A stretch of DNA of 64,000 bases, taken from positions 21,982-85,981 of the forward strand of contig JBDKLC010000004.1 of the NCBI GenBank assembly GCA_039795775.1, written 5' to 3'. This DNA is from Candidatus Parcubacteria bacterium. GTDB lineage: Bacteria > Patescibacteriota > Minisyncoccia > Phycocordibacterales > CAIZLB01. Below the pieces are notes generated by a model. That model saw nothing but the letters and a program-made list of their open reading frames with translations, searched no databases and was not told the DNA's origin. Of this stretch, positions 1 to 64,000 are shown piece by piece. The translations under genes were made by a program, and so were the position numbers. Each line of letters opens with the position of its first letter. Positions within the stretch are counted from its first letter, which is position 1.

Positions 1-63
1 GATCGTCCATACGTTTGTATTATCACCTACTTTTCCCGAATTTGAAAATCGCTTGTGGTGCAA

Positions 64-669
64 CTAAGCCTGAGTACCAGAATGCTGTGGTCGTTCTTCT
101 CTCTCTTCTCGTGGTTCACGAGTCTCACGTGATTCTCGTGATGAAGAGTTTTTCTTTGGAGAAGAATTCATAACGTACTTTCGAGGATTATCACACATGT
201 CGATAAAGTCGTCTGCTACTTCTCGAAGTTTACTAGAAGATGATTTACCGAAAGCAATAACTTCTACCTGACAACCTTCGTTTGTCTGAAGATATTCTAC
301 GAGTGGACAGAAGTCACCGTCACCTGAGGCGATGATAACTGTGTCGAGTTTTGGCGCAAGCTTAATAGCATCAACCGCGAGACCTACGTCCCAGTCGGCT
401 TTCTTTGCTCCACCTGTAAAGATTTGAAGGTTTTTTGTTTTAGCTTCAATGCCAAGTTTTCCAAGAGCGTCGAAGAAGTTGTTCTCTTCCCCACTTTCTG
501 TAGAGATTACGTATGCAACTGCTCGAATAAGAGCTCGTCCTGCTACGGCATCCTTCATGATCGCTCCGAAGTTTACACGACCATGATAAAGATTTTTTGC
601 ACTATGATAAAGATTTTGAGTATCGATAAAAATACCTACTCGCTGTTCTTTGTGTTTGATTACTGTCAT
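64..669 (-). CDS. NYN-domain (LabA-like) protein with low-complexity Ser/Arg/Glu-rich C-terminal tail
   Basis: 201-aa ORF; N-terminal region GIFIDTQNLYHSA...VIIASGDGDF matches the NYN/LabA nuclease-like fold motif pattern (FIDxxN...SGDGD). Confidence 0.65.
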   Translation of the reverse strand: MTVIKHKEQRVGIFIDTQNLYHSAKNLYHGRVNFGAIMKDAVAGRALIRAVAYVISTESGEENNFFDALGKLGIEAKTKNLQIFTGGAKKADWDVGLAVDAIKLAPKLDTVIIASGDGDFCPLVEYLQTNEGCQVEVIAFGKSSSSKLREVADDFIDMCDNPRKYVMNSSPKKNSSSRESRETREPREEREERPQHSGTQA

Positions 670-811
670 AAAAGGGTGTTTGTGTGGTCATCATTAATGA
701 AGCCAACAAACTTAAATTTAAATTATAAAAATTATCACGTACCGAAGTCACATATATAAAAACTTGCACAGTTCTTGCACTATTAGTGACGTATGTATTG
801 TATCAAAAGCA

Positions 812-833
812 AACGCTCCTTTGAAAGGAGCGA
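812..833 (-). terminator. Rho-independent terminator downstream of rpsO (minus strand)
   Basis: Hairpin CGCTCCTTTGAAAGGAGCG followed on minus strand by T-rich run. Confidence 0.5.
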
Positions 834-837
834 AGTG

Positions 838-1113
838 CTAGGCAGTCTTTGATTTGAGTCCGAGTTTCTTGATAACTGTTTCGTATCGCTTTTCACTCTT
901 CTTTTTCAAATACTTGAGATGTGTCTGTCGGTCAGCTACGAGCTGAAGGAGTCCACGTCGAGAGTGGTTATCTTTCGCATGCTTTTTGAGATGCGTAGTA
1001 AGCTCTTCGATTCTCTTTGTAATCAAAGCAATCTGAACATCAGGAGAACCTGTGTCTTTGTCATGAATTTTGACTTCTTTGATTGTTTTCTGCTTTTTTG
1101 ACTTCGTTAACAT
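838..1113 (-). CDS. rpsO: 30S ribosomal protein S15
   Basis: 91 aa; [38 protein letters not shown] is the conserved S15 core. Confidence 0.9.
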
Positions 1114-1235
1114 GATGTATAGATATTAGCATGAAAGCTTTATTTTAGCAAGGTATATAGGCCTATTATGACAATCCCCCCTCTTTTTTCGGTCTACTTC
1201 GGTAGTATTGTGGCCAATTTGCTATACTATTTATC

Positions 1236-2129
1236 ATGTCGCACAATCTCACTCAGTTAAAGCGTCAGTTCCTCGAACATATCGAAATTGAAAAAGGCCG
1301 AAGCCTAAAAACCGTCGAAAACTACGATAGATACCTCACAGCTTTCCTTGCCTACCTCAAATCGGACTCCCCAAGTGCCATTACTGCAGACACCGTTCGA
1401 GAGTACCGTCTCTGGCTCAATCGAAAGGTGGTGCAAATTAAGGCTGGAAGATCAGAAACCCTCAAAAAACGTACCCAAAACTACTATCTCATTGCCCTTC
1501 GGTCTTTCCTTAAATACATTGCAAAAAGAGAGATCAAGAGCCTTCCTGGGGACACTATTGAGCTTGCAAAGGTTCCGGAACGTTCGTTGGACCTCATTAC
1601 TCACGATGAGCTTATGCGTCTATTAAATGGCCCAGAATCTGAAGAAAATGAGCTTAAGCGTCTGCGAGATAAGGCTATTTTAGAGATGTTTTTCTCGACA
1701 GGACTGCGAGTTTCAGAGCTTTGTACCCTTCCCCATGATCTCGACCTTACAAAAGATGAATTTTCAGTCCGTGGAAAAGGAGAAAAGGTCCGAGTTGTAT
1801 TCCTCTCAGATGAGGCTAAGGCGGCAGTCAAAGCCTACACAGATAAGTTGCCTGATATCGATACAGATAGACTTTTTGATGTTACTCCGAGGTCTGTAGA
1901 GCGTTTAGTTAAGTATTATGCCATTAAGGCAGGTATCTCTAAGAAAGTCACTCCACACGTTATTCGGCACAGTTTTGCTACGGATTTGCTTCAAAATGGC
2001 GCTGATTTACGATCTGTACAAATGCTTTTAGGCCATGCAAATATTACGACAACCCAGATTTATACTCACGTAACAGACAAACACCTCCAGCAAGTACACA
2101 AAAACTTCCACAGCAAGAGAAATCGATAG
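1236..2129 (+). CDS. Tyrosine site-specific recombinase, XerC/XerD family
   Basis: 297 aa; C-terminal catalytic motifs HVIRHSFATDLL...LLGHANITTTQIYTHV (R-H-R-Y integrase fold); TATACT -10 element 7 nt upstream of ATG. Confidence 0.85.
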   Translation: MSHNLTQLKRQFLEHIEIEKGRSLKTVENYDRYLTAFLAYLKSDSPSAITADTVREYRLWLNRKVVQIKAGRSETLKKRTQNYYLIALRSFLKYIAKREIKSLPGDTIELAKVPERSLDLITHDELMRLLNGPESEENELKRLRDKAILEMFFSTGLRVSELCTLPHDLDLTKDEFSVRGKGEKVRVVFLSDEAKAAVKAYTDKLPDIDTDRLFDVTPRSVERLVKYYAIKAGISKKVTPHVIRHSFATDLLQNGADLRSVQMLLGHANITTTQIYTHVTDKHLQQVHKNFHSKRNR

Positions 2130-2177
2130 AAAAAGTGATTCCCTATGCTAGACTAAGGGTACTTTCACATTTTCTTT

Positions 2178-2996
2178 ATGAAAAATTCTAAAAAAGTTCA
2201 CACAATTGTGTCTTGGAACGTAAATGGTATTCGTGCTGTTATAAAAAAGGGCAATTTTCAAGATTTTTTGGCTACGTACGACCCAGATATCCTTTGCCTT
2301 CAAGAGACTAAAGCAGAGCAACACCAAAAAGAAATTGATTTACCTCAATATACTGAGTATTGGAATTCAGCTACAAAGAAGGGCTACTCCGGTACAGCTA
2401 TTTTTACAAAAACGAAGCCTCTTTCAGTAGTGAATGGCTTTCCCGCTGCTATTATCAAGAAATATGCAGTAAATGGCGATAAATATGGCGATCCCAACAC
2501 AGAAGGCCGTATTGTCGCTGCTGAGTTTGAACATTTTTATATTGTTACAGTTTATACACCTAATGCTAAGGACGACCTAAGTAGAGTGCCTCTTCGACAC
2601 AAGCAGTGGGATCCGGCTTTTTTGGCTTACTGTAAGCTTTTAGAGAAGAAAAAACCTGTTATTTTCTGTGGCGATCTCAATGTGGCTCATACACCAGACG
2701 ATCTTGCACGACCAAAGGAAAACGTGGGCATGAAAGGGTTTACCGATGAAGAACGAGCAGGTTTCCAGAATTTTATCGATGCAGGATTTATTGATACATT
2801 CAGAAAGTTCCACAAAGGAAACGGTTTTTATACATGGTGGTCAAATTGGTCTAATGCGCGAGAACGAAATGTTGGCTGGAGAATCGATTATTTCCTCGTG
2901 TCACCTACTCTCGAAAAAGATATTGTTTCAGCCAATATTCTCGCTGACGTATACGGCTCAGATCACTGTCCTATTGTCTTGAATATTCGAGTCTAA
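2178..2996 (+). CDS. xth: Exodeoxyribonuclease III (AP endonuclease, ExoIII/Xth family)
   Basis: 272 aa; N-terminal IVSWNVNGIRA...LCLQETK and C-terminal SDHCPI motifs typical of ExoIII. Confidence 0.85.
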   Translation: MKNSKKVHTIVSWNVNGIRAVIKKGNFQDFLATYDPDILCLQETKAEQHQKEIDLPQYTEYWNSATKKGYSGTAIFTKTKPLSVVNGFPAAIIKKYAVNGDKYGDPNTEGRIVAAEFEHFYIVTVYTPNAKDDLSRVPLRHKQWDPAFLAYCKLLEKKKPVIFCGDLNVAHTPDDLARPKENVGMKGFTDEERAGFQNFIDAGFIDTFRKFHKGNGFYTWWSNWSNARERNVGWRIDYFLVSPTLEKDIVSANILADVYGSDHCPIVLNIRV

Positions 2997-3533
2997 TTTG
3001 TTGTGTCCGACAAGTTTTTTGATTCAAAAAAACAGCACAAATTATAAAAGTCAAAAGTTATCCACAGATTCGTAATATTGTCCTTTACATGTCTTTTAAA
3101 GTGTATACAATGTAAAGCAGGTTAGCGCTCCACTGTCCCCGCGCATTGTCCTTTACAGGCTAGGTAATCTCGAAAGATTGAAGGTTAATTTGATTTGAGG
3201 CGGAAACAAATTCTCGCTATATCATATAGACACAGTTAGTGTCACAAATTTTTGGGATTTAGTTCCCTACTTCCTTTCTCGTTATCTCTTCAATAACACG
3301 ATTACAAGCCACTCTCGTTATAAGGGCTGCACCCGGACATTTTTCAATTAGCGCCGCGTGTGGCTCTTTTTGTTTACAATTTTTTATACAGGATAGATTC
3401 GAAACCTTTGACTTCTAGCTGCAATGTTTCTTGTGTAACACACTCTGCCTTGTTATTCACCCACTAGGATGCATGCCTATTTAAGAAAAAAGCCCTATAA
3501 ATAGGGCTTTTTTCTTGTTTCATGAGAAACAGG

Positions 3534-5054
3534 TTACTTAACGTAGTGTTTCTTGTTGATTTCGTCCATTAGTTGGGCTTCCTCCTCTTCTTTTCTACGT
3601 TTACCTTCTTGTCCTTTCTCTTTTAGTTCAGCTTCAGATAGACTTGAGAGCTCTGTTGAGCGCTTTTCGAGATATTCCACCGTGTTTAGTGCTGGATCCT
3701 CAAGTACTTCTTCAAGCAATGCATGAAGAATAAAGCCAATCTTAGGTCCTGGTGTTACATGTGTAACGTCCATAAGCCGTTTACCATCTATCTTGAGCAT
3801 CCCTACAGTAACTGGATCTCTGAGTACCTGCTCAATCATTGCTTGGTATTTTCTGAATCTATATGGGTTTTCCTTTGGTCTGCCAGTTCCTATTCGATCA
3901 CATATTCGTAGATTTATGAGGTCCCAAATGCTTTCCTCCCCTACATTGGCTACCATACGTCGAACAGCTGATAATGTAATCTGCTCTGTGTCTGAGAAAA
4001 ACATATGCCATCGAACCAGTTTCGTAACTGTCTCTATCGTTTTTGTTGGAAACTTCAGGTTTTTAAGGATCTTCTCTGTCATTCTCGCCCCTACTACCTC
4101 ATGTCCATAAAAGGTTACATCTCCTTTGTCGTCTGAGTAACGGCTAGTTCGAGGTTTACCGACGTCATGGAGCAAAGCCGCTAGTCTTACCTCAAATGGG
4201 TATTTCTTATCGGCTGCGTGCTGTACAGAGCGTAAGAGGTGCTCAAATACAGTATATGCATGTGCTTGATTTTGTTTCGCGTGTAACCCTTCTTCTAACT
4301 CTGGGATGATATAGCCTAGAATGCCTAACCGTTGAGCTAAACCCAATCCGAGCATTGGTTGATCTGAATTAAGAAGTTTTACAAGCTCGTCTCTAATGCG
4401 CTCCTTTGAAATCTTCTCAAGTACTGCCTTTTGAGCCACTATAGCCTCTGCTGTCTCAGTGTTAATCGTGAAACCTAAATCCGCGGCTAATCTTATGGCT
4501 CTTATGATTCTAAGGCCATCCTCTTTAAACCGGGTACCCGCATCCCCCACTGCTTTTAGTAGTGAGTCCTTTAGATCCTCTTGTCCATTATAAAGGTCAA
4601 TTATATGTCCTTTATCTATATCTAGGGCCATGGCGTTTATAGTGAAGTCACGTCTTTTAAGATCGTCTTCGAGCTTTGTGCTGAATGCTATCTCATTTGG
4701 GTGTCGTCCATCACTGTAGTCCCCTTCTATTCTGTACGGTGTTACCTCAACAACTTTGAGAGTTGGATCTTCTGTCGATTCTGATACTACACCTACAGTT
4801 CCAAATTTGTTTTCATAAAAGGTATTTGGAAAACCAGCAATGATCTGCTCTGGTGTTGCATTGGTTGTGAGGTCCCAGTCTTTAGGTGCTCTATTGAGAA
4901 GTAAGTCTCTCACACATCCCCCTACAAGATATGCCTCATAGCCCGCTGCTTTAAGCTGGTTTGATATTTCAAGTATTTCCTTTGGTATATGAGATATATT
5001 CATCATTTGAGCCTTCATTTCGCAATTGTAGTATAGGTTTTGATTTTTAGCCAT
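3534..5054 (-). CDS. cca: CCA-adding tRNA nucleotidyltransferase with HD domain (start could alternatively be the internal Met ~17 codons downstream)
   Basis: 506 aa; LVGGCVRDLLL nucleotidyltransferase head motif, HD-domain LHDVGK; bidirectional hairpin terminator at 3487-3520. Confidence 0.8.
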   Translation of the reverse strand: MAKNQNLYYNCEMKAQMMNISHIPKEILEISNQLKAAGYEAYLVGGCVRDLLLNRAPKDWDLTTNATPEQIIAGFPNTFYENKFGTVGVVSESTEDPTLKVVEVTPYRIEGDYSDGRHPNEIAFSTKLEDDLKRRDFTINAMALDIDKGHIIDLYNGQEDLKDSLLKAVGDAGTRFKEDGLRIIRAIRLAADLGFTINTETAEAIVAQKAVLEKISKERIRDELVKLLNSDQPMLGLGLAQRLGILGYIIPELEEGLHAKQNQAHAYTVFEHLLRSVQHAADKKYPFEVRLAALLHDVGKPRTSRYSDDKGDVTFYGHEVVGARMTEKILKNLKFPTKTIETVTKLVRWHMFFSDTEQITLSAVRRMVANVGEESIWDLINLRICDRIGTGRPKENPYRFRKYQAMIEQVLRDPVTVGMLKIDGKRLMDVTHVTPGPKIGFILHALLEEVLEDPALNTVEYLEKRSTELSSLSEAELKEKGQEGKRRKEEEEAQLMDEINKKHYVK

Positions 5055-5108
5055 TTATAATGTATGATGCCAATTACGCAATAGAAAGTAATACGTTTAT
5101 TGTGAATT

Positions 5109-5180
5109 GCACTTGTGGTGAAATGGATATCACAACGGTCTTCGGAACCGTTATTCTAGGTTCGAATCCTGGCAGGTGCA
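5109..5180 (+). tRNA. tRNA-Arg (anticodon TCG), no encoded CCA
   Basis: Manual cloverleaf fold: 7-bp acceptor GCACTTG/CAGGTGC (one G-U), D-arm GTGA/TCAC, anticodon stem ACGGT/ACCGT with loop CTTCGGA, T-loop TTCGAAT. Confidence 0.6.
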
Positions 5181-5221
5181 CAATTACCCTACTCTACTGA
5201 GTAGATAGTAAGAAATACAAT

Positions 5222-5292
5222 GCGGGTATGGTTTAGTGGTAGAACACGTCCTTGCCAAGGATGAGACGGGAGTTCGATTCTCCCTACCCGCA
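5222..5292 (+). tRNA. tRNA-Gly (anticodon GCC)
   Basis: Acceptor GCGGGTA/TACCCGC, anticodon loop TTGCCAA, T-arm GGGAG-TTCGATT-CTCCC; followed by hairpin terminator 5305-5335. Confidence 0.8.
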
Positions 5293-5631
5293 CCCAAGAA
5301 GAAGGCTCACTCTATATAGAGTGAGCTTTCTTCATTCTTACGCTATAAAAAAGCCCCGGAAAAGCCTTTAGACAGTTGTCCCAAAACTGTGGATAACTCT
5401 GTGTATATGTGTATAAAAGACAGAGTCCTTGATTTATAGGGACAATTGGTATTTGCATACTTTTTCGATAAATGGCTAACTTGCAAGGTGTTTTGGCTTT
5501 TAAGGACTTTAGACCAATATATTAAAATGTGGCACGTGAAACATATATTTTTGGTGTTAATCAGAGCATTTTATCTAGAATTTATTATATTTTTAGCCTT
5601 TCTTTATCATCGGAGGTCTATATTGTTTTTT

Positions 5632-6042
5632 ATGAAACTAAAAAATAAAAATTCAAATCAAAAGGTCAGCACCGGTAAAAAAGGGGAGTTGGTAGCTGAA
5701 AGATATTTGATCAAAAAGGGATACGAGGTCCTTGATAAGAACTATAGGAAGAAAGTAGGGGAAATAGACATTATTTGTAAAAAGGACGATATTTTACACT
5801 TTGTTGAAGTAAAGACAGTAAAAGTACCATATCCTGTCGAATTAAACCTGGGTATTCGACCAGAGGATAAACTAACCAAGCTAAAAGTAGGAAAAATTCG
5901 TACTGTAGGTGGAATGTATATAAAAGAAAGGGGATTAGTAGGTTTAGAGTATAAAATTGATGCCATAGCCGTATACCTTGGCTATACCAATAAAATTCTA
6001 CAGAGAGTTCAGGTTAAGTATATTCCGGCGATCAATGTTTAA
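5632..6042 (+). CDS. YraN-family (UPF0102) endonuclease-like protein
   Basis: GELVAERYLIKKGYEVLDKNYRKKVGEIDIICKKDDILHFVEVKT matches the YraN/UPF0102 signature; the longer ORF from 5446 is probably upstream read-through. Confidence 0.65.
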   Translation: MKLKNKNSNQKVSTGKKGELVAERYLIKKGYEVLDKNYRKKVGEIDIICKKDDILHFVEVKTVKVPYPVELNLGIRPEDKLTKLKVGKIRTVGGMYIKERGLVGLEYKIDAIAVYLGYTNKILQRVQVKYIPAINV

Positions 6043-6101
6043 TTTGTAATCAAATTGTACTCAAAGTTTGAGCCAAATTTTAATATGTGCTAAGCTGTTC
6101 T

Positions 6102-6177
6102 TGGTTTATAACGGGGTGTAGTGTAACGGCTAACATGCTTCACTTGGGCTGAAGTGACTCCGGGTTCGAATCCCGGC
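6102..6177 (+). tRNA. tRNA-Pro (anticodon TGG) with encoded CCA
   Basis: Acceptor CGGGGTG/CACCCCG, anticodon stem CTTCA/TGAAG loop CTTGGGC, T-arm CCGGG-TTCGAAT-CCCGG, then A-CCA. Confidence 0.8.
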
Positions 6178-6193
6178 ACCCCGACCAACAAGA

Positions 6194-6508
6194 ATGGATA
6201 CTCAAACAAAAAAGTTTACAAGAAAGAAGGAAGACTTCGTTTGTGAACACTGTAAGGCAGAAGTAAAGGGAAGTGGCTATACCAACCACTGTCCGGTATG
6301 TCTTTGGAGCAAACACGTAGATATTAACCCTGGTGACAGAGCGGCTCTTTGCCTTGGAATGATGAAACCTAAGAAAATTGAGGGACCGACAGATAAGTTC
6401 ATGATTGTTCATGAATGTATCGTCTGTGGCTATACAAAGCGAAATAGAATGGAGTCTAATGACTCATATGACGCTGCAGCTGCTATTGTGAAGTCTTCAA
6501 TCCGGTAA
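6194..6508 (+). CDS. RNHCP-domain zinc-ribbon protein
   Basis: 104 aa with CEHC...YTNHCPVC...CIVC; the NHCP tetrad and paired Cys motifs fit the RNHCP domain family. Confidence 0.55.
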   Translation: MDTQTKKFTRKKEDFVCEHCKAEVKGSGYTNHCPVCLWSKHVDINPGDRAALCLGMMKPKKIEGPTDKFMIVHECIVCGYTKRNRMESNDSYDAAAAIVKSSIR

Positions 6509-7808
6509 TAAGCAGTGATCGAAGGCGTTCTCTCTGAGAAGCGTCAAAATCCTCTTTGAGTGTCTGAGTACTAAGAGAAAGTATTTCAGAAAGGCTTGAT
6601 CTCTTATAGAGCGAAAGAGTTTCGTTTATATGTCGTACGGTTATTGCGTGTACGTATTTTCGGTCTAGGTTGTTACTAGAGAGTATTGTGGTAATCATAC
6701 CGATTAGATTGCCGTGTTCGTCTGTAACAGCCCCTCCTGAAGAGCCTGGTTCAGCTATAGGGGTAGTCTGAGTCTGGATCAGGTCAATATATTTACCATT
6801 GAAACTAAAGTAGTCTCGAACTGTTGTATTATCGACAAGACTTCTCAAAAGACTATTTATACTTTGTTTTTGGAGTACGAGGGCAGGGTACGCAGCAAGG
6901 ATAATCTTCTGATTTACATAAGGAGTCTCAGCAATACTCACGAGGGGGAGATATGAGAAAGACTGAGCGTTTTGGCCGTCATTCTTGAGTTTTAATAGGG
7001 CAAAATCAAATTCTCCAGTTTCCTGTGGTCTTTCTTGTGCGAGATTTTTGTAGTTAATCTCGACCCATCGTGGAGAAATATAGAGAATATCGAGGTCGTA
7101 GCTTACAGAAGTAGGGGAACCGAGGCGGGCACTACATTTTAGATTGATATTTGAAAAGTCTTTTAATAGCAATAGATATTGAGCTACGTGGGCGTTTGTA
7201 AGCACAATTCCTCTAGAATCTATGATTGTTCCACTTCCTGTGAGGATTTTCTCAGTGTTTCCTTCTTTTGTGGTGCAGTAGATGTTTACAAGTGAATTTT
7301 GAATTCGGGCCTGTAACTCATTTGATTCTGTTGGCAAAGCAATCTTCTGAACTGGCTCAGGTGTGTAAAATACTGTTGTACTGGCAACAAGAATCTTTTT
7401 TGTTGTGGTAGATGTATTTGAAAGAGGAGAGTTATCGTTGAATGTCCCATCTATTCGTGGTGTTTGAGGTGCTTTTGGATCTAAGGTCTTAATCGAGGTC
7501 TTAGCAGATTGGGATGTTGTAGCCGTAATAGCGACTTTTTGAATGATTTTTGGACCTGATGTTGGTGTTGAGGCCTTTTTTGAAGAAACTTTTGTAGAAG
7601 TAGCCGTACCTGTTATTTTAAGTACAGGCTCTTTTTGGGTAAGGGGAATAGATGTGTCTTGAATCTTGAGTTGCTGCTCTACCGCAGTAGGAAGAGGTTG
7701 TGTCGGTGTAGCCGCAGGTGGAAGGGGGGTAGAAGATCCAGTAATAAGGGTAGTAATACCAACAATAGAAGAGACAATCTTTTGGCCAATTTTTTCGATT
7801 AATGTCAT
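6483..7808 (-). CDS. Membrane-anchored trypsin-like (S1 family) serine protease with Pro/Thr-rich linker
   Basis: 441 aa; N-terminal TM helix, TPLPPAATPTQPLP linker, catalytic motifs TNAHV (His) and GSSGGAV (Ser). Confidence 0.7.
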   Translation of the reverse strand: MTLIEKIGQKIVSSIVGITTLITGSSTPLPPAATPTQPLPTAVEQQLKIQDTSIPLTQKEPVLKITGTATSTKVSSKKASTPTSGPKIIQKVAITATTSQSAKTSIKTLDPKAPQTPRIDGTFNDNSPLSNTSTTTKKILVASTTVFYTPEPVQKIALPTESNELQARIQNSLVNIYCTTKEGNTEKILTGSGTIIDSRGIVLTNAHVAQYLLLLKDFSNINLKCSARLGSPTSVSYDLDILYISPRWVEINYKNLAQERPQETGEFDFALLKLKNDGQNAQSFSYLPLVSIAETPYVNQKIILAAYPALVLQKQSINSLLRSLVDNTTVRDYFSFNGKYIDLIQTQTTPIAEPGSSGGAVTDEHGNLIGMITTILSSNNLDRKYVHAITVRHINETLSLYKRSSLSEILSLSTQTLKEDFDASQRERLRSLLITGLKTSQ

Positions 7809-7862
7809 GGGCAGAGTATAGCAAATTGTCTTTCTAATGTCTGTTTGCTATAGTATCCGTAC

Positions 7863-7936
7863 GCGGGATTGGTTTAGTGGTAGAATGACTGCCTTCCAAG
7901 CAGTAGACAAGGGTTCGATTCCCTTATCCCGCACCA
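7863..7936 (+). tRNA. tRNA-Gly (anticodon TCC) with encoded CCA
   Basis: Acceptor GCGGGAT/ATCCCGC, anticodon stem ACTGC/GCAGT loop CTTCCAA, T-arm AAGGG-TTCGATT-CCCTT, A-CCA. Confidence 0.8.
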
Positions 7937-8067
7937 GATAACAGAACAATAAAAAATATGACATATTTTCTTATTACTATCTTTGTGATCGTCTTGATTG
8001 GTTTCTTTATTACTCGAAAGCGAGGAATGTAAGTAGTAGACAGTTAGTATCTAAGTATAAATTGAAG

Positions 8068-8101
8068 GGTCCCCGCCGGCGTAGCCAGGCGGGGACCTTT
8101 T
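8068..8101 (+). terminator. GC-rich perfect hairpin terminator (GGTCCCCGCC-n10-GGCGGGGACC + TTTT)
   Basis: 10-bp perfect inverted repeat followed by TTTT on plus strand; sits between tRNA-Gly/mini-ORF and a GC-rich minus-strand gene. Confidence 0.55.
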
Positions 8102-8138
8102 GATGTTGTGAATCACGATATACAGGAGGTGAGTCGAG

Positions 8139-8693
8139 TTAGATCGTGACGTTAGGTTTGGGTGGATCCTGCGGTTGTATTTCGAGCAGTTGGTTGAACA
8201 TCTCCTTTTCGAGTTTGAGTCGCTCGAGGGGAGATTTGTCCCGCATCTTATCGATATAATCGATAAACACCTTACTACCCTTGTCATCGAGCGGAACAGG
8301 TTTGGCGTGATTTCCGTCATACAGAATGCTTACGACAATGCCACTTCTGAAATACGACACCATGCTGGGGTCACACTGTATGGTGAGTTCCGAGGGTTCG
8401 GAACTCCATTCATTGGTGACTAAGAGCATTCGCCCGTTCACGGTCAGCTCGCCGAAGCCATCGAATGATGCGCTATCGATGAGGTAGGTCTCCACCATGG
8501 TGTCTTCGGGTTGGACGAGGACTATTTTGTATTCGATGGTCTGGGGAGCCCTCGACGTCAGGAATGATAGCCTGTGGTTGATTTCGAATGCTAGATGTAG
8601 CAGGCAGACGGCTACAAACGCAAGCCCGATGATCAGGCCAAGGATACTTTTACGCGCAGTACCAGCGCTATTGTTGGATGGGTTGGTATTCAT
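8139..8693 (-). CDS. Hypothetical signal-anchored protein in a GC-rich (foreign-looking) segment
   Basis: ORF 8139-8759; likely start MNTNPSNN at 8693 followed by a TM helix ILGLIIGLAFVAVCLL; local GC and codon use (cgc/ggc/gcc) differ from the flanking genes. Confidence 0.45.
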   Translation of the reverse strand: MNTNPSNNSAGTARKSILGLIIGLAFVAVCLLHLAFEINHRLSFLTSRAPQTIEYKIVLVQPEDTMVETYLIDSASFDGFGELTVNGRMLLVTNEWSSEPSELTIQCDPSMVSYFRSGIVVSILYDGNHAKPVPLDDKGSKVFIDYIDKMRDKSPLERLKLEKEMFNQLLEIQPQDPPKPNVTI

Positions 8694-8833
8694 CAATCTG
8701 CACAGAAATATGCACAAATAAAAACAGAGGAGCAATCTGTACAAATTGATGAATATCAACTTGAAAAGATCTTACTGAGCCTGATAGTACAACTTTAAAA
8801 TTCTTCGTCAATTAAAAGTGTAGAAAATAACAT

Positions 8834-8868
8834 AAACAAAAAATCCGCATTGCTGCGGATTTTTTGTG
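8834..8868 (-). terminator. Rho-independent terminator of hup
   Basis: AATCCGCA-ttgc-TGCGGATT hairpin with T-runs on both sides. Confidence 0.6.
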
Positions 8869-8908
8869 TGGGTTGTATTCGAAACTGAAATATAAGTAGA
8901 GTTCTTAC

Positions 8909-9181
8909 TTATTTTACAGCGTCTTTGAGTGCTTTCGCAGCTCGGAACTTTGGAACATTCATAGATGGAACATTGATAGTTTCACCTGTTCGTGGGTTTC
9001 GTGCTGATCGAGCTTCTCGCTTCTTCACTGAGAAGATACCAAGACCTGCAATTGAAACTTCTTCACCTTTCTTAAGTGTTGCAATGATGTTTTCGATAAT
9101 TGTATCAACAACTTGTTCAGCCTGAACTTTTGTTGTACCGATAACGTCATGCACTTTTGCAACGATGTCTGCTTTGTTCAT
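8909..9181 (-). CDS. hup: DNA-binding protein HU
   Basis: 90 aa; MNKADIV...GLGIFSVKKREARSARNPRTGETI arm motif of HU/IHF family. Confidence 0.85.
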   Translation of the reverse strand: MNKADIVAKVHDVIGTTKVQAEQVVDTIIENIIATLKKGEEVSIAGLGIFSVKKREARSARNPRTGETINVPSMNVPKFRAAKALKDAVK

Positions 9182-9296
9182 AGTACTTGTTTTAAAGTAT
9201 TAAAGCTTTTAAATATTCGAACCTTCTGTCCTTAGAATTCATTATATAATAAGCCATTTTTTGCGCAATAGAATGAACAGTGCGACTCAAAGTTGC

Positions 9297-10829
9297 TTAT
9301 CGAGCAAATTCTATTGATCTAGTTTCTCGGATAACGTTTATTTTGATTTCTCCAGGGTATCGAAGCTCCTTTTCAATCCGTAAAGCTATATTTCTAGCCA
9401 TATTTTGTGATTCGAGGTCTGTGACTTCTTCAGGGAATACAAACACACGAATTTCTCGTCCTGCTTGAAGGGCATACGACTTTTCAACACCTTTATACGA
9501 ATTTGCAATAGCTTCGAGGTCTTCGAGTCGTTTGAGATAGTTTTCGATACTGTCTCGACGCGCTCCTGGTCTTCCTCCTGAAATTGCATCGGCTGTTTGT
9601 ACAATTCGTGATTCAAGTGTCTCGTACGGATATTCTTCGTGATGAGCTTGCATCGCTTTTACAATATCTTCATGTACACCGAACTTCTGAAGAATTCGTC
9701 TACCGATTTCTACGTGAGTGCCTGATACTTCGTGATCGAGAGCTTTTCCGAGGTCGTGGAGAAGGGCACCCGCTTTAGCAACAGAGACATTGGCACCGAG
9801 TTGTTCTGCAAGCATTCCTGCAATGAGAGCTGTTTCGATAGAGTGTTGAAGAACATTTTGTCCGTAACTTGTTCTAAAGTGAAGTCGTCCGAGAATTGCT
9901 ACAATACGTGGGTCGAGATTGAGAACTCCAGCTTCGAATACAGCATTTTCTCCTTTTTCTTTCATTACTTTATTTATATCTGTTCGAGCTTGTTCAACTT
10001 CTTTTTCAATCTTTGCTGGCTGAATACGGCCATCGAGCATGAGTGCTTCAAGAGCAGTCTTTGCAATTTGTCTTCGTACTGGATCAAATGAAGAGAGAGT
10101 GATTGCACCTGGTGTATCGTCTACAACAACTTCAACACCTGTTGCACGCTCAAATGCTTTTATATTTCGTCCTTCTTTTCCAATAACTTTACCTTTAATG
10201 TCATCTGAAGGAATTGGCACATGACTTGTGAAAAGATCTGCAGATACTGATGTAGCAAGTCGTTGAATTGTTGTTGTGAGGATCTCTCGAGATTTTTGTT
10301 CGAGTTGGTCTGTACCAAATGTCTCAAGCTTTCGCATTCGCACAAGTAAATCTTCCTCGGATTCTTTCTCGATAGTAGAGAAGAGTTCTTTCTTTGCATC
10401 TTCTGATGTAAGAGCCGCAACACGCTCAAGTTCTTTAGTCACTTGAGCCTGAGCTGTATCAACTTTATCCTTAATTTCCTTGATATTTTGGATACGAACT
10501 TTGAGATCCTCCACATCTTTGTCGAGGTCTTCTTGTCGTTTTTCCAAGGAATCCTCTTTTTTTATGAGGCGATCTTCAGTTTTTTTGAGATTTTCTTCCT
10601 TTTCACGTACTTCTTCACGCGCATCTTTGAGTGTATCGGATGCCTGTTGTTCTGCTTCGAGGGTAATTCGCTTCGCGTCCTCTTTTGCTTCCACCATCAT
10701 TTGCTTGATTTCAAGCTCAATTGAGCCTTTTTTACCAAGCGCTACGAGGATTCGAAGGATGTACCCAAATGCAAGTCCGACACTCCCCATGAACGCTGCA
10801 ATGAGGAGTACGGTTTGTAGTGGGACCAT
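9297..10829 (-). CDS. rny: Ribonuclease Y
   Basis: 510 aa; N-terminal TM anchor, coiled-coil, KH domain (GKEGRNIKAFERATGVEVVVDD) and HD domain (LLHDLGK). Confidence 0.9.
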   Translation of the reverse strand: MVPLQTVLLIAAFMGSVGLAFGYILRILVALGKKGSIELEIKQMMVEAKEDAKRITLEAEQQASDTLKDAREEVREKEENLKKTEDRLIKKEDSLEKRQEDLDKDVEDLKVRIQNIKEIKDKVDTAQAQVTKELERVAALTSEDAKKELFSTIEKESEEDLLVRMRKLETFGTDQLEQKSREILTTTIQRLATSVSADLFTSHVPIPSDDIKGKVIGKEGRNIKAFERATGVEVVVDDTPGAITLSSFDPVRRQIAKTALEALMLDGRIQPAKIEKEVEQARTDINKVMKEKGENAVFEAGVLNLDPRIVAILGRLHFRTSYGQNVLQHSIETALIAGMLAEQLGANVSVAKAGALLHDLGKALDHEVSGTHVEIGRRILQKFGVHEDIVKAMQAHHEEYPYETLESRIVQTADAISGGRPGARRDSIENYLKRLEDLEAIANSYKGVEKSYALQAGREIRVFVFPEEVTDLESQNMARNIALRIEKELRYPGEIKINVIRETRSIEFAR

Positions 10830-10841
10830 TGTAGTTTAAGG

Positions 10842-11411
10842 TTAGAGTACTTTGTCTACGATGCCGTATTTCTTGGCTTCGTCGGCTGACAGGAAGAAGT
10901 CTCGTTCTACGTCTTTTTCAATCTTAGAAAGAGGTTGACCTGTTGTTTTTGATAATATTTTGTTAGAAATTTCTCGGAGTCTGAGGATTCGTCGAGCACT
11001 GATTTCGATATCTGTTGCCTGGCCTTCAGCTCCGCCATGTGGCTGGTGAATCATGACATCAGAAGTAGGGAGGGCAAATCGCTTGCCTTTTGCACCAGAA
11101 GTGAGGATTATAGCGCCCATTGAAGCCGCGATACCTACGCAGATAGTAGAAACATCATTTTTGATATGATTCATAGTGTCTACAATAGCGAGACCAGCAG
11201 TAACTGATCCTCCTGGACTATTAATATAGAGATGGATGTCTTTCTTTGGATCTTCTGATTCCAAGAAAAGAAGCTGTGCAATGATAATATTGGCTACATT
11301 GTCATCAATTGGACCTCCGAGGAAGATAATATTGTCTCGAAGAAGTCGGGAATAGATGTCATATGCTCGTTCACCCAATGGTGACTTTTCGATAACTGTA
11401 GGGATAAGCAT
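10842..11411 (-). CDS. clpP: ATP-dependent Clp protease proteolytic subunit
   Basis: 189 aa; [18 protein letters not shown] and catalytic-Ser context typical of ClpP. Confidence 0.9.
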
Positions 11412-11452
11412 GCTGTTATTTAGTTAATTTGTGTGGTAATTTAGGTTCAATT

Positions 11453-12190
11453 ATGCGTTTACATCGATTTTTCGTAGCAGAAGGCTGTATAGACGGACAG
11501 AATTGTGTGGTAAAAGATGCAAAACTACTCAATCAATGGAGAAATGTGTTTCGGTATACTACTGGCAGCCGGGTACTCCTTTTTGATGGAACCGGAGCCG
11601 AATACTTGGCTCTTATCGCCAGTATAAACCCAGATAGGTCAGAACTCCAAATTTTGGAAAAAGAGATGCGTGCAACTGAAAAACAGGGTGCAAAAGGCGA
11701 TGGATCGTCAGGCCAAAAGATATATTTATTTCTTTCTATTTTAAAGAACAATAACTTTGACCTTGTACTACAAAAAGCAGCTGAAATTGGCGTAGATGTG
11801 ATCGTTCCTATTGTTTCAGATCGGGTAATCAAGAAAGGTGTGAACATGGAACGTTCGAAACGTATTTTGATAGAAGCATCAGAACAGTCTGGTCATGTGT
11901 CTGTGCCAGAACTTGAAGAACCACAGAATCTGAAAGATGCTTTAGAAAATTTTGATGGAAAACTCATCGTCTGTCAGTCAGGTGCCACACCGTGGAATAA
12001 GAAGTTAATCAGTGGTAGCAAAGATGTTTCATTCGTCATTGGACCAGAAGGGGGATGGTCACCAAATGAAACAATGTTGTTTGAGAAACTTGTTGAAAAT
12101 AAAAAATGTCAGATGGTTTCATTGGGTAATCAGACATTGCGTGCGGAAACAGCCGCAATCGCAGTCCTTAGTCTGGCGTTGCTCCAGTAA
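11453..12190 (+). CDS. rsmE: 16S rRNA (uracil1498-N3)-methyltransferase RsmE
   Basis: MRLHRFFV N-terminus characteristic of RsmE, C-terminal SPOUT-like region (VIGPEGGWS); start chosen at internal Met of ORF 11429-12190. Confidence 0.75.
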   Translation: MRLHRFFVAEGCIDGQNCVVKDAKLLNQWRNVFRYTTGSRVLLFDGTGAEYLALIASINPDRSELQILEKEMRATEKQGAKGDGSSGQKIYLFLSILKNNNFDLVLQKAAEIGVDVIVPIVSDRVIKKGVNMERSKRILIEASEQSGHVSVPELEEPQNLKDALENFDGKLIVCQSGATPWNKKLISGSKDVSFVIGPEGGWSPNETMLFEKLVENKKCQMVSLGNQTLRAETAAIAVLSLALLQ

Positions 12191-12275
12191 AGTTAAAAGA
12201 AAAAACATATGCGTCAGAGCATATGTTTTTTCTTTGTTTGTAAAAGTAGGAATTATTCCTACTTTTATACGTTAA

Positions 12276-13325
12276 CTATTTTACTTCTTCGAGGAATTTC
12301 CAAACCTTTTCGTTTGTAAGCATTGTCTCTACATAGACTGTTGCTTTCATTGGATCGGCATCCTTGTAGTAATTCAAGATAGCATCAACTTCTTTTTTCA
12401 CTTCTTCGTCTGTAACAGTGATGTTTTCTTTTACAGCGATGTCATTGAGAATGATTTGTGACTTAGCTCGCTTTTCAGCTTCTGGAGTCCATTCTTTTTT
12501 GAGATCTTCGAGTGTTTTATTGATGTGTTTCAAGTACATATCTACGTTGAGGCCCATCTGAGAAACTTGTGAAGAGAGTTCACCGAGCATTCGGTTGAGT
12601 TCTGATTCAACAAGAATATGAGGCATTGTGATAGTAGATTTTTCGATAATAGCGTCAACGGTAAGGATTCGCTTTTTATCTTTTTCTTTCTTTTCTTTTT
12701 CTGCTTTGATACTGATACCGATTTTCTTTTTGAAATCTTCAACAGATTCAAAAGCACCAAACTTAGAAATAAATTCTTCGTTTACTTCTGGGAGTGCGAG
12801 ATCACCGTGGTCATGTGAATGATCCTCAGGATTTTTCTGGTGGTGTTCTGTGTGGGCAACCTGCTGCTGAAGTTCTTTTATAGCGTCTTCGATTTCTTTA
12901 TCTTCAACTGTTACTTCTACTGAAGCAGACATTTCTTTCTTTGCGATTTTTTTGTAATCAGCAATTTCAATCTCAGGTAGGAGAGCTGTTTTGATTTTGA
13001 AACCAAAGGCTTCACCTGGAGCAACTTTAGTAATTGTTACAGCTGGAGAACCAATTGGTTTAATTTTTACTGATGTAACAATTTCTTCGTAGTGTTTTTC
13101 AAGAGCGATTCGGCCTGCTTCTTCAATGATAGCTACTTCACCAAGTCGTTCAACGAGAATCTTTTCAGGAACTTTTCCTGGTCGGAAGCCGTCCATTTTT
13201 AAGTCAGCACCAATAGTTGCAAGAGCCTCAGCTCGAAACTTAGCTACTTCTTCAGCTGTGATTTCACCTTCGATTTCGTATTCACCTGGAACTGGTGAGC
13301 CTTTCTTAATGATTGTAAATGACAT
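12276..13325 (-). CDS. tig: Trigger factor (short form)
   Basis: 349 aa; N-terminal ribosome-binding domain with GFRPGKVP motif; adjacent to clpP as in the canonical tig-clpP arrangement. Confidence 0.8.
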   Translation of the reverse strand: MSFTIIKKGSPVPGEYEIEGEITAEEVAKFRAEALATIGADLKMDGFRPGKVPEKILVERLGEVAIIEEAGRIALEKHYEEIVTSVKIKPIGSPAVTITKVAPGEAFGFKIKTALLPEIEIADYKKIAKKEMSASVEVTVEDKEIEDAIKELQQQVAHTEHHQKNPEDHSHDHGDLALPEVNEEFISKFGAFESVEDFKKKIGISIKAEKEKKEKDKKRILTVDAIIEKSTITMPHILVESELNRMLGELSSQVSQMGLNVDMYLKHINKTLEDLKKEWTPEAEKRAKSQIILNDIAVKENITVTDEEVKKEVDAILNYYKDADPMKATVYVETMLTNEKVWKFLEEVK

Positions 13326-13353
13326 ATCTAGTTTATCTTTTCTTTAATTATTC

Positions 13354-13884
13354 TTAATTATGCTTTGGATACTTTGCTGTGTACTGTGTTCGAGACTTTT
13401 CGAAAGCTGCCTTAGCTGCTACTGCATCGCCGTATCCGTGAGTTGTCACTTCTTTTTTCTGAAGCTTTTTGTATGTAAGGAAGAAGTGATCAATTTCCTT
13501 GAGTGTATGAGGGTTGATATCTGCGAGATCTTTTACAGCATCCCATCGTGGATCTTCTTCTGGAACTGCAATAATTTTTGCATCAGAGTCGCCACCGTCG
13601 ATCATACTAAGTACTGCAACTGGTCGAACTTTTACGAGAACGCCAGGGAAGAGAGGATAGGTAGTAAGAACTACAACATCGAGAGGATCACCATCGTCCC
13701 AAAGAGTCTGAGGAACAAAACCATAATCAAATGGATAGTCCTGAGATGTGTGAAGTACTCGGTCGAGAGCAATCATTCCTGTTGCTTTATCTACCTCGTA
13801 TTTGTTCTTTGAACCTTTGTTAATTTCGATGATAGTCGTCATGCTGTCCGCTGTACCAGCATCAATGTCGTGCCACAAATTCAT
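13354..13884 (-). CDS. ppa: Inorganic pyrophosphatase
   Basis: EINKGSKNKYEVDKATG...DGDPLDVVVL family I PPase motifs; start at MNLWHD within ORF 13354-13926. Confidence 0.85.
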   Translation of the reverse strand: MNLWHDIDAGTADSMTTIIEINKGSKNKYEVDKATGMIALDRVLHTSQDYPFDYGFVPQTLWDDGDPLDVVVLTTYPLFPGVLVKVRPVAVLSMIDGGDSDAKIIAVPEEDPRWDAVKDLADINPHTLKEIDHFFLTYKKLQKKEVTTHGYGDAVAAKAAFEKSRTQYTAKYPKHN

Positions 13885-13955
13885 ATGTTTATTTTTTATA
13901 TAACTTTTGTTAATAACAAACCTCAACTAATTTCGCGCAATTATGCGATGCAAAA

Positions 13956-15140
13956 TTATTCTTCGTCTTGAATATTGAACTGAGCTTTAGCAGCATCGAG
14001 TACTTCTTCTGTCGATTCATCTGTTGATGCAACTTTTACAGATTGAATATCAATTCTCCAACCTGTGAGTTTTGCAGCAAGTCGAACGTTCTGTCCTCCT
14101 TTACCGATAGCGAGTGACTGCTGATCTTCAGCAACTTGTACGACAGCTGTTTTATCTGTTTCGTTGAGAGTTACACTGATAACTTTTGCAGGTGAAAGAG
14201 AGTCTTCAATGAATTTAGCCTGATCTTCTGACCATTCGATGATGTCGATTTTTTCTCCACCGAGTTCACTTGTAACAGTGTTAACACGAACACCTCGCTG
14301 ACCTACCATTGAACCTACTGGATCAATGTGTGCGTCTGTTGAGTGAACAGCAATTTTTGATCGTGAGCCAGCTTCTCGAGCAATAGCTTTGATTTCTACT
14401 GTACCAGCAACAATTTCTGGTACTTCAACTTTGAAAAGTTCTGCGAGGAACTTTGGATGAGATCGTGAGAGTCTAAGGAAAATACCACGTGGAGTTTCTT
14501 CTACACGCATGAGGAACATTCGAAGTCGTTCACCTTGTCGGTAGTGTTCACCAGGAATTTTTTCTTCGTATGGAAGCATACCAACAGCTCGTCCCATATC
14601 GATGAATACATTTCCTCGTTCTTCTCGTTGAACTGTACCTGAAACGATTTCATTTTCTCGTTTTCCGAATTCACCAAGAACAGAAACTTTTTCAGCTTCT
14701 CGGATCTTCTGGATGATAACTTGCTTGGCTGTCTGAGCAGCGATTCGGCCGTAATCATCTTTTTGTTCAAGAGGGAACACGAGTTCTTCTCCAACTTGGA
14801 TGTCTTTTTTAATTTTTCGAGCGTCGTCGATAAGGATGTGTTGTTCTTCGTTGTATCGAACTTTTTCTTCTTCGCCTTCTGCTGGAGCTTCTGTTGATTC
14901 TGCATCTTCTGATTCAAAAACAACTTGTGATGGATCAACAGCAACTTTTACTTGTACAAAGTTAGCTGTTCCTGTGTTTACATCAAACTGCGCTCGAATA
15001 AACTGACCTCGTCGGCCGTATTCTTTTTTGTATGCTGTAGCGAGAGCCATTTCGATAGCCTCGATGATTTTTTCTCGAGGAATACCTCGTTCTTCTTCCA
15101 ACTGGTCTAATACTGAGTGAATTACTTTTAAGTCAAACAT
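13956..15140 (-). CDS. nusA: Transcription termination/antitermination factor NusA
   Basis: 394 aa; N-terminal domain, S1 and tandem KH domains (IGKGGQNVRLAAKLTGWRIDI). Confidence 0.9.
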   Translation of the reverse strand: MFDLKVIHSVLDQLEEERGIPREKIIEAIEMALATAYKKEYGRRGQFIRAQFDVNTGTANFVQVKVAVDPSQVVFESEDAESTEAPAEGEEEKVRYNEEQHILIDDARKIKKDIQVGEELVFPLEQKDDYGRIAAQTAKQVIIQKIREAEKVSVLGEFGKRENEIVSGTVQREERGNVFIDMGRAVGMLPYEEKIPGEHYRQGERLRMFLMRVEETPRGIFLRLSRSHPKFLAELFKVEVPEIVAGTVEIKAIAREAGSRSKIAVHSTDAHIDPVGSMVGQRGVRVNTVTSELGGEKIDIIEWSEDQAKFIEDSLSPAKVISVTLNETDKTAVVQVAEDQQSLAIGKGGQNVRLAAKLTGWRIDIQSVKVASTDESTEEVLDAAKAQFNIQDEE

Positions 15141-15541
15141 ATATTTATTTGTGTATTTAATTGTTATTTTCCTTATTCTTAGCCATATTTTAGCTGTTTT
15201 TGATCAAAAATTGCTTAAAAATCAATCAAAACGTCAAAATTCGGCAAAAAATTAAGCCCGCCGGTGGAGGCGAACTTCTGAATACGGCTATAATAAGGCA
15301 TTTTTCTGTATATGTCAACCTGTTGTGATGGCTAATGTAAGCCATTTTTAGCCTTTTTCGGCCTTTTTATACTATATATAGTGCCTTTTGGTCTCTTTTT
15401 AACACAAATTGTGTATAAAATGCTTGATATTTTATACAATATCTTGTATAGTTTGTATAGACATTCTGTCTCACTTCACGTTACCGAGTCACTGACGTTC
15501 GTTAACACAACCACAACAAACCAAACCCATAAGGAGGGTTC

Positions 15542-17896
15542 ATGAAAACAAACCAAACACGTCTGATGTTGGCCGCCTTGTGGCTGCTAACTTTCTTCAC
15601 TGCAACTGCTCGCAGCGACACGATCAATGGCTATTATGGCTACACCGTGGCGCCCGCGCGCGATGATTATCCTGACTATCCGGTGTTCCAAACCTGGAGC
15701 ATTGATTTTCAGGGAAGTCTCTACAACGGAGCGGACTCGCCTAGCCAGGGGGTTCCGCATTCATATAAGCTCTTCCGTTCGGGAGGTATGCACGTTGAAG
15801 CTCATCGTCTCATCTCTTCGGTGACGACGCTCGGGCTATGGGAATCGGAGATCGACGCAAACCGTCCTCCGCTCCCTGGGGAGACACAACAAAATCCCTT
15901 CAATATCCAGAAAGGCAATCAACTCGTCCTCGGAATCCGGCTGCAAAGCCAAACCAAATTCCGACTTAAGGATATTGTCTATGGGGTGGGAACTACGAGT
16001 TCCTCTGGGATCTTCGGATACCAGAAAGACATGGCTGCACAAGCCACGTTTAAGATCCCATTCATTCTGGGCCGTTACTACGGAGCAGATGGCATCGCCG
16101 GCACGCCGGATGATGTCTCCTACGGAAACTTCACGCCGAATACGGCGCCGATCAACGAGATCACAATCATCATTGGTCAAGGCATAAACATGGATGCTGA
16201 GACCGGAACAACTGATGCTGAGCGTCTTCATAAAGCGCTTTCGAAATTCAACGAAGACTTCCAAGTCTGGGCCACCGCTAAGGTATGGCCCTACGATGAT
16301 TCGAGGACTACAACGCCTTTCGAGGTGACGGGTCCCCAGCTCACTGTTCTCGCGGTGAATCCCATCATTCGCACTGCTCCGACTTCACAATCGGCGCGGC
16401 GCGGACACAACGCTACCTTTACGGTGAGCGCGACAGGCAAAGACTTGAGTTACCAATGGTTCCGCGACGGGGCGACGATTGATGGTGCGACAAGCGCCAG
16501 CTACACAATCAGCTCAGTAACGGACGCCGACGATGCAGCACAACTGCGCGTAACGGTAACGAATAGTTTTGGTGAGGCAGTCAGCGATGACGTCTCGCTC
16601 ACGGTGACACCACCGTTTGCACCCACAGCTGTGACTGGTAGCGCCTCTGGCGTAACCACAAACAGTGCGGTGCTTTCGGGCACCGTGAACACCAACGAGG
16701 AACCCTCAACAGTCTGGTGGATAGAGTACGGGGACAACAACTCGTATTCGAATCTCACACCCCTGACGGCGCTTCAAACGTCGGCAGATATGCAACAAGT
16801 TTCGGTCGCCATCGGCGATTTGATTCCACGTCGGGACTACATGTTCCGGATCGTTGCACAAGGGCCAGGCGGCACAACCTACGGTGAAGATCACTTCTTT
16901 ACTACGGCGACGCCGACACAACCCTTCCTGGGTGTGAGCGGGACCTTCCAAGGTCTCATTGGTGATAATGGCGAGGGGATGATGAATATCACACTCGCCA
17001 AGACTGGTAAGTTTACTGCTGTAGTTTCCTTCGGGGGCAAGCGGTATAGCGTCAAAGGTCGTTTCGACAATGACGGCAAATTCTTGGTTCAGCTCGGCAA
17101 GTCCGGGTTGCTCCTGAGCTTGTCGCTCGATGTTTACGATACCGGCGAACTTACGGGTGGAATTGTTGGTGCAGGAGGTGGAGACGTTCAATTCGTCCGC
17201 CGCGCGGTGTATAGCCGCAAAAATCCAGCACCACAAACAGGGGACTACACCTTGCTTGCGCATCCGACGGAAATCGTCGGTCCAATTCCTCAGGGCGACG
17301 CGAGTCTGCTCATGAAGGTCACCAAAACCGGCCACGTTACACTGGTCGGTAAACTACCGGACAACACGCCAATCTCCCAAGGAGGAGCTCTGGCAACCGA
17401 TAACTCATTTCGCGTCTTCACTCGCCCCGGGCGAAAAGGCGTGATCGCTGGATTTGTGGCCTTCGAGGCTACGACCACAAAAGATCTCTCCGGAGATCTC
17501 TACTGGAACAAGCCAGCAAATGAGAAGGCAAAGCAGTATCCGCAAGGATTCGCTGCAAGCCTGTCGGCCGAAGGTTCTCGCTATGTCGCGGAGCCTTGGA
17601 CACAGTCGTGTCCGCCTGCTAGCCTCTCTCTTGAAAGAGGCAATCTTTTGAGCGAAATCAATCGTTCGCTCACCGGCACACCGAAGGGATTCGTTGTGCA
17701 AAACCCTGGAGGTGAAGGCCTTCAGTTGAAAAGAACAAGCAGAGGGTTGGTAACCGGGAGCTTCGTGCACCCGCTCACCAACAAACGTGTCCCATTGAGG
17801 GGCGTATTACTCCAGAAATCTGGAGGGGGTGGTGGCTACTTCGTAGGTCCTCAAGAGACCGGAAGTGTGGTTGTCGAGTTAGCTACTGGAATGTAG
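15542..17896 (+). CDS. Large secreted Ig-like plus FN3-like domain protein (adhesin-like), compositionally foreign
   Basis: 784 aa; signal peptide MKTNQTRLMLAALWLLTFFTATA; Ig I-set-like segment YQWFRDGATIDGATSASYTISSVTDADDAAQLRVTVTN; FN3-like segment; perfect SD AAGGAGGG 6 nt upstream; GC roughly 55% or higher against ~40% flanks. Confidence 0.6.
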   Translation: MKTNQTRLMLAALWLLTFFTATARSDTINGYYGYTVAPARDDYPDYPVFQTWSIDFQGSLYNGADSPSQGVPHSYKLFRSGGMHVEAHRLISSVTTLGLWESEIDANRPPLPGETQQNPFNIQKGNQLVLGIRLQSQTKFRLKDIVYGVGTTSSSGIFGYQKDMAAQATFKIPFILGRYYGADGIAGTPDDVSYGNFTPNTAPINEITIIIGQGINMDAETGTTDAERLHKALSKFNEDFQVWATAKVWPYDDSRTTTPFEVTGPQLTVLAVNPIIRTAPTSQSARRGHNATFTVSATGKDLSYQWFRDGATIDGATSASYTISSVTDADDAAQLRVTVTNSFGEAVSDDVSLTVTPPFAPTAVTGSASGVTTNSAVLSGTVNTNEEPSTVWWIEYGDNNSYSNLTPLTALQTSADMQQVSVAIGDLIPRRDYMFRIVAQGPGGTTYGEDHFFTTATPTQPFLGVSGTFQGLIGDNGEGMMNITLAKTGKFTAVVSFGGKRYSVKGRFDNDGKFLVQLGKSGLLLSLSLDVYDTGELTGGIVGAGGGDVQFVRRAVYSRKNPAPQTGDYTLLAHPTEIVGPIPQGDASLLMKVTKTGHVTLVGKLPDNTPISQGGALATDNSFRVFTRPGRKGVIAGFVAFEATTTKDLSGDLYWNKPANEKAKQYPQGFAASLSAEGSRYVAEPWTQSCPPASLSLERGNLLSEINRSLTGTPKGFVVQNPGGEGLQLKRTSRGLVTGSFVHPLTNKRVPLRGVLLQKSGGGGGYFVGPQETGSVVVELATGM

Positions 17897-17918
17897 CAGC
17901 TCTCGAATCCCGTCGTTT

Positions 17919-17944
17919 CCCCCGGGTGCGCAAGCACCCGGGGG
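17919..17944 (+). terminator. GC-rich hairpin terminator after the foreign gene
   Basis: CCCCCGGGTGC-gcaa-GCACCCGGGGG followed 11 nt later by a T9 run. Confidence 0.5.
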
Positions 17945-18090
17945 AACGATGAGGATTTTTTTTTGCATTTTTTTGCAAAAAGTTTTTTATAAACACAACT
18001 TCATTGTATGTAGGGTTCAGATTGATTATAATTGGAGAAGCAAAATAGTCTTCTCTATTTTTTATAATTTATATTCTTGCGTATCAAATA

Positions 18091-18435
18091 ATGTTTATGA
18101 AAGAATCTCTCCGTACTTTTTTTAGAAATAATAAAAAACTCATTTTGAGCGTATTTATTGTCTGGGGTTTTGTTCTTATTGCTGTTCTTGTAGTAGCTGC
18201 ATATAGAAATAGTTTACAGCAGTCGAGTTTGACACCAAAAGTTCCTCCTGGATATATTGCTCCAATTCCTCAATCTAAAAAAGAACTTATTTTAAATGAA
18301 ACTGATCCGTATGCAGTACCTGTTATTATTTCTGACACTCAGAAACAAAAACTATTAAATAAGAAAGATACTGGAGCTATAAAAACACCAAATCTATCAA
18401 ACCAAGAGAAAGAATTAATTATTCAAGGAAATTAA
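18091..18435 (+). CDS. Hypothetical small membrane-anchored protein (first gene of pilus-associated operon)
   Basis: 114 aa; single N-terminal TM helix, no recognisable domain. Confidence 0.4.
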   Translation: MFMKESLRTFFRNNKKLILSVFIVWGFVLIAVLVVAAYRNSLQQSSLTPKVPPGYIAPIPQSKKELILNETDPYAVPVIISDTQKQKLLNKKDTGAIKTPNLSNQEKELIIQGN

Positions 18436-18438
18436 TTT

Positions 18439-19512
18439 ATGAAAAAGAAAATCACACTCGTAGTTCACTTTCTTTTGCTTCTCATACTTCTTGTTGGAGG
18501 AATTGCTGTTCATCGAACCGTAATGGCTCAGGTCTCAACAGGAAATGTCACAGGATGGGCATGGTCAGACAACATTGGATGGGTAAGTTTCAATTGTTCT
18601 GACGTCTCAGATTTGTGTACAACGGCTTCATATGGAGTAGATGCAGATCCAGACACTGGGGCTCTTTCTGGGTATGCTTGGTCGGAAAGTGTTGGATGGC
18701 TTAGTTTTAATCCAGGGGATACAGGAGGATGTCCTGATGGAACTAATTGTGAAGCTAAAGTAGATTTTGCTACAGGAAAAATTACTGGATATGCACGTTT
18801 TTGTTCGGCTACTGCCAATGGCAATTGTACTGGAGGTATAGGTCCAGATGGATGGGACGGTTGGTTGAAACTTTCTTCGCCAGGTTCACCAAGTCTTTCA
18901 TCTCCAGTACTCGATGGGTCACAAGGTGCAACATATGATGCAAATACAACAAAAATTATGGGATATGGATGGGGAGGTGATGTTGTTGGATGGCTCAAGT
19001 TTAATAATTCATACAACGGAGTAAAAATTACTATAGATGTAAATAATCTTAAATGTAAGATCGACGAAACTGAATTTGATCTCAATACATTTATTACACG
19101 GTATAAGACAGGAGTAGCAACATCCACAGAAGCTTGTGAGTCATACTCTTCAACTTGTGAACAAGTAACTCCAACAGAAGCTGACTGGAACACAGATATT
19201 ACACCTATAGCTGACGGAACATATTCATATAGTACATGTACAGTTTCTTCAAGTACTTCGTGTGCAGAAGGAAATAACCCTTGTGATATTTCTGCATATA
19301 CTCAGGGTACAAATCTAGGACAGACAATGTCGTGTGGTGAGCAACGAAAGTTTTATAAACAAAAAGTTGTAGTAAACAACGCTGCTGGAACTATCTCATG
19401 TGAATCAAATGGAAATGCCGCTGTGCGAGTATGTGACAACGGAGTACTTACAGGTGATTCTTCATTCAACAAAGTTATTTGTCGAGTGAATCCGTATCAG
19501 AAAGAGCGATAG
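18439..19512 (+). CDS. Secreted Cys-rich repeat protein with tandem GxAWSxxxGWxSFN repeats
   Basis: 357 aa; signal peptide; repeats TGWAWSDNIGWVSFN, SGYAWSESVGWLSFN, MGYGWGGDVVGWLKFN plus a degenerate copy; many Cys; start overlaps previous stop by 4 nt (operonic). Confidence 0.5.
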   Translation: MKKKITLVVHFLLLLILLVGGIAVHRTVMAQVSTGNVTGWAWSDNIGWVSFNCSDVSDLCTTASYGVDADPDTGALSGYAWSESVGWLSFNPGDTGGCPDGTNCEAKVDFATGKITGYARFCSATANGNCTGGIGPDGWDGWLKLSSPGSPSLSSPVLDGSQGATYDANTTKIMGYGWGGDVVGWLKFNNSYNGVKITIDVNNLKCKIDETEFDLNTFITRYKTGVATSTEACESYSSTCEQVTPTEADWNTDITPIADGTYSYSTCTVSSSTSCAEGNNPCDISAYTQGTNLGQTMSCGEQRKFYKQKVVVNNAAGTISCESNGNAAVRVCDNGVLTGDSSFNKVICRVNPYQKER

Positions 19513-19586
19513 AAAATAAAAGTATCTGGGGAAACTCAGATACTTTTGTTGTAAGTTTGGTATAATTATTGAGATAACACATTAAC

Positions 19587-20549
19587 ATGATGAAACAAGT
19601 AGTACATATAATAAAAGTAATAATAATTGTTGGAGTATTGTTGGTTGGAGGACAATATCTCTATGCCTTTGGTCCGACATGTGCTCCACCAGATTGTAAC
19701 TCTGATGCTCCTATCAATGCGAGTTCAACTGATCAGATTAAGACAGGAGGTCTTACTATAGGTAAGAATATGTTTATTCAAGGAGCTACATGGGTTACGG
19801 GTCTCGACCCACAAGATAACGTTACTCCTCTCCAAATAGGTCTCGTTGTTCAAAACGGCCAAGTGTTGCTCGGTACAACAACACCAGTGGCGAACGCATC
19901 TAGTACTATGAGACTTGTTGTAAATGGTGGAGCTGGAGCGAGTGAATTCTGTGATCCAAGTGGAGTAAATTGTATTCCGTGGGATGCTTTGTACGATAGT
20001 GTATACAGTCCAGGTGGTTTCAACTGTTCTTCTGTTCCAACATTTACTACGTTGTACAATAAAGAGACAGGATATTACTTCAATCAACCTGTATTTGGAG
20101 AAAGTGGATACTACGGTGCTTCGTCTGCTCGAGGTTGGCAAAAAGTGAGCATGCCAGCTGCATGTTCAGAACCTGATGGTTGTATTATTCGAACAAAGAT
20201 TTATAAACGATATTCTGTACCAGGTTGGACATGTAATAACAGTGGTTGTACAGGTTGGTACGAAGATAAGCTGTATAAGATTACTGATACTGAATATCGA
20301 CAAGAAGCTGGTTCTGGTGCTCAGCTTTGGTGGAGTGCCTTCTCTACAAGTGGAAAACTCAAAAACGGCGATACTACGTCTTCAAACATTACATCAGGTG
20401 CTGGATCAATTGAATCTGGTGCATACAACCTCAGAGATGATCGAAATGCAACACTTTCTGCAGATGATGAACTCTCAAATGCACAATGGAGTCCATTTGA
20501 CAGTACTCGAAGTTACGGAGCAGAAGTATTTGTTTGTACAAACTCATAG
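19587..20549 (+). CDS. Hypothetical signal-anchored Cys-rich protein upstream of pilB
   Basis: 320 aa; N-terminal hydrophobic helix VIIIVGVLLVGG, paired Cys throughout; hairpin terminator at 20577-20615. Confidence 0.45.
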   Translation: MMKQVVHIIKVIIIVGVLLVGGQYLYAFGPTCAPPDCNSDAPINASSTDQIKTGGLTIGKNMFIQGATWVTGLDPQDNVTPLQIGLVVQNGQVLLGTTTPVANASSTMRLVVNGGAGASEFCDPSGVNCIPWDALYDSVYSPGGFNCSSVPTFTTLYNKETGYYFNQPVFGESGYYGASSARGWQKVSMPAACSEPDGCIIRTKIYKRYSVPGWTCNNSGCTGWYEDKLYKITDTEYRQEAGSGAQLWWSAFSTSGKLKNGDTTSSNITSGAGSIESGAYNLRDDRNATLSADDELSNAQWSPFDSTRSYGAEVFVCTNS

Positions 20550-20666
20550 GTATTGTTTCTCTCAATTAAATATCAAAAAGAAAACATCCGGATAACTTCC
20601 GGATGTTTTCTTTTTGTGTACTTCTACTTCTGATATAATAAGAACGTATTTGAAAAAATAATTTTC

Positions 20667-22424
20667 ATGTTTCTCGAACCTACCCAATTAAAAAAGTTTA
20701 TTTCAGACTCAGGTCTTGTTACTCAAGACGATATTACTGCTGCAGAAAAAGTAGCTGAAGAAAAGAAGCAAAATCTCGGTGAAGCCCTAGTGTCTGCCGG
20801 AAAGATTACAGAAGACGATTATCGACGAATCCAAGCGTACCTCATTGGTATTCCATTCGTAGACCTCAAGAGTCAAAAGCTTGAATTTGATGTGCTTTCG
20901 CTTATTCCGGAACCTATTGCTCGAAATCACAATATCGTAGCTATTAAGAAGAAGGACAATGCTCTTGAAGTAGCCATGCTTGATACAGACGACCTCTCTG
21001 CGATCGACTTCATCAAAAAGAAGACTGGCCTCAAAGTTCTTCCTCGACTTACAAACACTGAGTCAATGCGTGCTGCTCTTATTCAGTACCAAAAGAGTTT
21101 GAAAGCTGACTTCGGAGATATCATTCAACAAGAAGCATCATCTCTCAAGATGGTAGCTCAAGACTCTGCGCCAGGGGAGGAAGTATCAGGAGACGACCTC
21201 AAGAAGCTCGCTGAAGACTTGCCTGTAGTACGTATTGTGGACACATTGCTCAAGCATGCAGCTCTCCAAGGTGCATCAGATATTCATATAGAACAGATGG
21301 AAAATGAAGTAGTCGTACGATATCGAATCGACGGTATGCTTCGAGATGCCATGATTTTGCCTAAAGCAGCCGGCGCAAGTATCACTGCTCGTATCAAAGT
21401 ACTCTCGAACCTCAAGCTCGACGAAAAACGACTCCCACAGGACGGACGATTCAAGATTGAACTCAATGATGAAAAGATTTCGTTCCGAGTATCTATTTTG
21501 CCTACATATTATGGTGAAAAGACTGTAATGCGACTTTTGCGAGAAAGTGTATCTGGGTTCTCACTCGAAACTCTTGGCTTCCACGGACAGGGTCTTGAAG
21601 CTATTCATGATGGAACACAAATGACAGAAGGTATGATGCTTACCACTGGTCCTACTGGTTCTGGTAAGACAACGACACTCTATACAGTGCTCGATCTCCT
21701 CAACACACCTGATGTAAACATCTCTACAGTAGAAGATCCAGTTGAATATCAGATGAAACGAGTAAATCAGACACAAGTAAAACCTGAAATCGGATTTACA
21801 TTCTCTTCAGGTCTCCGATCTCTTCTCCGACAAGACCCAGACATCATTATGGTGGGAGAAATTCGAGATAACGAAACAGCGTCACTTGCTATTAATGCGG
21901 CCCTCACAGGTCACGTAGTGCTCTCTACGCTTCACACCAACTCAGCAGCGGGTGCTATCCCACGACTTATTGATATGAAGTGTGAGCCGTTCCTTCTTGT
22001 ATCTACACTCAAGGTGGTAGTAGCGCAACGACTTGTGCGACGACTGAGTAAAGCAAAAGAAGAATATTTCCTTACAAAAGACGAATTGGCTTCTATTAAA
22101 AAGAAAATTGACATGGATCGAGTACTCAAGGCTCTCAAAGATGAAAAAATTGTAAAGCCTGATGCTGAATGGAAAGACATTCCACTGTATCGACCGAAAG
22201 CTGACAAAGATTCTGACGATGGCTACCACGGCCGAGTTGGTATTCATGAAGTTCTCAAGATGAGTACACCCATTAAAGAATTGATTATTAAGGGTGGCAC
22301 ATCTGACCAAATTGAAGAACAAGCAAAGAAGGAAGGTATGCTTACGATGATTGAAGACGGTGTATTCCAGGCGGTACAAGGGATGACATCGATTGAAGAA
22401 ATCTTGCGAGTAGTTTCTGAATAA
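20667..22424 (+). CDS. pilB: Type IV pilus assembly ATPase PilB (GspE family)
   Basis: 585 aa; N-terminal GSPII_E_N-like domain, Walker A TTGPTGSGKTTTL, Asp/His boxes of secretion ATPases. Confidence 0.85.
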   Translation: MFLEPTQLKKFISDSGLVTQDDITAAEKVAEEKKQNLGEALVSAGKITEDDYRRIQAYLIGIPFVDLKSQKLEFDVLSLIPEPIARNHNIVAIKKKDNALEVAMLDTDDLSAIDFIKKKTGLKVLPRLTNTESMRAALIQYQKSLKADFGDIIQQEASSLKMVAQDSAPGEEVSGDDLKKLAEDLPVVRIVDTLLKHAALQGASDIHIEQMENEVVVRYRIDGMLRDAMILPKAAGASITARIKVLSNLKLDEKRLPQDGRFKIELNDEKISFRVSILPTYYGEKTVMRLLRESVSGFSLETLGFHGQGLEAIHDGTQMTEGMMLTTGPTGSGKTTTLYTVLDLLNTPDVNISTVEDPVEYQMKRVNQTQVKPEIGFTFSSGLRSLLRQDPDIIMVGEIRDNETASLAINAALTGHVVLSTLHTNSAAGAIPRLIDMKCEPFLLVSTLKVVVAQRLVRRLSKAKEEYFLTKDELASIKKKIDMDRVLKALKDEKIVKPDAEWKDIPLYRPKADKDSDDGYHGRVGIHEVLKMSTPIKELIIKGGTSDQIEEQAKKEGMLTMIEDGVFQAVQGMTSIEEILRVVSE

Positions 22425-22466
22425 TATTCAGAATGAGATGGAGATACGGTGATATAATGTATATAA

Positions 22467-23678
22467 ATGAAATTTTCGTACACGGCTAAAAAGCCTGATG
22501 GCTCAACATACGACAGTACAATGGAAGCTGCTGATAAAGCTGCCTTCTATCGTGAACTACGAAAAATAGGTGATACTCTGATTAGTGTAAAGGAAGGGAA
22601 GAAAAGTGTTGGACAAATGGAAATTAACCTTCCATTTCTCAATCGTATAAAAATGATCGATAAGATCACGTTTGCTCGAAACATTAGTGGAATGCTCGAA
22701 GCTGGATTGCCACTCTCTCGTGCCTTAGCAGTATCTGAAAGACAAGCTTCAAATGTAAAACTCAAAAAGATTTATAAAGAGATCAACGAGTTTATTACAT
22801 CTGGTAAAACATTTCATGAAGCATTGGCACAGCATCCAAAGGTGTATTCAAGTCTCTTTATCTCAATGGTAAAAGCTGGCGAAGAAAGTGGAGATCTCGC
22901 AGGTTCTCTCAAGCATCTCGCTTCACAGATGGAAAAAACATACGTTATTCAGCGAAAGATTAAAGGTGCCATGATGTATCCAGGTATTATTCTTTCAGTT
23001 ATGGTACTCATCGGTATTTTGATGATGATTTTCGTAGTGCCGGCACTTACAAAGACATTTAAGGATTTGGGTACAAAGCTTCCAGCTTCTACTACATTTA
23101 TTATTGCTACAAGCGACTTTGCCTCAAATCATTACATCTTGTTAGTTCTTATCATTTTGGCAGCCGTCGTTGTCTTTATCTTGCTCCTTAAGACAAAAAT
23201 TGGTAAACGATACGCAGATTTTATTGTGTTACACTTGCCGGTTATTTCACTTATTGTAAAAGAGAGTAATGCTGCACGAACAGCTCGAACGCTTTCGTCA
23301 CTTCTTTCGGCTGGTGTTGATTTGCTCCTCGCGGTAAAGATCACTGGTGAAGTAATGCAAAACTCATTTTATAAAGAAGTTCTTCAGAGAACTGAAGTAG
23401 CTGTAGAAAAGGGGGACCCAGTATCAAAAATCTTTGAAGAAGAAACAAATTTGTATCCAGTATTCGTAGGAGAAATGATGAGTGTGGGTGAAGAAACTGG
23501 TAAATTTGCTTCAATGCTTACTGGTGTAGCTGTGTTCTATGAAAACGAAGTAGAAGAAAAAACAAAAGATCTTTCTACTATTATCGAACCAGTACTTATG
23601 GTGATTATCGGTGCCGGTGTAGGATTCTTCGCTGTCTCTATGATTATGCCGATGTATTCAGTGATGAATAATTTGTAA
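22467..23678 (+). CDS. pilC: Type IV pilus inner-membrane platform protein PilC (GspF family)
   Basis: 403 aa; duplicated GspF domains with three TM segments. Confidence 0.85.
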   Translation: MKFSYTAKKPDGSTYDSTMEAADKAAFYRELRKIGDTLISVKEGKKSVGQMEINLPFLNRIKMIDKITFARNISGMLEAGLPLSRALAVSERQASNVKLKKIYKEINEFITSGKTFHEALAQHPKVYSSLFISMVKAGEESGDLAGSLKHLASQMEKTYVIQRKIKGAMMYPGIILSVMVLIGILMMIFVVPALTKTFKDLGTKLPASTTFIIATSDFASNHYILLVLIILAAVVVFILLLKTKIGKRYADFIVLHLPVISLIVKESNAARTARTLSSLLSAGVDLLLAVKITGEVMQNSFYKEVLQRTEVAVEKGDPVSKIFEEETNLYPVFVGEMMSVGEETGKFASMLTGVAVFYENEVEEKTKDLSTIIEPVLMVIIGAGVGFFAVSMIMPMYSVMNNL

Positions 23679-23710
23679 AGATTGAGTATACTAAGGTCTC
23701 TAAATTTATT

Positions 23711-24055
23711 ATGAAGAAAATAAAAACTATATCTAAAGCGATCGTTGGAACATTTTGTGTATATGTGTTGGGTATGCTCATGACTACATCTCCAGTAGAT
23801 GCCGTAATGCGAGCAAATTTTCCTGATGCCAACCAACTTCAACCACTTCCACAGTCTATAGCCCCAAGTCCAAAGGGGAATATAAATGCTACACATAAAG
23901 TAGCTCCCGACGTACAAAAAAATCCTGCACCAGTAGAGGAGGCAACGACTTCTCCAATACAAAAAGCCGAGGGTTTCTCTCTCCCTTGGCTTATAAGTAC
24001 GCTCTCTGTTGTTTTGTTAGTAATTGCTTTGACTCTCGTTCTCAAAAAGAAATAA
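23711..24055 (+). CDS. Small secreted protein with C-terminal hydrophobic anchor and KKK tail
   Basis: 114 aa; N-terminal signal, Pro-rich middle, C-terminus FSLPWLISTLSVVLLVIALTLVLKKK. Confidence 0.4.
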   Translation: MKKIKTISKAIVGTFCVYVLGMLMTTSPVDAVMRANFPDANQLQPLPQSIAPSPKGNINATHKVAPDVQKNPAPVEEATTSPIQKAEGFSLPWLISTLSVVLLVIALTLVLKKK

Positions 24056-24068
24056 TCTTTATTTCTCT

Positions 24069-25454
24069 TTAATTACTTGTCCAACTGAGTGGTTGATATC
24101 CTGAACTTGAAAGAGGAAAGCTTGGTGGTGCCGCGTAGAGAAGATTACTATCATATGTACTTTCTGTTGTCTGATATCCGGATGTAACATCATCTGAGCC
24201 ATTGACCCATGTCCATGTCCACTGACCGAATGTCATAATCGATCCGTACACTGTGATTTTATTTTTAATTTCACCTGAATAGAAAAAGAATTGTGCACTT
24301 CCGTTTTGAGCAATAAGTGCGGCGTCTATTTCGAGGTCATCAGGTGCTCTGTATGTCACCACGATATCTTTTTGTGCAAGAAGGCCAAGAGAATGATTAC
24401 CATCTTTTGCGAGGTAGGTAATATTATTTGGAATATAGATTGTTGGAGCGGTTGCTGCATTATAAGGGAGTTTTGATGCCGCAACCATGACACGTCCATT
24501 TACTACACCTTCTACCCACACGTTATCTTCGATATATATAATCCCGTTCGATGGAATAGCTTGGGTTGAAAGAAGTGTTCTGTTTTTATAGTCAATATCT
24601 TCGTTTCGTGCGTTTCCTGCAACATCCCAACCTGATGGTGTAGACCAAACACTTGTTACCTTGTAGATGCTTACAGTACCGTTTGAGTTGAATACGAGAG
24701 AATATCCTTGGCTGTTTGATGGAGCGAGATAAATACCGCCTGATTGTGCGTTTGCTTTCATACCAGCGAGGTTTGATGTGAGGGCAGAGAAGTCTACGGC
24801 CGGTACAGGATACTGCCAGAAATTTTTTGTTGTTTGGTTTGCGCTTCCCCAAATGCCAGCTTTTGTTGTAGGACAAGGACTTCCTTGTGAAGAAGGACAA
24901 CTATAAGTAGATTTTGCCGATGTAATAGGAGCATTTCCTGTTCCATCGAATCGAATTCCGTTATTAGACTTGAGCTGACCGTTAACTGTTTCATTGTCGC
25001 CCACCCAGATGACTGCATTTGTAAGGAAAGAGTATTGTGCAAGGGAAGGGATACCGTATTTTGCAGTAATTGTTCGCTTTATTTGCGGCTGATCTGTAGT
25101 CCAGCCAGTAGAAGAAATAGTGACTACAGTAGAGCCTGTTGGTGGAGGTGTGATAGTGAGACTGTATGTGCCGAGAACTTTTTGAGTATCAGTATCGACA
25201 TAGTTTCTAATATATGGACCAGATGTAGCTGTACCGTTTGTGTAGTCAGTTGGATAGTGAGCCAATCGCCACTGATAGTAGTTAATACCAGCCTCAGCAA
25301 TTTGTAGAGCCTGTTCTTTTGAAACAGTGGTAGCAAGTACTCGTGTTCGGATGACAAGCGATTGAATGATAGGCATCATCATCAACGAAAATATAAAGAT
25401 GACGATAAGAAGTAACACTAATATTTCTCCACGTTGTTTGTTTTGATGAGCCAT
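24069..25454 (-). CDS. Large pilus-associated protein (PilX/minor-pilin-like), N-terminal hydrophobic anchor
   Basis: 461 aa; N-terminus RGEILVLLLIVIFIFSL hydrophobic helix, Thr/Ser/Asn/Gly-rich remainder; co-oriented with two prepilin genes upstream. Confidence 0.4.
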   Translation of the reverse strand: MAHQNKQRGEILVLLLIVIFIFSLMMMPIIQSLVIRTRVLATTVSKEQALQIAEAGINYYQWRLAHYPTDYTNGTATSGPYIRNYVDTDTQKVLGTYSLTITPPPTGSTVVTISSTGWTTDQPQIKRTITAKYGIPSLAQYSFLTNAVIWVGDNETVNGQLKSNNGIRFDGTGNAPITSAKSTYSCPSSQGSPCPTTKAGIWGSANQTTKNFWQYPVPAVDFSALTSNLAGMKANAQSGGIYLAPSNSQGYSLVFNSNGTVSIYKVTSVWSTPSGWDVAGNARNEDIDYKNRTLLSTQAIPSNGIIYIEDNVWVEGVVNGRVMVAASKLPYNAATAPTIYIPNNITYLAKDGNHSLGLLAQKDIVVTYRAPDDLEIDAALIAQNGSAQFFFYSGEIKNKITVYGSIMTFGQWTWTWVNGSDDVTSGYQTTESTYDSNLLYAAPPSFPLSSSGYQPLSWTSN

Positions 25455-25459
25455 CTAAT

Positions 25460-26113
25460 TTAGTTTCCTAAGTTTGTTTTTAAGCTTCGAAGTGTTCCAC
25501 CGGCTTGAATTGTATACGTCGTTGTCGCTGTTCGAATATTTTGTACCTTAACGAGTAGATTCATTTTAGCAAATTTTACCTGAGTGATGTTCACAGGTTG
25601 TGTAAGTGCAGATGTTGTTCCTGCATATGTATCAGCATAGTAATAAAATATTGGTGTTGATGTCCCGTTAGAAACATCAGTGAGTACAGTAGAAACTGTT
25701 TCAGAAGCAGAGTTGTATGTCAGCGGATTTCCAGACGGTGTAATAATGCCTTTGAAAAGAGAAGTGCCTGAAAGATAATAACGAACACGTCGTACAGTTG
25801 TAGAGCTGTTTGAGCCGAATGTTGTGTAAAGAATAATTTGAGATGAACTTGCATCATTGAGAGCCGCCGCACCATTATTTGCCGTTGTAGAGTTCCGTAA
25901 TTCGTTCGAAAAGTTAAAGACTACCAATCGAGCCTGATCAACGCCGTTGATTGCTTTTGTTTGTTGAGTAGATGTAACAAATATTTCTCGGAGCATTGTT
26001 GTAGCTCCAAGCATGATGATTGAGAATATACCGATAGTTACTACTGTTTCTACAAGTGTGTAACCAGGCATATATGACCGTGCATATTTTTTTGAACTTA
26101 TTTTCATGTGCAA
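25460..26113 (-). CDS. Type IV pilin-like protein (prepilin-type N-terminal cleavage/methylation domain)
   Basis: 217 aa; PGYTLVETVVTIGIFSIIM matches the class III signal (G|[FY]TLxE plus hydrophobic helix). Confidence 0.65.
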   Translation of the reverse strand: MHMKISSKKYARSYMPGYTLVETVVTIGIFSIIMLGATTMLREIFVTSTQQTKAINGVDQARLVVFNFSNELRNSTTANNGAAALNDASSSQIILYTTFGSNSSTTVRRVRYYLSGTSLFKGIITPSGNPLTYNSASETVSTVLTDVSNGTSTPIFYYYADTYAGTTSALTQPVNITQVKFAKMNLLVKVQNIRTATTTYTIQAGGTLRSLKTNLGN

Positions 26114-26122
26114 TATGTTTGC

Positions 26123-27916
26123 CTAAGAACTAAGCAACACTGTAAGTACATTATATCCGCTTATGTTCAAATTTGTTACTGTCTTTGTTGTATAACCTGT
26201 CATAGATGTTTGCACTTGATAGTCATTTGCAGCACTGAGTCCAGGGAACATAACTTGTCCCGGAGTAAAGCAACCTGATACATAGTTCACATCGAGGCTT
26301 GTAAGTACGGGTGTAACTGTTGTTGTACTGTTACTAAGATATGCTTTGTATCGAAGATATCGGTTATTGTTGTGAACACTACTAATAGATGTACCTGGCA
26401 CCGTGTAGTAGGTAGTTGAGGCACCATCTGGACCTAAGAAATTCCACGTAGTAGTCGAACCATCGTTACTTGAGGCAATTTGGAATCGTAGGGTTGTTGA
26501 AGCTGTTTGAGACTGAGGTTCCCAGTTGAGAGTCGTATAGAGGGTTGATGTTGAACCAGAATCAAATGTAGAAGACTGCAACCAGCCTGATGATGAATAA
26601 ACACCGAATGTTTTCTTGAGTCGTACACCAGTAGGGAGAGTAGCTGTATCAATATTTCCATCATTTGAGAAATACATAGTACTTGTACCCATATTTGCTT
26701 GTCCTACACCACCTGTCCAATCTTGTTGAGAGAAGGCACTACCGCCAGTAATAAGAGTATCGTCATACCCAGATCGTGTGAGTCGTACATTTGCTCCTTC
26801 GATAGCCACTCCAGTTGCAGCATCTTTTACAATTACCAAAAGACTATTTGTTGTTATAGGGCCAACAATAAGGTTAAAGTTCTGAGATGTCTGAGGAAGG
26901 ATGTTAATTTGCTGGATAGGAGATGATCCATAAATCATATAACTTGAAGTAGAGAGTGCTGGGGTATAGTTGTCCCATTCAATATTTGAAAGCACCACTT
27001 GGCCACTACCGTTTGATGTATAGGTATTATTAAACTTGTAGACACTCGGAGTACCAATGATTTTTGCACCTTTTACCCCGATTCCGACATTTGATAGAGG
27101 TGCACAGCTCTGGTTGAGGGTATTAAAGGTAAGATTACTCAACTTATCGATAGAAAAACTGATTTGAGTCACTGTTCCATTCAAAATCGTAGCATCTGGC
27201 TTAGTTGGGTTAGGGTTTCCAACTGAGACAGGATATGTCTGATCTGAAGAATACCCTGTTTTTGTAGCAGTTACATGATAGTTATTTGAACTCTGAGGGA
27301 GACCCACTTCTGTCCAGTAGCCATTGGCATCAGTGGTTCGGGTAATGTTGATATCTGGGGTTAAAGCCGTATTTGTGATGTTTATTTGGGCTCCAGGCAC
27401 AGGCTGACCTACGGCGTCGAATACTTGTACTGTAAAAGCACCCGCATTATTGGTGTTTTCAAGACCTGCTGGGGTGATATTAGTAACAAATGTTGTTACT
27501 ACGTTAGTTCGGGTGTTTTTTATGTTTAATTTGACCTGTTTGTAGTCTGTTGGGGCAGGATCAGTGCTTGACGCGATTGTTCCATCTGCTGGGTCGTCTA
27601 CAAAGCTACTTTCATAGTAGATTTGATAGGTAATGTTGTTATAGCTTGTCGATGTGGCATTTGGAAGGTCTACAAGGATACCAGTCGGGTTACCGTTTAC
27701 GGTACCAACCTGGCTATAGGGAAGGTTTCTAACAATTTCCATATACTGAGCAGCGAGATTTGAAATAGTAGTGTTTTCTCGATACACACCCGCGAGCTTA
27801 ATAATAAGCGTACTTGTAGAGTAGACAGTAAGAGCGAGCCCAGCAAAAATACCGATACTAATAAGTGTTTCAATTAAAGTAAATCCTTTTTGATTTCTAG
27901 AGATAGAACGTTTCAT
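26123..27916 (-). CDS. Large type IV pilin (prepilin N-terminus plus ~560-aa Thr/Ser/Asn-rich domain)
   Basis: KGFTLIETLISIGIFAGLALT canonical prepilin motif; start placed at MKRSIS within ORF 26123-28006. Confidence 0.7.
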   Translation of the reverse strand: MKRSISRNQKGFTLIETLISIGIFAGLALTVYSTSTLIIKLAGVYRENTTISNLAAQYMEIVRNLPYSQVGTVNGNPTGILVDLPNATSTSYNNITYQIYYESSFVDDPADGTIASSTDPAPTDYKQVKLNIKNTRTNVVTTFVTNITPAGLENTNNAGAFTVQVFDAVGQPVPGAQINITNTALTPDINITRTTDANGYWTEVGLPQSSNNYHVTATKTGYSSDQTYPVSVGNPNPTKPDATILNGTVTQISFSIDKLSNLTFNTLNQSCAPLSNVGIGVKGAKIIGTPSVYKFNNTYTSNGSGQVVLSNIEWDNYTPALSTSSYMIYGSSPIQQINILPQTSQNFNLIVGPITTNSLLVIVKDAATGVAIEGANVRLTRSGYDDTLITGGSAFSQQDWTGGVGQANMGTSTMYFSNDGNIDTATLPTGVRLKKTFGVYSSSGWLQSSTFDSGSTSTLYTTLNWEPQSQTASTTLRFQIASSNDGSTTTWNFLGPDGASTTYYTVPGTSISSVHNNNRYLRYKAYLSNSTTTVTPVLTSLDVNYVSGCFTPGQVMFPGLSAANDYQVQTSMTGYTTKTVTNLNISGYNVLTVLLSS

Positions 27917-28047
27917 TGAGGTTTGGAGAACTGAGTAAATTTTACCACATATGTGAGATGTGTGTGGAGCAAAATGATGTGGTCTGGTGTGTATTTTGAG
28001 GTACAACTATCTCCCGTCTATTTCTTACATCTGCTATAATTTCGAAC

Positions 28048-28857
28048 ATGAAGAAAAACAAGAAGCCGTTCATTATTGGAAACTGGAAAATGACACCAAG
28101 TTCTCTCGATCAAGCAAAGAAGCGATTCATCTCTATTAGAAAAGCCGCACTCAAGCATCGAAATATTGAAGTCGGTATCTGTCCACCATCTCCTTATGTA
28201 TTTCCTCTTGCACAGCTAGCAAAGAAAGGAAAAATTAAAATTGGTAGTCAGGACGTCTCTGTACATAGTGAAGGATCACACACAGGTGAAATAGGAGCTT
28301 CAATGTTCGAAACATCAGGAGCAGTCATGACACTCATCGGACATTCAGAACGAAGAGCTGCGGGTGACACAGACGCAATTGTTGCTACAAAGATTTCTCA
28401 GGCTTTAAAAACTGATATGACAATCGTATTATGTGTCGGCGAATCTGATCGAGATGATCATGGAGAGTATCTCAATGTAATTCGAAAGCAGCTCAAAGAA
28501 GCTATCAATCAACTTGGACGATCACAGTTTGCACAGCTCGTTATTGCGTATGAACCTGTGTGGGCAATTGGAAGAAAAGATAACGTAGCCATTACATCTC
28601 ACGATCTGCATCAAATGGTTATCTTTATCAAAAAGTTTTTGAAAGAATTGTGGGGAGAAACTATTTCTTCTATTGTTCCTGTTTTATATGGTGGTTCTGT
28701 AACAGCAGAAAATGCTCATGACATTTTGTGGAATGGAGAAGTAGATGGGTTGCTCATAGGTAGAGCAAGTTGGGAAGTAGAAAGTCTCAGTGCTATCTTT
28801 GATGCAATAGATGTTCCAAGAAAAACACTTCAAGTAAAAAAGAAAGCAAAACGATAA
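28048..28857 (+). CDS. tpiA: Triosephosphate isomerase
   Basis: 269 aa; IIGNWKM N-terminus and AYEPVWAIG active-site region. Confidence 0.85.
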   Translation: MKKNKKPFIIGNWKMTPSSLDQAKKRFISIRKAALKHRNIEVGICPPSPYVFPLAQLAKKGKIKIGSQDVSVHSEGSHTGEIGASMFETSGAVMTLIGHSERRAAGDTDAIVATKISQALKTDMTIVLCVGESDRDDHGEYLNVIRKQLKEAINQLGRSQFAQLVIAYEPVWAIGRKDNVAITSHDLHQMVIFIKKFLKELWGETISSIVPVLYGGSVTAENAHDILWNGEVDGLLIGRASWEVESLSAIFDAIDVPRKTLQVKKKAKR

Positions 28858-28875
28858 TTTAAATATAATTTACTT

Positions 28876-30000
28876 ATGACTATACAAGCACTTCAGGATG
28901 TCCAGGATATCAAAGGAAAACGAGTGATTGTTCGAGTAGATTTCAACGTTCCTCTCCAAGATGACAAAGTTGTAGATGATATGCGAATTCAAAAAAGTTT
29001 GCATACGATCAACTTTTTACGAGAAGGCGGAGCTCGAGTCATTCTCATTTCTCATATAGAAGGAAAGGGGGGAGTAAGTCTCGCACCTGTAGCGGCGTAT
29101 CTTAAAGCTCTTTTTCCTCTCACCTTTGTAAAAGATTTCCTCAATGAAAGTACGGCTCAGCTCGTAGCTTCTATGAAAGACGGTGATGTTGTTCTCTTCG
29201 AAAACCTTCGAGTAGATGAAGGTGAAAAAAATAATGACGACGCATTTGCACGACGACTTGCTGCGTATGCAGATATGTATGTAAATGATGCATTCTCAGT
29301 ATCACATCGAGCACACGCTTCTGTTGTTGCTCTTCCAAAGCTTCTTCCTCATTACGCGGGATTCGAACTTCTCGAAGAAATCGAGCATCTCAAGACAGTA
29401 TTTAATCCACCACGACCATTTGTATTTATTCTCGGTGGTGCAAAGTTTGAAACAAAGATTCCTCTTATAGAAAAGTTTCTCACACTCTCAGATTATATTT
29501 TCGTGGGTGGCGCACTCGCAAACAATTTCTTTAAAGAGAAGGGTCTCAATGTTGGTAAGTCACTTGTGTCTGATGGGTACTTTAATTTGAAAGAGCATTT
29601 TGGTGATCAGCGACTAGTATTACCACTCGATTTGATTGTGAAAAATAATGGCGTTGTATCTACAAAAAAGCCAGAAGAAATAAGTGGTGATGATGTGATT
29701 GTCGATGTTGGCCCGGCATCTGTTCTCAAAATAAAAGAACTTGTTGCTGACGCGAAGTTTGTTTTGTGGAATGGTCCAATGGGCAATTACGAAGAAGGAT
29801 TTAAAGATCAGACAATTGGTATTGCGAAAGTAATTGTTGAATCAGGTGTTCACGCCGCACTCGGAGGTGGTGATACGACCGCAGCCGTAGCCGCGCAAGG
29901 TCTCGAAAAAAATAAAAATATTTTCGTTTCTACCGGTGGTGGCGCAATGCTTCAGTATCTTCTCGATGAAACACTTCCTGGTATCGATGCCCTGAAATAA
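28876..30000 (+). CDS. pgk: Phosphoglycerate kinase
   Basis: 374 aa; RVDFNVPL N-terminal motif and C-terminal GGGA/GGGD nucleotide-binding motifs; hairpin terminator 30019-30053. Confidence 0.9.
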   Translation: MTIQALQDVQDIKGKRVIVRVDFNVPLQDDKVVDDMRIQKSLHTINFLREGGARVILISHIEGKGGVSLAPVAAYLKALFPLTFVKDFLNESTAQLVASMKDGDVVLFENLRVDEGEKNNDDAFARRLAAYADMYVNDAFSVSHRAHASVVALPKLLPHYAGFELLEEIEHLKTVFNPPRPFVFILGGAKFETKIPLIEKFLTLSDYIFVGGALANNFFKEKGLNVGKSLVSDGYFNLKEHFGDQRLVLPLDLIVKNNGVVSTKKPEEISGDDVIVDVGPASVLKIKELVADAKFVLWNGPMGNYEEGFKDQTIGIAKVIVESGVHAALGGGDTTAAVAAQGLEKNKNIFVSTGGGAMLQYLLDETLPGIDALK

Positions 30001-30050
30001 GCAAAAGTTAGGAAATAAAAAACTCCAGCAACAGGCTGGAGTTTTTTGTT

Positions 30051-30485
30051 TTATGAGAGTGAAATTTCTGTTTTGATCTTTTCGAGTACTTGTTCAGCTT
30101 CGCCTTGTACGTATGTCTTGTGTGGCATATCTTCAATTCCATCATCAGATATTCTCGGAATAAGGTGAATATGAGTGTGAGAGACTTGTTCTCCATTCAT
30201 CATTACCATCATTCCATCAGAATCAACCGCATTTCGTATATCGATGGCTAGCTTTCGGGCCGTAATGATAAGACGACACATTGTTTCGTCTGGGGTAGTA
30301 AGGATATTTTCGAAATGGTCTTTTGGAATAACAAGCGTGTGTCCAGGATTTATTGGTTTAATATCGAGAAAAGCAAAGGTATTGTCGTCCTCATATACCT
30401 TATGAGCTGGGATTTCCCCTGTAATAATTTTACAAAAAATACAATCGTTGTGTGTTTGGTGTAGGTCTTGAGTCATAAGGCACAT
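30051..30485 (-). CDS. HIT-family (histidine triad) hydrolase
   Basis: CIFCKI...HTHIHLIP histidine-triad motif; start at internal Met of ORF 30051-30542. Confidence 0.75.
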   Translation of the reverse strand: MCLMTQDLHQTHNDCIFCKIITGEIPAHKVYEDDNTFAFLDIKPINPGHTLVIPKDHFENILTTPDETMCRLIITARKLAIDIRNAVDSDGMMVMMNGEQVSHTHIHLIPRISDDGIEDMPHKTYVQGEAEQVLEKIKTEISLS

Positions 30486-30521
30486 TGTATGATAAAATCG
30501 GCGAATAGCAATTGCTACCTT

Positions 30522-32219
30522 ATGCCAAATTACGCATTTCAACCCTCAAATGGCACTACGTTGACCGAACAACTCTTGTTCAGTCGAGGCCATAAAACAA
30601 AAGAGGCGCAAGATGCATTTCTTAGTCCAGACTACGATAGGGGTATTCACGACCCATTTCTCCTCAAAGATATGGATGTAGCCGTAGAACGGATTGTTCG
30701 AGCAATCAAAAACAATGAAAGAATTGTTGTGTATGGTGATTTCGATGCAGATGGGGTACCCGCGTCAGTGCTTATGCATGATTTTTTTAAGAAAATTTCA
30801 TATACCAATTTTTCAAATTACATCCCACATCGACATCTTGAGGGGTTTGGACTCCACAAGGATGCCATTTCGAAAGTGAAGGAAGAGGGAGCCCAGCTTC
30901 TCATTACGCTCGATTGCGGCATTACTGATGTTGATGAAGTCGACTTTGCAAACAGCCTCGGCATTGACGTCATTATCACGGATCACCATTTGCCAGGGCC
31001 TGAGTTGCCACAGGCGGTGGCTGTTGTAGATCCAAAACGTGCTGACTGCTCGTATCCATTCGATATGCTCTGTGGAGCCGGTGTTGCATTCAAACTTGTT
31101 CAAGGACTTCTTGCATATGATCGATCTCATGAAAACGTCTGGAATGTAAAAGAAGGATGGGAAAAGTGGCTTCTCGATATGGTGGGCATTGCCACACTTT
31201 CTGACATGGTGCCGCTTCATGGCGAAAACAGAGTGCTCGCATATTTTGGTTTGAAAGTTCTTCGAAAGTCACCTCGACTTGGTTTGGTGAAATTACTTAA
31301 ATCACTCGATATCAAACAACAACATCTTGTTGAAGATGACATCGGATTTTTGATCACGCCTCGTATCAATGCTGCATCTCGAATGGCAAACCCAATGGAT
31401 GCTTTCAATATGCTTACAGCTGCTACTGATGAAGAAGCAGAACGAACTGTTACATTTTTGAATACATTAAATGTTGAAAGAAAAAGTGCTGTTGCTGTAA
31501 TGATGAAAGAAATTAAAAAGAAAGTTGAAGGAAGAGATCTTACATCAAAATCTGTTTTTGTTTTAGGAAATCCAAATTGGAAACCGTCGCTTCTTGGACT
31601 TGTTGCAACATCACTTGTTCGTGAATATGACCGACCTGTTTTTTTGTGGGGGAGATCAGAAGACGGAACGCTCAAGGGTTCAACACGATCAGATGGTCGA
31701 GTCGACATTGTTCAACTTATGCGTGCGGTACCACGAGAAATATTTATAGACTTTGGTGGTCACGTAATGTCAGGTGGATTTTCTTTGACCGACGATCATG
31801 TTCATCGATTTGAAGATGAACTTTGTACAGCACATGATTCACTTTCGAAACAAGAAATAAATTCTTCAGTACTTATTGATGCGCGTATCACATCAAATGA
31901 TGTGACATGGGACTTATTTTCAACGATTGAAAAACTTGCACCATTTGGAGAAGCAAATCCGAAACCACTTTTTATGGTGGAGAATGTTGTGCTTACTAAT
32001 GCAAAAACGTTTGGTAAAACAGGTGATCACTTTGAGGTTACATTTACAGGTGCGAAGGCAAAGAAACTTTCAGCTATTAAGTTTTTTATTGAAGATAACG
32101 AAATATACAAGAATTTAAAACCGGGTGATAAAGTTCATCTTGTTGCAAATTTAGAGAAGTCTATGTTCAGAAATTTTCCTGAGCTTCGACTGCGAATTGT
32201 TGATATACTACCAGCATAA
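30522..32219 (+). CDS. recJ: Single-stranded-DNA-specific exonuclease RecJ (start uncertain: alternative TTG at 30561)
   Basis: DHH (VVYGDFDADGV, ITDHH) and DHHA1 (GGH) motifs; the long ORF from 30468 would overlap the divergent HIT gene. Confidence 0.8.
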   Translation: MPNYAFQPSNGTTLTEQLLFSRGHKTKEAQDAFLSPDYDRGIHDPFLLKDMDVAVERIVRAIKNNERIVVYGDFDADGVPASVLMHDFFKKISYTNFSNYIPHRHLEGFGLHKDAISKVKEEGAQLLITLDCGITDVDEVDFANSLGIDVIITDHHLPGPELPQAVAVVDPKRADCSYPFDMLCGAGVAFKLVQGLLAYDRSHENVWNVKEGWEKWLLDMVGIATLSDMVPLHGENRVLAYFGLKVLRKSPRLGLVKLLKSLDIKQQHLVEDDIGFLITPRINAASRMANPMDAFNMLTAATDEEAERTVTFLNTLNVERKSAVAVMMKEIKKKVEGRDLTSKSVFVLGNPNWKPSLLGLVATSLVREYDRPVFLWGRSEDGTLKGSTRSDGRVDIVQLMRAVPREIFIDFGGHVMSGGFSLTDDHVHRFEDELCTAHDSLSKQEINSSVLIDARITSNDVTWDLFSTIEKLAPFGEANPKPLFMVENVVLTNAKTFGKTGDHFEVTFTGAKAKKLSAIKFFIEDNEIYKNLKPGDKVHLVANLEKSMFRNFPELRLRIVDILPA

Positions 32220-32242
32220 AGACAAGCATAAGAAAAGCTACA

Positions 32243-32977
32243 ATGAATATGAAAGAAGTTACAATTTTTACTGATGGAGCATCACGAGGTAATCCAGGTC
32301 CGGGAGGTTGGGCTGCGGTGACTGTGTTTCCTGATGCTCATGGAGTTATGCATGTCGATGAACTTGGCGGACGTGAAGCTCTCACTACAAACAACAGAAT
32401 GGAGATGATGGCTGCGCTCAAATCTCTCCAACACTTTGATGGATTTTATGAAAATTTTAAAGAAGTAACATTTACTATTTTTACGGATTCTTCATACCTT
32501 TTAAACGGTGCTACAAAATGGGTATTTGGATGGGTAAAAAATAATTGGAAAACAGGAAAAGAAGAGGTGAAAAATAGAGACATTTGGGAAGGGATTTTAA
32601 AAGCAATGGAAGGCAAACACATCACATGGAAATTGCTCAAGGGACACTCTGGTGTGCCTGGAAATGAACGATGTGATGTTATTTCAACTGAGTTTGCTGA
32701 TGAAAAAGATGTGGAATTGTACAAAGGTACTCTCAGTGCATATGGCATAAAATATGTGATGAATACCAGCGTGTTACCTGTTTCACAGACTAAAAAGAAG
32801 TCATCTTCTTCAGAAAAAGCTTATTCTTACGTGAGTTTGGTAGATGGTAACATTGAAACTCACACAAACTGGGGAGACTGCGAAAAGAGAGTAAAGGGGG
32901 CTAGCAAGGCTCGATTTAAGAAATCTTTCTCAAAAGAAGATGAAGCTGCGATTATTGCAGACTTTCTTCAGAAATAA
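32243..32977 (+). CDS. rnhA: Ribonuclease HI with C-terminal RNA/DNA hybrid-binding (Cauli_VI-type) domain
   Basis: N-terminal FTDGASRGNPGPGGWAAV RNase H fold; C-terminal KAYSYVSLVDGNIETHTNWGDCEKRVKGASKARFKKSFSKEDEAAIIADFL resembles the eukaryotic RNase H1 HBD (ARFKKF...EDEA). Confidence 0.8.
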   Translation: MNMKEVTIFTDGASRGNPGPGGWAAVTVFPDAHGVMHVDELGGREALTTNNRMEMMAALKSLQHFDGFYENFKEVTFTIFTDSSYLLNGATKWVFGWVKNNWKTGKEEVKNRDIWEGILKAMEGKHITWKLLKGHSGVPGNERCDVISTEFADEKDVELYKGTLSAYGIKYVMNTSVLPVSQTKKKSSSSEKAYSYVSLVDGNIETHTNWGDCEKRVKGASKARFKKSFSKEDEAAIIADFLQK

Positions 32978-33032
32978 TTCAGCCAGACTGTAAATATTTT
33001 TTACAAAAATTTAATACGTATAGACATAAGAT

Positions 33033-34439
33033 ATGAGCATGAAAAGTGCTCATATTTTTTTATTAATTTCTATTGTTTCAATTGTGGCACTCCGGTGGCA
33101 CTTTTTGCCCACAGACAGTCCACAAATCGCACAATTTTTGCTGTCATTACCGAGCAGTACAAGTAGTGTGCAAATGATAGGAAATATTATTGATGAACCA
33201 GAAAAAAAGAAGACCCACATAAACGTGTTGATAGAGGTTGAACAATATGGATTAGCGAGTAGCACGGACATGGACAACACCGTTCAAGTTCAATATAAAA
33301 AGAACGTCCTTGTCCTTGCCTCGATCCCACAATTTAGTTCAGTCAATTATGGTGACAAAATTAAAGTTGTCGGAAAAATAAAAAAGCCTGAAGTTATCAT
33401 TTCTGAAGATGGGTCTGAATTTAACTATCCGGCATATCTTGCAAAGAGCAACATTTTTTATGTGATGGATGCCAAGAGTTCTGAGATCATCTCAACTGGA
33501 GGAGGTAATCCAATTAAGTCAGATCTTTTGTTGTTCAAGAAACAGCTTTTGCAAAACATAAATAACGTACTACCAACACCTCACTCTTTTTTAGCAGGTG
33601 GTTTGATTATTGCAGGAAAGGGATCGCTTGATGATGAACTTCAGGAAGAATTTAAAAGGGCAGGACTTGTACATATTGTTGTGCTATCGGGTTTCAATAT
33701 TACGATTGTTGGGCAATTCATTATTTCTATATTCTCTTTTTTGCCACTGATGCTTAAAAGTATATTTGGAAGTTTGGGAATTATTGCGTTTTCAGTTATG
33801 GCAGGTAGTAGCGCAACTGTTGTCCGGTCGGTGGTCATGTCTATTATTGGATTGTATGCACGGGTATCCGAAAAAAGTTATGACGCTCTCCGTGGTCTGT
33901 TGGTTGCTGGTGTTGGTATGGTTGTTCACAATCCAAGAATTCTTTTGTATGATCCGTCGTTTCAACTTAGTTTTATGGCAACGCTCGGACTTATTCTTTT
34001 GGGTTCGACTGTTCAGAAATTTTTTATGTGGGTTCCTGAAACATTAGGGATGAGAGAAATTGTTACATCAACTTTTGCTACTCAGATATTTGTGACACCT
34101 CTTATCTTACATTTGTCAGGAATGATCTCTCTTGTTTCACTTTTTGTGAATATCTTAGTGCTTCCTGTTATTCCCTTGACCATGTTGTTCGCGTGTCTTT
34201 GCGGTGTGGTCAGTTTCATACATCCAAGTTTTTCAATACCATTCTCATTTGTTTCATACATTCTTCTTACATACGAGCTTTCACTAGTGCACATTTTTTC
34301 ATCACTTTCGTTCGCCGCAATTTCTCTTCCTAAAATTTCTACAGGCGCAACCTTAGCGGTATATTCAATATATGGAGTTATTTTTATTTGCATACAATTC
34401 GTACAAAAAATTTATAAAACAAAAAGCCCGCCAACATAG
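33033..34439 (+). CDS. comEC: ComEC/Rec2 DNA-uptake channel protein, N-terminal plus competence domain only (no MBL domain)
   Basis: 468 aa polytopic membrane protein; GLVHIVVLSGFNITIV competence-domain motif. Confidence 0.7.
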   Translation: MSMKSAHIFLLISIVSIVALRWHFLPTDSPQIAQFLLSLPSSTSSVQMIGNIIDEPEKKKTHINVLIEVEQYGLASSTDMDNTVQVQYKKNVLVLASIPQFSSVNYGDKIKVVGKIKKPEVIISEDGSEFNYPAYLAKSNIFYVMDAKSSEIISTGGGNPIKSDLLLFKKQLLQNINNVLPTPHSFLAGGLIIAGKGSLDDELQEEFKRAGLVHIVVLSGFNITIVGQFIISIFSFLPLMLKSIFGSLGIIAFSVMAGSSATVVRSVVMSIIGLYARVSEKSYDALRGLLVAGVGMVVHNPRILLYDPSFQLSFMATLGLILLGSTVQKFFMWVPETLGMREIVTSTFATQIFVTPLILHLSGMISLVSLFVNILVLPVIPLTMLFACLCGVVSFIHPSFSIPFSFVSYILLTYELSLVHIFSSLSFAAISLPKISTGATLAVYSIYGVIFICIQFVQKIYKTKSPPT

Positions 34440-34546
34440 CGGACCTTTGTGAAACTCTTTTTTCGCCTTAGTTCATGTCTCTCTGATTGATGGTATTCAT
34501 CACGCTGTGCAACCAGTGAAAGATGTGTCACACATCATCTTCAAAA

Positions 34547-35140
34547 CTATGAAACGTATGAATTGAACCGTTCCTCAACCTTGAGGGAGTTGATGTTCTT
34601 AAAGAATGCCTCAACATAGTTCTTCTTTTCTCCTGGAACATAGTCGAGCATGTATGAGTGCTCCCACATATCGAGAGCGAGCACTACCTTGAGGCCAGTG
34701 AGGTGACCAAGATGCTGTTCATCTACCCATGCATTCATAAGTCGCTTTGTCTCTGGGTCGTAGTAGAGAATCGCCCATCCAATACCTCGAGTCATCGCTA
34801 CGGCTTTAAATCGAGCAAGCCAAGCATCAAATGAACCCCATTCTTCAGCAATCTTCTTTGAGAGAGCACTATCGGCTGAAAACTCTGATGCGCCGCCTTC
34901 AAACTGTTCGAAATAATATTCGTGGTTTCGCATACCATCGAATTCAAATCCAAACCGTCGCTGAAGTTCGCCCATAGCATAGGCATTCTTTTCGGCGTCA
35001 GCAGACATCTCTTTGATCTTGTCGATGATCAAATTTGAGTGTTTAACATAGCCAGCATACAACTTAAGGTGCTCATCAATAGATTTCTTTGAAATACCAT
35101 TGAGTTCGCCAATTGAGAATGTTCGTTCTGTAAATGACAT
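34547..35140 (-). CDS. sodA: Fe/Mn superoxide dismutase
   Basis: 197 aa; HxxxH N-terminal and DMWEHSY C-terminal metal-ligand motifs. Confidence 0.85.
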   Translation of the reverse strand: MSFTERTFSIGELNGISKKSIDEHLKLYAGYVKHSNLIIDKIKEMSADAEKNAYAMGELQRRFGFEFDGMRNHEYYFEQFEGGASEFSADSALSKKIAEEWGSFDAWLARFKAVAMTRGIGWAILYYDPETKRLMNAWVDEQHLGHLTGLKVVLALDMWEHSYMLDYVPGEKKNYVEAFFKNINSLKVEERFNSYVS

Positions 35141-35158
35141 AAAACTAAATTAAAGATA

Positions 35159-36064
35159 ATGAGTAATCTAACGAAGCTAGTATATCACGGGCATTTTCTG
35201 GCAATACTTGTGCTCGTCCCACTTGTATTGAATATTTTTGTGACGTATGTTCTTTTTCAGGAAAAGGCTTTAAATACTGACTTTTTACAAGTTACATACC
35301 TTGATATCGGCCAAGGTGATTCAATATTTATTCAAGCCCCACATGGCCAGACCATGTTGATAGATGCGGGGCTTCCAACGAGCAATGCACTCGCTGGTAT
35401 AGGTAAACTGGTGCCATTCTACGAAAAATCAATCGATGTTGTAATGGCTAGTCATCCGGATGCAGATCATATAGGAGGTTTGCCGAATGTTATAAAAAAC
35501 TATAAACCCGGTGTATTTATTGAGTCTGGTGTAAGTGCTCGGACAGAAATTGATACTGCTCTTCATGACGAATTGAGAAAGCAAAACATACATACATTAT
35601 TTGCACGAAGAGGAATGAAAATACTACTGGACGAAACAAATAATGTTGTTATAGATATTCTATTCCCAGACCGTGATGTATCAACTTGGACAAAGAATAC
35701 GAATGACGCATCAATTGTTGCGCGTCTAAAATATGGAAATGAGACATTCTTGTTTAATGGTGATTCACCTATAAAAATAGAAGAACACCTAATTCAAACT
35801 CTTAGAAAAGAGGCTTTAAATATAGATGTTTTAAAGGTGGGACACCACGGTTCACGTACATCTACGAGTGATATATTCGTAAAATATATTCAACCTCGGA
35901 TTGCAATTATTTCAGCTGGTAAAGAAAATAGATACAAGCATCCACATAACGAGGTCATTGAAGTTCTAAAAAAGAATAATGTGGAGATTTTACGGACAGA
36001 TCAACAGGGAACTATTACGTATGAAACCGATGGAAAACAACACCGTACTCGCAACAAAAAGTAA
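35159..36064 (+). CDS. Membrane-anchored MBL-fold hydrolase corresponding to the ComEC C-terminal nuclease domain
   Basis: 301 aa; TYLDIGQGDSIFIQ...HPDADHIGG...LKVGHHGS motifs of the ComEC/Rec2-type metallo-beta-lactamase domain; N-terminal TM helix. Confidence 0.7.
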   Translation: MSNLTKLVYHGHFLAILVLVPLVLNIFVTYVLFQEKALNTDFLQVTYLDIGQGDSIFIQAPHGQTMLIDAGLPTSNALAGIGKLVPFYEKSIDVVMASHPDADHIGGLPNVIKNYKPGVFIESGVSARTEIDTALHDELRKQNIHTLFARRGMKILLDETNNVVIDILFPDRDVSTWTKNTNDASIVARLKYGNETFLFNGDSPIKIEEHLIQTLRKEALNIDVLKVGHHGSRTSTSDIFVKYIQPRIAIISAGKENRYKHPHNEVIEVLKKNNVEILRTDQQGTITYETDGKQHRTRNKK

Positions 36065-36084
36065 TGTACAACAGCGCAAAAAGA

Positions 36085-36113
36085 AAAAGCTCAACCGAAG
36101 TTGAGCTTTTTCT
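36085..36113. terminator. Bidirectional hairpin terminator between MBL gene and rpmB
   Basis: AAAAAGCTCAAC-cgaa-GTTGAGCTTTTT. Confidence 0.6.
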
Positions 36114-36132
36114 TTTGATTTATATATAAAGA

Positions 36133-36375
36133 CTAGATAAGGCCTGCTTTCTTCAATGTAGCAAAGGCACCATTTTTCTGAATAGTTTTGATAGCCTTTG
36201 TTGAAATTGTAAGAGTAAGACTCTTTTTGAGTTCAGGAATATAAATTCGCTTCTTCTGAAGATTTGGGTACTTTCGAGACTTTCCTACAGGGTTATACTG
36301 TGTAGCTCGAGTTTTGTTTGAGTATCCGCCTCCGTTTTGAGAAGACTTATTTGTAATTGGACAAGCTTTTGCCAT
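36133..36375 (-). CDS. rpmB: 50S ribosomal protein L28
   Basis: 80 aa; MAKACPITNKSSQNGGGYS... Confidence 0.85.
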   Translation of the reverse strand: MAKACPITNKSSQNGGGYSNKTRATQYNPVGKSRKYPNLQKKRIYIPELKKSLTLTISTKAIKTIQKNGAFATLKKAGLI

Positions 36376-36449
36376 ATGGACCTAGATACTAACATAGCTT
36401 ATAGCATCTCGCAACTCGGTCACTTTAAATTGTGATATATTAGTGACAT

Positions 36450-37058
36450 ATGGAACTCACCGCACTATTTTCACTAGCAATTCTCGTTATATCTATTGTT
36501 ATTCATGAAGTGGCTCACGGTATAGCTGCCTTGTCTCAGGGAGACTCAACAGCTAAATATGCCGGAAGACTTACTCTCAACCCGATTTCACATATAGATC
36601 CAGTAGGTTCTATCGTTGTACCGCTTATCTTCGCCCTTTTACCAGGTAGCCTTATGTTTGGATGGGCAAAACCAGTACCTATCAATCCTTACAATTTTCG
36701 TAATAAACGTTGGGGTGAAGCCATTGTTGCCTTTGCCGGGCCTTTTTCAAACATCTGTATAGCAGTGCTCGCTGGGCTGGCTCTTCGGTTCTTTGGGGCA
36801 GCAATCCCTGATGCTACGGCTCAAATCCTCATTATTACAGCACTTACTAACCTAGTATTGGCAATTTTCAACCTTGTACCAGTTCCACCGTTAGACGGTT
36901 CTAAGATACTTTTCTCTTTTCTTCCACAAAGTATGGCTCACCTTAGGGCTAATCTAGAAAAATATGGCTTTTTTGTCACACTTTTCTTTATTTTCTTCCT
37001 TTGGGAGTACTTTACACCTGTTATTTTCTATATTTTCTACGGTTTGACTGGACTATAG
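36450..37058 (+). CDS. Site-2 protease family (M50-like) zinc metalloprotease, short form
   Basis: 202 aa polytopic; HEVAHG (HExxH) in first TM, downstream NLVPVPPLDGSKI motif. Confidence 0.6.
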   Translation: MELTALFSLAILVISIVIHEVAHGIAALSQGDSTAKYAGRLTLNPISHIDPVGSIVVPLIFALLPGSLMFGWAKPVPINPYNFRNKRWGEAIVAFAGPFSNICIAVLAGLALRFFGAAIPDATAQILIITALTNLVLAIFNLVPVPPLDGSKILFSFLPQSMAHLRANLEKYGFFVTLFFIFFLWEYFTPVIFYIFYGLTGL

Positions 37059-37125
37059 AACATAATTTGCATTTCTCTTGTTTCTGTAGTAATCTAGCCA
37101 CACATGCTTTTTTAAGCATTTAAAT

Positions 37126-37542
37126 ATGCCTACACTTAATCAATTAGTTAAACGAAAGCGATCAAAAACACCCCGAAAAAGTAAGGCGGTGGCTTTAACT
37201 CGTGGTTTCAACACAATTCATAACCGGCCAGTATTTTACAATGCTCCGTTCAAAAAGGGTGTATGTACAAAAGTAACAACAAAGACTCCAAAGAAGCCTA
37301 ACTCAGCTATTCGAAAGATTGCTCGAGTTCGACTCTCAAACGGAATGGAAGTTACTGCCTACATCCCAGGTGAAGGTCACAACCTTCAGGAACACTCAGT
37401 AGTAATGCTACGAGGAGGACGAGTAAAAGACGTAGGTCTCCGATACACTATCGTACGAGGTGTACTCGATACACAGGGTGTTGAAAAGCGACGAAAGCAG
37501 CGATCTGCATACGGTACAAAGCGACCTAAGGCTAAAAACTAG
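37126..37542 (+). CDS. rpsL: 30S ribosomal protein S12
   Basis: 138 aa; [12 protein letters not shown]...PKKPNSA. Confidence 0.95.
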
Positions 37543-37642
37543 CCTCAAACAGCTATCCAGGAGAGAGTAAGCACATGCAATGACGCATTCATGCTGAACA
37601 GAATCTCTACAATTATTAATTTCAGAATTAGAATCTAAACCA

Positions 37643-38113
37643 ATGCGAAGAAAAGTAAAAAATCGAAATATCGTAACTGCTGAAGCAACATTTGACTCAG
37701 TAGCTGTAGCAAAATTTATCAACTACTGTATGTGGGATGGCAAGAAAGTAGCAGCACAAAATGCTGTGTACGGCGCCCTCGAAGCTATCAAAGAAATGGC
37801 TAAGACTGAGAACCCTATCGAAATTTTCGATACAGCTCTCAAGAATACAGCCCCTTCAGTAGAAGTTCGATCACGACGAGTCGGTGGTGCAAACTACCAG
37901 GTACCTCGAGAAGTTCGACCAGAACGACGACAGTACCTCTCAATGAAATGGATTATCGACGCAGCTCGATCAAAGAAAGGTAAGCCAATTCACATGAAGC
38001 TCGCTGAAGAAATCATTGCAGCATCAAAGAACGAAGGTGAAGCCATCAAGAAGAAAGAAAACACTCACAAGATGGCGGAAGCAAACAAAGCGTTTGCACA
38101 CCTCACTTGGTAA
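37643..38113 (+). CDS. rpsG: 30S ribosomal protein S7
   Basis: 156 aa; hairpin terminator CACCC-agca-GGGTG+T6 at 38127-38148. Confidence 0.95.
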   Translation: MRRKVKNRNIVTAEATFDSVAVAKFINYCMWDGKKVAAQNAVYGALEAIKEMAKTENPIEIFDTALKNTAPSVEVRSRRVGGANYQVPREVRPERRQYLSMKWIIDAARSKKGKPIHMKLAEEIIAASKNEGEAIKKKENTHKMAEANKAFAHLTW

Positions 38114-38236
38114 TATCAAACAAAAAAGCACCCAGCAGGGTGTTTTTTGTTTATATAGATTTTTCGCAAAGTGAGTCTTTTCCTCAGTTTTAATTGTTTA
38201 TCTAAAATAAAGGGTGTTACAATAGTGGTAAATACT

Positions 38237-39070
38237 ATGGAAAAAATAAAAAACTTTTTGGTAAAAATAGTTAAGTTCGTATGGGAGTATGTAAGAAAAT
38301 TTTTAGCGTATCTATACAGTGGCCTACATAATTCAGTAATTATTTCTGTGTGTATAGCGAGTTTCTTTGTTGCACTTTCTGCGGGCATCTTAGCATCAGG
38401 AATAGAAAACATCATGTCGACTTCCGCGACTGTGTCTGTGAAGGGAACTATGAGCACAAATGTCACATCTGATACTGGTGTTTACTCTGTGACTCTAGAA
38501 ATGACAGGGTTAAAAGAAGATCGTAAAAATCTCTACAAACAGTTTGATACTGAAACTGATCGATTTCTTAAGTTTTTGGCTGATAGAGGTGTAAATGATA
38601 GTGACATCACAAGTATAAAAAAAGGACTAGTTGATGAGGAGGTAATAGAGGAATATTCTCAGTATAATAACGATGGGAAACTGGTAAAATTTAATCCAGC
38701 AAAATCAACATTAACAAGAAATATTAGAGTGGATTCATCTGATGTCTATCTCATAAAAAAGCTAGCTGACAGCAGATTAGACCTTGTTAATGAAGAATTT
38801 GAGCTTACAGGAAACCCTACTGTTGCATATACATACTCAAAGTTAGCTGATATTCGAAAAGACTTACTCAAGGACGCTACAAGAGACGCACAAGAAAGAG
38901 TTGAGTCAATTGCTTCAAATACAGGCCAAACTGTAGGTAAAATTTCAGATATTGATTCAGGCTCTATTTCTGTGTATGCAGAGGGAGATGAAGATGGTAA
39001 CTCTTACGATACGGAATCAATAAACAAAACAGTTGTTGTAACAGTGCGGGCTACATTTATCTTGTACTAG
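38237..39070 (+). CDS. Hypothetical membrane-anchored protein, possibly SIMPL/DUF541-like
   Basis: ORF 38171-39070; N-terminal TM, then beta-rich region; similarity to SIMPL family is by recollection of general architecture only. Confidence 0.35.
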   Translation: MEKIKNFLVKIVKFVWEYVRKFLAYLYSGLHNSVIISVCIASFFVALSAGILASGIENIMSTSATVSVKGTMSTNVTSDTGVYSVTLEMTGLKEDRKNLYKQFDTETDRFLKFLADRGVNDSDITSIKKGLVDEEVIEEYSQYNNDGKLVKFNPAKSTLTRNIRVDSSDVYLIKKLADSRLDLVNEEFELTGNPTVAYTYSKLADIRKDLLKDATRDAQERVESIASNTGQTVGKISDIDSGSISVYAEGDEDGNSYDTESINKTVVVTVRATFILY

Positions 39071-39233
39071 TAGAGTAAGTATTGAGTCGGTAATAATCAG
39101 TAGGAGGGTTAAGACTCTAATTGCAAAAAGCCCCAATTAATGCTATTTTATCCCCACGACTTAGGGCTTTTTGTATTCTCTATAGTCGGTGCTTAAACCA
39201 TTAGAAATTAAATTTAATTAGCTAGTTTATTTT

Positions 39234-41378
39234 ATGAACAGAGACTATCCACTCGAGCGAGTACGAAACTTCGGTATTATCGCTCACATTGACGCTGGTA
39301 AAACAACTACGTCAGAACGAATTCTTTATTACACAGGTATGAGTCACAAGATCGGTGAAGTTCACGAAGGTGAAGCCACAACCGACTGGATGGAACAAGA
39401 AAAAGAACGAGGTATTACAATTACCGCGGCTGCTATCACATGTTTTTGGAATCCATCATACATGGGAGCAGATCTCTCTAAAAAGCACCGATTCAACATT
39501 ATCGACACACCAGGACACGTAGACTTCACAGTAGAAGTAGAACGATCTCTCAAAGTTCTCGACGGAGGAGTAGTAGTATTCGACGGAGTAGCGGGTGTAG
39601 AACCACAGTCAGAAACAGTATGGCGACAGGCTGACAAGTATAACGTTCCACGAGTTTGTTTCATTAACAAGCTTGACCGAACTGGTGGTTCATTTGAACG
39701 ATCTTACGCATCTATCCTCGAACGACTCAACAAAAACGCAGTACGAATGCAGCTCCCAATCGGATCTGAAGGTGATTTCGAAGCGGTTGTTGATCTTCTC
39801 AAAATGAAAGCATATTACTTCGAAGGTGATATGGGTATTGATGTAGTAGAAAAAGAAATTCCAGAAAACATGGTTGCTGATGCAACTAAGTACCGAGCTG
39901 AACTCGTTGAAAAAATCGTTGAATTCGATGAAACAATGATGAATGCATATCTCGAAGGTAAAACAGATTTCACAATCGACGAACTCAAAGCAACTTTGCG
40001 AAAGGGAGTTATTGCGAACAAGATCTTCCCAGTATTCACAGGTTCTGCTCTCAAGAACAAAGGAACACAGCTCGTACTCGACGCTGTAGTAGATTATCTT
40101 CCATCTCCACTCGATGTACCTCCAGTTCACGGTATTGATCCAAACACAGGAGATACAATTGAACGAAAGGCTTCTGATTCAGAACCATTCGCTGCTCTTG
40201 CTTTCAAACTTCAGACAGACCCATTCGTAGGTCAGCTTACCTTCTTCCGAGTGTACTCTGGTACAGTAGAATCAGGTTCATACCTCTACAACTCAACAAC
40301 AGGTCAGAAAGAACGACTTGGACGAATCGTACGACTTCAGGCAAACAAGCGAGAAGAAGTGAAGAAAGTATACGCCGGAGAAATTGCTGCAGCCGTAGGC
40401 CTTAAGGATGCAAAAACATCTCACACATTCTGTGATGAAAATGCACCAATCATTCTCGATCCAATTAAATTTGCTGAACCAGTAGTATCTTTGAAAATTG
40501 AACCAAAGACAAAAGCTGATCAGGAAAAAATGGGTACAGCTCTTAAGAAGCTTGGGGATGAAGATCCAACATTCCGAATCTCTTCAAACGCAGAAACAGG
40601 TGAAACTATTATTTCAGGTATGGGAGAACTCCACCTCGAAATTATGATTGACCGAATGAAACGAGAATTCGGTGTTGAAGCAAACGTTGGTAAACCACAG
40701 GTAGCATACCGAGAAACTATCCTCGGAGAAGCAGAAGAAGAACACAAGTACATCAAGCAGTCTGGAGGTAAAGGTCAATACGGTCACGTACGACTTATCA
40801 TCAAGAAGCTTCAGCCCCTTGAAGAAGGAAAGAAACTTCCTAAGAACGTACACCGAGAAGATGGATTTGAATTCATCGACTCTATCAAGGGAGGTGTTAT
40901 TCCAGTTGAATTCATCCCAGCAGTAGAAAAGGGTGTGAAGGAAGCTATGGAACGAGGTATCGTTGCGGGATTCCCAATGGTAGACGTTTCTTGTGAACTT
41001 ACATTCGGTTCTTACCACGATGTAGACTCATCTGAAATTGCGTACAAGATTGCTGCGTCACAGGCATTCCAGGCAGCTGCCAAGAAAGCTCGACCAGTAA
41101 TTCTCGAACCAATCATGAAAGTAGAATGTGTTATGCCAGAACAATTCATGGGAGACGTAACAGGTTCTCTTTCATCTAAGCGAGGTCAGATCGAAGGTAT
41201 GGAAGAACGAGGTTTGAACCGAGTTCTTAAAGCAAAAGTACCTCTATCAGAAATGTTCGGTTATACAACTGATATCCGATCTATGACTCAGGGACGAGGT
41301 TCTGCAACTATGGAATTCGATCACTACGATGTAGTACCACCAAACGTTGAAAAGGCGATTGTTGATGCTCGAAAATAA
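39234..41378 (+). CDS. fusA: Elongation factor G
   Basis: 714 aa; [10 protein letters not shown]1 motif, DTPGHVDF, full five-domain length; strong hairpin terminator 41430-41463. Confidence 0.95.
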
Positions 41379-41664
41379 TTCACTCTGAATTAATTCAATA
41401 TAGAACCAAAAGATACAATAATGAAACAAAAAACTCCCCGCATGCGGGGAGTTTTTTGTTTAGCCTGCATTTATGGGCGATATTTCGGCTTGATAGGGAC
41501 AAAGATTGAGGGTAAACTCTCTTTTTTATCTTATTTTACGAAAATAGGCCTATATTGAGCCATTTCATTGCTTTTTGTCCGGCTATGGGAGGGCCTATCG
41601 CAAGTGAACAGGGGAACCCCTTCTATAAGACAAATATAGGTCTAGGAATAAGGCTATCTGCGTG

Positions 41665-41692
41665 TTGACATTCCCTATGTTTTTGATACTAT
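41665..41692 (+). promoter_or_regulatory. Sigma-70-type promoter TTGACA-16-TGaTACTAT upstream of tuf
   Basis: Consensus -35, 16-nt spacer, extended -10; about 235 nt upstream of tuf ATG. Confidence 0.5.
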
Positions 41693-41926
41693 CACCTGTA
41701 CGCGTTCTTAAACGCTTTTTTAGTCTGGCATCTTACAGGTTGTTTGATTACTTGCAGGCACAATACATACAAGTGTGAACTTGTACCAATCTCAAACTGC
41801 ATTTCATAAACCTTCTTGTAAGCACTACCGACGAATTTATTAAAAAATAATTAATATTAACGGTTAGTTACTAGCTATTGGCACACTCGCGCGTCAATAA
41901 CTGGTGATTAACCGTCGCACAAATAT

Positions 41927-43120
41927 ATGGCAGATGCTTTCGATCGATCAAAGCCACACGTAAACGTGGGCACAATTGGTCACGTTGACCACGGAAAGAC
42001 AACTCTTACAGCGGCAATTCTTAACACATTGTCACGAGCTGGTATGCAGGCAACAGTTAAAGATGTAAGTGATATTGACAAGGCTCCAGAAGAAAAGGCC
42101 CGAGGTATTACAATCTCACTCTCACACAGTGAATATTCATCTGCAACACGACACTACGCTCACGTAGACGCCCCAGGTCACGCTGACTACATCAAGAACA
42201 TGATTACTGGTGCAGCTCAGATGGACGGTGCTATCCTCGTAGTAGCAGCTACAGACGGTGCAATGCCACAGACACGAGAACACGTTCTCTTGGCTAAGCA
42301 GGTAGGTGTACCAAAGCTCGTAGTATTCCTCAACAAGTGCGATATGGTTCCAGATGCGGATCTTATCGACCTCGTAGAAGCTGAAATCCGAGAACTCCTT
42401 ACAAAGAACGGATTCGATGGAGACAATGCTCCAGTTATCCGAGGTTCTGCTCTTAAGGCGCTCGAAGACGAATCAGGAAAGGGTGAATGGTCTACAAAGG
42501 TTCTTGACCTTGTAAACGCACTCGATACTTACATCCCAGTTCCAGTTCGAGAAACTGACAAACCATTCCTTATGCCTCTTGAAGACATCTTCTCTATCGA
42601 AGGACGAGGAACAGTAGTAACAGGACGAATTGAACGAGGTATCGTAAAGGTTGGTGAAGAAGTTGAAATCGTTGGTCTCAAAGATACAGCGAAGACAACA
42701 GTTACAGGTATCGAAATGTTCAACAAGCAGTTGAACGAAGGTATGGCTGGAGACAACGCTGGTATCCTTCTCCGAGGTGTTAAGAAAGAAGATCTTACAC
42801 GAGGACAGGTTATCGCTAAACCAGGAACAGTTATCCCTCACACAGAATTCGAAGCTGAAGTGTACATTCTTAAGAAGGAAGAAGGCGGTCGACACACTCC
42901 ATTCTTTACAGGTTATAAGCCACAGTTCTACGTACGAACTACAGACGTTACTGGAGAAGTAACTCTCAAGGAAGGTGTAGAAATGGTTATGCCTGGTGAC
43001 ACAGTTACATTCTTCGTGAAGCTTGTAGCTCCTATTGCCCTTGAAGATCAGCAGCGATTTGCGATCCGAGAAGGTGGTAAGACTGTAGGTGCCGGTGTAG
43101 TAACAAAGATCACAAAATAG
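41927..43120 (+). CDS. tuf: Elongation factor Tu
   Basis: 397 aa; [26 protein letters not shown] motifs. Confidence 0.95.
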
Positions 43121-43202
43121 CTCGTAGAGAGTAGTGAGTAGCTGTAGCCAAGCTTTCGAGCTTGGTTATAAGCTACTCGTTACTAGCTACCTGCCTACTT
43201 AT

Positions 43203-43556
43203 ATGGCAACAAAAGAAGTAAAAAAGAAAACAGGTTCAAAAGAAGAAGTTACATCAAAGCTTAGAATCCGAGTTCGTGCATACGAATCAAAGATTCTCGA
43301 CGCTTCTGTAAAACAGATCATGGATACTGCTCTTCGATTCGATGCGCAGGTTCTTGGTCCAGTACCTCTTCCAACTGAAATCAAAAAGTTCACAGTAAAC
43401 CGTGCTTCATTCGTGTACAAAAATGCGCGAGAACAGTTTGAAATGCGAGTTCACAAGCGACTTCTTGATATCATCAATCCTTCAGCGAAGGTGATTGAAT
43501 CTCTCACAAACCTAAGTCTTCCATCTGGTGTCAACATCGATGTGAAGATGATGTAG
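43203..43556 (+). CDS. rpsJ: 30S ribosomal protein S10
   Basis: LRIRVRAYESKILDASVKQIMDTA core; start at internal Met of ORF 43134-43556. Confidence 0.9.
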   Translation: MATKEVKKKTGSKEEVTSKLRIRVRAYESKILDASVKQIMDTALRFDAQVLGPVPLPTEIKKFTVNRASFVYKNAREQFEMRVHKRLLDIINPSAKVIESLTNLSLPSGVNIDVKMM

Positions 43557-43578
43557 TAGTCCGAATATCCCTATTATC

Positions 43579-44178
43579 ATGAAATTTATCCTTGGAACAA
43601 AACAGCAGATGACACAAGTCTTCGATGAAGACGGTCGTGTTCATCCTGTAACAGTCCTCAAAACTGGCCCAGTCACAGTCACACAGGTGAAGACAACAGC
43701 AAAGGACGGTTACGAAGCTATCCAAATTGGCTTTGGAGAAAAGAAAGCAAAGAATATCAACAAGGCTCAGAAGGGTCACATGAAAGATCTCGGTAATTTC
43801 CAGTATCTTAAAGAAGTAAAAGGAGTGAATGCTCCTGCTGTAGGTGAAAAGATTGATGCGACTCTCGCAGCTGGCGACAAAGTTACAGTAACTGCCATCT
43901 CTAAATCAAAGGGCTTTCAGGGTGTAGTAAAGCGACATGGCTTTGCCGGTGGTCCACGATCACACGGTCAGAAACACTCAGAACGAGAACCAGGTTCTAT
44001 TGGTGCCGGTGGTAACCAGCGAGTATTCAAAGGCCGACGAATGGCTGGCCGAATGGGTGGTGATCAAATAACAGTAAAGAATCTCATTGTCGTTGCATAC
44101 GACAAAGAAAATGGAGAACTCTTCGTACGAGGAGCTATTCCAGGTCGACGAGGTACTTTAGTAGAAGTACGAGGCTAA
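43579..44178 (+). CDS. rplC: 50S ribosomal protein L3
   Basis: 199 aa; GKGFQGVVKRHGFAGG. Confidence 0.9.
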   Translation: MKFILGTKQQMTQVFDEDGRVHPVTVLKTGPVTVTQVKTTAKDGYEAIQIGFGEKKAKNINKAQKGHMKDLGNFQYLKEVKGVNAPAVGEKIDATLAAGDKVTVTAISKSKGFQGVVKRHGFAGGPRSHGQKHSEREPGSIGAGGNQRVFKGRRMAGRMGGDQITVKNLIVVAYDKENGELFVRGAIPGRRGTLVEVRG

Positions 44179-44188
44179 TTCAACTTAT

Positions 44189-44938
44189 ATGGCAAAGACA
44201 ACAAAAACGTCAGCTACAAAAGCTGTAAAAGAACCAAAAGCAAAGAAAGCAGCAAAAACTGTTTCTCTTGAAGCTCAGGTAGTAACACAAGAAGGAAAGA
44301 GTGCTGGAACAGTGAATCTTCCTGAATCAGTATTCGGTCTTCCTTGGAACGCCGACCTTGTTCATCAGGTGGTAACATCTATGCGAACAGACGCACGAGA
44401 ACCTATTGCTCACACAAAGACACGAGGTGAAGTGCGAGGAGGTGGAAAGAAGCCTTGGAAACAAAAAGGTACAGGCCGAGCACGACACGGATCTACTCGA
44501 TCTCCGATCTGGGTAGGTGGAGGTGTTGCTCATGGTCCACGAAATGACAAGAACTTTGATCGAAAGGTAAACAAAAAGATGAAAGCGAAAGCTCTCTTCA
44601 CTATTCTTTCTCGAAAACATCGAGATGGAGAAGTTCTCTTTGTTAAAACTCTTTCACTCGAAGCTCCAAAAGCAAAAGAAGCGCGAGAAGTGTTCACAAA
44701 GCTTGGATCTGTAAAAGGATTTGAACTTATGGGTGCACGACGAAACAATGCAGCTCTCATTGCTGTTGCGAGTCTTGATCAGAACGTAAAGCGAGGATTT
44801 AGTAACTTCGGAAATCTTGAAGTAAGTGAAATCCGAAATATTAACCCGCTTTCTGTACTCAAATACAAGTATCTCGTGATCTCATCACCTGAAGAGGCAT
44901 TCACATCATTGACAGCTAAGATGGAAAAATCTAACTAA
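44189..44938 (+). CDS. rplD: 50S ribosomal protein L4 (Lys/Ala-rich N-terminal extension)
   Basis: 249 aa; GGGKKPWKQKGTGRARHGS. Confidence 0.9.
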   Translation: MAKTTKTSATKAVKEPKAKKAAKTVSLEAQVVTQEGKSAGTVNLPESVFGLPWNADLVHQVVTSMRTDAREPIAHTKTRGEVRGGGKKPWKQKGTGRARHGSTRSPIWVGGGVAHGPRNDKNFDRKVNKKMKAKALFTILSRKHRDGEVLFVKTLSLEAPKAKEAREVFTKLGSVKGFELMGARRNNAALIAVASLDQNVKRGFSNFGNLEVSEIRNINPLSVLKYKYLVISSPEEAFTSLTAKMEKSN

Positions 44939-44944
44939 ACTACT

Positions 44945-45241
44945 ATGTCAAAAATCTCAACACAGAAGCATAGTAATGCTGTCATTAAGAATCCTCGAAT
45001 CACAGAAAAGGCGACTGTTTCTGCAGAAAAGAACCAGTTCGTATTTGAAGTGTCACCAGAAGCCACAAAAGCTTCAGTAGCAGCTGCTGTGAAGCAACTC
45101 TACAAGGTTACACCTGTGAAAGTAAATATCGTCCGATTGCCTGCAAAGAAGGTGTTCGTTCGAGGTCGAGCAGGAACAAAAAGTGCAATCAAGAAAGCAT
45201 ATGTTTTCCTCAAAAAGGGAGACAAGATTGAACTTGCTTAA
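44945..45241 (+). CDS. rplW: 50S ribosomal protein L23
   Basis: 98 aa. Confidence 0.85.
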   Translation: MSKISTQKHSNAVIKNPRITEKATVSAEKNQFVFEVSPEATKASVAAAVKQLYKVTPVKVNIVRLPAKKVFVRGRAGTKSAIKKAYVFLKKGDKIELA

Positions 45242-45255
45242 GTAAATCCACTACC

Positions 45256-46098
45256 ATGAAACGATATAAACCAACATCAAAATCACGGCGAAATATGGTT
45301 ACCATCTCTTACCGAGATGTCCTTACAACAGGAACACCATTCAAGGGCCTTACTAAAGGTTTCAAACGATCAGTAGGACGAAACAACACAGGACGAATCA
45401 CTACTCGACACAAAGGTGCAGGTAACAAACGTGTATATCGAGACATCGACTTCACTTATGATAAGAAAGATATTCCAGCTAAGGTTCTTACTGTAGAGTA
45501 CGATCCAAACCGAACTGGATTTATTTCTCTTCTCTCATATGCTGACGGTGCAAAGCGATATATTCTTTCTCCAAAGTCTGTAAAAGTAGGAGACACACTT
45601 CTCGTAGGTGAAAAAGCAGAGGTAAAACCAGGTAACCGACTCCCTCTTGCGAATATTCCAGTAGGTACATTTGTGTACAACATCGAAATTCGACCAGAAG
45701 GCGGCGCAAAGCTCGTTCGAGCTGCTGGTAACTTCGCTGAAGTAATTGGTCACGACGAAGGCTACACACAGATCAAGATGCCATCTTCAGAGGTTCGAAA
45801 GATTCTCGAAACAGCATGGGCATCTATCGGTGAAGTATCTAACGAAGAAAACCGACTTCAAAAGTACGGTAAAGCTGGACGATCTCGATGGAAGGGTATC
45901 CGACCAACAGTTCGAGGTACAGCCATGAACCCAGTAGACCATCCACACGGAGGAGGTGAAGGACGACAGGGCCGAGGACGACGACGAGCCATTTCTATCT
46001 ATGGAAAGCCAACAGGAAAGGGTCAGAAGTCTCGAAAGCCAAAGAAATACTCATCTCGACTTATCGTCTCTCGACGAAAAGTTGGAAAGAAGAGATAA
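45256..46098 (+). CDS. rplB: 50S ribosomal protein L2
   Basis: 280 aa; RHKGAGNKRVYR, NPVDHPHGGGEG. Confidence 0.95.
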   Translation: MKRYKPTSKSRRNMVTISYRDVLTTGTPFKGLTKGFKRSVGRNNTGRITTRHKGAGNKRVYRDIDFTYDKKDIPAKVLTVEYDPNRTGFISLLSYADGAKRYILSPKSVKVGDTLLVGEKAEVKPGNRLPLANIPVGTFVYNIEIRPEGGAKLVRAAGNFAEVIGHDEGYTQIKMPSSEVRKILETAWASIGEVSNEENRLQKYGKAGRSRWKGIRPTVRGTAMNPVDHPHGGGEGRQGRGRRRAISIYGKPTGKGQKSRKPKKYSSRLIVSRRKVGKKR

Positions 46099-46244
46099 AT
46101 TACAACACAGAACGACCATTGGGTCTCTGTGTCTGCAGATAAACGTCTTCAGACACAGGGAACTAAAAGTCAAATATTTGACTAACTTTTGTTTTCTGGT
46201 AGGATAGCTTCACAAGCTCCAGGTGAGCTTTTTGTTTACTAAAA

Positions 46245-46589
46245 ATGACACGATCACTAAAAAAAGGCCCATACGTTGAAGAAAAACTCTTGAAAAAGAT
46301 CGAAGGCAAAAACCCTCGAGAAACAGGGGTTATTAAGACTTGGGCACGACGAAGTCAGATTTCACCAGAAATGGTTGGATTCATCTTCGGCGTACACAAT
46401 GGCAAGAACCATATTGAAGTTCTTGTTTCAGAAGAAATGGTAGGTCACCGATTGGGCGAATTCTCTCCAACACGTAAGTTCAACCGACACGGAGGAAAGA
46501 TGCAGAAGGAACTCGATCAGGCTAAGAAGGATGCTGAAATTGCAGCAGCTAAATCAGCCAAGGCCGCCACAACTACAGAAAAGAAATAA
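46245..46589 (+). CDS. rpsS: 30S ribosomal protein S19 (with ~25-aa Lys/Ala-rich C-terminal tail)
   Basis: 114 aa; [11 protein letters not shown]...[10 protein letters not shown]. Confidence 0.9.
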
Positions 46590-46608
46590 TTTACTATAAT
46601 TTACTCAC

Positions 46609-46986
46609 ATGAAAGCCGCACTTAATAATTACCGACAATCACCACGAAAAGTTGCTCTCGTTGCAGGGCTTATTCGAGGTAAGACAGCGGCTGAAGCTCT
46701 CCGATCTCTTCAGTTCACAGTAAAACGTGCATCTGATCCAGTTCTTAAGCTTCTCGAAAGTGCAATTGCAAACGCGCGAAACGCTGGTATTTCTGACGTT
46801 GAATCTCTCATCGTAAAAGAAATCCAGGTAAATAAGGGCGTAACATTGAAGCGAATCATGCCACGAGCACGAGGTTCAGCTTCACGAATTAACAAACGAT
46901 CAAGTCACGTAACAATCATTCTTGCAGAAGCCGCTCCAAAGGTTTCTCTTAAGAAACCTAAAGCAGCTAAAAAAGCTACAAAATAA
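46609..46986 (+). CDS. rplV: 50S ribosomal protein L22
   Basis: 125 aa. Confidence 0.9.
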   Translation: MKAALNNYRQSPRKVALVAGLIRGKTAAEALRSLQFTVKRASDPVLKLLESAIANARNAGISDVESLIVKEIQVNKGVTLKRIMPRARGSASRINKRSSHVTIILAEAAPKVSLKKPKAAKKATK

Positions 46987-46994
46987 GCAAATAT

Positions 46995-47720
46995 ATGACA
47001 CACCAGGTTCACCCATTTTCACATAGACTCGGCATCATCAAAGATTGGAAATCTCGATGGTTCTCTATGCATTCAAAGTTCCGAGTGAACTTGAAGGGTG
47101 ATATTTTGCTTCGAGAATATCTCGAAAAGAAACTCCGAGGTCAGTATGTTGCTGATATCGAAATCGAACGAAATGAAAAAGCTCTTCGAGTAATTCTCAA
47201 GACTTCTCGACCTGGTATGGTTATTGGCCGAAACGGCGAAGGTGCTGTTAAGCTCAAGAATGATATTCAGGCTTTCATTTCAAAGATTAACCGAGATACA
47301 GCAGTACAGCTCGGCTACAAATATTCTAAGGATTCTGAAACTCTCAAGAACAAAATTGCTGAACTTAAAACAGACATCAAAGTTGATATTGAAGAAGTTA
47401 AGTCTCCAGAAGCTAGTGCGGCTATCGTAGCTCACATGATTGCGGAAGGTCTCGAAAAACGAATGCCTTTCCGACGAGTTATGAAGCAGATGATTGATAA
47501 AGTTATGGCTAACCGAGAAGTAAAGGGAGTGCGAATCTTCCTTGCCGGACGACTCGGAGGCGCAGAAATGGCACGACGTGAGGAACTCAAGAAGGGTCGA
47601 ATTCCTCTCCAGACCTTTAGAGCAGATATTGATTTCGTTCGATATAAGGCACATCTTCCATACGGAGATATCGGTATAAAGGTTTGGATCTATAAGGGCG
47701 ATATCTTTGCTAAAAAATAA
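46995..47720 (+). CDS. rpsC: 30S ribosomal protein S3
   Basis: 241 aa; KH and S3-C domains. Confidence 0.9.
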   Translation: MTHQVHPFSHRLGIIKDWKSRWFSMHSKFRVNLKGDILLREYLEKKLRGQYVADIEIERNEKALRVILKTSRPGMVIGRNGEGAVKLKNDIQAFISKINRDTAVQLGYKYSKDSETLKNKIAELKTDIKVDIEEVKSPEASAAIVAHMIAEGLEKRMPFRRVMKQMIDKVMANREVKGVRIFLAGRLGGAEMARREELKKGRIPLQTFRADIDFVRYKAHLPYGDIGIKVWIYKGDIFAKK

Positions 47721-47744
47721 TAGCAAGGCATTAATTCAACTACC

Positions 47745-48167
47745 ATGTTAACTCCAAAGAAAGTAAAACACCGAAAATGGCAAACTAAGCGAATCAACCC
47801 GAATCGAATCGGTGTTGAGTCACGAGGTATTAACCTTGACTTCGGATCATTCGGAATCAAGTCACAGACAGCTGCTCGAATCACTTCAAACCAGATTGAA
47901 TCTGCTCGAAAAGTTATTTCACGAGAAATCGGTAAAACAGGCCGAATCTGGATTCGAATTTTCCCTGATCGACCTGTAACACAGAAGGCTCCTGAACTTC
48001 CGATGGGTAAGGGTAAGGGTGATCCTGATCACTTCTGTGCTGAAGTTAAGCCAGGACGAATCATTTTCGAAATTGATGGAGTTACTGAAGCTATCGCTAA
48101 AGAAGCCCTTCGAAAGGCTGGAACAAAACTTCCAGTTAAGACTAAGATGGTTGCACGAGACCACTAA
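47745..48167 (+). CDS. rplP: 50S ribosomal protein L16
   Basis: 140 aa; MLTPKKVKHRK. Confidence 0.9.
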   Translation: MLTPKKVKHRKWQTKRINPNRIGVESRGINLDFGSFGIKSQTAARITSNQIESARKVISREIGKTGRIWIRIFPDRPVTQKAPELPMGKGKGDPDHFCAEVKPGRIIFEIDGVTEAIAKEALRKAGTKLPVKTKMVARDH

Positions 48168-48185
48168 TTACGTAGTATTAAATAT

Positions 48186-48395
48186 ATGACAGATTTTAAA
48201 GGAAAAAACAAAAAGGACTTGGTAAAGACACTCATTGAAAAACGAGATGCTCTTCAGAGTTTCCGATTTAATATTGCAGGTGCTCGAACAAAGAATGTTA
48301 AAGAAGGCCGATCAATCCGAAAGGACATTGCTCGAATCGAAACAGAATTGACTTCTATTGCTAAGGCAGAATCTGCTGAAGTAAAGAAAGCATAA
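48186..48395 (+). CDS. rpmC: 50S ribosomal protein L29
   Basis: 69 aa. Confidence 0.8.
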   Translation: MTDFKGKNKKDLVKTLIEKRDALQSFRFNIAGARTKNVKEGRSIRKDIARIETELTSIAKAESAEVKKA

Positions 48396-48413
48396 ATTTA
48401 TTAAAAAAAAGTC

Positions 48414-48671
48414 ATGAAAACAGAAACAACAACAACTGCACAATCAAAGAAACGAGTACTCGGAGGAGTTGTCGTTTCTGATAAGATGAAAGATACAATC
48501 GTTGTATTGGTAGAGCGATATGTAAAGCTCCCTAAGTACAACAAATACGTTACTAAGACAAAAAAGTACAAAGCTCACGATGCTGGCAACACAAAGAAAA
48601 TCGGAGAAAAAGTACAGATTGAAGAGTGTCGACCAATCTCAAAGGATAAGCGATTCACTGTCGTTAAATAA
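48414..48671 (+). CDS. rpsQ: 30S ribosomal protein S17
   Basis: 85 aa. Confidence 0.85.
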
Positions 48672-48690
48672 TTTTTGTAATTAAACCACC

Positions 48691-49062
48691 ATGCTTCAAC
48701 CACGATCATTAGTTTCAATAGCAGACAACTCAGGCGCTACAATCGGCCGAGTGTTCAAAGTTCTTGGAAGTGCTGCAAAGCGATACGCTCAGATTGGTGA
48801 CGTTGTAGTTTTCTCAGTACAGAAAGCTCAGCCACGAAAAAGTGTAAAGAAGAAAGATGTACTCCAAGGTGTAGTTGTTCGACAGAAGAAAGCTTTCCGA
48901 CGAAAGGACGGGTCATACGTTCGATTTGATGAAAACGCAGTTGTTGTACTCGAAAAGGGTAAGCAAGAACCTCTCGCTGGTCGAATCTTCGGACCGATTC
49001 CTCGAGAACTCTCAGAACTTGGTTATCAGACTATTGCTTCACGAGCTTCAGAAATCGTATAG
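48691..49062 (+). CDS. rplN: 50S ribosomal protein L14
   Basis: 123 aa; MLQPRSLVSIADNSGA. Confidence 0.9.
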   Translation: MLQPRSLVSIADNSGATIGRVFKVLGSAAKRYAQIGDVVVFSVQKAQPRKSVKKKDVLQGVVVRQKKAFRRKDGSYVRFDENAVVVLEKGKQEPLAGRIFGPIPRELSELGYQTIASRASEIV

Positions 49063-49079
49063 CTTCTAATTATAAAGAT

Positions 49080-49379
49080 ATGAAAATCAAGAAAGGAGAC
49101 AATGTAATAATCGTAGCAGGTAAGGACAAAGGTAAAACTGGAAAGGTTCTTATTGCTATGCCTAAAGAAGATAAGGTTCTTGTTGAAGGAATCAACATCA
49201 AGAAGCGACATCAGAAATCTCGAACACAGGGCGGTAAAGGTTCTGTGGTAGAAATTGCAACACCAGTTCACGTTTCAAACGTAATGGTTGCAGTTGAAGG
49301 CAAGCCAGCTCGAGTAGGGAAGAAGCTTGTTGGTGAAAAGTTTGTTCGAATCAATCGAAAAACAGGTAAGACAATATAA
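49080..49379 (+). CDS. rplX: 50S ribosomal protein L24
   Basis: 99 aa; KOW motif. Confidence 0.85.
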   Translation: MKIKKGDNVIIVAGKDKGKTGKVLIAMPKEDKVLVEGINIKKRHQKSRTQGGKGSVVEIATPVHVSNVMVAVEGKPARVGKKLVGEKFVRINRKTGKTI

Positions 49380-49397
49380 CTTTAATTACGTACTATT

Positions 49398-49946
49398 ATG
49401 AAACACCACACAGTAAAAGAAAAAGCCGCTGGCGTTAATGAAGCCCTCAAAGGTTCATTTGGCTATAAGAACGTAATGCAATCTCCAAAGATTGTAAAAG
49501 TTGTTCTCTCTTCAACAACAGGTTCTATCAAGGACCCAAAGAAGAAAGATCTTATCGGTAATCGACTTGCTCGAATCGCTGGTCAGAAGGCTACTCCTAC
49601 TGCAGCAAAGAAATCTATCGCTACCTTCAAGGTACGACAGGGTGATGCTGTAGGATGGCAGGTAACACTTCGAGGTGAGAGAATGTGGAGTTTCCTTGAG
49701 AAGCTCATTAACGTTGCTCTCCCACGAACACGAGACTTCCGAGGTATTGATGCTAAGTCAATCGACGCTCTTGGTAACTACACTCTCGGTATCAAAGAAC
49801 ACACAGTGTTCCCAGAAACCGCAGATGAAGAAATCAAAGACGTGTTCGGTTTCGCTGTAAACATCGTTACTTCATCACGAAAGAAGGAAGAAACTAAGGC
49901 TCTCTTAGAGCACCTTGGATTCTTGTTTAAGAAGAAGGAACAATAA
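49398..49946 (+). CDS. rplE: 50S ribosomal protein L5
   Basis: 182 aa. Confidence 0.9.
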   Translation: MKHHTVKEKAAGVNEALKGSFGYKNVMQSPKIVKVVLSSTTGSIKDPKKKDLIGNRLARIAGQKATPTAAKKSIATFKVRQGDAVGWQVTLRGERMWSFLEKLINVALPRTRDFRGIDAKSIDALGNYTLGIKEHTVFPETADEEIKDVFGFAVNIVTSSRKKEETKALLEHLGFLFKKKEQ

Positions 49947-50057
49947 TAACAAAAAAACGAGGCTAAACCACGCAAAATTTGACTTTGAGCTACAAAATTG
50001 ATAGCATGCTCAAAGCTCAACTTGAGCTATTTTTTATCTCAAAAGATACACAAAAGT

Positions 50058-50243
50058 ATGGCTAAAACATCCGTAATTGCACGAGCATTAAAGAAACCAA
50101 AATTCCAGAGTCGAGTAGTTCGACGATGTTTTCGATGCGGTCGAAAAAGAGGATATATGCGAGATTTTGACATGTGTCGAATCTGCTTCCGAGAAGCCGC
50201 AAACGAAGGCCGAATTCCAGGTATTAAGAAATCATCATGGTAG
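50058..50243 (+). CDS. rpsZ: 30S ribosomal protein S14 type Z (zinc-binding)
   Basis: 61 aa [16 protein letters not shown]...[23 protein letters not shown] (four Cys); start at internal Met of ORF 49998-50243. Confidence 0.85.
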
Positions 50244-50629
50244 ACATCACAGCAGAACTCATCATCAAACTTAAGAACGCAAACGTTGCAGGTAAGGCAA
50301 CAGTATCTTTCCCATACTCAAAGATGCGAGAGGCTATTCTCGAAGCTCTTAAGAAAGAAGGATTCATTAAGTCAGTATCTTCAAAAGGTAAAACAGTAGC
50401 AAAGTCTCTCGAAGTAGAACTTGCATACGAAGACAACAAGTCACCTAAAATTCAGGGTGTAGAACAAATTTCTAAATACTCTCGACGAGTGTATCAGAAG
50501 GCCTCAGAAATGAGACCAGTTCGAAACAACTTCGGTGCTCTTATCCTTACAACTCCAAAGGGCATTATGTCAGGCCGAAATGCTCGAAAAGAAAACGTAG
50601 GAGGTGAGGCCCTCTTTAAGATTTGGTAA
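50237..50629 (+). CDS. rpsH: 30S ribosomal protein S8
   Basis: 130 aa; overlaps rpsZ stop. Confidence 0.9.
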
Positions 50630-50645
50630 AAATAAACAGAAATAT

Positions 50646-51179
50646 ATGTCACGAATTGGAAAACAAATCATTCAAATCCCAGCAACTACTCAAGTATCAT
50701 ATACTGATGGTTTGTTAACTGTTAAAGGTCCTAAGGGAGAACTCAAAAAAGAGTTCAAGCCTACTGTCGCTATCAAGATTGAAAACAATCAGGTTACTCT
50801 TGAGCCAGTAAAGAAGGATCTTCAGACACAGGCTCTTTGGGGCACATATTCTGCCCATGTTGCAAACATGGTTCAGGGTGTTACAACTCCTTACGTTAAG
50901 AAGCTTATTCTCGAAGGTATCGGTTACAAAGCAGAAGTTCAGGGAACTACACTTAAAATGGCTCTTGGTTTCTCTCACCCAGTAAACCTCGAAATCCCAG
51001 CTGGCCTTACTGTTACATCTGAAAAAGGTGTTGTTACAGTAACTGGTCCAGACAAAGAACTTGTAGGCCAGTTCACTGCGATTGTTCGAGATCACAAGAA
51101 ACCTGAACCGTACAAGGGGAAAGGATTCCGATACGATAACGAAGTTATTAAGCGAAAGCAGGGTAAAAAGACAGCTTAA
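50646..51179 (+). CDS. rplF: 50S ribosomal protein L6
   Basis: MSRIGKQIIQIP start within ORF 50604-51179. Confidence 0.9.
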   Translation: MSRIGKQIIQIPATTQVSYTDGLLTVKGPKGELKKEFKPTVAIKIENNQVTLEPVKKDLQTQALWGTYSAHVANMVQGVTTPYVKKLILEGIGYKAEVQGTTLKMALGFSHPVNLEIPAGLTVTSEKGVVTVTGPDKELVGQFTAIVRDHKKPEPYKGKGFRYDNEVIKRKQGKKTA

Positions 51180-51202
51180 GCTAAATACTAAAGACTAAAT
51201 TT

Positions 51203-51547
51203 ATGAAACAGACTATTACTTCATCATCACGAGACCGACGTCGAAAGCGAATTCGATCTACTGTATCAGGTACAGCAGAACGACCACGACTTTCTGTATA
51301 CAAATCAAACACAGCGACTTACGCTCAGCTTATTGATGATGAACGAGGTGTTACTTTGGTAGCTGCTTCATCTATGAACGTGAAAGGCAACAAAACAGAA
51401 GCTGCTAAAAAAGTAGGCATCGAAGTTGCAAAGAAGGCCGTAGAACAGAAGATTGCTAAAGTAGTCTTTGACCGAGGCGGATTTATTTACACTGGTCGAA
51501 TCAAAGCTCTTGCAGAAGGTGCTCGAGAAGGAGGACTCAACTTTTAA
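51203..51547 (+). CDS. rplR: 50S ribosomal protein L18
   Basis: 114 aa. Confidence 0.85.
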
Positions 51548-51559
51548 TACAAGAAATAT

Positions 51560-52180
51560 ATGACTGAAGAACAAAACGTACAACCAACTAACGAAGCACC
51601 TGCAGCCGCTCCAGCAGCACAGGCTCCTTCTTCATTCGCTCCACGAGGTCCTCGAGGACGAAACTCATCATCACGACCAGGAGGTGACCGATCTAAAGGC
51701 GGTGATCGACGAGGTGGACCACGACGAGAACCACGAGCTAAGCCAGAATACGATCAGAAAATTATCGACATTCGACGAGTAACTCGAGTATCATCAGGAG
51801 GACGACGATTCAGTTTTGCTGTATCTCTCGTTGCAGGTGATCGAAAAGGTAAAATTGGCGTAGGAACAGGAAAGGGAGGTGATACATCTCTCGCTGTAGA
51901 AAAGGCATTCCGAAATGCAAAGAAGAACATGATCAACATACACCTTACAAAAACAGGTAGTATTGCTCACGAAGTTCTTACAAAATTTGCTAGTGCTACA
52001 GTTCACATCCAGCCAGCTCCAGGACGAGGAATCGTAGCTGGTAGTTCAGTTCGAGATGTTATCGAACTCGCTGGTATCAAAGACATCACAGCTAAACTCC
52101 GATCTGGTACAAAGAACAAGCTTAACAACGCACGAGTAGCTGTACAGGCTCTCTCAATGGTTAAGAAGGCTCGATCATAA
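51560..52180 (+). CDS. rpsE: 30S ribosomal protein S5 (with ~45-aa Ala/Pro/Arg/Gly-rich N-terminal extension)
   Basis: 206 aa; core IIDIRRVTRVSSGGRRFSFAVSLVAGDRKGKIGVGTGK. Confidence 0.9.
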   Translation: MTEEQNVQPTNEAPAAAPAAQAPSSFAPRGPRGRNSSSRPGGDRSKGGDRRGGPRREPRAKPEYDQKIIDIRRVTRVSSGGRRFSFAVSLVAGDRKGKIGVGTGKGGDTSLAVEKAFRNAKKNMINIHLTKTGSIAHEVLTKFASATVHIQPAPGRGIVAGSSVRDVIELAGIKDITAKLRSGTKNKLNNARVAVQALSMVKKARS

Positions 52181-52197
52181 TCTCTAACTTTACTATC

Positions 52198-52638
52198 ATG
52201 CAGATCCACAACCTAAAGCGAGAAACCGCTAACAAAAAGAAAATCCAAGTAGGCCGAGGGGCTAAACGAGGTAAGACATCTGGCCGAGGAACAAAAGGAC
52301 AGAACGCTCGAGCTGGTCACAAAAAGCGACCAGAAATGCGAGATATCATCAAGAAGATTCCAAAGCTTCGAGGACGAGGTAAGAACTCTCTCCATTCTAT
52401 TCAGGCTGATGCTGTTGCCGTAAACTTGAACCTTCTCTCAGTATTCAAGGCTGGTGAAACAGTAACTCCAAAGACTCTTGCTGAAAGTGGTGTTATCACT
52501 ATGTACAAGGGACGATACCCACGAGTAAAAATTCTCTCTACTGGTGACATTTCTACTAAACTTAACTTCGCAAACTGTGAAGTATCAGCAGGTGCTAAGG
52601 CAAAGATCGAACAGGTTGGTGGTACAATTAAAGGGTAA
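52198..52638 (+). CDS. rplO: 50S ribosomal protein L15 (directly after rpsE; no rpmD/L30 between)
   Basis: 146 aa; GRGAKRGKTSGRGTKGQNARAGH. Confidence 0.9.
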   Translation: MQIHNLKRETANKKKIQVGRGAKRGKTSGRGTKGQNARAGHKKRPEMRDIIKKIPKLRGRGKNSLHSIQADAVAVNLNLLSVFKAGETVTPKTLAESGVITMYKGRYPRVKILSTGDISTKLNFANCEVSAGAKAKIEQVGGTIKG

Positions 52639-52659
52639 TACAAAATAATTATTTGCTCT

Positions 52660-53931
52660 ATGAACACATTTTTCCAAAAAATCCGAGCAATACTAACAGA
52701 CGCAGGGCTTCGAAACAAAATCCTATTTGTATTGGGAGCTCTTGTGGTATACCGATTCCTTTCTGTTATTCCTATTCCAAGTGTGAATCAGGCAGCTCTC
52801 GCACAGTTTTTAAATAACAACCAGTTCTTTGGTCTTTTGAACATCTTCTCTGGAGGTGGACTTTCTACACTCTCTATTGTGATGCTTTCAGTAAGTCCAT
52901 ACATCACAGCTTCTATCATCATGCAGCTCCTTACGATGATGTCTTCAAAGTTGAAGGATCTCTATCAGAATGAAGGAGAGCTAGGCCGAAAGAAGTTTTC
53001 TCAGTACACACGACTCATTACTGTACCTCTAGCATTCGTTCAGGGTTTTGGATTCCTCGTACTTCTTCAGCGACAGGGGATTGTAGGCAATCTCGGGATT
53101 GAAGCTCTTCTTACAAGCGTGATTACAGTAGTTGCCGGTTCTCTTCTTGTAATGTGGCTTGGAGAACTTATCTCAGAATTCGGTATCGGTAACGGTCTCT
53201 CAATGATTATCTTTGCAGGTATCGTTGCACGAATTCCTGCTACAATCGGTCAGCTCCAGTTTACACTCGACGCAGCACAGCTTCCACTTTTTATCGGTCT
53301 CGTGATTCTCGGTATCATCACTATTGCTGCGGTTATCTTCATCACAGAAGCTGAACGACCAATTCCAGTTACTTATGCAAAGCAGGTACGAGGTAGTCGA
53401 GTGTACGGCGGTACATCTACATACCTTCCACTTCGACTCAACCAGTCTGGTGTTATTCCAATCATCTTCGCACTTTCTATTCTTCTTCTCCCACAGATGG
53501 TTCTCAACCTTCTTACTTATTCAGGTAGTCCAACAATCGCAAGTATTTCACGGTTTGTAACAGACCTCATGGCTAATCCATGGTTCTACGCTGCGGCATA
53601 CTTCGTCCTTGTATTCTTCTTCACATTCTTCTACACAGCCGTTACATTTGATCCTCAGACAATTTCTACAAACCTTCAGAAGAATGGTGCATTTATCCCA
53701 GGTGTACGACCAGGCGATCCAACATCAACTTACTTGAGTAAAGTAGTGACTCGAATCACTCTCGTCGGAGCACTCTTCCTTGGCGTGATTGCGGTTCTCC
53801 CAGCTATCATTCATGCGGTGACTGGCAACCAAGCAATTACAATCGGAGGTACAGCACTTCTCATCGTAGTATCAGTAGTAATTGACCTCATCAAAAAGGT
53901 TGATGCTCAGCTCTCAATGCGAGAATATTAA
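52660..53931 (+). CDS. secY: Protein translocase subunit SecY
   Basis: 423 aa, 10-TM profile; hairpin terminator GGCTCTCC-gtaa-GGAGAGCC+T run at 53958-53990. Confidence 0.9.
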   Translation: MNTFFQKIRAILTDAGLRNKILFVLGALVVYRFLSVIPIPSVNQAALAQFLNNNQFFGLLNIFSGGGLSTLSIVMLSVSPYITASIIMQLLTMMSSKLKDLYQNEGELGRKKFSQYTRLITVPLAFVQGFGFLVLLQRQGIVGNLGIEALLTSVITVVAGSLLVMWLGELISEFGIGNGLSMIIFAGIVARIPATIGQLQFTLDAAQLPLFIGLVILGIITIAAVIFITEAERPIPVTYAKQVRGSRVYGGTSTYLPLRLNQSGVIPIIFALSILLLPQMVLNLLTYSGSPTIASISRFVTDLMANPWFYAAAYFVLVFFFTFFYTAVTFDPQTISTNLQKNGAFIPGVRPGDPTSTYLSKVVTRITLVGALFLGVIAVLPAIIHAVTGNQAITIGGTALLIVVSVVIDLIKKVDAQLSMREY

Positions 53932-53991
53932 TTCTCAATTTTCCTTAAAGAAATAATAAAGAAAAGGCTCTCCGTAAGGAGAGCCTTTTCT

Positions 53992-54528
53992 TTGTTGATT
54001 TTTTGTTTATATAAAGTATGCTTTTGGCAGATGAACCCAACTCCACGCAATTCGTTTGTCGTGCTTGTGATGTCAGGACTCATCCTTGTAATTACGTATT
54101 TTCTCATCGAACTAGATATCGTCGATGCAAAAACTGGCCTACAGCTATTTCTTCTTGGGCAAGCTGTACTGCTTGTAGGACATGGAACCAACATGTTTAT
54201 TCCTTGGCTGCGAAACCGGTCACAGATGAAAATTACACGACTTGAAGCTTTGGTCTTGGATCAAGTTCGTCGTGCTATCAATGAGATAGTCGAGCGCCAG
54301 CACATGTTGGCAAAGTTCCGGATTTACTTCAAGGTAGATTCCGAAGAAGACTTCGAATTTGTAATCGATGGCCAGAAAGTTGTCGCCTACATATTTAAAG
54401 GGGGAAGTGTATCTATCATAGGACCACACCAAGCTCTTCTTTTGTTCGAAAGAGAAATAAAATTACGTAATCTCGAGGATTGGTCTTTTCAACCACTGCC
54501 CGAATCCACTGACTATGCAACTATTTAA
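53992..54528 (+). CDS. Hypothetical membrane-anchored protein (atypical codon usage)
   Basis: 178 aa, N-terminal TM helix; cgt/cgc/gcc-type codons; followed by GC-rich hairpin CCGCCGCAG-n8-CTGCGGCGG at 54531-54556. Confidence 0.4.
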   Translation: MLIFCLYKVCFWQMNPTPRNSFVVLVMSGLILVITYFLIELDIVDAKTGLQLFLLGQAVLLVGHGTNMFIPWLRNRSQMKITRLEALVLDQVRRAINEIVERQHMLAKFRIYFKVDSEEDFEFVIDGQKVVAYIFKGGSVSIIGPHQALLLFEREIKLRNLEDWSFQPLPESTDYATI

Positions 54529-54584
54529 CCCCGCCGCAGCCAAAGGACTGCGGCGGTTTCACTTTATGCTTTTAGTTCCTTATG

Positions 54585-55472
54585 TTATTTCCAAAAGAAG
54601 TACCCTACGATGGCAAATGTGAAAAGCGGAGAAAGCCAGCTCGGAATATGACCTCCAAGCGAATCTACGAGCATAATGATGCCCAAGACAGCAATGGAGT
54701 ACATAGCACCGTTCTTGAGGTATTTATAGCGCTTTACACGCTCTATATTGCCAATTGTGAGCCGACGTACCACTATGGCCCCAATACCGTTCCCAATGAG
54801 AATTAGGGGTATAGAAAGGGTAAAGGCAAAAGCTCCCAAAACTCCGTCTATAGAGAAGCACGCGTCAATGGCTTCAAGGTACAAAAGCATGGCTATATCT
54901 GACCTTCCTTTTGACCCATGCTCGAGAATTTCTCGTTCAGCTTGTTCTGCATTTTCTTTAAATCCATGAATGATAAAGAAGTCTGTTGAACCAACGACAG
55001 CACCGAATGCAAGCATTGGGTTGATGTGTATACCTTTCCATACAACAAACATAAGAATTACAGATGCGAGAGCGTAAAACCAAACTCCATGTCGGTGAAT
55101 AAACTTCTCACCAATGAGACCGTATTCTTTTCTCTCAAGGAAAAGCCAATGGAGAAATAGGAAGATAAGGAAGATGCCCGCACCTCCGAGGAGAATTGGA
55201 GCCGTTTTATCAATGATTTCGACTACTCGGGGATCGGCACTAAATGAAGCCATAAAAGCTTCTTTTGCACTAAGACCTCCCGCTGTCATGAGGATAAGCC
55301 AAGGAAGGAGTCCTCGAACAGCAAATACACCGATAAATATTCCCCAGGTAAGGAAGAGTTTTTTTGCTCGCTCAGACATTTTGCCGAGTACTTCTGCATT
55401 GATAACAGCATTGTCGATACTATTAACAATTTCAAAAAGGACGAGTCCCGCAAGTGTAAAAATGATATTCAT
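54585..55472 (-). CDS. DUF475/TerC-related integral membrane protein
   Basis: 295 aa polytopic; N-terminal FEIVNSIDNAVINAEVL motif characteristic of the TerC/DUF475 superfamily. Confidence 0.5.
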   Translation of the reverse strand: MNIIFTLAGLVLFEIVNSIDNAVINAEVLGKMSERAKKLFLTWGIFIGVFAVRGLLPWLILMTAGGLSAKEAFMASFSADPRVVEIIDKTAPILLGGAGIFLIFLFLHWLFLERKEYGLIGEKFIHRHGVWFYALASVILMFVVWKGIHINPMLAFGAVVGSTDFFIIHGFKENAEQAEREILEHGSKGRSDIAMLLYLEAIDACFSIDGVLGAFAFTLSIPLILIGNGIGAIVVRRLTIGNIERVKRYKYLKNGAMYSIAVLGIIMLVDSLGGHIPSWLSPLFTFAIVGYFFWK

Positions 55473-55516
55473 ACTATTTTCTATTATAATATGTACAACT
55501 AATTAAACACATACGT

Positions 55517-56074
55517 ATGATTGAATTTACAAAACCTATTCGAGTACTGATTTTGGCCAGTATGGTAATGACGTTAGCCTTTGGTATTTTTACTCCGTTT
55601 TATGTAGTTTTCATTCAATCGCTTAAAGGGAGCCTCTCCTTTGCTGGACTTTCTATGGGAGTATTTTCGATTGTGAGTGGAATCTTCATTCTGTTTATTG
55701 GAAGACTAGAATCTCATCATAAGAATAAAAAACATTTACTTGCTGTGGGATATTTCTTGAGAGGGCTAGCTTTTGTTAGTTTATCAGTTGCTGTAACAAA
55801 TATTCATCTGCTTCTTATTCAGGTTCTTTTAGGAATGGGTTCGGCATTCACTGTTCCTGCGTTCGATGCCCTGTATACAAAGTATGTTAATAGAGAAGAT
55901 TCAACAATGCAGTGGGCTGGGCTTCAAAGTATGACAAGTATTTCTACTGGTATTGCGGCCCTTGCCGGAGGTATTTTTATTGAATACTTTGGTTTTCAAA
56001 GTATATTTCTATCACTTGGATGTATTTCAATAGTGCTGTCTCTCTATATTTTCTCTAACAAAGAGTTGATCTAG
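55517..56074 (+). CDS. Six-TM membrane protein resembling half of an MFS transporter (possibly truncated)
   Basis: 185 aa with about 6 predicted hydrophobic helices; no stop-interrupted partner seen. Confidence 0.35.
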   Translation: MIEFTKPIRVLILASMVMTLAFGIFTPFYVVFIQSLKGSLSFAGLSMGVFSIVSGIFILFIGRLESHHKNKKHLLAVGYFLRGLAFVSLSVAVTNIHLLLIQVLLGMGSAFTVPAFDALYTKYVNREDSTMQWAGLQSMTSISTGIAALAGGIFIEYFGFQSIFLSLGCISIVLSLYIFSNKELI

Positions 56075-56090
56075 CTGATATAATTTATAT

Positions 56091-56687
56091 ATGACCCCAA
56101 AAACATTCATTCTTATCGGCCGATCTGGATCTGGAAAGGGAACACAAGCAAAACTTCTTCGAGAAGCACTTGCATCAAAAGAAACTGAAGGAAGAAACAT
56201 CTATTATGTAGAAACAGGCGCACGGTTCCGAGAATTTATTCAAGGTGAGAGCTACTCAAGTTCACTCGCTGCTGAGATAAATAAAATTGGCGCAAGACAG
56301 CCGGACTTTCTCGCTGTGTGGAATTGGGCGCACTATCTCGTTCATGACATGACAGGTGAAGAACATCTCATGTTTGACGGTACACCTCGTTCTTATGGAG
56401 AGGCTGTTATTATTGACGGCGCACTTAAGTTTTATAAAAGAGAAAAGCCGATTGTTGTGTATCTCAATGTAAGTCGAGAGTGGTCTCGAAAGCATCTCCT
56501 CGCTCGAGGAAGAATGGACGACAAAACAGAAGATGAAGTAGATCGAAGACTCAATTGGTTTGATACAGACGTAATGCCTGCGGTTGAATACTTTAAAAAA
56601 CACCCAGAATATCAGTTTGTCGATGTGCATGGAGAGCAGAGTATCGAAGAAGTGCATCAAGAAATTATAAAAGCGGTGAATCTTTAA
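56091..56687 (+). CDS. adk: Adenylate kinase family nucleoside monophosphate kinase (divergent)
   Basis: 198 aa; P-loop GRSGSGKGTQAKLL, LID-like GRMDD; position after secY as in canonical spc operon. Confidence 0.65.
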   Translation: MTPKTFILIGRSGSGKGTQAKLLREALASKETEGRNIYYVETGARFREFIQGESYSSSLAAEINKIGARQPDFLAVWNWAHYLVHDMTGEEHLMFDGTPRSYGEAVIIDGALKFYKREKPIVVYLNVSREWSRKHLLARGRMDDKTEDEVDRRLNWFDTDVMPAVEYFKKHPEYQFVDVHGEQSIEEVHQEIIKAVNL

Positions 56688-56743
56688 ATCTTCGAAAAAG
56701 GTTTATTTTTCCTTGATTTTCTGTTAATGTAGCCTCACATACA

Positions 56744-57529
56744 ATGGTTAAACTTAAGACAAAAGAAGAGATCGCTATCCTCCGAGAAGCTGGCAAAAAG
56801 GCAGCCTTTATTTTGAATGAACTAAAAAAGGACTGTGTTCCTGGGGCTTCTACTATGGATATCAATAAAAAGGCCCTCCAGATGTGTAAAGACGCTGGTG
56901 CAGAGCCTTCTTTCTTGGGGTACCAGCCATGGACAGCACCTCGACCATTTCCTGCAGCACTCTGTGTTTCTGTAAATGATGTGATTATTCACGGTATTCC
57001 AAACGAAAAACCAATCGTTCTCAAAGAAGGTGATATTGTATCGCTTGATATTGGTCTTATTTACAAAGGACTCTTTGTCGATACTGCCGTAAGTATTGGC
57101 GTAGGTGAAATAGATACCAAGGCTGCTAAGCTCCTTGAAGCAGGACAGAAGTCACTCGACGCTGCTATTTTTGTGTGTAAGCCAGGTATTCGAACAGGTG
57201 ACATTGGTCATGCTGTGGAATCTGCAATGGCATATTATAAAAAGACATATGGTTTCAATCTCGCGGATCCTGTCCTTGGCGGTCACGGTGTAGGACACGG
57301 TGTACATGAAGATCCATTTGTACCAAACTCAAGTGCAAAGAATCAGGGGTACCAGCTCAAACCAGGACTTGTTATTGCTATCGAACCAATGGTTAACGAA
57401 GGAACATGGAGAATCAAAGCAGACAACGACGGATATACCTACAGAACAGGCGACGGCAAGCGAAGTGTTCATTTTGAACACACTGTTGCTATCACAGAAG
57501 ACGGAGTTGAAGTTCTTACTGAACTCTAA
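56744..57529 (+). CDS. map: Methionine aminopeptidase type I
   Basis: 261 aa; pita-bread fold metal ligands (D..D..H..E..E pattern: SLDIGL, HGVGHGVHE, IEPM). Confidence 0.85.
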   Translation: MVKLKTKEEIAILREAGKKAAFILNELKKDCVPGASTMDINKKALQMCKDAGAEPSFLGYQPWTAPRPFPAALCVSVNDVIIHGIPNEKPIVLKEGDIVSLDIGLIYKGLFVDTAVSIGVGEIDTKAAKLLEAGQKSLDAAIFVCKPGIRTGDIGHAVESAMAYYKKTYGFNLADPVLGGHGVGHGVHEDPFVPNSSAKNQGYQLKPGLVIAIEPMVNEGTWRIKADNDGYTYRTGDGKRSVHFEHTVAITEDGVEVLTEL

Positions 57530-57599
57530 TTTTTCAAATTTCTCAGACAATTGAATAACTGCATTCATAATACGCACGTGTTGAGATATAATATGCGTA

Positions 57600-60410
57600 A
57601 TGGAAAAAATATTTTCTTCAAACGAACTTCCACAATTTAAATCTCCTGAAGAAGAACTCAACTATCTTCGACAAGTTGTTGCATCACGAGAATCAGCATC
57701 TCACAGCGAAGGGGAGAAGGTTGATCGTGCGGCAATCATTTCTGAAGAGCTCGCGCAGTATCGTGTTCAAGATGCCGACCGGGTACTTCACGAACACTTT
57801 AAAATTGCTGAAGCCGAGAAACAAGAAATAGTACTTGAGCTTTCACCAGAAACTCACGACAAAAAGATAGAAGAACTTCTTCCAATTCTCTACGAAAAAG
57901 GTATTTACAATACGCTTTCTATTATTGATGCGATGAATAGTCCTCACCTTGATGACGATTTTCACCGTTTTCTTATTGAATATATAAAGAAGGGCTATCC
58001 AGTGACGGGGCTTTCAGAAGATGCGCCTTTGTATAAAACGCTTACGCACACTCTCTACGAAGTAGCCCTCCCTGAAACAAAGAAAGAAGACCAAGCTAAA
58101 GCCCTCAAAGAGCTCTTGTCTTCTATGGAGCAGTTTTATGCAGGTATGCTTTCTGTAGCTCCAACAGCCAAAGGACACGGATTTAATGAATCTCAGTTTA
58201 CTATTGAGCTCGCAGTTGCCGATGGCAGCGATGAGTTTGTGTTTTATGTATCTGTCCCAAATGGCAAAACTGATCTGTTTGAAAAACAAATCCTTTCTAT
58301 TTTTGCCAATGCTCGTATTAGTGAAAAGAAGGACGATTACAATGTATTCAACTCAGAGGGTATTGCCGTTGCATCTGTTGCTACGCAAGCAAAGAATTCA
58401 ATTTTTCCAATAAAGACTTACGAAGGTTTTGACTATGATCCGCTCAACGTTATTTTGAATACACTTTCCAAGCTTGAAAAAACAGGAGAAGGTGCGGCAA
58501 TTCAAATTATTATCAATCCAGTAGGGGATTATTATGTAAAACACTACAAGGGTGCTCTCGATGAAATTCAAAAAGGTACAAGTGTAAGTAAGGCAATTGA
58601 TATTCAGCATTCATTCTGGGGAGAATTTAAAAAACTTGGACGAGATCTTGCTAAAGATTTGGTAAATGATGTTGTAAAAGGGGATAAGAAAAAGGATGAC
58701 AAACCTCCTGTTATTGATTCGATTGCCGTAGATCAGATTACAAAAAAAGTTTCTACTCCTATTGTAGAGACAAATATTCGAGTAGTTGCCTCTGCGTCGA
58801 GCCGGTCAAGAGCAGAACATATTATTTCTGATATCGAGTCTTCATTCAATCAGTTCCAAAACTCACTTGGAAATACATTGTCTTTCAAACGACAAGATGC
58901 TGGTTCACTCAAAAAAGCACTTCACAATTTCTCATATCGAATATTTACATCTGAAGAAGCCGTTCCATTGTCTCTTCATGAACTTACAAGTGTAATGCAC
59001 TTTCCAGTAGTAAGTTCTGGCTCATCACCACAACTCAAGCAGTCTAAAGCGGGAACAGCGCCAGCTCCACTCGATCTTCCAAAAGAAGGACTCTTCCTTG
59101 GTACAAACAAGCATCGAAACGTAGAAACTAAGGCATATATTGGCAAAGAGGACCGACTCAGACACTTCTATGCTATTGGGCAAACAGGTACAGGTAAGTC
59201 TACAATGCTCCGAAATATGATCATTCAGGATATAAAAGCCGGTCACGGCGTTTGTTTCATCGATCCGCACGGTTCAGATGTTCAAGATATTCTTTCTCAT
59301 ATTCCACCTGAACGGTACGACGACCTTATCTATTTTGATCCAAGTCATACTGATCGGCCTATGGCTCTCAACATGCTCGAATACAATCGAGATTTTCCAG
59401 AGCAAAAAACATTCGTAGTGAATGAGCTTTTTAGTATTTTCCAAAAACTGTACGGAGGTGTTCCCGAATCTATGGGGCCAATGTTCGAACAGTATTTCCG
59501 AAATGCGACTATGCTTGTTATCGAAGATCCGGATAGTGGTTCAACACTTCTCGATGTGTCACGAGTAATGGCGGTGAAAAGTTTCCGAGATATGAAGATT
59601 TCAAAGTGTAAAAACCCTGTGGTAGTACAGTTTTGGAAAGATATTGCTGAAAAAGCGGGTGGGGAAGGATCTCTTCAAAACATGGTGCCGTACATCACCA
59701 GTAAGTTCGACGTATTCTTGGCGAACGATATTATGCGACCAATCATCGCTCAAGAAAAATCTAGTTTCAACTTCCGTGAAATCATGGATTCAAAGAAGAT
59801 TCTTTTAGTAAATCTTGCAAAGGGCCGACTCGGTGATATCAACTCATCACTTATTGGTCTCATTCTCGTAGGTAAAATCCTTATGGCTGCACTTTCTCGA
59901 GTAGATTCGTTTGGTAAGGACATGAATGATTTCTATCTTTATATCGACGAGTTCCAGAACATTACGACACCATCTATTTCAACTATCCTTTCGGAAGCCC
60001 GAAAATACAAACTTTCGCTCAACATTGCGCATCAGTTTATTGCTCAGCTCGACGAAAAGATTAAAGACGCCGTGTTTGGTAACGTGGGCTCTATGGCTGT
60101 ATTCCGAGTCGGAGCAGAGGATGCTGAATTCCTCCAAAAGCAGTTTGAACCAGTATTTACAGCTAACGATATTATGAATATCGATAACATGAATGCATAT
60201 ATCAAAATGCTCTCACGTGGCCGACCAACCCGACCATTCAACATCGAATTTACATGGCCTCCAAAAGGAAATGAAAAGATTGTCGAAGACCTCAAACAGC
60301 TTTCGTATCTCAAGTATGGTCAGGATAGAGCAGAAGTAGAAGCCGCAGTAATGGAAAAATATAAAAAAGAACCTCTGATTCCGCGGCCATCACTGGTAGA
60401 TCAAAAGTAA
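57600..60410 (+). CDS. Soluble VirD4/TraG-like (FtsK-HerA superfamily) ATPase with ~500-aa uncharacterised N-terminal region
   Basis: 936 aa; Walker A GQTGTGKST, Walker B FYLYIDEFQN, TraG-D_C-like LNIAHQFIAQL...GNVGSMAVFRVGAED; no TM segments; TATAAT 11 nt upstream of ATG. Confidence 0.55.
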   Translation: MEKIFSSNELPQFKSPEEELNYLRQVVASRESASHSEGEKVDRAAIISEELAQYRVQDADRVLHEHFKIAEAEKQEIVLELSPETHDKKIEELLPILYEKGIYNTLSIIDAMNSPHLDDDFHRFLIEYIKKGYPVTGLSEDAPLYKTLTHTLYEVALPETKKEDQAKALKELLSSMEQFYAGMLSVAPTAKGHGFNESQFTIELAVADGSDEFVFYVSVPNGKTDLFEKQILSIFANARISEKKDDYNVFNSEGIAVASVATQAKNSIFPIKTYEGFDYDPLNVILNTLSKLEKTGEGAAIQIIINPVGDYYVKHYKGALDEIQKGTSVSKAIDIQHSFWGEFKKLGRDLAKDLVNDVVKGDKKKDDKPPVIDSIAVDQITKKVSTPIVETNIRVVASASSRSRAEHIISDIESSFNQFQNSLGNTLSFKRQDAGSLKKALHNFSYRIFTSEEAVPLSLHELTSVMHFPVVSSGSSPQLKQSKAGTAPAPLDLPKEGLFLGTNKHRNVETKAYIGKEDRLRHFYAIGQTGTGKSTMLRNMIIQDIKAGHGVCFIDPHGSDVQDILSHIPPERYDDLIYFDPSHTDRPMALNMLEYNRDFPEQKTFVVNELFSIFQKLYGGVPESMGPMFEQYFRNATMLVIEDPDSGSTLLDVSRVMAVKSFRDMKISKCKNPVVVQFWKDIAEKAGGEGSLQNMVPYITSKFDVFLANDIMRPIIAQEKSSFNFREIMDSKKILLVNLAKGRLGDINSSLIGLILVGKILMAALSRVDSFGKDMNDFYLYIDEFQNITTPSISTILSEARKYKLSLNIAHQFIAQLDEKIKDAVFGNVGSMAVFRVGAEDAEFLQKQFEPVFTANDIMNIDNMNAYIKMLSRGRPTRPFNIEFTWPPKGNEKIVEDLKQLSYLKYGQDRAEVEAAVMEKYKKEPLIPRPSLVDQK

Positions 60411-60501
60411 AGAAAATTAAAGGACAGCGACTATGAGACAAATCCCCGAAAAGGGGATTTTCCACATCTACAAATATAAAAAAGGTGTATAATCAAGGAC
60501 A

Positions 60502-61536
60502 ATGAAAGAGTCAAAGTTGTTACAATCTTCACAATCACTTCAAACACCTATCAAAAAGGAGATTGAAGCCGAGGTGTCACAACTTTCTAAACGACAATAT
60601 CTCCGATCAGCGATAGCAGCAGCAGGGGCTCTCACTATGGATGCCTTCTATCAGGATAGTGCACATAGCTCAACAGAATACACGACAGGACTTTTGTGGC
60701 TTCATGAAAAAGCATTGTCTGACGAAAAAGAACAAATTTCATTTTTCGTAGAAACTCCTACAAACAAAGAATGGATTAAACAAAAGCAGGGGAAGAGTCT
60801 TTGTGCCGAATTTGATATTCGAGAAATTACAAAGATAATTGCAGATCGACCTACATATCTCGAAATTGTTCACACACATACGTTAGCCGCTGTACAAGAA
60901 CCACAAAAACAGTATTTCAAAGGACGAGATATTTCCACACGAGAGATTGATGCGCTCGCACATCAGCCACCTACATTTATCGAAGTGCTCACTTCAAAAT
61001 ATTTCAATGAAATGTTTAAGGAATCAGGTGTAGATATTGTATATAAGATCGTGACACCACAAGGGGTATGGCGATACAGCATTGACCCTGAATCTGAGTT
61101 TATGGATCACTATTACATCTTTTCTCGAAGAGAAGATGATTTCATTCAGAAAGTTTCTCAGGATGATGCCGTAAAGATGTTCTTACAGCACAATCCAGGC
61201 ATTATGCACGATATGGAATTCGAAGATATTCGAAAACAGTTCCTCAGTCCTTCATCAAAGTTTTACGCTATTTTGCCTCATTATTTGAAACAAGAAGCTC
61301 ATACTCTCATGGCGTTCAAAAAAGAACATATTGACTCAAATCACGACTTCGAAGACATGATGGAACTCGAACACGATATGACCCTTCGAATGACATTTGC
61401 GTGTCCTGGAGAAAAGCAGAGAATCGTAAATGAGGACATCACATTGAAGAGACGACTTGGTATTGATCTCTCATTTACAGCAATCGAGCACATTCAGGCT
61501 GAGAAAGAAGCAAAAGTGGCAGAAGAAGATAAATAG
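60502..61536 (+). CDS. Hypothetical protein
   Basis: 344 aa, no recognisable motifs; co-directional with preceding ATPase gene. Confidence 0.4.
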   Translation: MKESKLLQSSQSLQTPIKKEIEAEVSQLSKRQYLRSAIAAAGALTMDAFYQDSAHSSTEYTTGLLWLHEKALSDEKEQISFFVETPTNKEWIKQKQGKSLCAEFDIREITKIIADRPTYLEIVHTHTLAAVQEPQKQYFKGRDISTREIDALAHQPPTFIEVLTSKYFNEMFKESGVDIVYKIVTPQGVWRYSIDPESEFMDHYYIFSRREDDFIQKVSQDDAVKMFLQHNPGIMHDMEFEDIRKQFLSPSSKFYAILPHYLKQEAHTLMAFKKEHIDSNHDFEDMMELEHDMTLRMTFACPGEKQRIVNEDITLKRRLGIDLSFTAIEHIQAEKEAKVAEEDK

Positions 61537-61595
61537 CAGTACGAAACCACCTTGGTCAAAGTGGTTTCTCTTATAAGATATGTTTTAATACAACC

Positions 61596-62201
61596 ATGAC
61601 AATTCATCACAAACCAGAGAGAACATTAGTAGTCATCAAACCAGACGGTGTTCAGCGAGCACTCATCGGGGAGATTATGCAGCGATATGAGCGAACAGGC
61701 CTCAAGCTTGTCGCTATAAAAATGCTTCAAGTAACTGGTGACTTTGTAGAAAAGCATTATACGCTCGACCCTCAGTGGAGACGAATAACAGGCGAAAAGA
61801 CAATTAAGGGATATCTCGACAAAGGAATGACTCCACCTACAACAGATCCTCTCGAAGTAACTGGTTTGTTGCTTGATAAACTAAAAAAATATATTACGAG
61901 TGGTCCGGTGATAGCAATGGTTTGGGAAGGTACACACGCGGTGCAGATTGTAAGAAAAATTACTGGAGGAACTGAACCTCTCACTGCATCTATTGGAAGT
62001 ATAAGAGGGGATTATCTTGTGGATTCATATGAAATGTCAGACTATTCGCAGCGATCTATTCGAAATCTTGTACACGCATCTGGAGCAGTCGCAGAAGCGG
62101 AAATGGAGATACCACACTGGTTCACAAAAGATGAATTAATTGACTATTCACACCACCGAGAACAGATTCTCTATTCAAAAGAGTTGAGCGACATATTTTA
62201 G
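61596..62201 (+). CDS. ndk: Nucleoside diphosphate kinase (long variant with internal insertion)
   Basis: ERTLVVIKPDGVQRALIGEIMQRYERTGLKLVAIKML N-terminal NDK signature, NLVHASG catalytic-His region; ~50 aa longer than typical. Confidence 0.7.
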   Translation: MTIHHKPERTLVVIKPDGVQRALIGEIMQRYERTGLKLVAIKMLQVTGDFVEKHYTLDPQWRRITGEKTIKGYLDKGMTPPTTDPLEVTGLLLDKLKKYITSGPVIAMVWEGTHAVQIVRKITGGTEPLTASIGSIRGDYLVDSYEMSDYSQRSIRNLVHASGAVAEAEMEIPHWFTKDELIDYSHHREQILYSKELSDIF

Positions 62202-62452
62202 TATTTGTCGACTCTTGCATTATTTTTTGACGGGTATATAAATAATATAGGACTGCTGAGGGCACATTGACTTAAGTTATATTTTTTTCAGGGAGTCCAG
62301 AGTAACAGTACGCCTTGGTGTACTGTTTAGGGCACCCACCTAGTTAATCGCTAGGTCAAATATCTCTTGGTAGTCCAAATAAAAACATCTCGCCTTCGGG
62401 TGAGGTGTTTTTGTTATATTTAACCCTTTCAAACAAACTTTGTTATAATCAA

Positions 62453-62842
62453 CGCATGTCTTTACGACTACGGCTTCTTTTCACGACATTCTTCATTTGT
62501 ATGTTATTTGCTGTTGATATTGTGGCAAATAAGCTGTATTTGTACTGGACATATACCTGGTTGGATAAAACTATGCATGTAATGGGTGGGTTTGCGGCCG
62601 GGCTTTTGGGGCTTATCTGTTATGAATATATGCGACGAAAGCCCGGCCGATTACTCACAGCTCTTATTGGGGCTTTGATTATCGGAAGTATGTGGGAACT
62701 CCTAGAGTACATTCTTCATATTTCACGGTTGGGCCCTCAATTTCTTATCGACACAGCATCGGATCTTACTATGGATATTATTGGCGGATTAATTGCTTAC
62801 CTTATATGGAAAAAACTTCCTCAACGAACACAACAACAATAA
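62453..62842 (+). CDS. Hypothetical small polytopic membrane protein (VanZ-like by architecture)
   Basis: start MSLRLRLLF within ORF 62405-62842; four hydrophobic helices. Confidence 0.4.
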   Translation, partial: RMSLRLRLLFTTFFICMLFAVDIVANKLYLYWTYTWLDKTMHVMGGFAAGLLGLICYEYMRRKPGRLLTALIGALIIGSMWELLEYILHISRLGPQFLIDTASDLTMDIIGGLIAYLIWKKLPQRTQQQ

Positions 62843-64000
62843 AGAATACAAAAGAACTCACTATCACGTTTTGTGGAGGTGTTGGTTCTGTAACGGGAGC
62901 AAATTTTTTACTCCAAGGACCTGACAAAGAAAACGTATATCGAAATATTTTAGTTGATTGCGGAATGGAACAGGGAAGTCATGACGCTGACGAATCAAAT
63001 CGAAAGTCTTTTATATATAATCCGGCGGAGATGGAGTTGTTGCTCATTACTCATGCGCACATGGATCACATCGGTCGGATCCCAAAACTGGTGCGTGATG
63101 GATTCAATGGCACAATTTACTCTTCACCTGAAACACAGAAGCTTGCTGTTATCATGCTTGAAGATTGTTTAAAAATTATTACACAGGAAGCTGAACGACA
63201 AAAAATTGATCCGTTGTTTGAATCAAAAGATGTAACAAAAGCCATTTCTCTTTGGAAATCAATTCCATATCACACAAAGACAGAGCTGTATCCTGGGTAT
63301 TCTGTTTATCTCAAAGACGCAGGACATGTTCTTGGGTCAACAATGTTTGAAATCACTTATTCAGGTCCAGCTACAGAAGCCCCTCGAAAGCTTGTATTTA
63401 CAGGCGACTTAGGAAATAGCCCAACACCACTTCTTAGAGATACTGAAGATATTACAGATGCTGACTATCTTGTTATGGAAAGTGTGTATGGTGACAGAAA
63501 TCACGAAGACCGAGAACATCGACTCGATAAATTCGAAGACGTCATTCAAGAAACAGCAAAGATCGGCGGTACTCTTATTATCCCAATCTTTTCACTTGAG
63601 AAATCTCAGGAAATGATTTATGAGCTCAATAATCTTGTTGAAGAACATCGAGTTCCACCAATGCCTGTGTACTTGGATTCGCCGCTCGCAATCAAAATCA
63701 CTGAGGTGTATAAGCAGATGATTGATGACTTCAACGCTACAGCCCAAGAGAAAGCTAAGCACGACGACTTGTTCAAGTTTAAGAATCTTCACTTTGTAAA
63801 TACAAGCGAAGAATCAAAAGCGATCAAGGACGTACCATCTCCAAAGATCATTATGGCTGGTTCAGGTATGTCGAATGGAGGACGAGTACTTCATCATGAA
63901 CTCAACTATCTCTCTGACCCAAAGACTATTTTGCTTCTCGTGGGCTATCAGGCTGTAGGTACTCTGGGTAGACACATTCAAGATGGAGCGAGCGTTGTAA
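62806..64000 (+). CDS. MBL-fold beta-CASP RNA-metabolising hydrolase (RNase J-like), 3' partial at window edge
   Basis: Open frame from ATG 62806 to window end (not in ORF track because no stop); ITHAHMDHIGRIP (HxHxDH) MBL motif and beta-CASP-like downstream region; 5' end overlaps previous gene by 37 nt. Confidence 0.7.
   Translation, partial: MEKTSSTNTTTIKNTKELTITFCGGVGSVTGANFLLQGPDKENVYRNILVDCGMEQGSHDADESNRKSFIYNPAEMELLLITHAHMDHIGRIPKLVRDGFNGTIYSSPETQKLAVIMLEDCLKIITQEAERQKIDPLFESKDVTKAISLWKSIPYHTKTELYPGYSVYLKDAGHVLGSTMFEITYSGPATEAPRKLVFTGDLGNSPTPLLRDTEDITDADYLVMESVYGDRNHEDREHRLDKFEDVIQETAKIGGTLIIPIFSLEKSQEMIYELNNLVEEHRVPPMPVYLDSPLAIKITEVYKQMIDDFNATAQEKAKHDDLFKFKNLHFVNTSEESKAIKDVPSPKIIMAGSGMSNGGRVLHHELNYLSDPKTILLLVGYQAVGTLGRHIQDGASVV

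Follow-up and report, generated by a model that had tools for sequence, protein, structure and literature searches.

A ComEC-type channel and a ComEC-type MBL protein encoded by two genes flanking a superoxide dismutase gene in a Parcubacteria bacterium

The closest described systems are the single-chain ComEC/Rec2 proteins, represented by ComEC of Neomoorella carbonis (30bt), the nuclease domain of N. glycerini (9ic4) and ComEC of B. subtilis. In these proteins, an OB fold is followed by the Competence TM domain and then by TM11 and an MBL domain harboring the H-x-D-x-D-H motif. Cryo-EM of ComEC has revealed 11 TM helices, TM10 and TM11 being connected through a short cytoplasmic helix; TM11 is peripheral and mobile, with no density for it in one protomer, and the MBL domain is periplasmic, at the end of a flexible linker (PMC13539106). 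The metal-dependent nuclease activity is needed for DNA uptake in the case of B. subtilis and Moorella ComEC (PMC8579336, PMC12455585). Mn-dependence has been reported for the nuclease domain (PMC8579336), whose in vitro activity is higher when it shares its polypeptide with the OB fold (PMC12455585). Natural transformation of a cultivated CPR bacterium requires ComEC (PMC10633639).

Almost half of ComEC proteins possess no nuclease domain, and the removal of the non-transforming strand in their hosts has been called an open question (PMC8579336). Such MBL-less proteins, of the same DUF4131 plus Competence type as the channel described below, were grouped as the ‘DC’ profile by Pimentel & Zhang (2018) and, for the CPR, as family fam000603 by Meheust et al. 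(2019), who report a near-absence of the ComEC-MBL fusion in the CPR. Both surveys scored domains on the Competence-containing protein only, and reported no partner gene. A passing remark in the literature states that competence-domain genes often neighbour genes of the lactamase superfamily. Neither a separately encoded CPR nuclease partner nor a superoxide dismutase (SOD) gene sandwiched between the two halves is described in the literature found on split ComEC. The present locus is a variant of the known ComEC system, of which the two-gene layout with a SOD gene in between is newly described.

The locus lies in a 64,000-nucleotide stretch of DNA, hereafter the window, for which an original prediction had proposed a ComEC divided into an MBL-less channel gene and a TM-anchored MBL gene, with a Fe/Mn SOD gene on the other strand between them. 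ORF, Pfam and alignment analyses confirm all three genes (Table 1), and the E-values of the Pfam and TIGR matches of the three ORFs are far beyond chance. Compared with single-chain ComEC, the modules and their order are the same in the window, whereas they are borne by two polypeptides separated by the opposite-strand SOD gene. The nearby pilus locus that had been noticed is real as well: type IV pilus genes, encoding PilB, PilC and pilin-like proteins, occupy 20.7-28.0 kb (20667-28006), 5 kb upstream of the ComEC block.

Table 1. Coordinates of the ComEC block and associated features in the window
Feature	Position	Strand	Evidence and remarks
PilB ATPase	20667-22424	+	Pfam search of the pilus region (T2SSE, T2SSF, N_methyl, PilX_N)
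PilC platform	22467-23678	+	Same search
Pilin or minor-pilin-like gene	24069-25454	-	Same search
Pilin or minor-pilin-like gene	25460-26113	-	Same search
Pilin or minor-pilin-like gene	26123-28006	-	Same search
RecJ	30468-32219	+	Pfam; conserved upstream neighbour
RNase H	32243-32977	+	Pfam; conserved upstream neighbour
ComEC channel subunit, 468 aa	33033-34439	+	Pfam, 30bt_A alignment, homologue architecture
OB fold (DUF4131) of the channel	33045-33488	+	Pfam
Competence TM domain of the channel	33603-34397	+	Pfam
G+C-rich hairpin followed by a T-run	34422-34448	-	Consensus scan and sequence; overlaps the channel stop codon
Fe/Mn superoxide dismutase, 197 aa	34547-35140	-	Pfam, 1coj alignment; tail-to-tail with the channel gene, head-to-head with the MBL gene
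Spacer of 18 nt separating the SOD start codon from that of the divergent MBL gene	35141-35158		Sequence
ComEC nuclease subunit, 301 aa	35159-36064	+	Pfam, TIGR00361, alignment, Foldseek
Hydrophobic helix of the nuclease subunit, residues 13-33	35195-35257	+	
MBL domain of the nuclease subunit, residues 42-296	35282-36046	+	
Terminator-like hairpin, 17-bp stem	36079-36116	+	Consensus scan; just past the MBL stop, common to the convergent L28 gene

From the N- to the C-terminus, the channel protein is formed by a single TM helix, where most ComECs have three, an OB fold and the Competence TM domain. The OB fold matches PF13567 (DUF4131; residues 5-152, E 2e-13, 50.7 bits for a cutoff of 31.6), and the AlphaFold2 (AF2) model exhibits a β-rich domain at residues 46-154. 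PF03772 (Competence) covers residues 191-455 (E 1.4e-41, 143 bits for a cutoff of 23), the match spanning positions 1-268 of the 270 of the model. Beyond the helix equated with TM10, the chain ends in a Lys-rich tail, VQKIYKTKSPPT. Pfam detects no MBL domain on this protein, and the MBL ORF starts 720 nt downstream, past the opposite-strand gene. The 120 best homologues, 430 to 560 aa long, are all devoid of an MBL domain. With TIGR00361, the 663-position ComEC/Rec2 model whose curated cutoff is 190.05 bits, the channel scores 63.2 bits over positions 71-383. Judged by its domains, this MBL-less channel belongs with ComEC/Rec2 as far as PF03772 and the OB fold are concerned, and falls outside the single-chain TIGR00361 equivalog.

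The second protein possesses a hydrophobic helix followed by an MBL domain (PF00753 Lactamase_B, E 5e-18). It matches positions 423-663 of TIGR00361 (E 1.8e-45, 155.3 bits), so that the two proteins together cover complementary parts of the model while neither alone reaches its cutoff. In an alignment of 34 stand-alone homologues, the predicted GQGDS, HPDADHIGG and VGHHGS motifs fall on invariant columns; a GD between HPDADH and HHGS and a distal His complete the MBL motifs, and the catalytic or metal-binding residues D54, H99, D101, D103, H104, D202, H229, H230 and H261 are invariant in all 34. The affiliation of the gene, for which unrelated MBL hydrolases had been considered, is clearly with ComEC nuclease domains: the six best matches among solved structures are all ComEC (E 4e-35 to 1e-12; 3.7e-35 for 9ic4), the first MBL protein other than ComEC appearing at 3.5e-5. 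Foldseek analysis of the MBL part of the AF2 model also places 9ic4, a ComEC nuclease-domain crystal structure, first (TM 0.84, E 3e-20), and the next fold neighbour after ComEC is the phosphorylcholine esterase Pce, with 12% identity. The 120 best homologues (~260-320 aa) are all stand-alone, and after clustering at 50% identity, 149 of the 150 best representatives are 204 to 402 aa long. The ATG at 35159 is backed by the N-terminus MxxLTxLVYHxxF, kept in P0002-P0004; a JGI gene call of 278 aa starts inside the TM helix. Among split CPR proteins, the N-terminal flank of this helix bears a mean net charge of +2.25, as compared to +0.07 for the C-terminal flank, and is the more positive of the two in 36 of 44 cases. 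This positive-inside bias predicts that the MBL domain, and with it the putative nuclease, is located outside the cell.

Both proteins of the window align to one and the same solved chain, the full-length ComEC 30bt_A: channel residues 103-456 to 142-491 (E 5e-25), and MBL residues 27-294 to 519-790. In fused relatives, TM10 is followed by an R/K-rich loop of 20-35 aa, by TM11 and then by ...FLDVGQGD. From the 30bt_A alignment and the published topology, we infer that the break falls in the cytoplasmic TM10-TM11 loop, in which case the nuclease gene carries TM11, with which its hydrophobic helix can be equated. When the two proteins were re-fused in silico, AF2 returned a mean pLDDT of 90.3 and a pTM of 0.71, values that pertain to an artificial fusion modelled with an unpaired alignment.

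An opposite-strand gene between two parts of ComEC gives the first impression of an accident, and the original prediction had left room for a gene disrupted by rearrangement or an assembly issue. A fused comEC broken by SOD insertion, or a misassembly, would leave one or both halves as pseudogenes. This reading, of virtually nil probability, is rejected on comparative evidence. The two ORFs are undamaged, with invariant catalytic residues, all close homologues of each half are unfused, and no intact fused comEC occupies this site among close relatives; the break, moreover, appears to fall in a natural loop between TM helices. The block RecJ-RNaseH-channel-SOD(-)-MBL-L28(-)-M50-S12 recurs at 34-59% MBL identity in ~25 independent assemblies, which come from NCBI, ENA, JGI and Logan, and the order PGK-HIT(-)-RecJ-RNaseH-channel is found in ~20 loci.

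The wider synteny sample, from which three duplicate loci were removed first, contains 20 loci with the channel-SOD(-)-MBL arrangement plus four cut loci, 13 with abutting channel and MBL genes, eight with another gene in the gap, and 22 with a single fused ORF, all of the latter non-CPR. Three further SOD-anchored loci carry the same triad as the window. One of the abutting cases, L082 (Gemmatimonadales), was considered as a split outside the CPR and rejected, being a frameshifted fused gene with neither a start codon nor an anchor of its own. In 10 of the 12 others the MBL start lies between -31 and +36 nt from the channel stop, two of them with ATGA overlaps; such overlapping or abutting genes occur in basal CPR lineages. 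Elsewhere in the CPR, the gap is occupied by genes for VTT/DedA, RNase III, methyltransferase or RlpA-like proteins, and in one contig by an ABC transporter gene. Despite the entry of at least six different genes into the gap, the channel and MBL genes remain within ~1-2.5 kb of one another. As judged by gene order, ComEC is split CPR-wide within this sample, and the two-gene layout is a conserved trait of many related species rather than a broken gene, in line with the natural two-gene alternative of the original prediction.

The protein encoded in the gap is a SOD by its C-terminal domain (Sod_Fe_C, E 8e-23, 80.8 bits for a cutoff of 20.9), the match to Sod_Fe_N being weak (21.1 bits, below the cutoff of 27). 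It aligns to the Aquifex Fe-SOD 1coj (E 1e-24), with the conserved His and Asp residues of EH, NHEYYF and DMWEHSY present and the counterpart of the second His in H-x3-H deleted; we take these to be metal ligands, of which the SOD family has four. A function for its position can be imagined, overlapping divergent promoters or antisense transcription coupling the nuclease to oxidative stress, or Mn providing a link, given the reported Mn-dependence of the ComEC nuclease domain (PMC8579336). The exact site is held in three of three SOD-anchored look-ups and in 24 other loci, the start codons of the divergent SOD and MBL genes are 2, 18 and 29 nt apart in L001, L002 and L005 and 18 nt apart in the window, and the SOD shares 67-91% identity with its 120 best homologues, being much more conserved than its neighbours. 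These features notwithstanding, we consider a functional role quite improbable: unrelated genes fill the same gap in other CPR lineages, the mirror-tree analysis shows little correlation of SOD distances with the neighbours (r 0.27-0.34), and locus L014, nested among SOD-type loci with 100% bootstrap, has no SOD, its channel and MBL genes overlapping. It seems that the SOD insertion is derived and limited to a single Paceibacteria group, for which it makes a useful synteny marker. The synteny of the whole block is very stable, so passive retention would suffice to explain its persistence, and the wedge is probably without functional meaning.

The promoter and terminator consensus scan found hairpins after each gene. 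The one overlapping the channel stop codon looks like a SOD terminator and may act bidirectionally. By its length, the spacer between the SOD and MBL start codons leaves no room for two complete promoters, and no convincing plus-strand promoter for the MBL gene was detected by the scan, whose coverage does not extend to CPR promoters. With an opposite-strand gene and terminator-like hairpins separating the two halves, co-transcription is unlikely in the window, and channel, SOD and MBL genes appear to be separate transcription units in this genome.

Such separation would also fit a reading in which the MBL protein, although derived from ComEC, is physically uncoupled from the channel: an independent surface-anchored nuclease or phosphodiesterase, used for example in nucleotide scavenging from environmental DNA or in Pce-like envelope chemistry, its linkage to the channel gene being inherited synteny. 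The mirror-tree analysis is compatible with this, revealing no specific channel-MBL co-evolution signal: at low power (23 and 16 loci), r(channel, MBL) is 0.62 and 0.50, not above r(channel, M50), 0.72 and 0.73, and partial correlations are low. At least three CPR loci (L017, L022, L032) show no channel gene in the ~6 kb of sequence covered ahead of their MBL gene. Stand-alone ComEC-like MBL lipoproteins with no channel gene nearby also exist in Firmicutes and Armatimonas (L042, L044, L061, L085) and, like Pce/CbpE, they possess a similar extracytoplasmic MBL domain. These non-CPR forms, however, harbor a lipobox (L-x-G-C) in place of the TM11-like helix, whereas the N-terminal helix of the window protein aligns to the segment preceding the MBL domain of fused ComEC. 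By sequence, ComEC nuclease domains are the best matches by ~30 orders of magnitude in E-value. Considering further that the channel by itself lacks a nuclease, that in basal CPR lineages the two genes are contiguous or overlapping, and that they have stayed close through so many gap insertions, we regard an independent enzyme as unlikely.

Domain content, homology to one ComEC chain, catalytic residues, topology signals and lineage-wide synteny point together to a natural, long-conserved two-gene ComEC, and we consider it probable that a channel and a separately anchored nuclease assemble in trans for DNA uptake, with the SOD as a passenger. EndA of Streptococcus pneumoniae, which is membrane-anchored and has an unrelated nuclease fold, sets a precedent, in terms of function, for a nuclease working in trans; it is a different protein rather than a domain of ComEC, and the pneumococcal ComEC retains its own, probably inactive, MBL domain.

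In the proposed mechanism, for which trans assembly, nuclease activity and a role in DNA uptake are inferred, the first gene would provide the DNA channel, from an N-terminal TM helix through an OB fold outside the cell and the Competence TM bundle to a cytoplasmic end past the TM10 equivalent. The helix of the second gene product, equivalent to TM11, would act as an uncleaved N-in/C-out signal anchor, so that the MBL nuclease sits at the external membrane surface. The same helix, together with a small OB-MBL interface, might recruit the nuclease to the channel mouth. DNA would be supplied by the neighbouring type IV pilus; the nuclease would degrade the non-transported strand while the other enters the channel, resulting in transformation and/or nucleotide salvage. 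The higher in vitro activity conferred by an OB fold in cis suggests that a trans arrangement could be less efficient. As for the SOD gene, it would have entered the gap in the ancestor of one Paceibacteria group and then stayed.

A further, speculative possibility, which we hold only tentatively, is that the CPR layout preserves, or at least reproduces, ComEC as it was before fusion. The nuclease would then have begun as an independent signal-anchored protein beside the channel, TM11 would be its former anchor, and some “nuclease-lacking” ComECs may have a nuclease in trans. The neighbour-joining trees, built without a true outgroup, have weak deep support and do not discriminate between fission and fusion. 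If true, this reading would bear on how “nuclease-lacking” organisms remove the non-transforming strand.

Compared with the MBL-less ComECs of earlier surveys, the window encodes the “missing” domain in a gene of the adjacent block, with its own TM helix. Domain censuses, and likewise genome annotations, that consider the Competence-containing protein alone will under-report the nuclease in the CPR. In the present case, annotations name both halves ‘ComEC’. The split points to a cut site that ComEC tolerates, apparently the TM10-TM11 loop, and a two-gene ComEC may give smaller, separately expressible subunits for biochemistry. The split CPR ComEC is also a natural experiment on whether a covalent linkage between channel and nuclease is required. 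In the sampled Patescibacteria, the nuclease domain appears not to have been lost: a neighbouring gene encodes it, together with what would be the last TM helix of ComEC as its anchor.

In the window, the ComEC channel and a ComEC-type nuclease are encoded by separate genes, between which a superoxide dismutase (SOD) gene lies on the opposite strand. The 468-residue channel product yields no domain match beyond Competence, while the metallo-beta-lactamase (MBL) protein harbors the GQGDS, HPDADHIGG and VGHHGS motifs and, N-terminal to its MBL domain, a hydrophobic helix of 21 residues (13-33). The three ORFs are exactly those of the original prediction, including the membrane anchor and the ComEC-type motifs. 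Both products match the same ComEC/Rec2 model (TIGR00361, 663 positions), the channel at positions 71-383 and the MBL protein at 423-663 (E 1.8e-45). The closest solved relative of the SOD is the Aquifex Fe-SOD (1coj, E 1e-24); in this alignment the conserved His/Asp motifs are present, but the counterpart of the second His in H-x3-H is missing. The window belongs to a Parcubacteria/Paceibacteria chromosome (Patescibacteria, candidate phyla radiation, CPR). The surrounding genes are housekeeping genes, and base composition exhibits no break across the channel-SOD-MBL region.

Features of the window
Feature	Position	Strand	Description
NYN-domain protein	64-669		
Tyrosine recombinase	1236-2129		
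Exo_endo_phos nuclease	2178-2996		
Four tRNA genes	5109-7936		
Ig-like domain protein	15542-17896	+	784 aa
Two ORFs upstream of PilB	18439-20549	+	357 and 320 aa; no Pfam match
RNase H	32243-32977	+	just 5' of the channel
ComEC channel	33033-34439	+	468 aa; DUF4131 (OB fold, residues 5-152) and Competence (residues 191-455, E 1.4e-41)
Fe/Mn superoxide dismutase	34547-35140	-	197 aa; Sod_Fe_C E 8e-23, N-terminal domain match weak
MBL protein	35159-36064	+	301 aa; Lactamase_B E 5e-18
Coupling-protein-like protein	57600-60410	+	936 aa; weak TraG/VirD4/TrwB-type matches

The JGI gene call of the MBL protein (P0001, 278 aa) starts inside the transmembrane (TM) helix; relatives conserve the N-terminus MxxLTxLVYHxxF, which favours the ATG at 35159 as the true start. 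P0019 and P0026 are among several homologues in the databases that appear to be cut short likewise. The channel N-terminus (33033-33110) has a single TM helix ahead of the OB fold, with a family-HMM match that begins at about position 52. The channels of loci L001, L005, L008 and L018 share this late start; other CPR channels match from positions 1-10. Three helices before the OB fold are said to be usual in ComECs, H. pylori being a one-helix exception (PMC13539106).

The original prediction had considered either a natural two-gene ComEC or a gene disrupted by rearrangement. In database searches, the top 120 homologues for the MBL protein (44-59% identity) are without exception stand-alone Patescibacteria proteins of ~260-320 aa, and the top 120 for the channel (38-61% identity) all possess DUF4131 and Competence in 430-560 aa, without an MBL domain; intact fused relatives, which would have pointed to disruption, are thus absent from this set. 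Among the 5,783 50%-identity clusters matching the MBL protein at E <= 1e-30, the best 150 representatives comprise 149 of 204-402 aa and one of 721 aa. This sole long protein (P0365) has an N-terminal ComEC-type MBL domain (residues 45-294) and a second matched stretch. The gene order of the window, PGK, HIT(-), RecJ, RNase H, channel, SOD(-), MBL, L28(-), M50 protease, S12, S7, EF-G, was recovered from MBL-protein neighbourhoods and, independently, from SOD-protein neighbourhoods, in NCBI, ENA, JGI and Logan assemblies of different samples. Misassembly or recent disruption of a fused comEC is ruled out, since neither can produce this recurrent order together with unfused homologues.

Where the two halves part can be seen against the solved full-length ComEC of Neomoorella carbonis (30bt_A, 801 aa): channel residues 103-456 align to 142-491, and MBL protein residues 27-294 to 519-790. 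Its cryo-EM structure exhibits 11 TM helices with a short cytoplasmic helix between TM10 and TM11; TM11 is peripheral and absent from the density of one protomer, and the periplasmic MBL domain, on a flexible linker, is held by a small conserved OB-fold contact (PMC13539106). Combining the alignment with this description, we infer that the break falls in the cytoplasmic segment linking TM10 to TM11, so that TM11 is encoded with the nuclease and serves as its anchor. Fused relatives are laid out correspondingly: after TM10 comes an R/K-rich loop of 20-35 aa, followed by TM11 and FLDVGQGD. In 44 split CPR proteins, the N-terminal helix flank is more positive than the C-terminal one (mean net charge +2.25 vs +0.07; N > C in 36), so the MBL protein is predicted to be N-in/C-out, which would place the nuclease on the outer side of the membrane, where ComEC has it. 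The channel tail (VQKIYKTKSPPT) is basic, which fits a cytoplasmic C-terminus.

The MBL-family alignment was scanned against one genome per GTDB species, yielding 80 loci; these, the look-up loci and the window were classified with channel, MBL and SOD HMMs on six-frame ORFs, three duplicates being removed. SOD lies in reverse between channel and MBL in 20 loci, plus four cut by a contig end; channel and MBL abut directly in 13 (including L082), a different gene fills the gap in eight, and a single fused ORF (~700-855 aa where complete) occurs in 22. None of the 22 fused loci belongs to CPR; they come from Chloroflexota, Gemmatimonadota, UBP8 and other groups. The remaining loci have a stand-alone MBL gene and no channel gene in the flanking stretch retrieved. 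We take the split to be general among the sampled CPR lineages. In 10/12 abutting loci the distance between channel stop and MBL start codon is -31 to +36 nt; two ATGA overlaps and one TAGATG junction occur, a pattern characteristic of translationally coupled genes in a single operon. Where another gene fills the gap, it is in four loci a VTT/DedA membrane protein encoded on the opposite strand, and otherwise RNase III, a methyltransferase, an RlpA-like protein or a membrane protein without assigned family; on one JGI contig the gap holds an ABC transporter, SOD and a small ORF.

Some loci need separate mention. In L082 (Gemmatimonadales, 4374-6780), channel and MBL parts are in overlapping ORFs of different frames, the second having neither its own start codon nor an anchor; the pattern resembles a frameshift, through sequencing error or in a pseudogene, of a comEC that is normally fused. 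Many TPA_asm records titled 'uncultured Candidatus Saccharibacteria bacterium' (L007, L009, L012-L014, L020 and others) possess the synteny block of Parcubacteria type and group with loci from Nomura-, Taylor- and Yonathbacteria; the titles look like placeholders and were left out of the taxonomy. Outside CPR, stand-alone ComEC-like MBL proteins of Armatimonas, Ruminococcaceae, Clostridia and Alloiococcus (L042, L044, L061, L085) have a lipoprotein lipobox (L-x-G-C) where CPR forms have the TM11-like helix, and their surrounding 6 kb contain no channel gene.

Neighbor-joining trees of the MBL domain alone and of concatenated channel and MBL (100 bootstraps), whose deep nodes are weakly supported, place the fused forms outside; abutting CPR forms branch first and SOD-type loci all fall in one derived group. 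The SOD insertion seems to have happened later and mostly once, in Paceibacteria, with a few losses or replacements. L014, where channel and MBL genes overlap, has probably lost its SOD, as it is nested among SOD-type loci with 100% support. The split itself may stem from fission or be a retained pre-fusion state. A functional reason for the SOD position is possible but unnecessary, because unrelated genes sit in the same gap elsewhere. On relatives' contigs of 5132, 9757 and 10880 bp, SOD identity is 91/86/82%, that of the channel 61/58/50% and that of the MBL protein 55/57/53%; SOD distances correlate poorly with those of neighbour genes (r about 0.3). Either strong constraint or gene exchange may explain this conservation.

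The nuclease domain appears intact: metal-binding or catalytic residues D54, H99, D101, D103, H104, D202, H229, H230 and H261 are invariant in 34/34 homologues of ~50% mean identity. Grouping with unrelated MBL hydrolases is not observed among solved structures, the best six sequence matches all being ComEC (E 4e-35 to 1e-12), with an MBL other than ComEC first appearing at E 3.5e-5. An AF2 model of the two window proteins artificially concatenated (unpaired alignment) reaches a mean pLDDT of 90.3 and a pTM of 0.71, with lower confidence at the junction only, and lends weak support to the overall two-part assembly. Its MBL part matches the crystal structure of the N. glycerini ComEC nuclease domain (9ic4; TM 0.84, E 3e-20), then phosphorylcholine esterase Pce, also the nearest structural neighbour reported for ComEC's own nuclease domain (PMC12455585).

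Elsewhere in the window, the RNase H has a weak C-terminal match (residues 208-235) to the 'RNase H1 N-terminal' hybrid-binding domain (Cauli_VI), a layout shared by that of L088; other relatives' RNase H are short (132-164 aa). The 936-aa protein may belong to a conjugation-like type IV secretion system of the kind described for Patescibacteria (PMC12102498). The two ORFs just upstream of PilB and the preceding Ig-like protein may be lineage-specific pilus components. The recombinase, Exo_endo_phos nuclease, NYN protein and four tRNA genes all lie within 64-7936.

The separate ingredients of a two-gene ComEC are already known. Pimentel & Zhang (2018) catalogued DUF4131 plus Competence ComECs, solely on the Competence-containing protein, and the words 'split' and 'separate' are absent from their text; Silale et al. 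(2021) left strand degradation in ComECs devoid of a nuclease domain as an open question (PMC8579336). According to the survey of Meheust et al. (2019), the ComEC-MBL fusion hardly occurs in CPR. A passing remark in a Chlamydia paper mentions that lactamase-superfamily genes often adjoin competence-domain genes, and source annotations label both halves 'ComEC'. Undescribed in the literature found are the two-gene system with TM11 travelling with the nuclease, its spread over the sampled CPR lineages, its operonic basal state, a gap that accepts different genes, and the SOD sandwich.

Do the two proteins still work together? A low-power mirror-tree test gave no channel-MBL-specific co-evolution signal. 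In the window, channel, SOD and MBL look like separate transcription units, given hairpins at 34422-34448 and 36079-36116 and the 18 nt between the divergent SOD and MBL starts. The main rival, in which the MBL protein has become a surface nuclease working on its own, is held to be unlikely; a two-subunit ComEC, composed of the channel and a TM11-anchored nuclease, is the best-supported explanation. Nucleotide salvage by DNA uptake was previously proposed for CPR, and natural transformation in a cultivated CPR bacterium needs ComEC (PMC10633639). As predicted, type IV pilus genes (PilB, PilC, pilin-like) are found 5 kb upstream. The pilus would deliver DNA to the two subunits, which would assemble in trans within the membrane; of the two strands, one would be degraded by the nuclease at the mouth of the channel and the other imported.

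Follow-up and report, generated by a model that had tools for sequence, protein, structure and literature searches.

Gene organisation of the locus

The window analysed comprises 64,000 nucleotides of DNA from a Parcubacteria/Paceibacteria MAG, within which the genes of interest are arranged in the order adk, map, ATPase, 344-aa ORF and ndk. The map gene (methionine aminopeptidase; 56744..57529, + strand), annotated with Peptidase_M24 in relatives, and ndk (nucleoside diphosphate kinase; 61596..62201, +; Pfam NDK, E 4e-37) serve as upstream and downstream synteny anchors, respectively. According to the ORF list of the window, the gene between them at 57600..60410 (+) is intact and encodes a 936-aa protein identical to the NCBI MAG protein RL094_211 from 'Candidatus Parcubacteria bacterium', which is assigned here as a soluble, long-form DUF8128 ATPase within the VirB4/VirD4 branch of the FtsK-HerA superfamily on the basis of the ORF, Pfam and NCBIfam matches, homologues and synteny. 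The spacer separating map from the ATPase gene (57530..57599, +) contains one promoter-like site, TTCATA-17-TATAAT (57564-57592, +), which ends 8 nt before the ATPase ATG. Promoter-like matches were not enriched (21 found vs 16.5 expected from shuffles), and the site is to be read only as a match to the consensus.

The 344-aa ORF (60502..61536, +) encodes an acidic, lineage-specific protein and occupies a variable slot between the ATPase gene and ndk, outside the conserved unit. The first-pass annotation, which was correct in placing this ORF and then ndk downstream of the ATPase gene, had also proposed that the ATPase and the 344-aa protein form a pair. Only three homologues of the latter were found among 5.8 billion clusters, all of them from the closest relatives, at least one being encoded in the same slot of a near relative (L085) and two lying on contigs equal in length to those of the two closest ATPase homologues, and therefore the protein is not a conserved partner. 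Indeed, the ORF is missing from all 80 of the species-level loci examined, shows no similarity to any neighbouring ORF at other loci, and has no match in Pfam, NCBIfam, PADLOC or PHROG. It is an unrelated, lineage-specific neighbour of the ATPase gene.

Conservation of the ATPase gene in relatives

It had further been suggested from the sequence of the window that the ATPase gene and its supposed partner constitute an inserted two-gene module, with a role in phage defence or DNA transport, that displaced the infA-rpmJ-rpsM-rpsK-rpoA-rplQ block from a normally invariant ribosomal neighbourhood. The block is indeed missing after map, and tblastn searches with E. coli InfA, L36, S13 and S11 revealed no infA, rpmJ, rpsM or rpsK anywhere in the window. 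Defence systems are known in which a HerA/VirD4-type ATPase is accompanied by an unknown partner, and PADLOC gave a weak mad8 match (E 4.7e-10) over the ATPase core; however, this match spans generic ATPase motifs only, and PADLOC returned no system match beyond generic ATPase similarity. Of 80 species-level relative loci examined, moreover, 36 have a map gene in the same orientation upstream of the ATPase gene and 37 have ndk downstream of it; at least one of the two is present in 44. Relatives with Pfam annotation show the same map-ATPase-ndk order, and the position of the ATPase is unchanged in relatives as divergent as 54% identity. Across 23 loci, the median identity to the window is 61% for the ATPase, SecY and S5 alike, compared with 55% for L15, 49% for map and 47% for adk. 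GC content is flat (0.39-0.42) across the composition scan; no tRNAs or flanking repeats were found around the ATPase gene, nor an integrase nearby, nor any relatives on IMG/VR viral contigs.

The synteny with map and ndk, the conservation at the level of SecY and the lack of mobile-element signals indicate that the ATPase gene is ancestral as opposed to inserted. It is a vertically inherited core gene of the group and lies in its ancestral position, the ancestral order being S5-L15-secY-adk-map-[ATPase]-ndk-DUF2238-RNase J-like. Thus the absence of the ribosomal genes from the window stands, whereas their displacement by an insertion does not. Since the pair is not conserved together elsewhere, and relatives have the ATPase at this position as an ordinary conserved gene, the idea of an inserted module is refuted and is regarded as exceedingly improbable.

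The C-terminal motor domain

The C-terminal RecA-type ATPase domain (aa 496-936; 59085..60410, +), as defined by Pfam matches, conservation, modelling and hhalign, is where most invariant columns fall when 49 homologues are compared. The Walker A or P-loop motif, GQTGTGKS (aa 527-534; 59178..59201, +), and the Walker B motif, YLYIDE (aa 779-784; 59934..59951, +), can both be read from the sequence, with residues G527, Q528, T529, G530, G532 and K533 of the former and D783 and E784 of the latter being invariant. Four Pfam models score above their gathering thresholds, namely TraG-D_C, TrwB_AAD_bind, T4SS-DNA_transf and DUF87; the TraG-D_C match (28 bits vs a cut-off of 22) covers aa 778-845, with Walker B at its start. 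The domain also holds a helical insertion (aa ~584-720).

Profile-profile comparison with hhalign matched the C-terminal domain to seven Gram-positive VirB4 proteins with Prob 99.0 (E 7.6e-18), to seven Gram-positive coupling proteins (T4CPs) with Prob 98.7 (E 3.8e-16), and to TrwB alone with Prob 94.8, while the corresponding values for the family profile were Prob 98.6 (E 4.8e-16) against VirB4 and Prob 98.0 (E 3e-13) against the T4CPs. Judged by these profiles, the motor half lies at about the same distance from Gram-positive VirB4 as from VirD4. In searches with the full-length model VirB4 ranks first (E 3e-9, ~940 aligned columns), with HerA, DotL and TrwB behind.

The protein has no transmembrane anchor, Kyte-Doolittle hydropathy (19-residue windows) peaking at 0.97 within aa 1-500. 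The sole hydrophobic stretch (aa 747-765, score 1.94) lies within the ATPase core, just ahead of Walker B. The 936-aa protein is a real soluble motor ATPase and kin of the type IV secretion ATPases, and its initial description as a soluble member of the VirD4/TraG/HerA superfamily with an additional N-terminal region of ~500 aa, which the Walker motifs, the four Pfam matches and the lack of a transmembrane segment bear out, is upheld.

The N-terminal half of the protein

The N-terminal ~500 aa, which had been thought novel and to match nothing, comprise a catalogued domain, PF26449 or DUF8128, that is precomputed on the identical database protein and on all 120 of the homologues listed. DUF8128 occurs in thousands of Patescibacteria proteins and in some large Bacillus phages, and a phmmer search retrieved 1020 representative clusters at E<=1e-3. 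The region can be divided into a helical extension (aa 1-140; 57600..58019, +), assigned from the secondary structure of the model, the DUF8128 core (aa ~141-470; 58020..59009, +), assigned from an AF2 domain model and Foldseek, and an interdomain linker (aa 471-495; 59010..59084, +) bearing the motif PQLKQSKAGTAPAP..LPKEG. Columns Q478 to P490 of the linker are nearly invariant, and model confidence here is low (pLDDT <50 for aa 470-486).

The AF2 model of residues 136-492 (pLDDT 89.7, pTM 0.86) depicts the core as an alpha/beta domain of beta-alpha-beta units. Foldseek comparison of this model with the PDB returned 14 matches at E<=1e-3, every one a TrwK/VirB4 chain, the best having an E value of 1.6e-6 and a TMq of 0.46, with TM values for the VirB4-like matches of 0.38-0.46. 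Against BFVD, the model matched gp156 of phage G (E 1e-19, TMq 0.62) and the VirB4-like gp155 of the same phage (E 1.7e-7). The modelled core is therefore predicted to have a fold like that of the N-terminal half of VirB4 as opposed to a new one, whereas hhalign of the N-domain profile alone against VirB4 gave no signal. On balance, the first-pass observation is confirmed in part, and its interpretation is likewise supported only in part.

The N-terminal extension carries an invariant motif, H116..DFHRF(120-124), and is specific to the long soluble subfamily, in which it takes the place that an N-terminal transmembrane helix occupies in the anchored subfamily. Shorter family members with such a helix begin at a position equivalent to residue ~145-200 of the 936-aa protein.

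The DUF8128 family and related ATPases

More than 3555 homologues of the ATPase were found, the best 120 of which are full-length, share 63-87% identity with it, and all carry PF26449. Since these Patescibacteria proteins have the same length, domain order and motifs, the 936-aa ATPase is a direct member of the long-form subfamily, from which nothing sets it apart. Three forms of the family can be distinguished: the long soluble form; a membrane-anchored form with a median length of 828 aa and one N-terminal transmembrane helix; and a short soluble form of 728-736 aa. DUF8128 proteins of Patescibacteria are annotated as 'TraM recognition domain-containing' or 'type IV secretion system DNA-binding domain-containing'. 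They are probably also the 'T4CP homologues' of Quinonero-Coronel et al. 2025 (PMC12102498), an equation that is assumed here.

VirB4 proteins (TrwK of R388, and the TrsE type of Gram-positive plasmids) similarly combine a soluble N-terminal alpha/beta domain with a C-terminal RecA-type ATPase, provide the sole significant structural match to the N-domain, and match the motor with Prob 98.6-99.0. It might be supposed, then, that the protein is a bona fide VirB4 orthologue, the primary ATPase of a type IV secretion system (T4SS) encoded away from the remainder of the system: no structure matches either the whole model or the N-domain better than VirB4, the architecture agrees, and hhalign scores are slightly better against VirB4 than against T4CPs. 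However, the protein scores far too low for the VirB4 family sequence models (TIGR00929 VirB4_CagE, 16 bits vs a cut-off of 643; no CagE_TrbE_VirB or AAA_10 Pfam match), its N-domain has no detectable sequence-profile similarity to VirB4, and its gene is not accompanied by those of VirB3, VirB6 or VirB8. Moreover, in the T4SS loci seen, a VirB4 of their own (P-loop_TraG/AAA_10), distinct from the DUF8128 protein, is encoded alongside the latter, and a published survey describes a separate, monophyletic clade of Patescibacteria VirB4 (PMC12102498). Orthology with VirB4 is accordingly considered very unlikely.

The coupling proteins VirD4, TraG, TraD and TrwB share TraG-D_C, TrwB_AAD_bind and T4SS-DNA_transf with the ATPase above gathering scores; TrwB of R388 is its best PDB match by sequence, and its helical insertion is located where the all-alpha domain of coupling proteins lies. 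Conversely, the ATPase lacks their N-terminal transmembrane domain, having instead the extra ~500 aa of VirB4-like domain and helical extension, falls well short of the curated cut-offs of NCBIfam (40 vs 366 bits; 35 vs 250), and shows no relaxase or T4SS linkage at its locus. HerA and FtsK translocases belong to the same ASCE P-loop superfamily, with a DPHG motif after the Walker A strand, and in the structural comparison of the whole model HerA (4d2i; E 2e-5) comes second to VirB4. However, Pfam FtsK_SpoIIIE falls below its cut-off (16 vs 24 bits), no FtsK transmembrane or gamma domains were recognised in the protein, and there is no NurA partner among the annotated neighbouring genes.

The same DUF8128-plus-ATPase architecture is seen in the Bacillus phage proteins of PHROG 5156 (phage G gp156, SPO1 gp27.4, and homologues in JL and CP-51), which matches aa 169-920 of the ATPase with an E value of 1e-79; BLASTP aligns the phage proteins with aa 215-871 at 23% identity. 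The phage proteins differ in lacking the first ~150-200 aa, without a transmembrane helix, and in the genes next to them, which specify a VirB4-like ATPase in phage G (gp155) and a Replic_Relax protein in SPO1 (gp27.3).

Proposed function

The protein would most likely be a hexamer that uses ATP to translocate a substrate, probably DNA, with or without the T4SS-like machinery of the phylum. By analogy with the VirB4, VirD4, HerA and FtsK ATPases it may assemble into a hexameric ring, in which ATP hydrolysis would drive the movement of a polymer, most likely DNA, or power a membrane machine; because it has no membrane anchor of its own, docking would be expected to proceed via the VirB4-like domain and the N-terminal extension. 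The best explanation as a whole, to which roughly even chances are given, is that this long soluble DUF8128 core-gene ATPase is a substrate-translocating, coupling-type motor for the chromosomal, relaxase-less T4SS-like apparatus of the phylum, which would be encoded elsewhere in the genome. Short soluble DUF8128 proteins were found inside Patescibacteria T4SS loci in all three places examined; these loci adjoin dnaA-dnaN and carry PrgI/VirB3 and VirB4, and the two that are fully annotated also carry TraC-like/TrsD and four T4SS pilins. In addition, according to published surveys, Patescibacteria T4SS clusters usually have no coupling protein next to them, while almost the whole phylum has VirD4-like homologues (PMC12102498, PMC10633639); 5713 of these were counted, spread over 2918 of the 3026 assemblies, and just 148 lie near virB4 (PMC12102498).

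Several observations count against a role in secretion. VirB4 of the Patescibacteria clade is present in 2407 assemblies vs 2918 for VirD4-like proteins (PMC12102498), and the motor of the 936-aa protein is closer to the anchored forms (~53% identity) than to the T4SS-linked short forms (~37%). At none of the 80 loci could a T4SS gene, a relaxase or another ATPase be recognised beside the long form, the recurrent neighbours being housekeeping genes. In S. epibionticum, the T4CP homologue is reported not to be essential, whereas T4SS genes are. VirD4 of canonical T4SSs is needed for substrate transfer and not for pilus biogenesis, so that a coupling ATPase might be dispensable even where the T4SS is essential.

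A possible, though rather unlikely, alternative to a T4SS-coupled motor is that the long and anchored DUF8128 ATPases were exapted from T4SS ATPase ancestry as housekeeping translocases that would work without the T4SS. They would serve a core process involving the cell's own DNA, for instance chromosome segregation or clearance at division, recombination or repair, or DNA uptake for nucleotide salvage. Saccharibacteria are reported to carry ftsK, so that replacement of FtsK is not obviously needed, and the embedding of another DUF8128 subfamily in T4SS loci also argues against this alternative. The housekeeping operon position and conservation equal to that of SecY are in its favour, as is the presence of T4CP-like genes in more assemblies than VirB4, mostly unlinked (PMC12102498). 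No single DNA-metabolism neighbour is kept across lineages, and in genomes of ~1 Mb composed mostly of housekeeping genes such adjacencies are often expected by chance; nevertheless, in lineages in which the gene does not follow map, it is located after rsmH-ftsL-like-ftsI (L064-L066, L077) or near UvrB, and other neighbours include RmuC (five loci), a DNA-alkylation repair enzyme (two loci) and RecG (two loci). The anchored forms are similarly found in housekeeping contexts, beside dnaX, in the vicinity of gyrBA and ComM-like genes, and downstream of an FtsQ-like POTRA gene, while the SPO1 homologue gp27.4 has DNA-handling neighbours, adjoining the Replic_Relax protein and an Alp7A-like actin.

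Organisation of the ATPase locus

The region from 57530 to 61536 comprises a 70-nt spacer after map (57530-57599), an intact ORF of 936 codons on the plus strand (57600-60410) encoding the protein referred to here as the ATPase, a 91-nt spacer and a second plus-strand ORF of 344 codons (60502-61536), with ndk following downstream (61596-62201). S5, L15, secY, adk and map lie upstream on the same strand as the ATPase gene, with three small extra ORFs between secY and adk, and with a ribosomal-protein gene run, assigned from ORF sizes and order, upstream of S5. The remainder of the window has typical Patescibacteria content (type IV pilus genes, comEC, recJ, nusA, trigger factor, tpiA and pgk). 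An NCBI MAG protein, RL094_211 ('Candidatus Parcubacteria bacterium'), is identical to the ATPase.

The type IV pilus set, ~25-35 kb upstream of the ATPase gene (20667-28006, 30468-32219 and 33033-34439), includes a PilB-like T2SSE protein, a PilC-like T2SSF protein, a PilX_N protein and an N-methyl pseudopilin that bears CarboxypepD_reg domains; the recJ and comEC genes are nearby, the whole being the usual competence/pilus equipment of Patescibacteria. The three ORFs in the secY-adk interval (53992-56074) encode a 178-aa unannotated protein, a DUF475/TerC membrane protein (minus strand) and an MFS transporter of half length (185 aa, covering only profile positions 1-171 of 347), which may be a truncated remnant. 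All three are absent from the closest relative (locus L085), where adk directly follows secY. The NDK encoded in the window (201 aa) matches the Pfam NDK model in two stretches, aa 8-58 and 94-180, which points to ~35 inserted residues in an enzyme that is canonical in other respects; NDK lengths in relatives are similar (201-211 aa). A promoter-like match, TTCATA-17-TATAAT, is present in the 57564-57600 region, with TATAAT ending 8 nt before the ATPase start codon. This is a match to consensus only, not enriched over shuffled sequences, and if used it would give an mRNA almost devoid of a leader.

The motor domain and its relationship to known ATPases

The C-terminal RecA-type motor has a Walker A motif, GQTGTGKS (aa 527-534), and a Walker B motif, YLYIDE (aa 779-784), which together with the conserved R801/Q812 region are invariant among 49 aligned homologues; most of the columns invariant in this alignment fall within the motor. 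Four Pfam models match just over their gathering scores, namely TraG-D_C (28 versus 22 bits), TrwB_AAD_bind (23.1 versus 20.5), T4SS-DNA_transf (20.2 versus 20.1) and DUF87. Within aa 1-500 no Kyte-Doolittle 19-mer scores above 0.97, indicating that a transmembrane segment is absent, and the sole hydrophobic stretch (aa 747-765) is a buried segment preceding Walker B. With intact Walker motifs, four Pfam models passed and no transmembrane segment, the first-pass annotation of the protein as a soluble VirD4/TraG-like ATPase was borne out.

The protein nevertheless differs from each of the established families of this kind. Type IV coupling proteins (VirD4/TraG/TrwB) share with it a Walker A/B nucleotide-binding domain, and the corresponding Pfam models are passed; however, they have an N-terminal transmembrane domain that anchors the hexamer, which the ATPase lacks, and it scores far below the cut-offs of the full-length NCBIfam coupling-protein models (SXT_TraD, 39.8 versus 366 bits; CD1115, 35.3 versus 250; others lower). 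Indeed, all NCBIfam matches, to TraD, CD1115-type VirD4, CedD and VirB4, are far below threshold. VirB4 has the same architecture as the ATPase, i.e. a soluble N-terminal domain followed by a C-terminal ATPase, but VirB4 sequence models fail (TIGR00929, 16.1 versus 643 bits; no match to CagE_TrbE_VirB or AAA_10). FtsK_SpoIIIE scores 16.2 bits against a cut-off of 24, and the family-specific FtsK domains were not found. Likewise, HerA is recognised by its HAS-barrel and NurA, neither of which was found; the DUF87 match is limited to the surroundings of Walker A, and there is no NurA-like protein among the annotated neighbour genes.

Profile-profile comparison (hhalign) of the motor with seven Gram-positive VirB4 proteins gave Prob 99.0 and E 7.6e-18, and with seven Gram-positive coupling proteins Prob 98.7 and E 3.8e-16, while the control comparison of the VirB4 and coupling-protein profiles with each other gave Prob 97.5 and E 6e-12. 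Across the profiles used, the match to the seven Gram-positive coupling proteins taken together had Prob 98.0-98.7, and that to TrwB Prob 94.8, and sequence-only PDB searches yielded just marginal TrwB matches near Walker A. On the basis of the motor comparisons, the description that suits the ATPase best is that of a distinct branch within the VirB4/VirD4 ATPases, with VirB4-type architecture and weak VirD4-type Pfam signatures.

The N-terminal DUF8128 domain

The N-terminal half had been considered novel in the first-pass annotation. This is not the case: precomputed Pfam assignments list DUF8128 (PF26449) on the identical database protein and on all 120 of 120 homologues listed, and an exhaustive phmmer search with aa 1-490 recovered 1020 representative clusters at 50% identity. 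DUF8128 followed by a VirD4/HerA-type P-loop ATPase domain is the family architecture, and is that of the ATPase.

The full-length AlphaFold (AF2) model is of mediocre quality, with an overall pLDDT of 63 and values under 50 for the helical insertion and for part of the motor. Foldseek comparison of this model with solved structures returned TrwK/VirB4 of R388 first (E 3e-9, ~940 aligned columns), followed by HerA (E 2e-5), DotL (E 7e-5) and TrwB (E 4e-4). Residues 136-492 were modelled separately from a more diverse alignment (60 sequences, 26-81% identity to the query), giving pLDDT 89.7 and pTM 0.86. All 14 PDB matches to this model at E<=1e-3 are VirB4/TrwK chains (E 1.6e-6 to 7.6e-4, TMq 0.37-0.46), beyond which only unrelated ferredoxin-like folds of low probability appear; among viral models, phage G gp156 (E 1e-19) and the VirB4-like gp155 (E 1.7e-7) were matched. 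The modelled DUF8128 domain thus has a predicted VirB4-like fold.

Sequence-level proof that DUF8128 corresponds to the VirB4 N-domain was sought with the N-domain profile in hhalign, which gave no signal against the seven Gram-positive VirB4 proteins, TrwK, TrsD or gp155 (Prob 0.1 for the VirB4 profile). In the full-length profile alignment, residue 386 onward enters the VirB4 region upstream of its P-loop; this stretch is not significant by itself.

Conservation and gene order in relatives

Relatives were scanned at one genome per species (566 relatives), and the best 80 loci were retained. By tblastn with the proteins of the window, among these best 80 map lies upstream on the same strand in 36, ndk lies downstream in 37, and one or both flank the ATPase gene in 44; these fractions are lower bounds, since many loci are on short contigs. 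The order is mostly the complete S5-L15-secY-adk-map-ATPase-ndk, with genes for a DUF2238-like protein and a beta-CASP RNase coming next, and the same order is seen on Pfam-annotated contigs of relatives at 69-85% identity. In the 23 loci with all markers, median identity to the window is 61% for the ATPase, a value somewhat inflated by selection of the loci on ATPase similarity, 61% for SecY and 61% for S5, with 55% for L15, 49% for map and 47% for adk.

These data bear on the proposal that the ATPase gene was inserted into a ribosomal neighbourhood in place of the infA-rpmJ-rpsM-rpsK-rpoA-rplQ block. The absence of infA, rpmJ, rpsM and rpsK was confirmed in the window by tblastn with E. coli queries, a search that should be sensitive enough for such conserved proteins, but none of the four was detected within 10 kb of any locus in relatives either, where map is commonly followed by the ATPase and ndk as opposed to infA; the alpha-operon genes are located elsewhere in this clade. 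A mobile insertion was also looked for directly: base composition (GC, skew) is flat around the locus, there are no nearby tRNAs or flanking repeats, and relatives of the ATPase were not found on viral contigs (IMG/VR). With map-ATPase-ndk common in relatives, identity equal to that of SecY and the mobile-element checks negative, the insertion claim fails, and the ATPase gene is in its ancestral position.

The two spacers flanking the ATPase gene, to map and to ndk, vary in content between loci. In roughly half of the syntenic loci the genes abut (<~250 nt), and in the others 0.5-6 kb of lineage-specific ORFs intervene, as read from locus coordinates. At locus L078 (4968-12700), ndk directly follows map and the ATPase gene is ~3.6 kb further on, past the DUF2238, beta-CASP, L20 and IF3 genes, indicating that the ATPase gene can relocate locally while the flanking genes stay. 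An acidic, helical and unannotated pair of proteins (~420 aa and ~96 aa), absent from the window, adjoins the long-form ATPase on the same strand at ~10 of the 80 loci (upstream in L041, L042, L044 and L058; downstream in L019, L029, L033, L051 and L073), and could be a lineage-specific accessory module.

The 344-codon ORF had been proposed as the partner of the ATPase in a phage-defence or DNA-transport system. Its product has three homologues in 5.8 billion clusters; one is encoded between ATPase and ndk in a near relative, as in the window, and two are on contigs equal in length to those of the two closest ATPase homologues. It has no match in four family libraries and no similarity to any neighbour ORF of 82 loci; on these searches it was rejected as a conserved partner. 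PADLOC returned just generic mad8/HerA ATPase similarity for the ATPase (HerA, 18 bits), and the two genes show none of the features expected of a defence module (conserved pairing, patchy occurrence, a setting in a defence island or mobile element). Since the partner is not conserved, and the ATPase keeps its synteny and matches SecY in conservation, both the defence pair and the insertion are refuted. The window's gene is instead an ordinary member of a large, catalogued and uncharacterised family in its usual place, and the locus as submitted gives no pointer to a new system.

Three forms of the DUF8128 ATPases

Comparison of 211 full-length family members distinguished three forms. The long soluble form, to which the window's gene belongs (117 members, median 947 aa), has a ~140-aa helical N-terminal extension and a motor 85% identical to that of the window. 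In the membrane-anchored form (68 members, median 828 aa, motor identity 53%) one N-terminal transmembrane helix replaces the extension, with Kyte-Doolittle values of 1.9-3.5 in the first 60 aa. The short soluble form (26 members, median 743 aa, motor identity 37%) has neither extension nor helix. Origins of the long-form extension by fusion of the small ORFs of 114-162 aa that immediately precede anchored forms, or of a copy of protein U96, were each rejected on the hhalign result (Prob <=0.4).

The forms occur in different surroundings. Long forms away from map follow rsmH-ftsL-like-ftsI or lie near RmuC, a DNA-alkylation repair gene, RecG or UvrB, with no recognised T4SS genes beside them, while anchored forms have dnaX as a neighbour, gyrBA close by or an FtsQ-like gene before them. 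Short soluble genes, in all three places examined, are inside a Patescibacteria T4SS locus beside dnaA-dnaN (L105 1-11187, L106 1-20211 and a JGI 3300075153 contig; ATPases of 728-736 aa), where they face PrgI/VirB3 and a separate VirB4. In the two fully annotated loci (L106 and JGI 3300075153), TraC-like/TrsD is also present and four T4SS_pilin genes lie downstream; at L105, VirB4 is split into two ORFs. VirB4 is normally encoded with VirB3/PrgI, VirB6 and VirB8, which is not so at the window locus or at the 80 long-form loci; among DUF8128 forms, only the distant short soluble one has such neighbours, with a separate VirB4 also there. Relaxase or mating-pair-formation genes are absent from the window and were not seen among the recurrent neighbours at the 80 loci (map, ndk, adk, DUF2238, beta-CASP, secY and other housekeeping genes); the annotation extended to part of the non-recurrent neighbours.

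At L086 (6933-16573) and L087, an anchored DUF8128 paralogue lies within a same-strand gene run, preceded by an FtsQ-like POTRA gene, a 597-aa multi-TM protein and a 162-aa acidic protein, with four small multi-TM proteins and then a proline-rich secreted protein of 529 aa after it; none of the run is annotated. The L086 operon consists mostly of unannotated membrane proteins plus a GT39-like protein, with no recognisable T4SS parts. At L021, a family member without the entire N-terminal half (~21200-22802) is encoded in addition to the long form, ~9 kb downstream of it. Its sequence begins immediately ahead of the P-loop and shows 41% identity to the motor of the window, so that a long form and a motor-only paralogue can coexist in a single genome.

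Possible functions

The ATPase combines intact catalytic motifs, a VirB4-like two-domain build, the lack of a membrane anchor and the behaviour of a core gene. By analogy with its superfamily, it would form a ring and either thread a polymer or drive a membrane complex, with docking presumably via the N-domain and N-extension.

DUF8128 is not mentioned in the literature searched. According to a survey of 3026 Patescibacteria assemblies (Quinonero-Coronel et al. 2025; PMC12102498), 2918 contain VirD4-like homologues, 5713 in total and only 148 of these near virB4, and the Patescibacteria VirB4 clade is present in 2407. The T4CP homologue of S. epibionticum was dispensable and its T4SS essential, and the authors do not exclude exaptation of the VirD4-like homologues (PMC12102498). 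In the S. epibionticum T4SS cluster, neither a coupling protein nor a relaxase is recognisable (Wang et al. 2023; PMC10633639). We infer that the published T4CP homologues are DUF8128 proteins, in which case published surveys already group proteins of this type with VirD4 coupling proteins and note possible exaptation (PMC12102498).

The reading favoured here, though tentatively, is that the ATPase serves as a coupling-type substrate motor for the T4SS-like apparatus of the phylum: one subfamily is embedded in T4SS loci, such loci generally lack a coupling protein, and the domain presumed to mediate docking is of VirB4 type. A housekeeping DNA translocase that operates independently of any T4SS, the main rival, is held to be less likely; it draws support from the housekeeping and DNA-metabolism genes around the long and anchored forms, and from their wider distribution than that of VirB4.

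Whichever applies to the long form, the DUF8128 ATPases are near-universal in a phylum of tiny genomes, as conserved as SecY and of conjugation-ATPase descent. The structural and subfamily observations sharpen the question of what this family does, and the VirB4-like DUF8128 fold, the three-form split and the fixation of the long form in secY-adk-map-ndk offer experimental handles for the few tractable Patescibacteria.

A further reading, which we regard as improbable, is that DUF8128 constitutes a third phylum-wide T4SS ATPase branch, with a VirB4-type N-domain and a VirD4-like motor, whose anchor was lost in Paceibacteria to give a soluble housekeeping translocase. Such a translocase would be co-located, and possibly co-expressed, with secY-adk-map-ndk, and could be a motor for import or handling of host-derived DNA or nucleotides, or for chromosome handling at division. 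If true, a reduced epibiotic lifestyle would be linked to an exapted conjugation ATPase, and the related proteins of jumbo and SPO1-like Bacillus phages would represent the same motor put to viral use.

Large Bacillus phages do share the DUF8128 plus ATPase architecture (PHROG 5156, E 1e-79). In phage G (L083 1448-5590), gp156 directly follows gp155, a VirB4-like ATPase (P-loop_TraG/AAA_10), and in SPO1 (L084 771-6281) the DUF8128-type gp27.4 is followed by gp27.3, which has a Replic_Relax domain, with gp27.9, an Alp7A-like actin, a few genes upstream. These gene neighbours indicate that large Bacillus phages carry conjugation-type ATPase pairs.
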